This document shows positions 1-32,000 of a DNA stretch of 32,000 nt, piece after piece. The stretch covers positions 330,001-362,000 of the forward strand of contig NC_009925.1 in the NCBI RefSeq assembly GCF_000018105.1, written 5' to 3'. The DNA is from Acaryochloris marina MBIC11017. GTDB lineage: Bacteria; Cyanobacteriota; Cyanobacteriia; Thermosynechococcales; Thermosynechococcaceae. The translations under genes were made by a program, and so were the position numbers. Every line of letters begins with the position of its first letter. Position 1 is the first letter of the stretch. The notes below the pieces were generated by a model. That model made no database searches, had not been told where the DNA came from, and was given only the letters and a program-made list of their open reading frames with translations.

Positions 1-390
1 CCTCTAATAATCATTCCCATCCCCGAGGGCTATCCTATCTCGCTTCATATCAAGATTTATGTTCTAAAGGCCAGAGATTAGCTAGATTGACATCAATAAT
101 TGACCACCGAAAACGGACTAAGTTTAGAGACACTACAGCAATGGTTTTACAATTCAGATCAGATATTCCATTCTTTTGAGGCCTTCGATGCAATTTAATG
201 AATAGCGAAAGAAAATACTAGGCTATTCTTAATTCCAAAAATCTATGCAATTGATACAAAGTATGCATACAAAGACTGTTTTCTTTTATTCTTTATTCAC
301 AGTATTTTGTTAAATAGGATACAGTCGATTTTTAATAGACATGGTACGTTGAGGAGCAATCTAAGAATTTATATTTTCCATAATTCTAAT

Positions 391-420
391 CCCTCGGCGA
401 AGTCGCTGAGGGATTTTTGT
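391..420 (+). terminator. Rho-independent terminator-like hairpin with T-tail
   Basis: The sequence reads ccctcggcg / aagt / cgctgaggg, a 9-bp stem with one G:U pair, followed by atttttgt. No plus-strand gene is visible upstream inside the window. Confidence 0.35.
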
Positions 421-469
421 ACTCTATTATTTTTGCTAATTTTTCAATATTTTTTAAGCCGAGAACACT

Positions 470-1843
470 TTAGGTTTGGCTTAGAGAAGATTGAAAGTTC
501 TGTTGATTTTTCAAAATCTGTAAGGAAAGAGAAAGCGTCAGGGTAGCCATGTAAACCGTGAGGGAGGTCCACAGCAGATGATTACTTTGGTAATACCAAC
601 CCGCGATCGCAATCGGTGCATAGCCAATTCCCAGCGCCGTCAACGCAGAATTTCGAAGAATAGCGCCCTCTTTGAGACCAATAAAATATCCTTCTAATAC
701 GAAGGCTACCGCTGTTAAACTCAGTAGCGGTACCAACCAGATCACATAGGTATGGATGGAATAGCTGACTTCTGTATGGCTGGTCAATAGTCCAAACACC
801 GTCACTGGAAACAGAACGGAAAGAACTGCAAAAGGCAGGGAGATTAGCAGTCCATGAACAATCGAGGTATAGAGAATTGGCATCATCAATTCTGACTCCC
901 CTTTGCCCTTAAAGTTGCCAACGAGGGTCTGAGTCGTGAGCCCAACACCATTCACCGTGAACTGGCTTAAAAAGGCGATTTGGAGCATCAAACCATTTTC
1001 CGCCAGGATAGTTGTGCCCAAGGTGGTGCTCAAGTTGGTGAAAATGGCATAGGCCGAAATTAAGGCCACAAAGCGAATTAGGATATTCCCCTTGAGCAGC
1101 AGGGTGGATTTGAAGGCAGCGACATCCCAGACCTGTTTTAAGGCAGCAGGCACCCGAGCCCATTCGATGCTGGAGACCACTGCGACTAAAGCTACTCCCA
1201 GGGCTAAATATTGGCTAAGGGCTGTTGCGAGTCCTGCCCCCATGCTGTCCCAACCCCAGCGGTTAATCATCAAATAGTCCAGGAGGACATTGGAACCGTT
1301 ACCAACCAGTGAAATAATTAGGACAATCCGGTTCATTTCCCGCCCCAAGAACCAGCCAATCAGCACAAAGTTAAGCAATACGGCGGGGGCTCCCCAGATG
1401 CGGGCATTGAAGTAATCGAGCCCTGCGGCTTCAATTTCTGGAGAACCGGATAAGACCGCAAACCCCAGACGTTGCAAGGGATATTGCAGGATAAGGATGA
1501 GGATGGCTACTGCGATCGCAACCATGCTGCTGCGCAATCCAGCCAACAGAACCTCTTGATGGTTCTTCTCACCTTCCGCTTGGGCTGTAATAGCGTTGGT
1601 ACTATTTCTAAAGAACTTGAGGATGCGGTAGAGGTAATCGAAGAGAACGCTACCCAAGATCACCCCAGCTAGGTGGCGAATATCGTCGAGATGTCCCAGG
1701 AAGGCCGTATCAAACAAACCCGCCAGGGGCACCATCATATTCGATAGGGCACTCACAACCGCGAGCTGATAAAAGCGAGGGAGAAAACTTCTATAGTGAG
1801 CCGGGATTGATAAGCCCATACTTACCTTTTCTAGCATCCTCAA
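470..1843 (-). CDS. MATE family efflux transporter (DinF-like), polytopic membrane protein
   Basis: The 457-aa ORF is hydrophobic throughout. Its N-terminal region (LSNMMVPLAGLFDTAFLGHL...NAITAQAEG) is typical of MATE/DinF proteins. The true start may be an internal Met. Confidence 0.8.
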   Translation of the reverse strand: MRMLEKVSMGLSIPAHYRSFLPRFYQLAVVSALSNMMVPLAGLFDTAFLGHLDDIRHLAGVILGSVLFDYLYRILKFFRNSTNAITAQAEGEKNHQEVLLAGLRSSMVAIAVAILILILQYPLQRLGFAVLSGSPEIEAAGLDYFNARIWGAPAVLLNFVLIGWFLGREMNRIVLIISLVGNGSNVLLDYLMINRWGWDSMGAGLATALSQYLALGVALVAVVSSIEWARVPAALKQVWDVAAFKSTLLLKGNILIRFVALISAYAIFTNLSTTLGTTILAENGLMLQIAFLSQFTVNGVGLTTQTLVGNFKGKGESELMMPILYTSIVHGLLISLPFAVLSVLFPVTVFGLLTSHTEVSYSIHTYVIWLVPLLSLTAVAFVLEGYFIGLKEGAILRNSALTALGIGYAPIAIAGWYYQSNHLLWTSLTVYMATLTLSLSLQILKNQQNFQSSLSQT

Positions 1844-2199
1844 TATGGACCTCTATCTGCATCTCTAAAGAATATTCAACAGAGAAGGGAATCCCTACAT
1901 TGGCCAACCCAAAAGATAGAGTTTAGTTTAGTTAAATCACTCCAGACCGATCAAGAATTGGGCTTAAAATGACTACCCAATATTTTTCTAGGTTAGGTGC
2001 AGATAAGTAACTGATAACATAGTTTTTCTAGGTTCTTGAATAAGCTTATTTGTGACTTAATCTGAAGTTTGCCTACTATTAACCTTCCTCCTCAGCAGCA
2101 AAAGTTGATCTGCTAATTCTTCAGTATTTGGGTAAATTCATTACCTTTTCTTAAATTAATCACGATAGCCTTAGTCTTAGGCTCATCACCCCATTCTTT

Positions 2200-4383
2200 A
2201 TGTCTATCAGCCGCAGAAACTTCTTGTTATTTATGGGCGCAGCAACCACCATGGTGACCTGCAATGCCTCCGCAAATAGACCCTACCGTTCGTCCACAGC
2301 TACAGAAGCAACGATTTCCTTCAAACCCGTTCGGGTCCCTATTCCCCTGGACATTGAAGGGCTATCCCCAGAACAGCAAAAGCAAGCCTACAGTACCTAT
2401 CAGGTCATTGATGATTTGGTCCTGCCGGAAGGCTATGTCTATGAAACCATTGCCGCTTGGGGAGACCCGGTTGGCGATTCTCGGTTTGGCTACAATAATG
2501 ACTTTGTCTCTTTTGTAGAGACAGCACCAAACTCAGGTTATCTATCGATCAACTTCGAATATATTAGCGGTAAAACCTGGATGCAGACCTATGAGCAGGT
2601 TTTAGGCAAGTCTCTCCCGTTTGATCAAGTTCGAGCCGCTATGGGACAGGAGAAAATTGATGCTTTTGGCCTACCCGCAGACGATCCCCTCAAGCAACAA
2701 ATTGAAGCGATTGCCAAGGAGGGGCTGATTGATCAAGGTATTGGGGTGATCGCAATCCAATCGAAGCAAGGTAAATGGATGCGCCAGTCTTCTGCACAAG
2801 ATCGACGAATTACTGGAATTTCCGGTTTGGAAGATGGTCACTATTTAAAGGCAACCGGACCCGGAGTGGCGGTGTTTACAAAGCCCAAGAAGCGGGGCTA
2901 CGACGATAATTTGGGCAGCCGCATTATTGGCACCTTCCAAAATTGTGCGGGTGGGACCACCCCTTGGGGGACCATCTTGAGCGCCGAAGAAAACTTCCAA
3001 GACCAAGTCCCCGAACCCGTGATGGCGGATGGCTCCTCTTTTCCCCCTTCCCATACCCCGTTTGAACTGACGGAAGATAAGGTGGATGGTCGGGGAAATC
3101 CCTTTGGTCTGGCTGGGAATAAATATGGCTGGATGGTAGAAGTCGATCCGAGTAATCCCAAGAACTATGGCATCAAGCATACTTGGCTAGGGCGGTATCG
3201 CCATGAAGCTGTTGCAGTGAATGCTATGGAAGGTCAGCCTTTGGCCGTGTATTCGGGATGCGATCGCAGGGGCGGTCATCTCTATAAATTCGTCAGCACC
3301 GGCAAAGTTAAAAACCCCACGGACAAAGCCAACTCCAAACTCCTGGAGAAAGGCATGCTGTACGGTGCCCAATTGAATGCCGATGGTACGGGTCAATGGA
3401 TTCCCCTGAAAACCAGCACTCCCATTAACCCCATCCTCCCCAGTCAGGTTCTAGGCGAACCTGACTCTAGCCTGGTTACTTTGCCCAACCCCGATCGTCA
3501 GGAAGGCGGCTACATCGACGTCACTAGCGATCAAGACGCCATATCCTTCCAGCAAACCTTTAAAACCTTGGGCGATCTCTACGAAGGCAGCGCCAACGAA
3601 CGCCAAGGGGCGATCCTGGTTGATGCTCACTATGCAGCCAATGCGGCTGGAATTACTTGCTTAGCCAGACCCGAAGACACCACCTTTGATCCAGAACAGA
3701 AGGCGCTTTTTGTGGCCTTTACTTCCGGTGGGCCTGGGGGAGATGGCGGTCCCGACCAACAAATCTTTCAAGGCCCCAATGGAGAAGCGCCTTACGAATA
3801 TGGGTGGATTATGAAAATCATGGAGGCAGACGATAATCCAGCCGCCATGCAGTTCCGGTGGGTGATGGTTGCCGTAGGTGGAGAACCCGCCCAGGATGGC
3901 CTTGGGTTTGCCAATCCAGACAACCTAGAAATCGATGCTCAAGGCAACCTGTGGATGGTAACGGACATGTCCACCAGTAAGCACAATCTGGCCATTCCCA
4001 ATCGTAGTGGTGTTGATCCATCCAAACTACGGGGCATTTTTGGTAATAATACAGCCTGGTACCTACCCTTGATGGGTACCCACGCGGGTAAGGCCTTTCC
4101 TTTTGCGATGGGTCCGATGGATAGTGAGCTTTGTGGGTTATGTCTACACCCGAACCAAAAAGCTCTCTTTTTAACGGCCCAACATCCAGGTGAAGCAGGC
4201 GGTATCCGGCAAAAAATGGCGTCTGAAACCCGAGAAATTGCCATACTGACCACAGATGGTCAGGCATTTCTGCAGGCTAGGGAGGTGCCCATCGGTTCCA
4301 ATTGGCCGGAAAAAAAAGCAACGGACCCGCCTAAACCTGCTTTGGTTGCTATCTATCGTTCGGATGGCAAAGTCTTGATTTAA
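2200..4383 (+). CDS. phoX: PhoX-family (DUF839) secreted phosphatase with a twin-arginine signal
   Basis: The N-terminus SRRNFLLFMGAA fits a Tat motif. PhoX/DUF839-like blocks are present: WGDP, NCAGGTTPWGTILSAEEN, GWMVEVDP, RPEDT and NPDNLEIDAQGNLWMVTD. Confidence 0.75.
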   Translation: MSISRRNFLLFMGAATTMVTCNASANRPYRSSTATEATISFKPVRVPIPLDIEGLSPEQQKQAYSTYQVIDDLVLPEGYVYETIAAWGDPVGDSRFGYNNDFVSFVETAPNSGYLSINFEYISGKTWMQTYEQVLGKSLPFDQVRAAMGQEKIDAFGLPADDPLKQQIEAIAKEGLIDQGIGVIAIQSKQGKWMRQSSAQDRRITGISGLEDGHYLKATGPGVAVFTKPKKRGYDDNLGSRIIGTFQNCAGGTTPWGTILSAEENFQDQVPEPVMADGSSFPPSHTPFELTEDKVDGRGNPFGLAGNKYGWMVEVDPSNPKNYGIKHTWLGRYRHEAVAVNAMEGQPLAVYSGCDRRGGHLYKFVSTGKVKNPTDKANSKLLEKGMLYGAQLNADGTGQWIPLKTSTPINPILPSQVLGEPDSSLVTLPNPDRQEGGYIDVTSDQDAISFQQTFKTLGDLYEGSANERQGAILVDAHYAANAAGITCLARPEDTTFDPEQKALFVAFTSGGPGGDGGPDQQIFQGPNGEAPYEYGWIMKIMEADDNPAAMQFRWVMVAVGGEPAQDGLGFANPDNLEIDAQGNLWMVTDMSTSKHNLAIPNRSGVDPSKLRGIFGNNTAWYLPLMGTHAGKAFPFAMGPMDSELCGLCLHPNQKALFLTAQHPGEAGGIRQKMASETREIAILTTDGQAFLQAREVPIGSNWPEKKATDPPKPALVAIYRSDGKVLI

Positions 4384-4453
4384 TCATTCCATACGTAAAC
4401 TGGATACATCGGTTCCAACGTCTATTGAAAATAGCTGCTTGTGGACGAAGCGG

Positions 4454-5419
4454 TTAATTTGAGTCCATTGCTGCTTGTAAACCACATCCACCCATCGACA
4501 AATCGAACAGGTGCAACCCTAGTTTTTGAGAAAGTGCTTCTAGAACTCGACGGCCCCGAATGCTATTCCCATATTCATCCAGCAGAGGAGAAAATACGGC
4601 AATGCCTGCTCGGTTGGGGACCACGGCCATAATCCCTCCAGAAACGCCACTCTTTGCAGGTAAACCGACTTTATAGGCCCATTCCCCGGCAAAGTCATAC
4701 ATGCCGCAGGTGTACATGACGCTAAGAATATCTTTGACATAGCCGGATTCGACGGCCCGTTCTTGGGTGATGGGATTAATCCCTTTATGGGCTAGAGTGG
4801 CTGCCATCACGGCTAAGTCATGGCAATTGACCAATACTGAACATTGCTGAAAATAGAGATCTAGGGCTTCATCGATATTCTTGTCGATCATACCGAAATT
4901 GAGCATTAAGTGGGCAATAGCTCGGTTACGATGCCCGGTATCCCGCTCGGACATAAATACGGGCATATCAATAAAGACTTCATGGCCCACATAGCGGCGA
5001 AACATCTCCAACAATCGGTTGAGGCGGTCGGTAGGGCCATTGCCTCGAATCAAGCTGGTTGTGGCGATCGCTCCCGCGTTAATCATGGGATTGTCGGGTC
5101 GCTTGGAGTCTTCGTCTAGGCGAATCAGAGAATTGAAGGGATCTCCGGTGGGTTCAACCCCTACTTTTGCGAGTAAGGCGTCCTGGCCATGATCGGCAAG
5201 GGCCATACCATAGACAAAGACCTTGGAAATGGATTGGATGGTAAAGGTTTGCTGACAATTCCCCACTTGGAAGGTTTGACCATCGGTGGTGACGATAGAA
5301 ATGGCAAACCAATTGGGATCGGCTTTACACAGTTCTGGAATATAGCAGGCCAGTTGTCCAGCATCTTGCTGATGGTAGGTTTGATGAAAGGATTCGAGAA
5401 GGACTTGTAACTCCGACAT
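4454..5419 (-). CDS. glsA: Glutaminase A
   Basis: The 321-aa ORF carries glutaminase blocks: [15 protein letters not shown] (active-site S-x-x-K), NPMINAGAI and [12 protein letters not shown]. Confidence 0.9.
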
Positions 5420-5470
5420 TGATTCCCCTACTAAGTCTGGAGCTATTGTCGCAAATATTGCGGGGTGCGA

Positions 5471-5687
5471 TCACATCAGTGAGGTCATTGGCGCAAATTC
5501 GGTTTCTCTGATTTGTCGAGTTTTAACGGGTCGGGCAGGATTGTCTTGTATAAATGGTCATAGGGGCTAGAGACCTGCCTGCAATATTACCAAGACACAG
5601 TACTGAACCTTGACCCATCGTAACCCCTGGCCCGACTATGGTTTTCGCCCTCACCCAGGATCGTGACTCCAGGCGTATGGAAGACAG
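5471..5687 (-). pseudogene. C-terminal relic of a hexapeptide-repeat (LbH) acetyltransferase, 5'-truncated and frameshifted
   Basis: The minus-strand translation reads ...SWVRAKTIVGPGVTMGQGSVLCLGNIAGRSLAPMTIYT. After a 1-nt frame change it continues NPARPVKTRQIRE, the typical GNPA-x-x-(V/I)-K tail of WcaF/LacA-like enzymes. There is no N-terminal half. Its GC content resembles the core, not the island. Confidence 0.4.
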
Positions 5688-5704
5688 TTATAAGGACAAA
5701 TCGG

Positions 5705-5727
5705 GGGCTTGCTAGTCATGCAAGCCC
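5705..5727. repeat. Perfect 8-bp-stem palindromic hairpin at the island boundary
   Basis: The sequence is gggcttgc / tagtcat / gcaagccc. The arm sequence gggcttgct is identical to the tip of the MITE at 8741-8932. It lies 43 nt downstream of the methyltransferase stop at 5770, and its U-tail is weak. Confidence 0.4.
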
Positions 5728-5769
5728 GTTCCTAGATAAATAAACTATGCTTCTATATGAAATACCTCA

Positions 5770-6600
5770 TTATTGGTGTACATAAGTCAGATCATTAAGC
5801 GCGGTATTTTGCTGGTCTAGATTGGAAGAGTATCTTGGCTTATAGGCTTCAATGCAAATGCTAAAGTATGGCCAACGGATGAGGGGTGTAACTAGCCAAT
5901 CAATATATTGCGGTAGTAGTCTCAATGGCAAAACTAATATCCATGCAAGCATAGGATTTATTCGGGACAATAACCTCAATAGATAGGTGATTTTTTGGCT
6001 AGTAAAGCCACTACAAAAAGAAGTTTTCTCAAGAACTAGGCCAGCTTGCTGACAAAGTTCATCTAACATGGCTTCAGTATATCCACGTCTAACATGTCCT
6101 CCATCTTCAATCGTTGAGAATGGCCCCATATCCCCAGATGTGATAGGAAGATAATGAAGGTATGGAGTCGTGAGTAGAAGCCGTCCGCCAGGTTTTAAGC
6201 AATTGGAAATATCCCTTAAGAGTTTTTTATCATCAATGATATGTTCGACATTTTCAAAGCATATTGCATAATCAAAAATGCCAATCAAGTCCTTTCGAGT
6301 ATCAAGATGGCGAACATCTTGCACCTCAAATTTTGCAGAACTTACATCACAAATCTTTGCTCTTAGATCTGCAGTTGTCTGATTGCGTTCATCCCAGCTT
6401 AATCCAAGAGTAGTAAATCCACGACGGGCTGCACCGATGGAAAATGCCCCATTACCGCAACCGATATCGATTAGTTTTTCATCATTTCGTGATTCTGGTA
6501 AATGGCTTTTTAGCCAGCGCCATCTGTCAAGCACCAAAGTATCACCATGAATCAATGTTGCTCCAAATCCAAATATTTTTACAAGCAATGACTTATCCAT
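5770..6600 (-). CDS. Class I SAM-dependent methyltransferase with a hydrophobic C-terminal tail
   Basis: Motif I is LIDIGCGNGAF. The post-I/II region reads FDYAICFENVEHI and the LKPGGRLLLTTP motif is present. Confidence 0.85.
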   Translation of the reverse strand: MDKSLLVKIFGFGATLIHGDTLVLDRWRWLKSHLPESRNDEKLIDIGCGNGAFSIGAARRGFTTLGLSWDERNQTTADLRAKICDVSSAKFEVQDVRHLDTRKDLIGIFDYAICFENVEHIIDDKKLLRDISNCLKPGGRLLLTTPYLHYLPITSGDMGPFSTIEDGGHVRRGYTEAMLDELCQQAGLVLEKTSFCSGFTSQKITYLLRLLSRINPMLAWILVLPLRLLPQYIDWLVTPLIRWPYFSICIEAYKPRYSSNLDQQNTALNDLTYVHQ

Positions 6601-6660
6601 TTAAAATTCTCAAAAACATTCAATATTGAATCAATGAGATCAATGTAAGAGCTATTCACG

Positions 6661-7452
6661 TCAAATTTCTTTTTTTAGAAAAATAAATAGATTATTTTTC
6701 AAATAAAATGGGAGAAAACTATCAATAATTTTCATAATAAAAAAAAGGAAACTATTGTTAAAGAAATATGCAGGTTCAGAATTAAAATAATAAGTATAAT
6801 TTTCATATTTATCGTCTGGGAATAGTATATCTATTTTTCTAGCAGAATTCATCCTATACATAGTTGGGAAAACATCTATTTCATTTCTCAAAGGTTGTAC
6901 ATACTTAAGAATTTGCTCATGCCAAGAGTTTCTTATTAGTTGAATCAAAATATAAACATAGTTATATTTATTTGGAGTCCTAGCACATATCCAACCTCCT
7001 GCCTTAAGAATGCGAGTAAACTCCTGGGCAATTTCATTTTCATTTTCAATATGTTCAAAAGTAAAATCTGATATTATTAGGTCAAACGAATTATCGTCAA
7101 ACGGAAGCTTTTCGCCAATCTTTATTACTACTTTTTCATCTACTGTTGGATTATCATATATTGCTTCATCTATATCACAACCGACAATTTTTTTAACTTT
7201 CCCTTGTAAATCATGAAGTGATTTTCGATAAGGACAAGAATAATCTTCTTTCCAGGAGCCTCTGCCAGCACCAAAGTCAAGCACTACCATTGAATTATTC
7301 AACAGAGAGTTTATCCTTGAGTAAAACTCAACTGTTCCATCAACTGAGGTATAACCGCTTATATTAAATTCTGGATAATGGTTCCCAATTATTTTTGAAC
7401 GCCTGCTAGCAGCTCTAGTTCGACATTGAGTGATTATATTTGTTTTACGCAT
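6661..7452 (-). CDS. Class I SAM-dependent methyltransferase
   Basis: Motif I is VVLDFGAGRGSW, followed by FDLIISDFTFEHIENE and LKAGGWICARTPN. Confidence 0.8.
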   Translation of the reverse strand: MRKTNIITQCRTRAASRRSKIIGNHYPEFNISGYTSVDGTVEFYSRINSLLNNSMVVLDFGAGRGSWKEDYSCPYRKSLHDLQGKVKKIVGCDIDEAIYDNPTVDEKVVIKIGEKLPFDDNSFDLIISDFTFEHIENENEIAQEFTRILKAGGWICARTPNKYNYVYILIQLIRNSWHEQILKYVQPLRNEIDVFPTMYRMNSARKIDILFPDDKYENYTYYFNSEPAYFFNNSFLFFIMKIIDSFLPFYLKNNLFIFLKKEI

Positions 7453-7468
7453 AATCGCTAAAAAAAAA

Positions 7469-8311
7469 TTAAGTTCTCATGAAATCATTTACCTTTCCGC
7501 CCCTTCTTTTTGTATCTCCTAAGAATTGCCAACAATCGTAACCTTTAAGAATTTCTGTGGGAACAGCTTTAGGCTCTATTTTTTTCAATAAAGCCTGCCC
7601 ATAACAATCTACAGTAAAATCACAAAAAAACTCAAAGTCATAGCTCCATAACTTTTCAATTAATTTCTTATCTGAGTCTGAAAGAACTAAATCTTTATTT
7701 TCTAGATTCTTATTTAGGTGCTGTAAATTAAAATCTAAACCAATTGATGATTTTAGGTAAGAACAATATTGATAAAGCCTTTCAAAAACACCTAGAGAAT
7801 CACCAATAAATTCTCCATTAGGGTTAATAAAAGCGTAAGACTGGTAAGGAAGTAAGTTTAGATCGCTTAGCCTCATAGCAAACTCGCTAAAACTATCAAT
7901 ATTTCTTTTAAGAAGCATATCTCACTCTGGATATATACGACAATGAAATAGATAATGTCTATAAATAGATAGTGACCATTCATATGGATTACGGATAATC
8001 CCAAACTTAAAATATTGCGAAAAAATTGTTTTAGGAAGTAACAATGAAGCTTGATAGAGTGTTGTATGAGGCCTATGCAAAAAATCATAGAATGGATATC
8101 TGTATGCAAAATCCCCAATTCTTCTGATCATCTTAAATAAAAGACTTTGTTCAATTGGTCGAATTTCTTTTGTTAAAGCTCTACGAATACTTGTTCCACC
8201 TGTCTTAGGATTATGTACAAAAATAAATCTTTTTTTGGTTGATAAATTCATCGCTAGCAACTTTCTGTTAACGTTAATAACCTTATAAAAGAAATTATAA
8301 AGTAAAGACAA
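7469..8311 (-). pseudogene. Family-2 sulfotransferase interrupted by one in-frame TGA
   Basis: ORFs 7922-8311 and 7469-7918 are in the same frame (...RIYPE-TGA-D-MLLKRN...). The N-terminal part has the PAPS 5'-phosphosulfate loop FIFVHNPKTGGTS and the IIRNPYEW block. The combined length of 843 nt equals that of the intact paralog at 24781-25623. Confidence 0.7.
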
Positions 8312-8399
8312 TTACGACTCACAATACATTCTGCAGAGCTGAACTAGTTTTTTCCCAGGGCTAATTCATTCTAAAAAATATCCATCATCATTTCTAACG

Positions 8400-8700
8400 A
8401 TTGCTCACAGTGCCGTTTTGCTTGAGCCATATTGGTAAATGCATACTCTCGGTAAAGATTGCAAAATTAGGTCGTGCATCAAAAAAGTGTGGGAAAGGTG
8501 GCTAAATCTTGCCATTCCCAAGGATGCTCCGTCAGTCCAGCTCGTTATGCAGCCGTATTCTTGAATCGAGAGTGGTGCCAGATCCAGTTGAAAACCAGCG
8601 TCACACTGCGCTCATTGAATCGACGACCACAGTCCTTGCAAAGGACCACTTAAGCTGTCTACAGTGTTTTAGTTCCGTTCTAAACTACACTATGGCTGCT
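8400..8700 (-). pseudogene. Degenerate transposase remnant (zinc-ribbon N-terminus, IS1595/IS6 style)
   Basis: The minus-strand translation of 8608-8640 gives CKDCGRRFNER, as in transposase Zn-ribbons (C-x2-C-G-R-x-F-N/S-E-R-T-G-T). The surrounding frames are riddled with stops and frame changes. Confidence 0.3.
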
Positions 8701-8734
8701 CTGAAAATGATATGGCATAAACATCAGCAGTCAC

Positions 8735-8938
8735 TACTTAGGGCTTGCTGAAAAAGTCGGAAGCAACTTGCAATCCTTATAACCGCGTGATTTCTTTAAA
8801 TTATACAAACAACTTAGTGCAAGGCAAAATTGCTCGAAACGTCGCAAAATCGTTAATTGGCCTTGCACATGAGAATGTTTTGACAAGCAAAAACAACCAT
8901 ACATTGATAATTTTGACTTTTTAAGCAAGCCCTACTTA
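8735..8938. mobile_element. MITE-like element (192 bp) with terminal inverted repeats and a 6-bp target-site duplication
   Basis: The left arm tagggcttgctgaaaaagtc (8739-8758) matches the reverse complement of gactttttaagcaagcccta (8915-8934) at 19 of 20 positions. A direct repeat TACTTA sits at 8735-8740 and 8933-8938. An internal 9-bp inverted repeat gtgcaaggc/gccttgcac is also present. There is no credible coding capacity. Confidence 0.55.
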
Positions 8939-8949
8939 ACTTAACGACT

Positions 8950-9557
8950 CTGCACTGAAAGTACAGAGGTTATTTATCGACTGAAAGTCCGGTTCCTCTC
9001 AGGACTAAAGTCCTGATTCACTCCAGCATGAACGTATCTAAATCGTTATTAGACACGAGACGGTGATGCTCCAAATATTCTTCCACCATCTGTTCACTGA
9101 TATTACCCGTACTCCAGGCCCCATAGCCTATCGCCCACAAATGTTTCCCCCAATATCGCTTCTCTCACTCTCGATACTCTTGCTGAAGGCGTCTTGATGT
9201 TCGTCCTTTCAGACACTTGACGATGTCACTGATCGATTTTGACGGAGGATATTCAATCAGCATATGAACATGATCTTTACTAACTACCCCTTTTAATATG
9301 CGGATATCCTCTGCATCACATATCTGGATAAGCAATTCTCGGCATCGTTTTTGCACTTCCCCTTTGAGCACTTGATAGCGATACTTAGTCACCCACACGA
9401 TATGAACTGTTAAACGGGTGACGGTATGATTCCCACGACGATTCTCGACCATACACTCCTTGATGCTGCTTCTCTATCCTGCATTAGAGGTGTGTAGCAA
9501 CTAAAGTCTCGCACTGAAAGTGCGTAGTTTTGGACTAGCGTGTTTAGGATAATAAAA
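8950..9557 (-). mobile_element. IS200-like (IS200/IS605 family, tnpA-only) insertion sequence
   Basis: It contains a Y1-transposase gene flanked by small hairpins (ctctg..cagag, aggac-taaa-gtcct, gcac-tgaaa-gtgc). The extent is defined by homology to the second copy at 12072-12791. Confidence 0.75.
9018..9452 (-). pseudogene. tnpA: IS200-type TnpA (Y1 transposase) with an in-frame TGA
   Basis: The translation reads ...HIVWVTKYRY...DHVHMLIEYPP...LKGRTSRRLQQEYRE-TGA-EKRYWGKHLWAIGYGAWSTGNISEQMVEEYLEHH. The stop at 9165-9167 lies where the IS200 TnpA consensus (EFP-x-L-RKRYWG) has Leu, consistent with TTA mutating to TGA. Confidence 0.8.
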
Positions 9558-9655
9558 AGTGCCACATAGAACATCTAGGAAGGGGATAAAATTTAATTAG
9601 GTGGCTTATTTGATAATAATTATTTAAGTTAATATCGATAAAATTCAGTTTTGGT

Positions 9656-10600
9656 TTAAGTAATTACTTTCAAGTAAGTTGAACTAGGGAAATGGAATTG
9701 TTCTTGCTTATTTAAAGAATCATAGGAGTTTAAGCCTTCATCATTAGATGCTGGCTTATATTTAGTCAAGAATTGAGCAAGAACTGTAGGACATGAATAA
9801 TGCAACATTGACAGTGAAGCACAAATTTTAAACCTATTATTACCAACAAGAAATGCATGAAGTAAAACTGATTCATGCTGAAAAAAAAGAGCTGAGTCTA
9901 GAATATTCCTATCATAATCATAGGGAAATTTAATATCATGGAAATGAACCCATGCTCCTTTCTTTAATCTGGGTAGCATTTCTAGAATAATACGACTAAC
10001 TTCACCAGAAGGACCAAGAGTATGAGTAGAATCAACAAAGAAAAGAACATCACTATCAAGTTTTTCGATATTGATAGGACAATATGATTGAGCCTTTTCA
10101 TTAATCAATGTAATTCTCCCTTGCCTCTCAATTTCGCGTAAATAATTATTTGGATATGGTTCAACACAAATAATTTCAGGAGCATAGCAAGCATAATTTG
10201 CTGCCTTAAGGCAAACAGCAGTTGAAACACCACATCCAATTTGAAATATTTGCTTAGGTTGATGCTTTGAGATAAAGGCAAATAAAAAATCTGCCTCAAT
10301 AGGTCCAAATCCTACTTTATTATTTATTTTAGAAGCCTCACTATGAATATTATTACAATTTAAAAAATCAATTAATTGAGTATTAAAACAATCAGATACA
10401 AATGCTATTTGTTCTTGTGTGTCTATCCCATTCACCTCAATCATCGAATATGGAATTTTCCAATAGTTAGACTTTTTTAATTCATTAATATTAGGTATTT
10501 CAGAATAAAAATGATGCGGTAGTATATCGAAACCTAAATTTTGACCTAACTCAAATAAATTTCTTAATGTTTTTTTTCCAGCATCTTTCAATTTACCCAT
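9656..10600 (-). CDS. Probable class I SAM-dependent methyltransferase (Methyltransf_24-like)
   Basis: The G-rich motif is IFQIGCGVST. A later block reads VLFFVDSTHTLGPSGEV...LKKGAWVHFHDIKFPYDY, and the N-terminus reads DILPHHFYSEIP. The assignment comes from remembered family patterns only. Confidence 0.55.
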   Translation of the reverse strand: MGKLKDAGKKTLRNLFELGQNLGFDILPHHFYSEIPNINELKKSNYWKIPYSMIEVNGIDTQEQIAFVSDCFNTQLIDFLNCNNIHSEASKINNKVGFGPIEADFLFAFISKHQPKQIFQIGCGVSTAVCLKAANYACYAPEIICVEPYPNNYLREIERQGRITLINEKAQSYCPINIEKLDSDVLFFVDSTHTLGPSGEVSRIILEMLPRLKKGAWVHFHDIKFPYDYDRNILDSALFFQHESVLLHAFLVGNNRFKICASLSMLHYSCPTVLAQFLTKYKPASNDEGLNSYDSLNKQEQFHFPSSTYLKVIT

Positions 10601-11055
10601 TATTTATCTCCGGTTAATATTTTGCTGCCTATAAATATAAGAGAAAGTAAAATCCATAAAATTGTCTACTTTAACAAAATAGCTCTCTGCAATCGCCTAA
10701 TCACTTTAATCTGAGGTGCTATTTGCTTCGTAATAATTAATTTTGAGCTATACATGGTAGAATTATTTTTTTATCTAAAATAATAATAAAAACAAACACA
10801 ATCATAAGGAACTTGGATATAGCTAAACCAGCAAATCTGTGCTTTGCATAAGTATAAAGAATAAATTTAGTCAATAATATATGTCAGGATAATATTCAAA
10901 CTAATCTAATAATCCATTGCTCACACAAAGGTGATTTAAGTCAGAATAGCTACTGTGTTGGTTTCTATTCCTAGATTTATATCTAATCACAAGGCATATT
11001 ATCAAATATGTAAACTAAGAGTTTTTTAAGACTTTAGATCTCGAACTCACTCAAC

Positions 11056-12003
11056 TCAACTATAATCCTCGCGCCTCATTGACCAAGCTCGATCAATATT
11101 CGTCAAAATATTTTTTGAATATAACAAATAAACTATAATATTATAAAAAAAATCATTATATTTATAAGCAGAGTATATGTTAGGATTCAAAGTTGGCTTT
11201 GGGTTTTTATGATCGTATATTGAAAATAGTTTTCTTTTTTCAGTATTCTTTGCTCTTAGTTTTTTAGGATAAAAATGCGAAGTAAATGACTTTCTACTCT
11301 TAGAACTATCCTCACATAATAAAGCACCATGGATTAGATACGAATGCCAAAGGAGTATATCTCCTTTCTGCAAACTCATTATTTTCTTTTGTGCTTGTAA
11401 TTTATTTGAGACGTCAGTTACAGCGTTTAAATAATCATTATGTTGAGAATATTTTTTTCGATCAATTAATCCGTACTTATGAGAGCCAGGTATTACAAAG
11501 AAAGGCCCACTATCTTCATAAATATTTTCTAATGCATACCAGACTCCAATAAGATTTCCAGGTGGATCTGTATCTAAATACCAAGAATCTTGATGTTCAA
11601 TTGTACCTGTTGATTGGTCAAAAAACATATTTTGCCATGAAATATGCTCTTTTTCATCTGTCAAATTAGTCAAAGCTTGTGAAATGCAATTATCATAAAT
11701 ACATTCTTGTATCTTTAAACTAAACCTACTAAAAAATGCTAGACGACTTGCATCTTTCATTGACTCTTGGATAAAACCATATTGATTTAGTTTAGGGCGC
11801 ATACATACATGCGTAGACTGGGAAAAATACACAAATAATAAATTTCGTTTTATTGAATCAAGTTCTTCAATAAATGAATCAATAATATTATGACTAAGAA
11901 CATTTTTGATTACTACATATCCAAATTCATCAAAATACTCTTTTATTTCTTTTCTCTGACTTAAGGTAAATTTTCTTATTTTATTATTGCTTGATATTTG
12001 CAT
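11056..12003 (-). CDS. Phytanoyl-CoA dioxygenase (PhyH) family Fe(II)/2-oxoglutarate oxygenase
   Basis: The N-terminus FDEFGYVVIKNVL is followed by the facial triad H-x-D (EHQDSWYLD) and a distal His (LWHSYLIHGA). Confidence 0.8.
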   Translation of the reverse strand: MQISSNNKIRKFTLSQRKEIKEYFDEFGYVVIKNVLSHNIIDSFIEELDSIKRNLLFVYFSQSTHVCMRPKLNQYGFIQESMKDASRLAFFSRFSLKIQECIYDNCISQALTNLTDEKEHISWQNMFFDQSTGTIEHQDSWYLDTDPPGNLIGVWYALENIYEDSGPFFVIPGSHKYGLIDRKKYSQHNDYLNAVTDVSNKLQAQKKIMSLQKGDILLWHSYLIHGALLCEDSSKSRKSFTSHFYPKKLRAKNTEKRKLFSIYDHKNPKPTLNPNIYSAYKYNDFFYNIIVYLLYSKNILTNIDRAWSMRREDYS

Positions 12004-12071
12004 TCTAAAACCTCATTTTTTATTAAAATATAAGCTGATAATAAATCAATCTATAAAATTCTTGCTTTTCT

Positions 12072-12791
12072 ACGCATTGAAACTACAAAGTTTACTGATT
12101 GATTGTAAGTGTTTCTTTTCTAGATTAAAGTTCTTGTTCACTTCAGCATGAACGTATCTACATAGCAGTTTGATACTAGATGATAATGCTTCAAATATTC
12201 TTCCAGTGATATTACTCGTGCTCCAGGCTAGGTAACCAATGACCCATGAAGGTTTCCCCCAATATCATTTCTCTAACACTCAATACTCTTGATAAAGATA
12301 TCTTGATACTCGCTCTTACAACCTCTTGTTTATGTCACTGAGCAATTTCTATGGGGGATACTCCTTCAGCATGTGAACTGACCTCCACTTTTAATATGCA
12401 GATATCCTCTACTTCGTATATTCAAATAGTTAATTATCAGTATTATAATTAACTATCAGTATTATTTTTTTACTCCGCATTCGAGCATTTGATAGCATTA
12501 TTAGGCGGCCTTGACTAGACCTCTTGCATAATTCAGCTATCGATATGTTACTTGACTAAAAAAAATCAGAGCAGATCTCAGCATTTATTGAGTAAGTAGC
12601 ACATCATGAAACAAATATTGCAAGAGGTCTACTATATTAATTGTTAACTGGGTGGTGGTATGATTTTCCCGACGACTCTCGATTCTAGACTCTTAATGCT
12701 ACCTCTCCATCCTGTATTAAAGATGTTTAGCAACTAAAGTCTTGTACAGTAAAGTGCGTAGTTTTTGGCTAGTGTGCTTAGGATAATAAAA
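12072..12791 (-). mobile_element. Decayed second copy of the IS200-like element (no intact ORF)
   Basis: It aligns by eye to 8950-9557 in the same orientation, for example cagcatgaacgtatcta, ttttaatatgc-gatatcctct and ggtatgatt..cc.acgac..ctcga. The right end ...gcgtagttttt-ggctagtgtgcttaggataataaaa also matches. It carries many substitutions, a small internal duplication and an insertion of about 120 nt. Confidence 0.7.
12516..12631. repeat. Nested insertion bounded by 13-bp perfect inverted repeats
   Basis: The arms are tagacctcttgca (12516-12528) and tgcaagaggtcta (12619-12631). This segment is absent from the corresponding position of IS200 copy 1. No clear target duplication was found. 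Confidence 0.4.
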
Positions 12792-12941
12792 TGCTTATTG
12801 TAGAAAAACTAAATGTAAATAATGCTAAAAAAAGTTACATTGACTAGATATTTTAAGACTGGCTATATCTGTTTGATTTTAGCTATTACTAAAAGTTCCT
12901 TAAAAAATCTTCAGAAAGAAATTATTCTACTAAAATTAGAA

Positions 12942-13808
12942 TTATTTAGTTATTGATTTATTCATGTTTAGTTCATTAACCTTAAGAAGAATAATATATT
13001 CATAAAAACATTGAAGTAGCGCATAGGTGAAACCAGATCTACCATCTAGAAATCCACATTTAAAAAAATATAAAATAATAAATTTAATTAATGGCCTTGC
13101 TGGCAACTTATAAAAAATTTTTTTTTGGTAAAATCGCCTAACTTGTTTACTTTCGGAGAAGATAGCTTTAGATAGACTAATTCCTTCTTTGTTTAACTGA
13201 CTTTCATAAATTTCTCTTGACTCAAATGAGCTATATTTGTTATGCCGATTTATCCAGTGGTTAATACCTTTACTGAAAGGGTAATGATCAAGGTATCCAG
13301 TAAGTTCACCTGTCTGACCATCAACGATGGTAACAGGATTTATAAGTCTTTCAAAGTGAATTTTATCTGGTTGAAAGAGTCGTATATAAAAACGTGTATT
13401 TTGAACATGTTTTAACCAAGTTCCTTGAAAAAAATCTCTACGCTGTATTCTGTAAGCAACAAAAGGTATATTAACTTCAACTTTTACTGAAATTCCAATT
13501 TCCTCAGCCAATTCAGCTGTTACTCGCTCGTCTGCATCAATTTGGAGAACCCATTGGTATTGAAATGAAATATTTCTAAGCCCCCAGTTTCGATATTCAG
13601 ACTCATTACCTCCAAACAAAATATTGTGGGAGAAAGAAGGATTCTTTATTACATTTGCCCCATATTCATTGGCAATAGCTACTGTCTTATCTGATGAGTA
13701 TGCGTCATAAACATAAATATCATCTGACCAAGTGACTGATTCCAAACAACCAGATAGATCTTTTTCCTCATTTTTGGTTAAGATTAAAATTGATACTGGA
13801 ATTTTCAT
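12942..13808 (-). CDS. Family 2 glycosyltransferase
   Basis: The N-terminus reads VSILILTKNEEKDLSGCLESV...YVYDAYSSDKT, and a D-x-D-like QIDADERV motif is present. Confidence 0.85.
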   Translation of the reverse strand: MKIPVSILILTKNEEKDLSGCLESVTWSDDIYVYDAYSSDKTVAIANEYGANVIKNPSFSHNILFGGNESEYRNWGLRNISFQYQWVLQIDADERVTAELAEEIGISVKVEVNIPFVAYRIQRRDFFQGTWLKHVQNTRFYIRLFQPDKIHFERLINPVTIVDGQTGELTGYLDHYPFSKGINHWINRHNKYSSFESREIYESQLNKEGISLSKAIFSESKQVRRFYQKKIFYKLPARPLIKFIILYFFKCGFLDGRSGFTYALLQCFYEYIILLKVNELNMNKSITK

Positions 13809-13813
13809 ATGTT

Positions 13814-14377
13814 TTAATTTTGTGCTGAATTTTTGCGCTTTTTTAGAGGCTTACAGGGATTACCAACACAAACAGTCCAATCAGGCATATTTTTCGTCAC
13901 TACTGATCTAGCTCCAATAACAGCACCTTCTCCAATAGCAACTCCTGGGCAGATAAAGCTTTCACTACAAACCCATGTGTGGCTTGAGATTTCAATTGGC
14001 AAAGCACATAATTGCATATTTTGACTTTCATAATCACGTGTGCCAGTACATAGGGTAGTTCCTTGAGAGATAATTACTTTGTTTCCAAGATAAATTTTAG
14101 CTATTGAATAACAATTAACATATTCTCCCAAACAAGCATGGTCAGACATCTGTAAATTCCAAGGAGCCCAAATTTTTACAGAAGGATAAACATGGCAGTT
14201 ATTTCCTATCTTTGCTCCAAAACATCTTAATAAAAAGGATCTCCAACTATGTGACATACGTGGAGAAAACCTAAATAACAAAATATATACAATATTCCAG
14301 ATAAGTCGATAAATACGATTTAATAATGAAAAGCTTGCTTGGTTATAGGGATCTTGTACTTGCAATATAGATGACAT
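13814..14377 (-). CDS. Hexapeptide-repeat O-acetyltransferase (WcaF-like)
   Basis: The N-terminus reads WRSFLLRCFGAKIGNNCHVYPSVKIWAPWNL, followed by LbH repeats, and the C-terminus reads GARSVVTKNMPDWTVCVGNPCKPLKKR. Confidence 0.85.
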   Translation of the reverse strand: MSSILQVQDPYNQASFSLLNRIYRLIWNIVYILLFRFSPRMSHSWRSFLLRCFGAKIGNNCHVYPSVKIWAPWNLQMSDHACLGEYVNCYSIAKIYLGNKVIISQGTTLCTGTRDYESQNMQLCALPIEISSHTWVCSESFICPGVAIGEGAVIGARSVVTKNMPDWTVCVGNPCKPLKKRKNSAQN

Positions 14378-14479
14378 AATGCAACACTATTGAATACAAC
14401 ACTGATTTAATTTGGAGAGGAAATAAACCTTTAATCGATTTATTTTTTGCACAAAATATAAATTCTATCTTCATCGTCT

Positions 14480-15375
14480 TTACTGCTCAAAGTTATCACC
14501 GCTCAAAAACCATTTAGAAATTATTTTTAGATTGAATAATTTATATACACCCCGAATATCAGTACCTAAGACTTTCTTTAAATCAAATACTTCAGAGGTT
14601 TTTTTTCTTATTCTAAGGACCTTGGATACAACATTCCGAACCAAAACTTTCCATAGTGTAGGCGAGATTGATTTTATCGGTACCAAACCATCAATTGATT
14701 CAAGTGTATTCAGCAAAGTTTTATGAGAAAAATGGCTAATATGAGAATGTGGTATCCATTTTGGGAAAGCAGGTTCAAGAGGGTTTACCATATGACTATT
14801 AAAATTATCGGGCATTATTAAGAGATAGCCACCAGATCTAACATATTCAGCCATCTTCGAAATAAATTTCTTCGGATTTTCAATATGCTCGATAACTTCA
14901 AATGAGGTTACTAAATCAAATCCTTTCTTATGAAGGTTCGATAGCTGAAAGTTGTATTAATGACATTCTGATGTAACACCTCGCATGCATAGGTAGATTC
15001 TTCTCTAGATAATTCGACACCTGAAACCTTTATTTTACTATAACGTTTGACTAGCTTTTCTAGCAGAAGACCATAACCAGTTCCAACGTCAAGTAATGAA
15101 TCAATTTTAGTTATATCTAAAAGCGTTTCTAGCGCAATTAGGTTGACTTTAGAATTAACAATTTGGCCTTGTAGATGTCTATTACTACCAAAATTATCCT
15201 CATAATAAGCTTTTAAATCATGTTCAGATAAAATCTTACTTGAAAACTTAAATTTGCAGTCATTGCACTTGACCACTGGTATTTCAGGAAATTGAATATA
15301 ATCTTCCAAGTTACTTGACTGACAAAGTGAGCATTTACTCCGAGCAATTAAATTTCTTGATAGAGTTTTATTCAT
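14480..15375 (-). pseudogene. Zn-ribbon + class I SAM methyltransferase, frameshifted
   Basis: ORF 14911-15375 has CSLCQS...CNDCKF and motif I LLDVGTGYGLL. The family continuation (GFDLVTSFEVIEHIENPKKFISKMAEYVRSGGYLLI) is in another frame that is open from 14956 downward. The lesion therefore lies within 14911-14956. Confidence 0.75.
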
Positions 15376-15496
15376 TTCAATATTAAAGTCTAAACAATAT
15401 TTTAAATTAAAAACTATTCTTTATTTTTAAGAAATTCAAGAAAAAATTTTATTTATACAAATATCTAAATTTTCTTGGTACCAAAATTATTGAAAT

Positions 15497-15537
15497 TTAG
15501 TCTTTAATTTTAGTTTTTACATAAACATAAAGACTAA
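15497..15537 (-). terminator. 10-bp inverted repeat downstream of a GT4 gene (weak terminator candidate)
   Basis: The arms are ttagtcttta (15497-15506) and taaagactaa (15528-15537), separated by a 21-nt loop. The stem is AT-rich, there is no clean U-tract, and it sits in a 203-nt intergenic gap. Confidence 0.25.
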
Positions 15538-15578
15538 AATAGGTTACAAAAAAATAATTATCAGAGAATCAGTAAAAA

Positions 15579-16784
15579 TTAATTCATGGAGAGAGAATTT
15601 TTCTTTTTATGGACATCAAATACTGTATTTTCCAAAATATCAACTAGATTGAGGGCTGCACGATTTACTTGAAATCTTTTAGTAAAACAATTTTCAGCAT
15701 TTATACTCATTAAATCTTGTTGTGAAGAAAGAAGCTCAATCCATCTTTTAAAAAGTTTAACAGTGCCTTCAAATGTATCTTCTTCAACAAAACCTGCTTG
15801 ATCTGCAACGATTTCACGCCAAATATTGACCTTATTTGAAATGAGTACAGGTAGTCGACAGGCTAAGGCTTCGGCAACTACAATACCAAAATTTTCTTGA
15901 TGGGAAGGAAGAATAAAGACTTCTGCTGTTCTAAAAGCTCCCCACTTTAGATCTCCTTGTAGCATTCCAGTCCAGGTAATATTCTGCTCAATACCGAGCT
16001 GTTTAGCAAGACTCTGCAAGTTCGATTGCCAACCTGTCTGATCCGGTCCAGCAATCACTAAATGTAAGTTTGGATCGGTTTGGGCAATTTGTGAAAATGC
16101 TTTGATAAGTATGTCACAGCCTTTTTTCGGATGAATACGACTAAGAAAGAGAACGATTCGTTTGGAGCGAAGTTCTGGAAATCGTTCAAGATAGTACTGT
16201 ATTTGTCGATAAGCATCTTCAGGAGGGGAAGCAGTTCCATAGTTAACGACAATTTCATTGCATTGATAGAGTTCAAAGGATTGTCGGGCTAAAATTTTTT
16301 CTGTTTCACTGGTAAAGAATACTGCCTTTGCATCTCGGAGTATACGATATTCAGCCCAAGGCCAATACAACCATTTTTTGAGATGTTTTAGCGGATAAGC
16401 ATGTTTAAACCAAGGGTCCAACATGCCGTGGGTGAACACAAAGTATGGTGGAGTAGTTTTCTGATTTTGTTCAAGCCATTTCAATGCTCGCCAAACTCCA
16501 AACCCAGAATACTGCCAAATTCCCCTTACAATAATGCAATCATAGAGATGGGCATTTAGTTTGAGCCAAGGTACAAGATGTTTTGAATATCGATATGACG
16601 TGTAAGATGGCCCCAAAGCATGTAATTTCAGTGGAAAGTCTTTAACATACTGGGTTGGTGCGTCTAGGCTAGCGACTTCAACGGAATGTCCAAGCTCTTC
16701 TAAACAACGTCCTGATTGCTTAAGATTCTCAATTGGCCCCCCACCAGCTGGGTTAATTGAAGAAATTACATTCAGAATTTTCAT
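15579..16784 (-). CDS. GT4-family glycosyltransferase
   Basis: The N-terminus reads MKILNVISSINPAGGGP, and the E-x7-E region reads PSHQENFGIVVAEALACRLPVLIS. Confidence 0.9.
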   Translation of the reverse strand: MKILNVISSINPAGGGPIENLKQSGRCLEELGHSVEVASLDAPTQYVKDFPLKLHALGPSYTSYRYSKHLVPWLKLNAHLYDCIIVRGIWQYSGFGVWRALKWLEQNQKTTPPYFVFTHGMLDPWFKHAYPLKHLKKWLYWPWAEYRILRDAKAVFFTSETEKILARQSFELYQCNEIVVNYGTASPPEDAYRQIQYYLERFPELRSKRIVLFLSRIHPKKGCDILIKAFSQIAQTDPNLHLVIAGPDQTGWQSNLQSLAKQLGIEQNITWTGMLQGDLKWGAFRTAEVFILPSHQENFGIVVAEALACRLPVLISNKVNIWREIVADQAGFVEEDTFEGTVKLFKRWIELLSSQQDLMSINAENCFTKRFQVNRAALNLVDILENTVFDVHKKKNSLSMN

Positions 16785-16826
16785 ATTTAAGTTTAACTAT
16801 TGAGCTGCTCTTTAGTGAACCTATAA

Positions 16827-18596
16827 TCAACCCAAGTTTGATGTGATGAGTGGTAAATTATTCTGATATAACAAAGAATCTATATTCCTTTCTTTGTTTA
16901 ATATTTGTGTTGGTATGGGATTAACCTCGTTAAATATTGACAAGATAACTTCAGACTGTAATTTTTCCATATGTTTTCCTGTCAATGATACATTTTTGAG
17001 CGACATCTTCGATCTCATTATCCACCTAGGCAATAAGTCTTGGCATGCAATTTCCAGCAAAGATCGATCCCAGGACATTAGATAGAATGCTTCTGGAATT
17101 CTTAGTAAAAGTTCAAGAAGTCGATGGTCAAATAACGGTAGTTTTGTTTCTATCCCAACTATTCGTTCCATTTGATCAATGTCCCGCAATAGAAACGGCT
17201 CTACATATCCAAACAAATCGTTCCAAAAGATTCTTGGTAAAAATTGTGTAAGTCGACACGATGGGGGCTTTGGCCAATCAAGAGCCTGTAAATTGGTCGT
17301 TTTTAACTCTGCATTAGTGGCAAGGCGATGGCCTGCCAAGAGGAGATGCCACGCATCTAACCAAGGAGCATCTTCAGCCATAGAAAATAAACGGGAATTC
17401 ATTACCTGCATAACCTTTGGCCACAATTCAAAAACTCTTAATCTGGCAAGTCGTGCCATCAAAACTAATCCACTTAGGTGAACTCCTAATGCTTTTTGAC
17501 TTTCAAAACCAAACATTATCGTTTGGACACCTGATCGCTTTAATGCATTTCCAATCACACAACTATGAGCAGCTTGGAAACTTGGTAATTCTAGAGTCTT
17601 AATAGCCTTAGTAAAAAATTCGATATATTCTTTACTACTGATATAAATTTCTTGATGAAATGCTCCGATGTGGTTTGCAAAATCCGTAATACCATTTTTT
17701 GGTATAGAAGAGTCTTGGATATGTACTGAGAATGTTTTAATTGGCTTAGAACTATGCTGAGCAGCAAGAGCTGCAACGATTTTGGAGCTGGAATCGTTCG
17801 TGAGCAAGCAATTAATAGGTCTATCACTGGAAATATGTTCTTGAATTACTCGCTCAAGTTCTTGCCGAATCAGCTTCACCGCATCACGACGTCGTTTGAT
17901 AGGTAAAGGAGTCCAATCTGGTCGGGGAGACGGGGGCCACCAACGCAAAAAAGTTGGCGAAGAGTCAGGTCCAATTCTCATAAGGGTTCCAGGAGGAAGA
18001 GGGTAAATCCCCTCACCTAATTCACCTTCCATTGGATAGTATCCAAAACTAAGATAATGGCTAACACAGGAAGGTGCTAGTTTAAGCTTATCCTGGAATA
18101 ATTGACGTACATTAGAAGAAAAACACAGCTTCGTGTCTTGTTTTTGCCACCAAAGAGATTTAACACCAAGGCGATCTCGAGCCAGTAGCAACTGTCTAGT
18201 CTCAGTATCGTAGAAAGCAAAGGCAAAGACTCCTCTCAGGTCAACTAAGAGTGAAGTATTTCGTTGAGCTAAGCCTTCAACCAGAGTTTCAACATCACTA
18301 TTTCCCTTCCAGATCTGATTCCGAAGTCCTCGACGAATTTCTAAATGATTATTGATGTGTCCACTAAAGACAAGTACATACCGACCACAATGGGACCGAA
18401 TAGGCTGAGATGCAACATCGTTCTGTTGATTTGATAAGTTTCGACTGTATTGAAGCCAGCAGTAGCGATCTTGACTAGTCCAAGAAGATTCTCCAGGAAT
18501 CCTACTCTTGTATGATGAATTCTTACATGATGAATAAGTTAAAGGTGATGAATGGACTTCTTCCTCTATAGATAAACAACCCGTAATCTCAGACAT
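16827..18596 (-). CDS. Asparagine synthase (AsnB)-like protein with degenerate glutaminase and PP-loop motifs
   Basis: AsnB-like blocks are present: LARDRLGVKSLWW, TFSVHIQD and LLRDIDQMERIVGIETKLPLFD. The start is taken at ATG 18596 (MSEITG...), 5 nt after the upstream stop; the ORF-track start at 18638 would overlap that gene by 37 nt. Confidence 0.8.
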   Translation of the reverse strand: MSEITGCLSIEEEVHSSPLTYSSCKNSSYKSRIPGESSWTSQDRYCWLQYSRNLSNQQNDVASQPIRSHCGRYVLVFSGHINNHLEIRRGLRNQIWKGNSDVETLVEGLAQRNTSLLVDLRGVFAFAFYDTETRQLLLARDRLGVKSLWWQKQDTKLCFSSNVRQLFQDKLKLAPSCVSHYLSFGYYPMEGELGEGIYPLPPGTLMRIGPDSSPTFLRWWPPSPRPDWTPLPIKRRRDAVKLIRQELERVIQEHISSDRPINCLLTNDSSSKIVAALAAQHSSKPIKTFSVHIQDSSIPKNGITDFANHIGAFHQEIYISSKEYIEFFTKAIKTLELPSFQAAHSCVIGNALKRSGVQTIMFGFESQKALGVHLSGLVLMARLARLRVFELWPKVMQVMNSRLFSMAEDAPWLDAWHLLLAGHRLATNAELKTTNLQALDWPKPPSCRLTQFLPRIFWNDLFGYVEPFLLRDIDQMERIVGIETKLPLFDHRLLELLLRIPEAFYLMSWDRSLLEIACQDLLPRWIMRSKMSLKNVSLTGKHMEKLQSEVILSIFNEVNPIPTQILNKERNIDSLLYQNNLPLITSNLG

Positions 18597-18601
18597 ACGT
18601 T

Positions 18602-19789
18602 TTAACCTACTGCAATTCTTATTGCATCTTGGTAACATCGTTCATATTCAAGTAAAGAATGCTCAAGCGAGAAACGTCCTGCATGGTTGATCCTTTCTTT
18701 TTTCTTAGCCTCTTTTAAATCAGAAGGTATTGTTAAAACTTCTTGCAGCACATCGGCAGCTTGTTTAGCCCAATTCAATTGCTCATCTTCAGAATCAGGG
18801 TAGGTAGAGATGTAATTTGCAACATCTCCACCGACTTCAGTCATAGGTTGAGCATTCGTTGTAAGAACTGGACATCCGCAAGATAAAGCTTCTAACACTG
18901 GCCAACCAAAACCTTCAAATAAGGAAGGAAAAACAAGAGCTTCGGCTAGACTATACAAGGATTGCAATTGATTAAATGAAACATTCTGAAGAAAAATTAC
19001 CTTTGCACTCAACTGTGGATGATTATTGAGCCAAGCTAATAATTCTCTCGTAGGCTTACTAACCATTACCAAATAAATTTCTGGTTCCTTAAAAGCCAAC
19101 TGCTCAAATATTTGTAAAACACCTAATCGATTTTTATACCAGTTGCTGCCTATGTGTAAAATAAACTTTTTCCCTTCGCCACCTGTCCACAACCCCTTAA
19201 GCTCTGACCAAGAATTATGTGAAGGGAATGGCGTAAAAGGACTATTCAAAGGATTATAAACGACTTTTGAAAGCTCTGCAGGTGCTGGCAAAAAACGATG
19301 TAAATCAGTTTGAGTTGCATTTGATACTGAAACAAAACATTTCCCTTGCGAAAATCCCCAGCGAATCAGTTGCTGATACAAACGTCCCGTAAAACTAGGT
19401 TTATGGTGCAAAATTTCTCCCAATGAACCTCGTAATGCTAAGAAGTCATGACAATGGATAACATGGGGGCGGTTTTTGATAAAAGGTACCCATATGCCTA
19501 AAGCTTGGTCGCTTAACACCATCAAACTATTTGGTGGTAAATTTCTTTTACACCAGAGGATCAATAGAGGAAAAATCAGATATTGATCAATATAACCCAA
19601 CCACTTAAATAAGAACGGAACTGGTTTCCCTAAGGCTCCTACTATAACGGGAGGTTTCCAATATTCAACTGTATGGCCTCTCTTCTCCATTCCTTCAGCT
19701 ATAAGAGCAGAAAACTTCAACATACTTTTGCCATAATTGCTGTAGAGAGAGTAATGGATTAATAGGATAATATGCAACGGTTGAGTCAT
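18602..19789 (-). CDS. GT4-family glycosyltransferase
   Basis: The E-x7-E region reads FPSLFEGFGWPVLEALSCGCPVLTTN. The start abuts the upstream gene stop with no gap. Confidence 0.9.
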   Translation of the reverse strand: MTQPLHIILLIHYSLYSNYGKSMLKFSALIAEGMEKRGHTVEYWKPPVIVGALGKPVPFLFKWLGYIDQYLIFPLLILWCKRNLPPNSLMVLSDQALGIWVPFIKNRPHVIHCHDFLALRGSLGEILHHKPSFTGRLYQQLIRWGFSQGKCFVSVSNATQTDLHRFLPAPAELSKVVYNPLNSPFTPFPSHNSWSELKGLWTGGEGKKFILHIGSNWYKNRLGVLQIFEQLAFKEPEIYLVMVSKPTRELLAWLNNHPQLSAKVIFLQNVSFNQLQSLYSLAEALVFPSLFEGFGWPVLEALSCGCPVLTTNAQPMTEVGGDVANYISTYPDSEDEQLNWAKQAADVLQEVLTIPSDLKEAKKKERINHAGRFSLEHSLLEYERCYQDAIRIAVG

Positions 19790-20978
19790 TTAGTTTATTG
19801 AATCTATCGATTCTGCTAAAGCCTGCGCTGCTGATTCAATTGAATAATTTCGCAAAAAACTATCAGCCCATGTAAAATCCCGGTGAAATTTTAGTAATAC
19901 TTCTATTTCCTTTGCTAGACATTTAGCATCTCCCACAGGAATAATTCGCACTCGTTTAAAAATTTTGAAATCGGCTTGGCATCCTACTGCAGATGAAATA
20001 ATAACACTACATCCAGCTTGAAGCGCCTCATTAATAACTAATCCCCATGTTTCTCCCATTCGCTGAGAGGGAAGTACAACTATATCTGCAGCTAAATACC
20101 AATAATGAAGCTCACTTTGATTAATAAAACCTGGAAAATGACTGCGAACGTTAAGGCTTTCGGAATAATTTGCAGCCAATTTACGTAGTTGAGAATTTAG
20201 GGTACCATCTCCAACAAACAAAAATTCAATTTGATTTAAGACATCTGAAGATAGGTGTGATAAGGACTTATAGAGTAAAATTGGATCTTTTTTTTGGATA
20301 AACTTCCCAAAAAAAGCAACAATTTTTTTCTCCTTAGGTATACGTAGTTTATAACGTATCTTATCCCTTATTGCCTGTTTATCAGAAGGTAATATCTGTT
20401 GTATAGGATTAAAAGTACAATAATGAGCTGGTAAAAGCTGATGCTCTTTTAGGCCATGCGTCAAGTAATGTTTTTTATTAAGTTGTCCTATATACAAACC
20501 TCTATCTACTGGCATATACAGAAATCGATATAGTAAAGATCTTAAAGCAGTCTTAAAGAAATGTCTTGAAAAAGCTTCATCTTGTGTTTCTGTTCTTACC
20601 CATATTGGAAGCCCCATCCAGATAGATGAAAAATAAGCGATAATATCAAACTTGTAATTAAATGATGTCAATAGAACAGCTTTTGGGTGAATTTTTTTTA
20701 GTAGAGCCAATAAGCCCGGAGCATGCAAATCAAAAAAATAGATGAGGAGAATTATTAGAAGCTTTATTGAGTACAAAATATTGATAATCTTCCAATAATG
20801 GAATATCCCAAGAAAAATCTACTCCAAACCCACTATCCTGATATCCTCTCACTGAGAAATCACTTGCAAATACTACACAAAACGAATTTGGCCTCAACTG
20901 ATTAAGTTTCTGATATACAGGCACTCGATACTGAACTGGATGTGTTTCAAAAATCACTAGTTTTGGATTGAAATTCAT
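19790..20978 (-). pseudogene. GT4-family glycosyltransferase split by a frameshift at a T7 tract
   Basis: The N-terminal ORF (MNFNPKLVIFETHPVQYRVPVYQKL...) stops at 20730. The C-terminal ORF (..GETWGLVINEALQAGCSVIIS) is open from 20776. Removing one T from the T7 run (A7 on the plus strand, 20732-20738) fuses them into about 403 aa. The start ATG at 20978 overlaps the upstream stop as ATGA. Confidence 0.75.
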
Positions 20979-21988
20979 GACACTATAGATAAGATTTGGC
21001 GACAAACATCCTCATTGCCAACCCCTAGTTTCCTAACTTTTTTCATGCCAGCTTCTCTAATCGTTTCTCGCAACTTAGGATTCTGAATAAGATATTTACA
21101 AACTTCAATACATTCAGAAATCGAAGACCAAAATACAGCTTCTTTTCCTTCTTCAAATAAGAGCTGATGTTCACTGGTTCTCTCAGCACAGAGCAATCCA
21201 CCAGAAGCAGGTATTTCTACAGATCTTGTTGTATATGTATCGCGATTAGTTGAGGAGAGGAAGCCTAAGCAGATTGCAGAGTTTTGAATAACATCTGCAT
21301 ATTTTTTCCCAATCGCTGGACCATAGTAATGACTATTAAATTTACTATCATTATAACTGGGGCTTTTATTCCAACCATTTCCCCAAATTTCTAAATCAAG
21401 GCCAGCACAGATCATATCAAGAAGAAATTGATCTCGGTTTTCTCCAGATCGATATGTTCCTAAAAAAGAAATGTTAGATAAATTCAATTGACAACCTACA
21501 GATGTAGAATGAACTAGCTCATCATAACTCATCCATACTCTTAAGACCTTTTGAGCACCAAATGATTTATATTCAAGTTCATTAACACTACGCATCACAA
21601 CACATAGATCATAAAAATGAATATTTTTCAATAAAGTTGAAAAACGCAAGCCATCACGAGACCCAGTAGGATCATCGTTATTATATAAAATAATTGGGAC
21701 GCCAAATCCACGCAAATATTTAAGACATTTTTTTCCAAATATTTCTCCTGAATTGATCCAAATTAAATCAGGTTTAGGCAAATTTGATAAGTTAACATAG
21801 AGCCACTTTATTATATAACCCTGAAAAAAATCATAACTAATTTTCCAAGAAATCTTTACCATCCAAGGCAACAAGTGTTTATAAGGATTAAATAAACTCA
21901 CTGAATTGCCAAGCCTGAGTAAAGTAAGATATCGTCGGTAAGAATTTGAATTAAAATTACTATCTCCAAAATACCAAATTTTACTCAT
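20975..21988 (-). CDS. CgeB/DUF3880-like glycosyltransferase-family protein
   Basis: The C-terminal block reads TTRSVEIPASGGLLCAERTSEHQLLFEEGKEAVFW...IQNPKLRETIREAGMKKV, typical of CgeB-like Glyco_trans_1_2 proteins. Confidence 0.6.
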   Translation of the reverse strand: MSKIWYFGDSNFNSNSYRRYLTLLRLGNSVSLFNPYKHLLPWMVKISWKISYDFFQGYIIKWLYVNLSNLPKPDLIWINSGEIFGKKCLKYLRGFGVPIILYNNDDPTGSRDGLRFSTLLKNIHFYDLCVVMRSVNELEYKSFGAQKVLRVWMSYDELVHSTSVGCQLNLSNISFLGTYRSGENRDQFLLDMICAGLDLEIWGNGWNKSPSYNDSKFNSHYYGPAIGKKYADVIQNSAICLGFLSSTNRDTYTTRSVEIPASGGLLCAERTSEHQLLFEEGKEAVFWSSISECIEVCKYLIQNPKLRETIREAGMKKVRKLGVGNEDVCRQILSIVS

Positions 21989-21994
21989 AATTTT

Positions 21995-23557
21995 TTAGGC
22001 TAATTTTAAACTTCTACTGACTGCAACGAGCATTTTACAAAAAATAAGGTACAGAAATATTACCTGCATCCATTCTCTAAAAATAAATATTGATAAATCG
22101 ACTATTGATCCTACATTAAAAATGGTAAAAAATGAATAAATATTTATTATTGCAACTGGTGAAAATATTGGGTTTTGAGAGCAACTAACATTAGTTATTA
22201 CAAGTGCATCCAAGAGTATAAAAATTATTATTGACAATATACCTAGAAAAAATAAATATAAAAATCCAAACGCCGCTAGGCTAGTTCCAAAGAAATGACC
22301 AATCCAAAACCTACCTAAGAAATATTTATTTCTTGTAATCAAGAAAAAAAGCTGATCACCCCAACTTACACTCAGCGCTTGTTTTTTAAACTCTGAAGAA
22401 AAACCTAAAAAACTAAGAAATGGAGCTGGAAAAATAGAGAGCAGTCGATTAATTGAAAATTCTCTAAATTCAATCCGAGATGCATGATCTAATTGATTCC
22501 CTAATTTCAATGATATATCTGCAAACTTTAAATTTACAAAACGGCGCAAGAATGGATTGCTAAGATATTTTTCATCATAGCCACTTAGGCGATCAACATC
22601 TGTTTTAACCCTATATTGTTCAATGCTTTCTATATCTGATAACTGATCTATTGTTTTAACTAACAATTCCTCTGATGGAATATCTCTGCGCAAGGCTCTT
22701 ACCATAACCATTGAAGTAGCTAGATTAGAAGCTAGTGGCACTATAAAAATAATGAGAATTAGAATTGAAACAATAACTTTAAATCTAATTTTTATGTATT
22801 GATATATCCATAAAAGAAAAACACCAATTCCATAGGTTGCGATGGGTATTGCAAAAGTAGCACGAGAATTTCTTCCTAAAGCAACAATAAAAATCAATAC
22901 CAAAAACAGAAAGTTGAGCAACCAATCTACTTTAGTAACTTTTTTGCTCTCATTACACAATTGAATTAATAATGCAGTTAAAGGGAAATAAGCAAAATTA
23001 ATAAAACCTTGTATAAGTTTAATGATGGCTACATCATTTCCTCTATTCAACCAGTAGACTAAAATCATAGAGATCAATCCAAAGAAACTTAATATAGCTA
23101 TGCTAAAAGTATCTAACTTTTGGAAAATATTTAAATTTCTATCAAGATAGAGGGTAATTTTTTGTCTTATTATTTGGAATAGATTAGTTTGAGTATATAT
23201 AAAATGAGAAAAAATTAATGTTCCAGTACATAAAACAATATGAAGAAATAGATCTTCAGGAACTTCTAGATCATAGATAATTGGGCGCTGCTCTAATGCA
23301 GTTAGCAACAAAGGTCCTAGAGCATAAAGGATGCAATACCCAGTTAAGGCTAGAGAGGAAATTGGAAACTTATACCATTGGTAGGGTTGATAAAGATAAA
23401 GAATAAACAAATTACTAACAGCTGCAGCTATAAATGAATAGTTTGCATTAGATGTTTCAGTATTAATAGCTATCTGAGTAAACAAACCTATCCATGGTAA
23501 AGCCAATACGAATGGACGAGTTTTACTAAAAAAATAATTAGATCTGATTAATGACAT
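21995..23557 (-). CDS. Polytopic membrane protein, Wzy/O-antigen-ligase-like polymerase candidate
   Basis: The 520-aa protein has about ten or more hydrophobic segments and a soluble loop of roughly 110 aa. It has an LGRNSRATF-type motif reminiscent of Wzy_C proteins. No stronger signature was recognised. Confidence 0.5.
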   Translation of the reverse strand: MSLIRSNYFFSKTRPFVLALPWIGLFTQIAINTETSNANYSFIAAAVSNLFILYLYQPYQWYKFPISSLALTGYCILYALGPLLLTALEQRPIIYDLEVPEDLFLHIVLCTGTLIFSHFIYTQTNLFQIIRQKITLYLDRNLNIFQKLDTFSIAILSFFGLISMILVYWLNRGNDVAIIKLIQGFINFAYFPLTALLIQLCNESKKVTKVDWLLNFLFLVLIFIVALGRNSRATFAIPIATYGIGVFLLWIYQYIKIRFKVIVSILILIIFIVPLASNLATSMVMVRALRRDIPSEELLVKTIDQLSDIESIEQYRVKTDVDRLSGYDEKYLSNPFLRRFVNLKFADISLKLGNQLDHASRIEFREFSINRLLSIFPAPFLSFLGFSSEFKKQALSVSWGDQLFFLITRNKYFLGRFWIGHFFGTSLAAFGFLYLFFLGILSIIIFILLDALVITNVSCSQNPIFSPVAIINIYSFFTIFNVGSIVDLSIFIFREWMQVIFLYLIFCKMLVAVSRSLKLA

Positions 23558-23573
23558 TTTTTAAAAATGGGTA

Positions 23574-24740
23574 CTAGAATGTTTGTAAAAACTTAAACCA
23601 TTGATCGCCATAACAATCCCAACCTCCAAGCTGTTTAACTCGTTTAAGAGCATTTTTGGATAATTTTTCCCGTAGGTCTGGGCAATCTGATAATAATTGG
23701 AGCTTATCGGTAATTGCCTGGGGTTGTCGAATCGGAACGATAAAACCTTCTCGGCCATCTTGGAGTAAATCGCTGACTCCAGCATTTTCTGTAGCAATCA
23801 CTGGGCAACCACATGCCAATGCTTCCCCCATGACCATAGCTAAACCTTCTTCAATGCTGGGTAAAACGAAAACATGAGATTCACTATAATAGCGAGGTAG
23901 TTCTTTATTAGGTATTTTTCCTATAAATGTAACCTGATCTATAGAATATTTTTCTATGAATGGAATAATATTCGAACTAACTGATCCAATGACTACTAAC
24001 TTTTTATTAGGATGCTTGAAATCATTAAAGGCTTGTAGTAAATCAAGGAAACCTTTTCGAAAACTCACACTGCCTACGAATAGAATACGGAATTCATCTG
24101 GTTTTGGTTTTGAAATAGGGTGAAATCGGTCAAGTCGAGCACCATAGGATATTTTACGTACTTTATCAGGGGATACCCTTTGTTCTATAAAACTTTGACG
24201 CACAAATTCTGAAGGCACAGTGATATAGTTTGCTGATTCATATTCTGCCTCTTCTTTATCAATAACTCTTGGATCAATTCCCTTATAAGGTACATTCCAT
24301 CTTGTATGCTCTTCTCTCAAAATCTCATCCTGATAACGGATATGTGAAGAACCGCGATCGCAGATATAATAACCTCCTAATCGTTGGGCTTTGAGGCCAG
24401 AAACTAAGCCAGAACCAGATAAAGCAATTAAGGTAGTGAATTCCTTGACATGTTTTGAAACATAAAGGTCCAAAGTTTGATGGGCTTGCCAAGCCCACTC
24501 ACGATTTAACCAGTTCCACCGATCAAGTTTTATTCGTCCCCTAGCCATATAAGGCATTTGCACCCAGGGAAAACTATGTATTTTTTCAATTGGTATTCCA
24601 GTCTCATCGCGTAACTTAGAAAGAGGATAACCTGTAAAAATAGCTGATAATAAATTAAAACGCTCCAATTGCCGGGCCAAATGGAAATGATGAAATCGCC
24701 CAATTGTAGTCTGAACAATACTAAAATCAGATATGCTCAT
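23574..24740 (-). CDS. GT4-family glycosyltransferase
   Basis: The E-x7-E region reads LPSIEEGLAMVMGEALACGCPVIATENAG. Confidence 0.9.
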   Translation of the reverse strand: MSISDFSIVQTTIGRFHHFHLARQLERFNLLSAIFTGYPLSKLRDETGIPIEKIHSFPWVQMPYMARGRIKLDRWNWLNREWAWQAHQTLDLYVSKHVKEFTTLIALSGSGLVSGLKAQRLGGYYICDRGSSHIRYQDEILREEHTRWNVPYKGIDPRVIDKEEAEYESANYITVPSEFVRQSFIEQRVSPDKVRKISYGARLDRFHPISKPKPDEFRILFVGSVSFRKGFLDLLQAFNDFKHPNKKLVVIGSVSSNIIPFIEKYSIDQVTFIGKIPNKELPRYYSESHVFVLPSIEEGLAMVMGEALACGCPVIATENAGVSDLLQDGREGFIVPIRQPQAITDKLQLLSDCPDLREKLSKNALKRVKQLGGWDCYGDQWFKFLQTF

Positions 24741-24780
24741 ACATAAATTAACTTATTAGTTTGATTTGCTTAGATATATT

Positions 24781-25623
24781 TCAAGAAACTCTCTTAAAAA
24801 AGCCTGACGAAATTTCTTCATACCCTTTTGGAAAACATGATTTTGAATTTTCAAAAGAAAAATTATCAGTCTGATAGCCTAATTCATAAAAGTCTCTAGA
24901 AAAGATTCTATTTATTTTAAGAACAATTTCATTGCTATTTAGAATTTCATACCAGAATGAATCTTTAGATAGTGAATTAGGATAAGTTTCCCAAGCAAAT
25001 TGATCAACAGGAAGTGTAATATATTGAATAAAACTCTTGAGAGCATCATTTAAGTATTCATACTGCAAGATATAGTCAGATGAAATTCCTGAAAAATTAG
25101 TATCTAGAAATTCTACTTGCAAGTTAAAATGCGATATCATGCTATGTCTACATTTTCCCAAAAGAGTATCACTTCCAATTTCTCCATAGCTCCTTATATT
25201 TTCTATCTCAGTAATAAACTTGTCAAATAAAATAGATGCCTCGCTTTTATCCCTATAGTTTTTCTTACACCAATGATGAAAAAGTGATAAAGTTCTAGAA
25301 AAAGGGTTTCTAATTACAGCAAACTTATCTGCATTTTTAAAGAATTCAATTGAACTCAATCGTAATGAAACCATCTCTTGTAAGGTGCAATGGCCCATAT
25401 AAAGTGGATAGTCATACATACCCATTTTCGGAGAAAAGTTCAGACTATGGCGATTTGAACGTTGAGAGAAAAATCTCCCAACGTTGCCGATAAGATTACG
25501 TTGGACTAGCTTATTATTTCTCTTGTTTGATAAATCAAAAATATTTAAAGCACTAGTTACACTTTTACCTGCGTTTTTAGGAATATGGATAAATACAAGG
25601 TTTAATTCTTCACTTATAGCCAT
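24781..25623 (-). CDS. Family-2 sulfotransferase (intact)
   Basis: The PAPS-binding loop reads LVFIHIPKNAGKSV and the 3'-phosphate block reads AVIRNPFSRTLSLF. The length is the same as the interrupted paralog at 7469-8311. Confidence 0.75.
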   Translation of the reverse strand: MAISEELNLVFIHIPKNAGKSVTSALNIFDLSNKRNNKLVQRNLIGNVGRFFSQRSNRHSLNFSPKMGMYDYPLYMGHCTLQEMVSLRLSSIEFFKNADKFAVIRNPFSRTLSLFHHWCKKNYRDKSEASILFDKFITEIENIRSYGEIGSDTLLGKCRHSMISHFNLQVEFLDTNFSGISSDYILQYEYLNDALKSFIQYITLPVDQFAWETYPNSLSKDSFWYEILNSNEIVLKINRIFSRDFYELGYQTDNFSFENSKSCFPKGYEEISSGFFKRVS

Positions 25624-25744
25624 AAGACATAATATTTTTGTTGATCTAATAATATTGACTGACTCAAAATATTCTTAACATTTAGAAAATATTATTTCTA
25701 CTTTTCACTAGAACCAATAGATAACATAAGAGAAGCTTTACTTT

Positions 25745-27544
25745 TTAGTTAGTTTTAGCCAAAGAACGAAATGTATGTGAATTTTCTAAAAGAGAATTAT
25801 AGGTGCCATTATCAACCAACTTACCGAAAGAAAATTCATAAATTAGATCACATTTTTCTACTGTTGAAAGACGGTGAGCAATCATAATAATCGTTAAATT
25901 ATCATTACCTGATAATAATGTACTAATAAATTCTCTCTCAGTCTTATTATCAAGAGCACTAGTTGCCTCATCTAACAATAAAACTCGTGCTCCCTTATAC
26001 AAAGCCCTAGCAATTCCTATTCTTTGTCGCTGTCCTCCACTTAGGCCTATGCCCCTTTCACCAATAGTTTCAAAATATCCAAGCGCTTGATCCTCTATAA
26101 AGTTACTAACTTGTGCCTTTTGAGCTGATTCCTTAACTCTTAACAGATCTATCTCCTGCATAGGAACCCCAAATGCTATGTTTTCGGCAAAACTAGCATC
26201 ACTTAAATAGATATACTGAGGAACATGGGCAATATAATGTCGCCAAGCCTTCATCAAATCAATATCTTCAGATGCATTGTATCCATCCAAAATCAAGCCA
26301 CCCTTAGAAGGCTTCAACAATCCCATAATCAGATCAACAATAGTACTCTTACCGCTACCCGTTGGTCCAACAAAACCAACCCGACTCCCGATCGGAATCC
26401 TTAGATTTAGATCCTTGATTACCCAATCTCCAGCACTTTGGTATCGAAACCAAACGTCCCTCAGCTCAATATTTTTCTCAAGAATTAAATCTTCACTTTT
26501 TGTAGAAATAAGTGAGTCTAAATTTTCCCTATGCTGGGTTCCTTCTAAATAGGGCAGCAGACGCTCTATAGATGAGGAGTTGGATTTGATGGATGCCAAC
26601 GCCACAAATACATTTTGCAGCGGTTGTAAGATTTTGTAAGCTCCAAGCGTAAAGGAACCCAAGACAGGAATGATATTGCTAATATTTTTACCTTGAAGTA
26701 CTAGAATAAATACTAATCCTGAAATCAATAAAATTGTGATTCCTTCAATTAAATATCTTGGAATTTGAGCCTTAAAATTAATTCTTGCGACCGCTTGACG
26801 AGATATATTTACGGACTGACTATAGTCATTTAAGAAAACACTCTGGCTATCATCCAACAAAATATCTCGAATCCCACCCAGACTTTCTTGCAAAGTCTTA
26901 ATCGACCGTTGGTGACTTTCAATTCTTTCTTTTCCTTCCCTATAAAATGTTCCTCTAGTTAAGCGATAGATAATAATATAACTGCTGCCGAGAATAAATG
27001 TCGCAAATAGGGTTATATGTGGTGAGATCAAAACTAAAGTTAGTCCCAAACTTAAAACAATTAATGAACTTAAAATTATATTTAGTCCTGATAGAATAAC
27101 AGTTCTAACTTGATTAACGTCTTCTGTTAAGCGAGTGATAACCTCACTACTATTATGAGTTATATGCCATATATAAGGTCGCTTTAGCAGATTATCAAAA
27201 CTACTTATAGATAGATCAGCAGCAATATTTGCCGTTAGCTTTTGTTGAACCCATATTGTGTAAATCCTAACAACCGTGCTAAATACGACAATAACGAGAA
27301 AAATTATTCCCATGCCAAGAATAATATTATTTTCATGCATTCTAGACAACCCAGAGAAACCAATAGGCAAACTCTCAATTATTTTTTTAGGATTCAGAAC
27401 AGCTTGCAGAAATGGATAAAGAGAGCCTAAACTTCCAATCTCTAAAAAAGAGGATAGGATACTCAATGCCAGAAAAAATAGTAACTCAAGACGGCGATTT
27501 TTACTGAGATAAGGCAATAAAGAAAAAGCAGAAAAATTCATCAA
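25745..27544 (-). CDS. Fused permease/ATPase ABC exporter (MsbA/PglK/McjD architecture)
   Basis: An N-terminal domain of about six TM segments is followed by Walker A GPTGSGKST, signature LSGGQRQRIGIARAL, Walker B LLLDEATSALD and the H-loop IAHRLST. Confidence 0.9.
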   Translation of the reverse strand: MMNFSAFSLLPYLSKNRRLELLFFLALSILSSFLEIGSLGSLYPFLQAVLNPKKIIESLPIGFSGLSRMHENNIILGMGIIFLVIVVFSTVVRIYTIWVQQKLTANIAADLSISSFDNLLKRPYIWHITHNSSEVITRLTEDVNQVRTVILSGLNIILSSLIVLSLGLTLVLISPHITLFATFILGSSYIIIYRLTRGTFYREGKERIESHQRSIKTLQESLGGIRDILLDDSQSVFLNDYSQSVNISRQAVARINFKAQIPRYLIEGITILLISGLVFILVLQGKNISNIIPVLGSFTLGAYKILQPLQNVFVALASIKSNSSSIERLLPYLEGTQHRENLDSLISTKSEDLILEKNIELRDVWFRYQSAGDWVIKDLNLRIPIGSRVGFVGPTGSGKSTIVDLIMGLLKPSKGGLILDGYNASEDIDLMKAWRHYIAHVPQYIYLSDASFAENIAFGVPMQEIDLLRVKESAQKAQVSNFIEDQALGYFETIGERGIGLSGGQRQRIGIARALYKGARVLLLDEATSALDNKTEREFISTLLSGNDNLTIIMIAHRLSTVEKCDLIYEFSFGKLVDNGTYNSLLENSHTFRSLAKTN

Positions 27545-27698
27545 GATTACTGCCTATACAGAGATACAAACGACAGAAATTTAGTTCTCAAAACCAAGTA
27601 TTATCACTAAAAAATAGGCGTTACCAAAAAATCTTTATGTCAGAGTTATTTTTACCACCAGTAAATGGTTGGATTTGATGTGAATTCACAAATAAACA

Positions 27699-29000
27699 CT
27701 AAGCGGTAATTGTCTTTTGAGCCTCAGAGTCTAAATCTTGATTTACTAGCTTTCCAGTGAAAATAAGTTTTCGCAATTTGCTCTCAAACTGACTCAATAC
27801 CTGCTCTCGGTCCCAATGGGATAAAGCATATTTTCGACCCTCACTACCTAACTTTTGTCTTTTTTGATGATGATTTGCCAAATCAGCTATTGCCTTAGTC
27901 AACTCTTGGACCTCTTCTGGAGGAACGGCAACACCACAGGTTTGTACAATATTAAATACTTGAGTACCAGGATAGGCCGTTGCAATAACAGGCCTTCCAG
28001 AGGCTAACATCGCTTTTAGCTTTGAAGGTAAAACCAAGTCTCCAACACCTGATGCTTGAGGAAGCAAATGAATATCAGCCATATTTAACAACGCATTGAA
28101 ACGTTCTGATGGCTGTAAATCTAAGAAATAAATGTTTGACAAACAACGGGCTTGCTCAACCAGCACCCTTTTCATTGGACCTTGTCCAGCAATTACAAAT
28201 ACGATCTTTTCAGTGCATTCAAGAATTCGAGCAGCTTCTATAAGGATACTTATTCCTTGCTTAGCACCTAAGTTACCAGAATAGAGGCATACAATCTTGT
28301 CTTCTGATATACCTAATTGTGCACGGTACTCATTTGTTTCATTTATAGGATGGATCGCATTACAATCTACCCAGTTTGGGAAGTATACACACTTATCTAG
28401 CTTTACTCCTTTCTGATAGAGCCGCAAGCTCATTTGAGCACTGATGGTTGAAACAACCTGTACTTTCTGCATTAACCAGTTTTCAATAGATCCCACTAAT
28501 ACAGTTAATCGAGGAAAGCTTGGCAATAAACCCAGAGAGAAACCTGCATCAATTTCAAAGTCTTGTACATGTAGCCAAACTTTAAACTGAAATATTTTTG
28601 ATGCAATCAAAACTGCTGGTAAACAAAAGATCGGAGGTTCTACCAAGAAGATGATGCTCTCAACTCCAGATATCTTTTTTTTGAAAATCAGCCAAATAAA
28701 CTGTATTGCACTTGAAATTGCAAAAGAAAACAAGTGCAATATGCGATTAATACCGGAAAGTTTTTTAGGCAACCAAACTGGACAACGATGGACCGAGACC
28801 AAGCCATAGTGATTACACGAGTAACGCCAGCCAGAAAACCCTGGACTTAATTCCCAACTAGGGTAATAAGGGGGGGCACATACAACATCAACATCATAAC
28901 CCTCATTTACCAGCCAATTCGCCATCTCGGTATTATACTTTCCAATTCCAATCAACTCAGGGAAATAGTTCAGACTGTAAATCAAAATATGTGGCTTCAT
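27699..29000 (-). CDS. WcaI-like GT4 glycosyltransferase
   Basis: The N-terminus MKPHILIYSLNYFPELIGIGKYNTEMANWL is characteristic of the WcaI family. Confidence 0.85.
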   Translation of the reverse strand: MKPHILIYSLNYFPELIGIGKYNTEMANWLVNEGYDVDVVCAPPYYPSWELSPGFSGWRYSCNHYGLVSVHRCPVWLPKKLSGINRILHLFSFAISSAIQFIWLIFKKKISGVESIIFLVEPPIFCLPAVLIASKIFQFKVWLHVQDFEIDAGFSLGLLPSFPRLTVLVGSIENWLMQKVQVVSTISAQMSLRLYQKGVKLDKCVYFPNWVDCNAIHPINETNEYRAQLGISEDKIVCLYSGNLGAKQGISILIEAARILECTEKIVFVIAGQGPMKRVLVEQARCLSNIYFLDLQPSERFNALLNMADIHLLPQASGVGDLVLPSKLKAMLASGRPVIATAYPGTQVFNIVQTCGVAVPPEEVQELTKAIADLANHHQKRQKLGSEGRKYALSHWDREQVLSQFESKLRKLIFTGKLVNQDLDSEAQKTITA

Positions 29001-29037
29001 GATTAATAATTAAGACAATTGAAGGGGAAATAATCAC

Positions 29038-29066
29038 AAAAAAAAGAGAATCAGAAAAGATTCTCT
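29038..29066 (-). terminator. Intrinsic terminator/attenuator hairpin 38 nt upstream of the WcaI-like start codon
   Basis: On the minus strand the sequence is agagaatc / ttttct / gattctct followed by seven T. The 8-bp stem is perfect but AT-rich. Confidence 0.5.
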
Positions 29067-29140
29067 GACATGATCATTTAATTTAAAAATCTAATTCTCT
29101 CAAGTCTTATTGCTTGCCACTTCAGATATTTGCACAAGCA

Positions 29141-29195
29141 AGGCTTGTAAATACAAGCCTATTTTATATTTACTTTAGATGAGCTTGATCAAGCT
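29141..29195. promoter_or_regulatory. Hairpin plus a 14-bp perfect palindrome in a long AT-rich leader
   Basis: The hairpin aggcttgt/aaat/acaagcct lies at 29141-29160. The palindrome agcttgatcaagct lies at 29182-29195. Function is unknown. Confidence 0.25.
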
Positions 29196-29546
29196 ACAAC
29201 CCACCTTTCTAAAGCGCAATAAACCTAAAGAAAAGACTTAAAAAGAACATCGGCTTATATCAAACAATATTCAGACTGCTGAGCTAAAATGATATTTAAA
29301 AAAATAATCTAATATTATTTCAGAAAAATATTACTCAAGAAAAGCTATATAGAAGACAAGCTAACTATGAAAAGTAGGCTTACAAATTTTTGTCTAACAG
29401 TTTCTACTAGAATTTAAATTCTTCGAAATATATAGTTTTAGACTAGGACTAGCATTGAATAACTATATTTTATTTTTATGGGTTTAAATTTAATTCAATC
29501 TTACTTATCTCACGAAAAATTATAGCTGTAGATCAAGCAATAATCT

Positions 29547-30719
29547 TTATTTTGAGAAAGGCATCGTCATAACTTTAGCTCGGTAGAAGTTATCAAACAA
29601 GTAGTACCAAACAAAGTCAAATAAAACCTTCTGCTTATAGTAAAAGCTTTCAAGCATCTGCATCTTCATAAATTGAAAGCGGATTTTCATGCTAAACGTG
29701 CGTCTAGATACAGGACTATTTTTTAAGCTCAGATCAATTTGACCAATCAAATCAGATATAATTTGATCAGTCAAAATCATATTTTCAATTGAGTCGGATA
29801 AATCAATATCAAAGTAGCTTTTACATAGAGCTAGGCCTAGTAGTAATCTACGCCTGCATCGAAGTTCCTGAGACAGCTTCAATACATCAGGCCAGTTAAG
29901 AGTCGGGTTATTATCAACTAAATTAGCTACATCATAAATCGCTTGAAACTTTTTCCATCCATCTTGAGAGTTATGGATACACAGAACGTTGAGTAAATCC
30001 TCAGTTTTTAGGCTTTGGTAGTATTGCTGTTGTAGCTTTATTTTCAACAATCGATCAGAAAAAATTTCAAAGGATTCGGGACAGTATTTTGAAATATTCT
30101 GGTGTAAATCAATAAATACATTGCAGTCTTGCTTCCTTTTCCCAAAAGATATTTCATGAGCAATAAAATCATAGTGAAAATTCTTAATTATCTTGTAGAG
30201 AATCGAATAATTCCATCCTTGGTTTACATAAGGAGAACGATAATTAAGACTAATCAGTAGATTTACACAACGTTTAAAGTCTTTTCTTGAAACTAAAAAA
30301 TCTAAGTCACAGAACTGTCTAGCATGAGTACCTCCGTAAGCAATCTGCGCAAGTGTTGGCCCTTTGAAAGGGATCACATCAATATCATGGGTTTCAAACA
30401 GGTTCAATAACTGTTTAAGTTCTTCCACATGTAAAGTATTTTTTAAAGTGATTTCACAAGAATACTTTCTAAGGCTAGCAAGCAGATAATCTGGAATATT
30501 TTTATGAGTATGTTGCTTAAGACATTGGTATACGGGTGGTATTACTTTATGGAACTTAGTTAACCTCAAAAAATGGTGCCAATCAATACTATGATGATCT
30601 AGTATCGCATTAATTTTAAAATACCTAGTTTGTGATTTTAATTGAAGACAGGATAAAAGCAGCTTTTGCTCATTAGAGAATTCAGTAGAACTTCTTTTTT
30701 TCAGTTTTATATAAATCAC
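29547..30719 (-). CDS. NTP_transf_5-like (uncharacterised nucleotidyltransferase family) protein
   Basis: The block IPFKGPTLAQIAYGGTHARQFCDLDFLVSRKDFKRCVNLL fits the remembered family pattern (KG..L....Y.....R...D.D.LV). It is co-oriented with the kinase gene and 50 nt downstream of it. Confidence 0.7.
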   Translation of the reverse strand: MIYIKLKKRSSTEFSNEQKLLLSCLQLKSQTRYFKINAILDHHSIDWHHFLRLTKFHKVIPPVYQCLKQHTHKNIPDYLLASLRKYSCEITLKNTLHVEELKQLLNLFETHDIDVIPFKGPTLAQIAYGGTHARQFCDLDFLVSRKDFKRCVNLLISLNYRSPYVNQGWNYSILYKIIKNFHYDFIAHEISFGKRKQDCNVFIDLHQNISKYCPESFEIFSDRLLKIKLQQQYYQSLKTEDLLNVLCIHNSQDGWKKFQAIYDVANLVDNNPTLNWPDVLKLSQELRCRRRLLLGLALCKSYFDIDLSDSIENMILTDQIISDLIGQIDLSLKNSPVSRRTFSMKIRFQFMKMQMLESFYYKQKVLFDFVWYYLFDNFYRAKVMTMPFSK

Positions 30720-30769
30720 AAAACGATAGCAATATCAATTTCAATATACAAATAATCTAAAGATACTTA

Positions 30770-31654
30770 CTAACAAAGAGGCATTAATCTTCGATGATAT
30801 CCTTGTTCATGAATCTGGATTTTCTCAACGGTTTTTGATATTGAATTTAGATCGAGAGGTCTTGTAAGTAAATAGACTGGTACCTTCTTAAGCAGGGCCG
30901 TACATTGCTCAAAGTGAAGCTTCACAAACTGAGGATGAATTAGTTCCTTAGTTGCTCGAGAATTTTTTAAAATCTCTAGAAATGCTTGCTGTGGATTAAG
31001 CTTGATAATAGAAAATTCCTTCCCTTGATTAAGGACATAGATACTTGATAAGGGTAGGGCAGGAAATTCTTTTTGAGGAAGAAGGTGAACCTTCTTAGAA
31101 GAGTAGCCGTATATTGATTTAAGCTTATCAGGCTGATGTCCCATTGCAATAGCGGAATCAGGCCATAACTTGATCCGGGGGATGCTGGGTAGAACAGTTG
31201 GAAAATCGGAAGCAAATTGAATGGCTAATACATCGTCAGTAATTACCGAGCAATCATGATGATGGAATGCTTCTGCCAAAGTGGACTTGCCAGCCTTCGA
31301 ATGACCTAAAAATGCAGTAGCAGCATTTTGTAATACAACACAGCTTCCATGCAAAACAAGCTGACCTTGTTGGCGAAGAAGAATAGTAAAAATTGGCCCA
31401 TAGAGTATGGATCGAACTAAACCGATTTCGACATTAGCAAAAGGCTCAATGACTATTTCTTGTCCTTTATACACAAGGAAACGAAGAATGTTCGATATTC
31501 TACCTCGAAAACAGAAGCCAGCATCATGCTTATGATGGTATGTTGCTAATTTATCAATCTTTAGTACTACATCTGGGCGTCCATCTGCTTCAACAAGCTC
31601 AGGCAAGTAAATATCTGACTGAATACAGAAACCAAACACCGAATAGACTGGCAT
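30770..31654 (-). CDS. HPr kinase/phosphorylase-like (HprK-related) P-loop kinase
   Basis: The block LHGSCVVLQNAATAFLGHSKAGKSTLAEAF...VITDDV is a Walker A in the HprK_C-like context. The N-terminal Y-x-V-F-G-F-x-I-x-S pattern is typical of HprK-related kinases. Confidence 0.8.
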   Translation of the reverse strand: MPVYSVFGFCIQSDIYLPELVEADGRPDVVLKIDKLATYHHKHDAGFCFRGRISNILRFLVYKGQEIVIEPFANVEIGLVRSILYGPIFTILLRQQGQLVLHGSCVVLQNAATAFLGHSKAGKSTLAEAFHHHDCSVITDDVLAIQFASDFPTVLPSIPRIKLWPDSAIAMGHQPDKLKSIYGYSSKKVHLLPQKEFPALPLSSIYVLNQGKEFSIIKLNPQQAFLEILKNSRATKELIHPQFVKLHFEQCTALLKKVPVYLLTRPLDLNSISKTVEKIQIHEQGYHRRLMPLC

Positions 31655-31687
31655 ATCAAGTTTATTGATATAGTTAATAGCTTGATA

Positions 31688-31722
31688 TTAAAGAGGAAAG
31701 AACTAATTTCTTCCCTCTTTAA
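31688..31722 (-). promoter_or_regulatory. 15-bp stem-loop between the peptide gene and the kinase gene
   Basis: The minus-strand RNA reads UUAAAGAGGGAAGAA / AUUAG / UUCUUUCCUCUUUAA, with one G:U pair and otherwise perfect pairing. It begins 14 nt after the peptide stop codon and has no strong U-tail. Confidence 0.5.
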
Positions 31723-31735
31723 TGGTAAATTCTGC

Positions 31736-31900
31736 CTAACCGTCATCAAGTTCCGGAGCAATTACAGCTGCAGATTCAAAATCATCATCAACTTCTTCAA
31801 ATTGTTCTTCAAACTCCCTAGCTTCATCATCAAATTCTTGTGTGATACCTACTAAAGAACCAAAGGCAGTCAACTTAGGTGTTGAAAATTTCCGTTTCAT
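31736..31900 (-). CDS. 54-aa precursor-like peptide (lasso-type leader motif + polyacidic tail), absent from the ORF track
   Basis: My own translation is MKRKFSTPKLTAFGSLVGITQEFDDEAREFEEQFEEVDDDFESAAVIAPELDDG. The ORF has an ATG start, GGAG 10 nt upstream and a TAG stop. It shares the strand of the kinase gene and lies 81 nt upstream of it. An open frame this long is unlikely by chance in AT-rich DNA. Confidence 0.6.
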   Translation of the reverse strand: MKRKFSTPKLTAFGSLVGITQEFDDEAREFEEQFEEVDDDFESAAVIAPELDDG

Positions 31901-32000
31901 AATTCAAAAGCTCCAAATAGCGTGTGGATTAGTTAAGGCATGTTCAACGAGAATGAATTAAGTTTAGTAATTCGCAATCTATCGAAAAATTTATATCAAA

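Follow-up and report, generated by a model that had tools for sequence, protein, structure and literature searches.

A lasso-precursor homologue, a kinase and a nucleotidyltransferase in an exopolysaccharide locus of Acaryochloris as a candidate source of a linear phospho(glyco)peptide

Kinase-tailored lasso peptides and the Acaryochloris locus

Lasso peptides are defined by their cyclase. In canonical cyanobacterial clusters, which have the order B1-B2-C-A-K-D, the cyclase (C) is encoded together with a PqqD-like protein (B1, the recognition element) and a transglutaminase-like protease (B2, which acts on the leader); in Nostoc sp. CHAB 5844 (L010), B1, B2 and the cyclase score 82, 109 and 1046 bits, respectively. 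The kinases that tailor lasso peptides carry a His-Lys-Asp-Asp motif (PMC9266682; PMC6993621) and use the linear precursor as substrate, not the threaded lasso (PMC9266682). Those of the paeninodin type (PadeK, ThcoK and SyanK) require a conserved C-terminal Ser, the pade cluster contains no nucleotidyltransferase and the product is a threaded lasso. In the pseudomycoidin cluster (psmC-A-K-B1-B2-N-D) of Bacillus pseudomycoides, PsmK is the phosphorylating enzyme and PsmN places a hexose on the phosphate, and the D158A/D159A and D134A/D136A mutants are dead (PMC6993621).

We analysed a window of 32,000 nucleotides from the chromosome of Acaryochloris marina MBIC11017 (330001-362000) and an extension of 10 kb beyond position 32000 of the window (L001). 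Three ORFs, AM1_0390, AM1_0389 and AM1_0388, lie in the same orientation on the minus strand, the first separated from the second by 81 nt and the second from the third by 50 nt. An earlier prediction, made from the letters of the window, had placed a 54-aa ORF at 31900-31736 with these gaps and this shared orientation, all of which the sequence bears out. It had also noted that lasso-tailoring kinases phosphorylate and that a PsmN-type enzyme decorates the phosphate, in agreement with the literature (PMC8498205; PMC6993621).

The Acaryochloris module has in common with the psm cluster a precursor, an HprK-like kinase and an NTP_transf_5-type enzyme like PsmN, as well as the Asp-Asp metal site of the kinase and the DxD of the nucleotidyltransferase, and the pseudomycoidin succession of Ser phosphate and then hexose is the model used here. 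In contrast to that cluster, it has no cyclase, B1, B2 or dedicated exporter, its acceptor cannot be a C-terminal Ser, its peptide core has 33 residues of which 16 are Asp/Glu, and it lies inside a Wzc-type polysaccharide locus. With the paeninodin type it shares the kinase family and the His-Lys-Asp-Asp motif, and it is unlike that type in each of the three features named above. Its nearest evolutionary relatives are the canonical cyanobacterial clusters (kinases 35-44% identical), although the B1, B2 and cyclase scored in Nostoc have no counterparts at the module.

Cyanobacterial loci for sulfated exopolysaccharides, such as the synechan xss cluster, are Wzx/Wzy- or ABC-dependent, and the host locus resembles them in its Wzc-type co-polymerase, GT4/GT2 glycosyltransferases, sulfotransferases, methyltransferases and flippase or ABC exporter. 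To our knowledge, no cyanobacterial sulfated exopolysaccharide locus with a ribosomal precursor peptide and RiPP-type tailoring enzymes has been described. The HPr-rel-A and HprK-related kinase A and B families (TIGR04352, TIGR04355 and TIGR04353) often occur near exopolysaccharide loci of Proteobacteria, and the HPr-rel-A kinase, whose function is unknown, resembles AM1_0389 in lying beside polysaccharide genes, there with peptide-chaperone-type proteins. Membership of AM1_0389 in this group was considered and rejected: it reaches 18.5 bits with HprK_rel_B against a cutoff of 200 and has no PqqD (PqqD_rel_X) partner. Our literature search found no paper on the HPr-rel-A system.

The precursor-like peptide and its two enzymes

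AM1_0390 (54 aa; 31736..31900, minus strand; GenBank ABW25447.1) matches the 35-position lasso_cyano model NF033528 over its residues 1-28 (E 4.7e-7), with 29.7 bits, about 3 bits below the curated cutoff of 33 bits. A score under the cutoff fits its deposit in GenBank as a 'hypothetical protein'; the original prediction had taken the gene for unannotated. The peptide aligns end to end with canonical cyanobacterial lasso precursors, the leaders being nearly superimposable and the tail Ser-x-x-[GA]-[VI]-[VI]-x-P shared. Judged by the profile match and the full-length alignment, AM1_0390 is a lasso-precursor homologue, as had been supposed. In its lasso-type leader, MKRKFSTPKLTAFGSLVGITQ, the residues F5, P8, L10, G14 and T20 are conserved in 8/8 orthologues, which fits the motif Y/FxxPxLxxxG with Thr at -2. 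The acidic core, EFDDEAREFEEQFEEVDDDFESAAVIAPELDDG, contains Ser43, the sole Ser that is invariant across the orthologues. This Ser is internal (motif DD[FI]ES); in the alignment it falls on the Ser that canonical kinase-associated cyanobacterial lasso precursors conserve in their GSx[DN]G tail. The orthologues end in G, an acidic residue (E) or H, never in Ser, so the paeninodin rule of a C-terminal Ser acceptor, which the prediction had brought in, does not hold for the Acaryochloris peptides.

A lasso core calls for a small first residue and for Asp/Glu at a fixed place within positions 7-9. In canonical cores the first residue is Ala and the Ala1-Asp9 spacing is fixed, whereas the AM1_0390 orthologues have a variable spacing and, in 8/8 cases, Glu at core position 1. 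Indels change the length of the stretch corresponding to the canonical ring by between -3 and +6 residues, with acidic residues available at positions 7-9; Asp at position 9 is kept in L089, L090 and L094. In place of the canonical hydrophobic loop there is an EDREREE-type acidic stretch. The Glu at position 1 and the indels suggest that the constraint of forming a lasso ring has been relaxed in these peptides.

The order Wzc-peptide-kinase-nucleotidyltransferase was found at one chromosomal site in eight Acaryochloris loci, with different glycan genes after it, so that the small ORF is conserved beside the orthologous enzyme pair, the neighbourhood that the prediction had proposed to look for. 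The eight loci come from one lineage with flanking genes 90-100% identical, and their synteny is partly shared descent. Between the loci, dS is at least about 0.8, exceeds 1.4 for the most part and is saturated in places, and the three ORFs are intact in all eight. The dN/dS of the peptide (0.11-0.50 over the eight syntenic loci), similar to that of both enzymes, indicates that AM1_0390 is under purifying selection. The glycosyltransferase that follows the nucleotidyltransferase is only 21-24% identical in 5/7 comparisons (window versus L089, L090, L092, L093 and L094); therefore, the conserved unit comprises Wzc, peptide, kinase and nucleotidyltransferase and excludes the glycosyltransferase string. 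Between the window and L087, the glycosyltransferase, ABC and sulfotransferase genes are 91-94% identical but the peptide, kinase and nucleotidyltransferase only 64%, showing that the module is not tied to the glycan type. The adjacency of the three genes survives where both flanks recombine.

AM1_0389 (294 aa; 30770..31654, minus strand) is an HprK-like P-loop Ser kinase whose P-loop GHSKAGKST (residues 117-125; 31280-31306) and H102, K123, D140 and D141 are intact. Across 19 homologues, G117-T125, H102, K123 and D141 are present in all and D140 in at least 90%. Its profile matches the HPr kinase structures 3tqf, 2qmh, 1jb1 and 1ko7 at E about 1e-6, and Foldseek paired the AF2 model (pLDDT 93) with PEPCK and HprK/P at probability 1.0; the modelled fold is of the HprK/PEPCK type. 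An HPr-kinase-like P-loop protein had been called here, and the motif, the invariant His-Lys-Asp-Asp and the profile and fold matches all agree with this. The Acaryochloris kinases form a monophyletic clade nested among the kinases of cyanobacterial B1-B2-C-A-K-D lasso clusters (the L010 cluster was verified), and AM1_0389 is 31% identical to the kinase of the psm-type Bacillus locus L084. Its sequence thus marks it as a PadeK/PsmK homologue with an intact His-Lys-Asp-Asp motif, for which phosphotransfer to a peptide is predicted.

AM1_0388 (390 aa; 29547..30719, minus strand, GTG start) matches PF14907 (NTP_transf_5) at E 2.6e-60 with 204.5 bits against a cutoff of 31.2, which substantiates the earlier assignment to NTP_transf_5-like nucleotidyltransferases. 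The residues K119-G120, D138-x-D140, H206 and D263 are intact, D138 and D140 being invariant. Foldseek with the AF2 model (pLDDT 87) retrieved LnuA, ANT(2'')-Ia and, weakly, FKRP; the PsmN fold has likewise been reported to resemble ANT(2'')-Ia (PMC6993621). The protein is 22-32% identical to nucleotidyltransferases within lasso clusters, including that of L084 (26%). By these matches, AM1_0388 is a PsmN homologue with an intact DxD.

A Shine-Dalgarno-like GGAG (31911..31914, minus strand) was read from the sequence 10 nt before the ATG of AM1_0390, and GGAG precedes the peptide ATG in 4/4 orthologous loci read. In the spacer between peptide and kinase lies a 16-bp stem-loop (31687..31723, minus strand; MFE -21.5 kcal/mol, z -3.87); 0/200 shuffles fold as well. 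Significant stem-loops of unrelated sequence occupy the same place in L090 (z -3.87) and L094 (z -4.16), the stem of L087 is non-significant (z -1.59), and L089 and L092 have no stem. This structure may be a partial terminator or a stabiliser of the mRNA, either of which would set the ratio of peptide to enzyme mRNA high. In published RNA-seq data, AM1_0390 is the top protein-coding transcript of A. marina, at 96,439 versus 2,696 for the kinase AM1_0389, or about 36 times (PMC5295598), which answers the call for an expression check on the small ORF. AM1_0385-0391 are all down under microoxia and up under hyperoxia (PMC5295598); this co-regulation is weak evidence, as many top transcripts in the same data set drop under microoxia (PMC5295598). 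Conservation in eight syntenic loci, the dN/dS values, the GGAG and the transcript rank together establish that the small ORF is more than a chance reading frame.

Lasso enzymes and host polysaccharide genes

Verified lasso B1, B2 and C proteins were the starting point for iterated HMMs; all three genes are present at about 64-70 of the 79 related kinase loci in other genomes. The B1 model matched 70 loci of the searched set but none of the window, L001, L087, L089 and L090, and the B2 model matched 64 loci, with no match among the Acaryochloris polysaccharide-type loci. A lasso cyclase was absent from the window plus L001 (42 kb) and from L087, L089 and L090. The three lasso partners had been reported as missing nearby, and the B1 and B2 models likewise came back empty over the 32-kb window. 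The suggestion that the partners might lie beyond position 32000 fails for the next 10 kb: this stretch contains genes for a Wzc-type co-polymerase, an epimerase, a response regulator and a PAS histidine kinase as well as a small Cys-rich ORF, but none for B1, B2 or C. Conservation across the loci does not extend to any dedicated peptide exporter.

An AsnB-like amidotransferase homologue (16827..18638, minus strand; asn_synth_AEB 172.6 bits) lies 13 kb away among glycosyltransferase genes, its coordinates overlapping an upstream GT4 gene. It had been described as degenerate, and in its N-terminus, MSEITGC, the nucleophile Cys2 is indeed replaced by Ser. As a stand-in cyclase it was rejected: it scores 70.3 bits with lass_lactam_cya (cutoff 525), compared with 1046 bits for the true cyclase of L010, and 352 bits on the cyclase HMM, on which intact full-length cyclases reach at least 444; in L089 and L090, the first 10 kb downstream of the kinase contained neither an AsnB-like gene nor a cyclase homologue. 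On these scores it is not a lasso cyclase, and it probably modifies the glycan.

The glycan string that had been proposed downstream of AM1_0388 was recovered by profile search (GT4/GT2 genes, Sulfotransfer_2, an ABC exporter and the AsnB-like gene). The WcaI-family GT4 AM1_0387 (27699..29000, minus strand; NF007640, 506 bits) opens the part of the glycan region that varies between strains, as the strain comparison shows, and counts as context rather than as a conserved partner. AM1_0386 (25745..27544, minus strand) is a fused ABC exporter of the MsbA/PglK/HepA-like type with full-length PglK and MsbA matches in NCBIfam. It is probably a glycan flippase or exporter, since in L089, L090 and L093 the 10 kb read downstream contain a PF01943 Wzx gene but lack an ABC exporter. 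The sulfotransferase AM1_0385 (24781..25623, minus strand; PF03567, E 4.3e-8) suggests that the polysaccharide is sulfated. A 520-aa membrane protein (21995..23557, minus strand) with about 10 hydrophobic segments in a hydropathy scan and no Pfam or NCBIfam match is a candidate Wzy-like polymerase. Directly upstream of AM1_0390 stands the Wzc, with GNVR plus AAA_31/ParA domains. With this Wzc co-polymerase/BY-kinase, glycosyltransferases and a flippase or exporter, the host locus has the features of a Wzc-dependent exopolysaccharide locus. The ORFs between 5.8 kb and 42 kb include no priming phosphoglycosyltransferase of the Bac_transf or WecA type, and the enzyme may be encoded elsewhere. The locus also holds methyltransferases, has a low GC content and varies between strains. 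Its distal end shows signs of decay in the form of a truncated sulfotransferase, what looks like a split methyltransferase and an IS200 fragment.

What the module may make

The explanation we favour, which we hold to have somewhat better than even chances, is that AM1_0390-0388 are a lasso-derived RiPP-type module without B1, B2 and C that makes a linear phospho(glyco)peptide associated with the polysaccharide locus. Peptide mRNA would be produced in large excess over the enzyme mRNAs, aided by the hairpin after the gene. The HprK-like kinase would then phosphorylate the linear peptide, most likely at Ser43, since no other Ser is invariant; the characterised kinases depend on a Ser at the C-terminus, and an internal target is predicted here from the alignment. 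The PsmN-like enzyme would, by analogy with PsmN in the making of pseudomycoidin, cap this phosphate either with a hexose or with a nucleotide to be exchanged afterwards. The result would be an abundant, very acidic, linear phospho(glyco)peptide without a lasso, probably a new kind of linear modified peptide. As the module lies between Wzc and the glycan genes and shares their oxygen response, the peptide may act with or in the extracellular polysaccharide layer. The leader motif, which B1/B2 read in lasso systems, is strictly conserved, implying that something must still bind it; with no B1/B2 in sight, the module bears on what role the leader plays for the kinase and nucleotidyltransferase.

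If so, the module is a natural split of tailoring from lasso formation, in which precursor, kinase and nucleotidyltransferase persist under selection after the knot-forming enzymes were lost, and an internal Ser may be within reach of this kinase family. Of all protein-coding transcripts reported for A. marina, the most abundant one, which is strongly oxygen-responsive, would gain a candidate function. Peptide content of cyanobacterial exopolysaccharides has long been noted; were the product attached to, or organising, the sulfated polysaccharide, such peptide would become directly testable. Cluster finders that require a cyclase, and the NF033528 cutoff, missed here by about 3 bits, will overlook such modules.

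It is possible, though unlikely, that AM1_0390 is instead an acidic regulator, a chaperone or an RNA and that the two enzymes work on sugars or carrier lipids of the glycan pathway. The transcript level in the range of regulatory RNAs, the lack of a C-terminal Ser, the lack of a recognisable leader-binding domain nearby and the lack of a biochemically defined NTP_transf_5 reaction in the literature would suit this idea. However, homology to genuine precursors, which adjoin the same kinase family in dozens of lasso clusters, extends along the entire peptide, and the adjacency of the peptide to kinase and nucleotidyltransferase persists despite recombination of both flanks. Purifying selection at the amino-acid level also speaks against it and rules out a purely RNA function.

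We consider it distinctly improbable that the sulfated polysaccharide has the Ser43-phosphate-sugar peptide as its covalent primer or aglycone, extended by the glycosyltransferases into a bacterial proteoglycan on a RiPP-type precursor. In 8/8 loci the trio lies precisely between Wzc and the first glycosyltransferase, no priming enzyme was found in the stretch from 5.8 kb to 42 kb, PsmN chemistry yields a phosphate-linked hexose, and the nucleotidyltransferase fold weakly resembles FKRP, a phospho-alcohol transferase of glycan synthesis. The AM1_0390 mRNA abundance is like that of a stoichiometric product, and a primer role, if true, would explain why this is the most strongly transcribed protein-coding gene reported. 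Nevertheless, the Wzx flippases of three strains and Wzc handle undecaprenyl-diphosphate-linked repeat units, not peptides; AM1_0403, AM1_0407 and further polysaccharide-related genes just outside the region read may include a priming enzyme; and the window and L087 differ in the module (64%) while sharing their glycan genes (91-94%).

Maturation of AM1_0390 into a lasso peptide in trans, with B1, B2 and C supplied from another place in the genome, is very unlikely. The strict conservation of the leader motif and Thr at -2, the Asp at core position 9 of L089, L090 and L094 and the occurrence of lasso cyclases in some Acaryochloris strains (CCMEE 5410 and IP29b; L049 among the loci) would accord with it. 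Yet none of the best 120 cyclase homologues lies on a contig as long (6,503,724 bp) as the one that carries the window genes, and the plasmid matches are all <60% identical, with no Acaryochloris plasmid among the matches listed. Moreover, core position 1 is Glu, the ring stretch differs in length by up to 9 residues among the orthologues, and canonical clusters bring their own precursors, often in several copies. It is scarcely credible that the module is what is left of a lasso cluster, now decaying while caught in a recombining polysaccharide island: B1, B2 and C are gone and the island decays distally, but the three ORFs are intact in eight loci despite high dS and at dN/dS 0.11-0.50, the catalytic residues of both enzymes are invariant and AM1_0390 gives the highest protein-coding transcript reported in the cell.

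The trio and its enzyme families

Three ORFs, all in the same orientation on the minus strand, occupy positions 29547-31900. The peptide ORF (31900-31736; 54 aa, MKRKFSTPKLTAFGSLVGITQEFDDEAREFEEQFEEVDDDFESAAVIAPELDDG) has a GGAG 10 nt upstream of its ATG and is followed after 81 nt by the kinase ORF (31654-30770; 294 aa) and after a further 50 nt by the nucleotidyltransferase (NTase) ORF (30719-29547; 390 aa). When the sequence was read again, the small ORF, both gaps and the shared orientation were all as originally predicted. The peptide gene had been described as unannotated; an exact-sequence look-up identified it as AM1_0390 (ABW25447.1) of Acaryochloris marina MBIC11017, deposited as 'hypothetical protein'. 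Its published coordinates, 361900..361736 (PMC5295598), put the window at chromosome positions 330001-362000. A GenBank entry thus exists and what is absent from it is the function. A sigma-70 promoter scan gave fewer matches than in shuffled sequences, and none that could serve as a promoter of the peptide gene.

The kinase, AM1_0389, has no Pfam match itself, and PF07475 (Hpr_kinase_C) is found on its homologues. The top structures for a 19-sequence kinase profile were the HPr kinases 3tqf, 2qmh, 1jb1 and 1ko7 (E about 1e-6), and the AlphaFold model (pLDDT 93) is similar to PEPCK and HprK/P. The PF27840 label (ScmC/ScmA) on the kinase refers, according to NCBIfam names, to the SynChlorMet cassette. 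Mutagenesis has demonstrated that a His-Lys-Asp-Asp motif is essential in lasso-tailoring kinases (PMC9266682; PMC6993621), and the conserved residues His102, Lys123, Asp140 and Asp141 are its counterparts in AM1_0389.

The NTase, AM1_0388, belongs to PF14907 (NTP_transf_5; E 2.6e-60), with K119-G120, D138-x-D140, H206 and D263 invariant. Searching the PDB with its sequence gave no match, and the structural leads come from a fold search only, in which the model (pLDDT 87) resembled LnuA and ANT(2'')-Ia and, more weakly, FKRP. PsmN, the NTase of the pseudomycoidin system, has likewise been reported to resemble an ANT(2'')-Ia-type fold (PMC6993621). The paeninodin kinase PadeK and the pseudomycoidin kinase PsmK transfer phosphate onto the C-terminal Ser of the linear precursor (PMC6993621; PMC9266682), and PsmN is required for the addition of one or two hexoses to that Ser phosphate in pseudomycoidin (PMC6993621). 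These papers bear out what the original prediction says of the lasso-tailoring enzymes. Literature on PF14907/NTP_transf_5, HprK-related or HPr-rel-A systems yielded nothing useful.

Lasso partners and the origin of the module

We extended the window past position 32000 with an identical Logan contig (L001). The possibility that lasso partners lay there did not hold: upstream of the peptide gene are instead a 725-aa Wzc-type co-polymerase (GNVR and AAA_31/ParA), a small Cys-rich ORF, an epimerase, a response regulator and a PAS histidine kinase. HMMs for the PqqD-like recognition element (B1), the leader protease (B2) and the lasso cyclase (C) were iterated from the proteins of L010, a canonical Nostoc cluster verified with NCBIfam (B1 82 bits, B2 109, cyclase 1046, lasso_cyano precursor 45.6), and matched 70, 64 and 68 loci, respectively, of the set searched. 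They found neither B1 nor B2 in the window, in L001, or in the Acaryochloris loci L087, L089 and L090, in agreement with the predicted absence of both partners nearby.

The sole window match to the C HMM is the AsnB-like gene (18638-16827, minus strand). On this HMM it reaches 352 bits, against at least 444 for intact full-length cyclases; its lass_lactam_cya score is 70 bits (cutoff 525) and its asn_synth_AEB score 173 bits. Its protein has the nucleophile Cys2 replaced by Ser and keeps the synthetase domain, its coordinates overlap the upstream GT4 gene, and in L089 and L090 the 10 kb retrieved downstream of the kinase gene showed no homologue. Taking these scores, the Cys2 replacement, the gene context and the absence from the related strains' fetched sequence together, we rejected it as a hidden cyclase; it probably encodes a glycan-pathway enzyme that is ammonia-dependent or an amide ligase. 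A role of the ABC exporter as a dedicated lasso exporter was unsupported as well, as it matches PglK over its full length whereas the L010 lasso exporter does so partially, and three strains have a Wzx gene, with no ABC exporter seen in the 10 kb read.

A kinase-homologue scan of one genome per species with a 12-sequence alignment gave 79 loci at 30-44% identity. About 64-70 of these have B1, B2 and C genes beside the kinase, together with an ABC exporter; some also hold an NTase, and three or four GT4 genes occur in a few Nostocales clusters. A neighbour-joining tree places the Acaryochloris kinases in a single clade within the cyanobacterial lasso-cluster kinases. This nesting, together with the presence of B1, B2 and C at most relatives' loci, indicates that the trio is a lasso-cluster derivative.

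Six Nostocales loci (L021, L024, L025, L026, L031 and L034) contain a canonical B1-B2-C-precursor-kinase-exporter cluster followed, on the opposite strand, by an NTase and two to four GT4 genes. This arrangement hints that some cyanobacterial lasso peptides may bear oligosaccharides on the phosphate, and it is possible that such clusters are intermediate towards the Acaryochloris arrangement. What may be a second cyclase-less arrangement is seen in L048 (9986-12079) and also in L029, L039, L043, L044, L045 and L052, spanning Acaryochloridaceae, Thermosynechococcaceae, Stenomitos and Altericista. Four of these loci (L048, L029, L039 and L044) have a match to the PqqD (B1) model after a kinase paralogue, and in L048 this match is the C-terminus of a 388-aa protein; the L048 neighbours are housekeeping genes (psbO, topoisomerase, rsmB and a sigma factor). 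Among loci of this type, a lasso-leader-like peptide lies nearby in L039 only (MKMKKTWNVPKLFNYGTVETMTQVLASDLQQINKF...).

Conservation and expression at the polysaccharide island

Kinase homologues of at least 49% identity were found only in Acaryochloris-lineage assemblies, from which eight distinct loci were fetched (L001, L087, L089, L090, L091, L092, L093 and L094). All eight share the upstream order FemAB-like gene (cut by the locus end in L090 and L093), PAS histidine kinase, response regulator, epimerase, small Cys-rich ORF (not called in L091) and Wzc, followed by a DUF218 gene in some, the peptide, kinase and NTase genes, a glycosyltransferase, and then differing glycan genes (ABC exporter or Wzx, sulfotransferases, methyltransferases and assorted glycosyltransferases). 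A conserved small ORF thus accompanies the orthologous kinase/NTase pair in every one of them. Identity to the window is 90-100% for the flanking regulators and epimerase, 57-82% for Wzc, 47-64% for the peptide, 50-64% for the kinase, 39-65% for the NTase and, in five loci, 21-24% for the following glycosyltransferase. These values define Wzc-peptide-kinase-NTase as the conserved unit, which heads a hypervariable polysaccharide island. The WcaI-like glycosyltransferase was rejected as a fourth member, being non-orthologous in five of the seven other loci compared.

Comparison of L087 with the window (L001 7377-19660) gave 91-94% identity for the glycosyltransferase, ABC and sulfotransferase genes, 98-100% for the flanking regulators and 80% for Wzc, but 64-65% for peptide, kinase and NTase, showing that the island is mosaic. 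Between these two A. marina strains, the trio behaves like a separately exchanged, deeply diverged allele. A JGI metagenome scan with a profile of the polysaccharide-type kinase revealed no further such loci (best match 35% identical), and the polysaccharide-type module is to date known only from the Acaryochloris lineage.

The GC content is about 29-41% in the island (window 5770-32000) and 46-53% in the flank at 1-5700 (MatE, PhoX and glutaminase). Low GC is usual for horizontally exchanged surface-polysaccharide loci. Distally, the island shows signs of decay, with a truncated Sulfotransfer_2 ORF (129 aa, 7922-8311) and an IS200-type transposase fragment (95 aa, 9165-9452); at 14480-15375, a 154-aa methyltransferase ORF (14911-15375) and a 124-aa ORF without family match look like a split gene.

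RiPP operons typically make the precursor in large excess over the enzymes. In published RNA-Seq data, AM1_0390 is the fifth most abundant of all transcripts and the first of the protein-coding ones, at 96,439 in the control (PsaC, for comparison, 47,437), 7,619 under microoxic and 297,265 under hyperoxic conditions (PMC5295598). In the same order, the values are 3,159, 779 and 5,940 for AM1_0391 (Wzc), 2,696, 964 and 4,677 for AM1_0389 (kinase), 11,750, 2,198 and 18,184 for AM1_0388 (NTase), 3,075, 451 and 5,455 for AM1_0387 (glycosyltransferase), 3,407, 783 and 8,069 for AM1_0386 (ABC), and 5,395, 1,411 and 15,261 for AM1_0385 (sulfotransferase) (PMC5295598). Peptide mRNA is thus about 36 times as abundant as kinase mRNA, a ratio that fits a hairpin in the spacer between the two genes (31723-31687, minus strand; 16-bp stem, z -3.87). 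In the same spacer, L090 and L094 each have a significant stem-loop whose sequence is unrelated; the stem in L087 is weaker and falls short of significance, and L089 and L092 lack one.

Upstream of Wzc, the conserved Cys/His-rich ORF (93/140 aa; CPxHxC ... CEEC, zinc-ribbon-like, without Pfam match) lies at L001 6771-7193, about 2.4-2.8 kb past window position 32000 (MBIC11017 about 364.4-364.8 kb). It is contained in the region of AM1_NC37 (364322-365501), reported as a highly expressed 'intergenic sRNA' (level 29,258; PMC5295598), and this RNA may be the mRNA of the ORF.

The peptide and its possible modification

On the best-supported reading, the trio is a tailoring module that derives from a lasso cluster and has no cyclase. 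Its kinase would phosphorylate linear AM1_0390, most likely at Ser43, and the PsmN-like enzyme would then cap the peptide phosphate. The resulting phospho(glyco)peptide would be linear, acidic and abundant, and would act together with the polysaccharide layer. The analysis shows the homology, the intact motifs, the loss of B1, B2 and C, the conservation and the expression; from these we infer the tie to the polysaccharide, as well as the modification and its site, the fate of the leader, and export.

Residues 1-28 of the peptide match NCBIfam NF033528 (lasso_cyano; E 4.7e-7) at 29.7 bits, just missing the cutoff of 33. In an alignment of the Acaryochloris orthologues with canonical precursors adjoining kinase homologues, the two sets of leaders superimpose. 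All eight orthologues share a leader, MK+[KT]FxxPxLTxFGxxxxxT, followed by one residue and an invariant Glu, then a spacer that differs in length among them, an EDREREE-like acidic run, the motif DD[FI]ES[AI][AG][VI][VI]xP[ED]L, and an acidic, Gly or His C-terminus; Asp and Glu make up 16 of the 33 core residues in AM1_0390. Canonical cores start with A-F-G-x5-D, while the Acaryochloris cores start with Glu and have a stretch up to three residues shorter or up to six longer. The one Ser that is invariant among the orthologues falls, in the alignment, opposite the Ser of the canonical GSx[DN]G[VI][VIL][IV]P tail. Indels in the ring stretch together with a kept tail Ser are expected if the ring constraint has been lost and the tail Ser is still important. 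Since the leader motif is strictly conserved without a visible B1 or B2, some protein must still read it; the reader could be the N-terminal beta domain of the kinase, the helical N-terminus of the NTase, or a trans-acting factor.

The foremost alternative is that AM1_0390 is unrelated to the kinase and NTase. Next in weight, AM1_0390 might be a covalent primer of the polysaccharide. It is suggestive that no priming phosphoglycosyltransferase was found in the 36 kb of the locus examined, although this is weak evidence because further polysaccharide-related genes, such as AM1_0403 and AM1_0407, are located immediately outside that region. Should the peptide prove to be part of the polysaccharide, for which the chance is small, this would be something categorically new. 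Lasso maturation of AM1_0390 in trans ranks third. A search with the cyclase of L049, an Acaryochloris relative, turned up lasso cyclases of strains CCMEE 5410 and IP29b; among its best 120 matches, none was on a contig with the length (6,503,724 bp) of the one bearing the window's genes, and the plasmid matches listed were all below 60% identity, with none from Acaryochloris. Weakest is the view of the module as a decaying relic; the dN/dS of the peptide is 0.11-0.50, that of the kinase 0.14-0.18 and that of the NTase 0.17-0.32.

All three gene families of this putative tailoring module are already known, as are phosphorylated and phosphoglycosylated lasso peptides. To our knowledge, the literature searched does not describe the persistence of precursor, kinase and NTase without lasso machinery, their fixed place at the head of a Wzc-type hypervariable polysaccharide island, or, for such a module, the departure from a C-terminal Ser and the extreme expression.

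The lasso_cyano-type precursors beside kinase genes in Nostocales and related cyanobacteria (L009-L023, L047 and others) have no terminal Ser. The C-terminal-Ser rule of Firmicutes may not be valid for this cyanobacterial family. These precursors have the GSx[DN]G[VI][VIL][IV]P tail internally, and the precursors themselves are often repeated in tandem, with two to four copies per locus (four in L012).

Follow-up and report, generated by a model that had tools for sequence, protein, structure and literature searches.

A peptide-kinase-nucleotidyltransferase cassette in an exopolysaccharide island of Acaryochloris marina that probably descends from a cyanobacterial lasso peptide cluster

Is a 54-residue peptide that combines a lasso-type leader with a strongly acidic tail the precursor of a lasso peptide, and what could be made from it at a locus where its partners are a kinase and a nucleotidyltransferase? 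The question is raised by a short open reading frame (ORF) of Acaryochloris marina MBIC11017, located in a 32,000-nucleotide stretch of contig NC_009925.1 that was analyzed as a whole and is referred to below as the window. The ORF was found exactly as described in an earlier note on this DNA, on the minus strand at positions 31736..31900, where it encodes 54 amino acids followed by a stop codon (MKRKFSTPKLTAFGSLVGITQEFDDEAREFEEQFEEVDDDFESAAVIAPELDDG). The start codon is unambiguous, with a stop located two codons 5' of the ATG, and a Shine-Dalgarno sequence (GGAG; 31911..31914, minus strand) lies 10 nt upstream. The same GGAG motif preceded the peptide gene at equal spacing in seven of seven Acaryochloris loci. 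Interruption of the ORF in relatives, an outcome considered in the earlier note, was not observed, as the reading frame was unbroken in all seven of these divergent loci. The dN/dS ratios of the peptide gene ranged from 0.07 to 0.50 across the loci, with synonymous sites near saturation. The identical protein is already annotated as hypothetical in A. marina. The conservation of the reading frame and of its start signals indicates that the 54-residue ORF is a real gene. An ORF on the opposite strand (31682-31855) was taken to be a mirror image of this gene and was discarded, and scans with Rfam models, for tRNAs and for intrinsic terminators gave no match at the peptide locus.

A word-indexed protein search with the peptide retrieved the peptide itself as the sole match. 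An exhaustive HMMER search of 1.84 billion representatives retrieved only two Acaryochloris-type clusters and two spurious repeat proteins. Since the peptide searches had yielded only Acaryochloris-type clusters, relatives were sought via the neighboring kinase. A profile scan of genome contigs with the single kinase gave no match, and the kinase loci were recovered by a scan seeded with an alignment of nine kinase sequences. No publication tying Acaryochloris to a peptide-kinase-nucleotidyltransferase cassette was found in a literature search.

Residues 1 to 21 of the peptide (MKRKFSTPKLTAFGSLVGITQ; 31838..31900, minus strand) form a basic segment identified as a lasso-type leader, of the pattern F-x-x-P-x-L-x3-G-x5-T, by a profile match and by alignment. 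The motif proposed in the earlier note, F5-x-x-P8-x-L10-x3-G14-x5-T20 with Phe replacing Tyr, was confirmed. The NCBIfam model NF033528 (lasso_cyano) matched residues 1 to 28 with an E-value of 4.7e-7 and a score of 29.7 bits, which is under the 33-bit cutoff; the six orthologues scored 19 to 28 bits, all below the cutoff, compared with 45 to 62 bits for true precursors. Alignment of the peptide with precursors encoded at homologous kinase loci, a comparison that the earlier note had proposed, revealed a shared leader. M1, P8, G14, and T20 were invariant among the 19 aligned peptides, which included 12 true lasso precursors, and the starts of the cores (AFG, EYG, or EFD) and the ED at the ring position also aligned. 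The motif, which might have proved unconserved at homologous loci, thus keeps its three hallmark positions P8, G14, and T20. The C-terminal motif S-x(1-3)-[GA]-[VIQ]-[VI]-x-P was present in the seven Acaryochloris peptides and in seven of nine cyanobacterial lasso precursors, and arose in 1e-4 to 1.5e-3 of shuffled sequences. These comparisons identify the N-terminus as a genuine leader of the lasso type that shares ancestry with the leaders of cyanobacterial lasso precursors and is not a chance match. They indicate homology to lasso precursors for the C-terminal end of the tail as well, a point absent from the earlier note.

Lasso B2 proteases read a Thr at position -2 of the leader, and cleavage after Q21 had been predicted because T20 would occupy this position. 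The assignment of the junction stood, as it aligns with the leader/core junction of true precursors, whereas the B2 enzyme that would cleave there is absent nearby. As judged from sequence comparisons, the leader, including the -2 Thr, is under purifying selection without a nearby RRE or protease. Its retention fits either another reader (the kinase, the nucleotidyltransferase, or a glycosyltransferase) or lasso enzymes encoded elsewhere.

Residues 22 to 54 (31739..31837, minus strand) form a polyacidic tail, as defined by composition and a shuffle test. The bipolar charge described earlier is real: residues 1 to 21 contain four Lys/Arg and no acidic residue, compared with 16 Asp/Glu and a single Arg in residues 22 to 54. 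The tails of the orthologues contain 15 to 17 Asp/Glu and all keep the polyacidic character. Ser43 (codon 31772..31774, minus strand) is, as had been claimed, the sole Ser, Thr, or Tyr of the tail in the window peptide. It is also the only tail Ser conserved across all seven orthologous peptides, where it belongs to the motif DD[FI]ES-[AI][AG][VI][VI]-x-P-[ED]-L. As the single conserved Ser of the tail, it is a sensible candidate phospho-acceptor. The window peptide ends with Gly, in agreement with the earlier description, and carries no C-terminal Ser; the orthologues end with Glu or His. The first tail residue is Glu, which is atypical for a lasso core, and the Glu at position 8 had been regarded as ring-competent. 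This spacing is uninformative because half of the tail (16 of 33 residues) is Asp or Glu; moreover, the locus encodes neither a B2 protease that could cut after Q21, nor a cyclase that could close a ring, nor an RRE.

A kinase gene and then a PF14907 nucleotidyltransferase (NTase) gene lie directly 3' of the peptide gene. The kinase (294 amino acids; 30770..31654, minus strand) was identified as an HprK-like P-loop serine kinase of the PEPCK fold from profiles, fold, and invariant residues. Its profile matches were weak for TIGR04355 and faint for PF27840 (ScmC). A PDB sequence search with the kinase returned nothing meaningful, the fold search alone being informative: the AlphaFold2 model (pLDDT 94.4) matched PEPCK and HprK/P in Foldseek. 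The P-loop G122-K123-S124-T125 and residues H102, D141, and K162 were invariant among 45 homologues. Its sequence identity is 38% with the kinase from a genuine lasso cluster of Calothrix and 29% with P0044, the only named homologue from Bacillus that was recovered. The NTase (390 amino acids; 29547..30719, minus strand) matched PF14907 (NTP_transf_5) with 204.5 bits and contains a G-x(n)-D-L-D motif at residues 129 to 140. It is 27 to 31% identical to the NTases of true cyanobacterial lasso clusters. Judging by their motifs and the kinase model, both enzymes look catalytically competent. Between the peptide stop codon and the kinase start codon, RNA folding predicted a 16-bp stem-loop (31687..31723, minus strand; centroid of -22.8 kcal/mol, z = -3.9 for the 96-nt region), at which no U-tract terminator was called. 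A hairpin of differing sequence was found at the same position in five to six of the seven loci. The stem-loop is a candidate attenuator or mRNA-stabilizing hairpin.

No PqqD/RRE (B1), B2 protease, macrolactam cyclase (C), or dedicated exporter was found within approximately 10 kb of the module in the seven Acaryochloris loci. Pfam, NCBIfam, and tblastn searches for B1, B2, and C were negative for the 32-kb window and 10 kb beyond. With the B1, B2, and C proteins of a genuine Calothrix lasso cluster as queries, tblastn retrieved from the window, L001, L018, L020, L022, and L023 only an AsnB-like gene, 21% identical and located 13 kb away. Precomputed Pfam lists showed no lasso machinery in L024 and L025. 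In contrast, tblastn detected a cyclase gene adjoining the kinase gene in ten of ten outgroup genome loci, mostly accompanied by B1 and B2, and the precomputed lists revealed lasso machinery in L026 and L027, bringing the total to 12 of 12 outgroup loci with a cyclase. A lasso cyclase search returned no Acaryochloris protein among the best 120 of 6,933 matches. No profile match for a PqqD-type RRE was obtained with the ORFs of the window or the upstream ORFs of L001. An RRE hidden in the kinase, the NTase, or a conserved upstream ORF of 140 amino acids was rejected on the basis of hhalign comparisons with a B1 profile (probability ≤3%), and an RRE fused to the kinase was rejected on the basis of the kinase model, whose N-terminal domain is all-beta. 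Peptidase families were not matched by the upstream ORFs of L001 or by the 26 window ORFs of at least 100 amino acids that were compared with Pfam and/or NCBIfam, a set comprising all window ORFs of this size except three that lie within the 2200-4383 and 16827-18638 ORFs. In the kinase tree, the Acaryochloris kinases were monophyletic, their sister group consisted of kinases from lasso clusters of cyanobacteria, and an association with lasso peptides held for the outgroups as well.

In the reading that we favor, and consider probable, the cassette is a descendant of a lasso cluster that is devoid of cyclase and RRE and makes a linear phosphopeptide or phosphoglycopeptide, the chemistry and role being proposed from related systems. 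The peptide would derive from end to end from the precursors of kinase-associated lasso clusters of cyanobacteria. Of such a cluster, the Acaryochloris lineage would have retained three components only, namely the peptide (A), an HprK-like serine kinase (K), and a PF14907 NTase (N), and the middle of the core would have been replaced by a polyacidic stretch. The peptide would be overproduced owing to its own strong ribosome-binding site, with the positionally conserved hairpin preceding the two enzyme genes. Homology and conservation suggest that K would then phosphorylate a Ser of the tail, perhaps repeatedly, as do PadeK, PsmK, and LppK, Ser43 in the DD[FI]ES motif being the likeliest site. 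N may subsequently attach a hexose or another group to the phosphate, as does PsmN. With none of B1, B2, and C present at the locus, the product would remain linear. The phosphorylation, its site, and the group added by the NTase are thus predictions made by analogy with enzymes of known clusters. PsmK phosphorylates Ser, and the presence of a hexose on the phosphate requires PsmN (PMC6993621). Paeninodin-type kinases accept precursors in linear form in vitro and are not described as requiring an RRE (PMC8498205). The NTase step is the weakest link of the proposed pathway because activity of LppN was not seen in the only study of linear polyphosphorylated peptides (LPPs; PMC13381572).

LPPs are cyclase-less clusters found in capsule loci of Bacillota (Popov et al., Nat Commun 2026, PMC13381572), to which they are restricted according to the authors. 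[quoted passage not shown] The LPP leader consensus is YxxPxVLxHQxIxFETxxS and the phosphorylated Ser is at core position 3 (PMC13381572). The LPPs and the Acaryochloris cassette both combine a lasso-like leader ([Y/W]xxPx[L/V] in LPPs) with a variable C-terminal part, and both associate the precursor with an HprK-like kinase and an NTP-transferase, with no cyclase. Both are found in a capsular or exopolysaccharide (EPS) locus, with an adjoining polysaccharide tyrosine autokinase; the EPS setting was observed for seven of seven Acaryochloris loci. The MsbA-like ABC protein near LPP genes has an MsbA/PglK-like counterpart in the window, but L022 and L023 carry a Wzx flippase at this point. Unlike LPPs, the Acaryochloris cassette contains neither a discrete RRE (LppB) nor LppS. 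Its leader lacks the VLxHQxIxFETxxS extension and shares only xxPxL, with Phe in place of Tyr. The window peptide has no Ser at core position 3 or at the junction, the conserved Ser being located 12 residues from the C-terminus. Further differences are the polyacidic tail and the cyanobacterial host. The topology of the kinase tree indicates that the Acaryochloris cassette arose independently of LPPs, from the cyanobacterial lasso lineage.

The lasso clusters of cyanobacteria (NF033528 precursors, NF033535 cyclase), as found in Calothrix sp. HK-06 and Anabaena sp. 4-3, have precursors that are homologous to the Acaryochloris peptides in the leader, at the start of the core, and in the C-terminal S..G-V-V-x-P motif. 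Their kinases are 36 to 42% identical to the Acaryochloris enzyme, and the 27 to 31% identity of the PF14907 NTases was mentioned above. The Acaryochloris loci differ by the lack of nearby PqqD, B2, cyclase, and dedicated D exporter, and their precursors by sub-cutoff scores, the Asp/Glu composition of the middle of the core, and a first core residue that is Glu and not Ala. The paeninodin and pseudomycoidin clusters of Firmicutes (PadeK, PsmK, PsmN) also comprise an HprK-family kinase acting on a Ser of the precursor and a PF14907-type NTase. However, these peptides are phosphorylated at a C-terminal Ser and cyclized, whereas the Acaryochloris system has no C-terminal Ser and no local cyclase, and the sequence relationship between the kinases is distant. 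If the favored reading is correct, an LPP-like outcome would have been reached independently in a cyanobacterium through the loss of ring-forming genes. The Acaryochloris cassette is more minimal than LPPs, with three genes, no RRE, no dedicated peptidase, and a strikingly polyacidic product. It offers a compact system for studying recognition by the kinase and transferase without an RRE and the true function of the NTase, and for testing the functional tie between such peptides and surface-polysaccharide synthesis.

Alternatively, the peptide may still be a true lasso peptide, cut after Q21 by PqqD, B2, and cyclase proteins acting in trans or by the AsnB-like enzyme of the island. The ring would join Glu1 to an Asp or Glu at positions 7 to 9 and the acidic stretch would form the threaded tail. 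We consider this unlikely. The leader is invariant at the -2 Thr, and four orthologues retain E-[YI]-G-x-x-x-P-E-D, a ring segment of lasso type whose ninth residue is Asp, comparable to A-F-G-x5-D in true precursors; however, G3 and P-E-D are lost in the window peptide, L018, and L020. The AsnB-like island protein, encoded at 16827-18638, harbors Ser instead of the Cys nucleophile, as do cyanobacterial lasso cyclases, but it is only 21% identical to its query and scored 70 of 525 bits with the cyanobacterial cyclase model compared with 172 bits with the AsnB model. Production of pseudomycoidin is possible without B1 and B2 (PMC6993621), and enzymes acting in trans are conceivable as the cyclase search covered the best 120 of 6,933 matches. 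This has to be weighed against the lack of B1, B2, and C at seven loci and the presence of a cyclase beside the kinase in each of the 12 outgroup loci. The putative cores, of 33 to 46 residues, would also be atypical: a first residue of Glu and a half-acidic sequence of this length are not features of known lasso cores.

The A-K-N module is located between Wzc and glycosyltransferases in a low-GC, hypervariable EPS island, a setting that the earlier note had missed. In all variants of the island, Wzc precedes the module, which is followed by GT4 and sulfotransferase genes and by an ABC or Wzx gene. The window encodes a WcaI-family GT4 glycosyltransferase (27699..29000, minus strand; NF007640, 506 bits), and a GT4 follows the NTase in seven of seven loci. 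The window additionally encodes an ABC exporter (25745..27544, minus strand), identified as MsbA/PglK-like from NCBIfam matches to MsbA and PglK; in L022 and L023 its place is taken by a flippase of the Wzx type. The ABC exporter was rejected as a lasso-type D exporter, only its ATPase half being alignable and the gene not being kept across strains. Export by the ABC transporter is putative only, because it is not conserved across the strain variants. The island also holds several fragmented ORFs. That the cassette is hypervariable among strains suggests that it functions in conflict or at the cell surface. Given the constant position of A-K-N, with Wzc on one side and the first glycosyltransferase on the other, the linear product that we favor probably functions within the polysaccharide pathway or is further decorated by it.

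The same setting could be explained if the peptide were a ribosomal acceptor for the polysaccharide machinery, a proposal that we regard as rather improbable. K would phosphorylate Ser43, N would add the first sugar or sugar phosphate, and glycosyltransferases would extend it, generating a peptide-anchored, phosphodiester-linked glycan exported by the flippase of the locus or by the Wzc system. The invariable location of A-K-N between Wzc and GT4 in every variant of the island is consistent with this scheme, as is the location of a true lasso A-K-D-N cluster (L026), likewise flanked by glycosyltransferase, flippase, and sulfotransferase genes. The PsmN-dependent addition of a hexose to a phosphate provides a precedent, and the authors of the LPP study raise the possibility that the peptide is modified by the products of polysaccharide genes around the cluster (PMC13381572). 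However, the case is drawn from gene neighborhood, and the glycosyltransferases further downstream do not diverge in step with K and N, since L001 and L018 are 94% identical for the glycosyltransferase and 64 to 66% for K and N. The primer would also be unusual, as undecaprenyl phosphate normally serves this purpose when EPS synthesis depends on Wzc. It is similarly doubtful that the peptide is covalently joined to the polysaccharide pathway with the glycan on Ser43 serving as a primer, an anchor, or a strain-specific tag. If this were true, a bacterial proteoglycan-like product would have evolved from a lasso RiPP cluster, which would explain the presence of kinase/NTase RiPP modules within capsule and EPS loci of both Bacillota and cyanobacteria.

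The earlier note had also drawn attention to a heptad spacing of hydrophobic or small residues in the tail. F23, A27, F30, F34, V37, F41, A44, A48, and L51 do form an unbroken +4/+3 run of nine in the window peptide, which occurred in 7.5e-5 of 200,000 tail shuffles when Ala was taken as hydrophobic. With F/V/I/L/M/W/Y only, the run was reduced to four (p = 0.065). In the six orthologues, the a/d run never exceeded three, with Gly/Pro within that stretch. Since it is missing from six of six orthologues, the heptad spacing is not a family feature, and the coiled-coil reading was ruled out for the family. AlphaFold2 prediction from the single peptide sequence, as suggested in the earlier note, gave a low-confidence helix at residues 24 to 44 (pLDDT 56). 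An amphipathic helix could provide an interaction surface if the peptide, rather than being a substrate, served as a small acidic regulator or decoy, with, for example, the leader docking onto the kinase to modulate Wzc or EPS output, or the acidic peptide binding cations. The strong a/d pattern of the MBIC11017 peptide and its predicted helix would fit this role, as would the extreme and conserved bipolar charge and the lack of export or processing genes conserved with the module. The missing heptad in all orthologues, the pLDDT of 56, the tight conservation of A-K-N, and a homology to known kinase substrates that spans the peptide from end to end favor a substrate role, and make a regulator or decoy quite improbable. 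Finally, that the cassette is a functionless, decaying relic of a lasso cluster, as the missing ring-forming genes, the HMM score under the family cutoff, and the fragmented ORFs of the island might suggest, is scarcely credible and largely refuted by the selection analysis (dN/dS of 0.07 to 0.5 at saturated dS), the peptide gene being intact in seven of seven loci, the Shine-Dalgarno sequence, hairpin, and tail motif being conserved, and K and N having kept their catalytic motifs.

Sequence comparison suggests that the locus is a three-gene descendant of a cyanobacterial lasso cluster, devoid of an RRE and a cyclase, located in a hypervariable exopolysaccharide island. The first gene (window 31736-31900, minus strand) encodes MKRKFSTPKLTAFGSLVGITQEFDDEAREFEEQFEEVDDDFESAAVIAPELDDG, which is identical to an Acaryochloris marina database entry annotated as hypothetical. 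Its start is unambiguous, as a stop codon is present two codons 5' of the ATG, and a GGAG located 10 nt 5' of the ATG is kept across the Acaryochloris loci. Relatives of the peptide were reached via homologues of the downstream kinase. Six further loci shared flanking genes encoding a FemAB-like protein, a PAS histidine kinase, a response regulator, and an epimerase, whose products were 92-100% identical between loci (69-98% for the exception, the FemAB-like protein). This similarity indicates that the six loci belong to Acaryochloris strains. All six harbored a 56-67-residue ORF in the equivalent position. Pairwise dN/dS of the peptide ORF was 0.07-0.50, with synonymous sites near saturation, and values were similar for the kinase. 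A 16-bp stem-loop (window 31687-31723; centroid -22.8 kcal/mol; z = -3.9 for the folded 96-nt region) separates the stop codon of the peptide gene from the start of the kinase gene; counting all seven loci, five or six had a stem-loop there, with differing sequences. The dN/dS values, the conserved GGAG, the intact ORFs, and the recurring stem-loop together establish that the peptide gene is real and under selection. Among 1.84 billion representatives searched exhaustively with HMMER, Acaryochloris-type peptides alone were recovered.

The earlier note described a lasso-type leader (residues 1-21) followed by a polyacidic tail (residues 22-54). Both features extended to the family, since the N-terminus MK..F..P.LT.FG.....[IL]T[QT]E was kept in 7/7 peptides and all seven tails contained 15-17 Asp/Glu. 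The composition reported for the window peptide was also correct: four Lys/Arg and no acidic residue in the leader, 16 Asp/Glu and one Arg among the 33 residues of the tail, S43 as the only Ser, Thr, or Tyr of the tail, and a C-terminal Gly. The sole conserved Ser belongs to a C-terminal block, DD[FI]ES[AI][AG][VI][VI]xP[ED]L, present in 7/7 peptides. The proposed heptad spacing was found in the window peptide as an unbroken +4/+3 series (F23, A27, F30, F34, V37, F41, A44, A48, and L51), but not as a family feature, the a/d run of the orthologues reaching three at most. A run of nine occurred in 7.5e-5 of tail shuffles if Ala was counted as hydrophobic; with strong hydrophobics only, the run was reduced to four (p = 0.065, shuffle). 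Gly or Pro was present within the heptad stretch of the six orthologues, and AlphaFold2, run on the single sequence, predicted a helix at residues 24-44 with a pLDDT of 56. The missing run in orthologues and the low pLDDT of the helix suggest that the coiled-coil pattern is a peculiarity of the window strain.

The HprK-like kinase gene (294 aa; window 30770-31654, minus strand) is located directly downstream of the peptide gene. The AlphaFold2 model of the kinase (pLDDT 94.4) matched PEPCK and HprK/P in Foldseek, and the P-loop, H102, D141, and K162 were invariant in 45 homologues. The following gene (window 29547-30719, minus strand) encodes a PF14907 nucleotidyltransferase (NTase) of 390 aa (204 bits) with a G..DLD motif. 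Judged from these features, both adjacent enzymes look intact. A second hairpin of 7 bp (window 31653-31671, minus strand) spans the start codon of the kinase gene, which has no visible Shine-Dalgarno sequence; translation of the enzyme may therefore be low relative to that of the peptide.

Lasso ring formation, for which the earlier note pointed to a ring-competent Glu spacing, was not borne out, since no ring-forming genes were found in the locus. The leader was strongly conserved, including the Thr at -2, and neither an RRE nor a protease was present in the locus. The tblastn probes were B1 (PqqD-type RRE), B2 (leader protease), and C (macrolactam cyclase) of a genuine Calothrix lasso cluster, which NCBIfam verified through matches for two lasso_cyano precursors as well as PqqD, B2, and, at 991 bits, a cyclase. 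This cluster, from Calothrix sp. HK-06 (L011 2514-13892), comprises two precursor-kinase-exporter sets around a single B1-B2-C set. The cyclase adjoined the kinase in 10/10 genome loci of the kinase-profile search, with B1 and B2 in most of them (tblastn). B1, B2, and C were not found by tblastn in the window or in Acaryochloris loci L001, L018, L020, L022, and L023, the lone match being a 21%-identical AsnB-like gene. Precomputed Pfam lists lacked the PqqD, Transglut_core3, and Asn_synthase lasso set for Acaryochloris loci L024 and L025 and contained it for the lasso-type loci L026 and L027. Neither a signal peptidase nor PqqD was detected among the scanned ORFs, and hhalign of the kinase, the NTase, and a conserved 140-aa upstream ORF was negative for a hidden RRE. 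The latter Cys-rich ORF (CPIHxCYLDS...WCEECQ), which precedes Wzc in all Acaryochloris loci (L001 ~7017-7439; L022 6265-6687) and belongs to no Pfam or NCBIfam family, was thus not RRE-like by hhalign. Lasso enzymes could possibly act in trans; among the best 120 listed of the 6,933 cyclase-search matches, Acaryochloris was absent. The AsnB-like protein (603 aa; window 16827-18638, minus strand) scored 172 bits on AsnB TIGR01536 (cutoff 267) and 70 bits on the cyanobacterial cyclase model (cutoff 525). A Ser replaces the Cys nucleophile of AsnB (M15-S16), as in cyanobacterial lasso cyclases (MSGI...). This resemblance is a caveat to the lack of a cyclase. Possible substrates of the protein are sugars, which it would amidate, or the acidic peptide.

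NCBIfam NF033528 (lasso_cyano) matched residues 1-28 of the peptide at 29.7 bits (cutoff 33), the six orthologues scoring 19-28 bits and genuine precursors 45-62 bits. Because of this score below the cutoff and the absence of B1, B2, and C at the locus, the cassette is not a member of lasso_cyano. Kinase homologues (26-42% identity) were found in Calothrix, Scytonema, Brasilonema, Elainella, Anabaena, an ENA cyanobacterial genome, Rhodothermales, Rubricoccaceae, and Sideroxydans, and most of them adjoined peptides like MKKAYNAPQLTIHGSVENITNAFGNPAINDTF...GSVDGVVVPKP. Alignment revealed homology past the leader, the first core residues reading A-F-G, then E-Y-G, then E-F-D. The ring-position E/N-D was retained in four orthologues and lost from the window peptide. 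The motif S-x(1-3)-[GA]-[VIQ]-[VI]-x-P, defined post hoc, was present in 7/7 Acaryochloris peptides, in 7/9 cyanobacterial lasso precursors, and in 1e-4 to 1.5e-3 of shuffles. The leader match, the alignment of the core start, and the C-terminal motif argue for end-to-end descent of the peptide from a lasso precursor, of which the middle would have turned polyacidic. Neighbour-joining placed the Acaryochloris kinases in a monophyletic group whose sister group comprised kinases from cyanobacterial lasso clusters, the outgroups also being lasso-associated. Since the kinases nest within lasso-associated kinases, the simplest history would be loss of B1, B2, C, and the exporter D in the Acaryochloris lineage.

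PadeK, PsmK, and LppK each target a single Ser, which often becomes phosphorylated more than once (PMC6993621, PMC8498205, PMC13381572), and paeninodin-type kinases are active on linear precursors in vitro, with no RRE requirement described (PMC8498205). By analogy with characterised relatives, the kinase would phosphorylate a Ser of the tail. Ser43 would be the best candidate acceptor, since the window tail has no other hydroxyl residue, no other tail Ser is conserved, and Ser43 is part of the motif common to true precursors. PsmN is required for the presence of one or two hexoses (PMC6993621); the NTase may likewise add a hexose or another group onto the phosphate. The product is predicted to remain linear.

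The closest published system is the family of linear polyphosphorylated peptides (LPP) of Bacillota, to which its authors consider it restricted. An HprK-like kinase polyphosphorylates core Ser3 of a precursor with a lasso-like leader, and no activity was detected for the NTP-transferase; the clusters, located within capsule loci, include an RRE, an archaeal-type signal peptidase, and an MsbA-like exporter, but no cyclase (PMC13381572). The Acaryochloris cassette may resemble an LPP cluster in its working. It nonetheless falls outside the LPP family as defined: it lacks the signal peptidase LppS and the RRE LppB, has a different leader extension and a candidate acceptor Ser located elsewhere, and is of separate origin. 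No paper mentioning this cassette in Acaryochloris was found in the searchable literature.

The island (window ~5800-32000, continuing outside the window to L001 5816-7622) has a GC content of 29-40%, versus 45-50% for its flanks. On its upstream side, the module is preceded, past the window end, by the gene for a Wzc-type chain-length determinant/tyrosine autokinase. The genes on its downstream side encode a WcaI-family GT4, an MsbA/PglK-like ABC protein, sulfotransferases, further glycosyltransferases, and a 520-aa protein without family match. The ABC protein was rejected as a lasso D exporter, since the likeness was confined to the ATPase half and two strain variants harbored a Wzx flippase instead. 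The island is hypervariable: across strains, its gene products were 21-94% identical (58-81% for Wzc, 39-64% for the peptide, 50-64% for the kinase, 40-66% for the NTase, and 21-94% for the first GT). Yet in every strain variant, Wzc was followed, in this order, by the genes for the peptide, the kinase, the NTase, and a GT4. Between L001 and L018, identity was 64-66% for the peptide-kinase-NTase cassette, below that of its neighbours Wzc (80%) and GT/ABC (93-94%). This greater divergence of the cassette than of both neighbours indicates mosaic recombination. The true lasso cluster of L026 (4071-17953) lies between upstream WecG/GT2 genes and downstream genes for GT4, a Wzx-type flippase, and sulfotransferase; thus, kinase-associated cyanobacterial lasso clusters also adjoin polysaccharide genes.

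At two places on the minus strand, ORFs appear split or fragmentary and may be frameshifted pseudogenes of the exopolysaccharide island. In one (window 7469-8311), a 149-aa ORF without family comes after an N-terminal Sulfotransfer_2 fragment of 129 aa; in the other (window 14480-15375), a methyltransferase fragment of 154 aa precedes a 124-aa ORF without family. A 727-aa ORF (window 2200-4383, plus strand) had no NCBIfam match. Two 24-nt tandem duplications were present, one (window 29284-29330) within the 547 nt that separate the NTase and GT4 genes and the other (window 29729-29775) inside the NTase gene, in its 3' part. Outside the low-GC island, window 470-1843 (minus strand) encodes a MATE efflux transporter scoring 613.9 bits on NF041358 (guanitoxin biosynthesis transporter GntT; cutoff 525).
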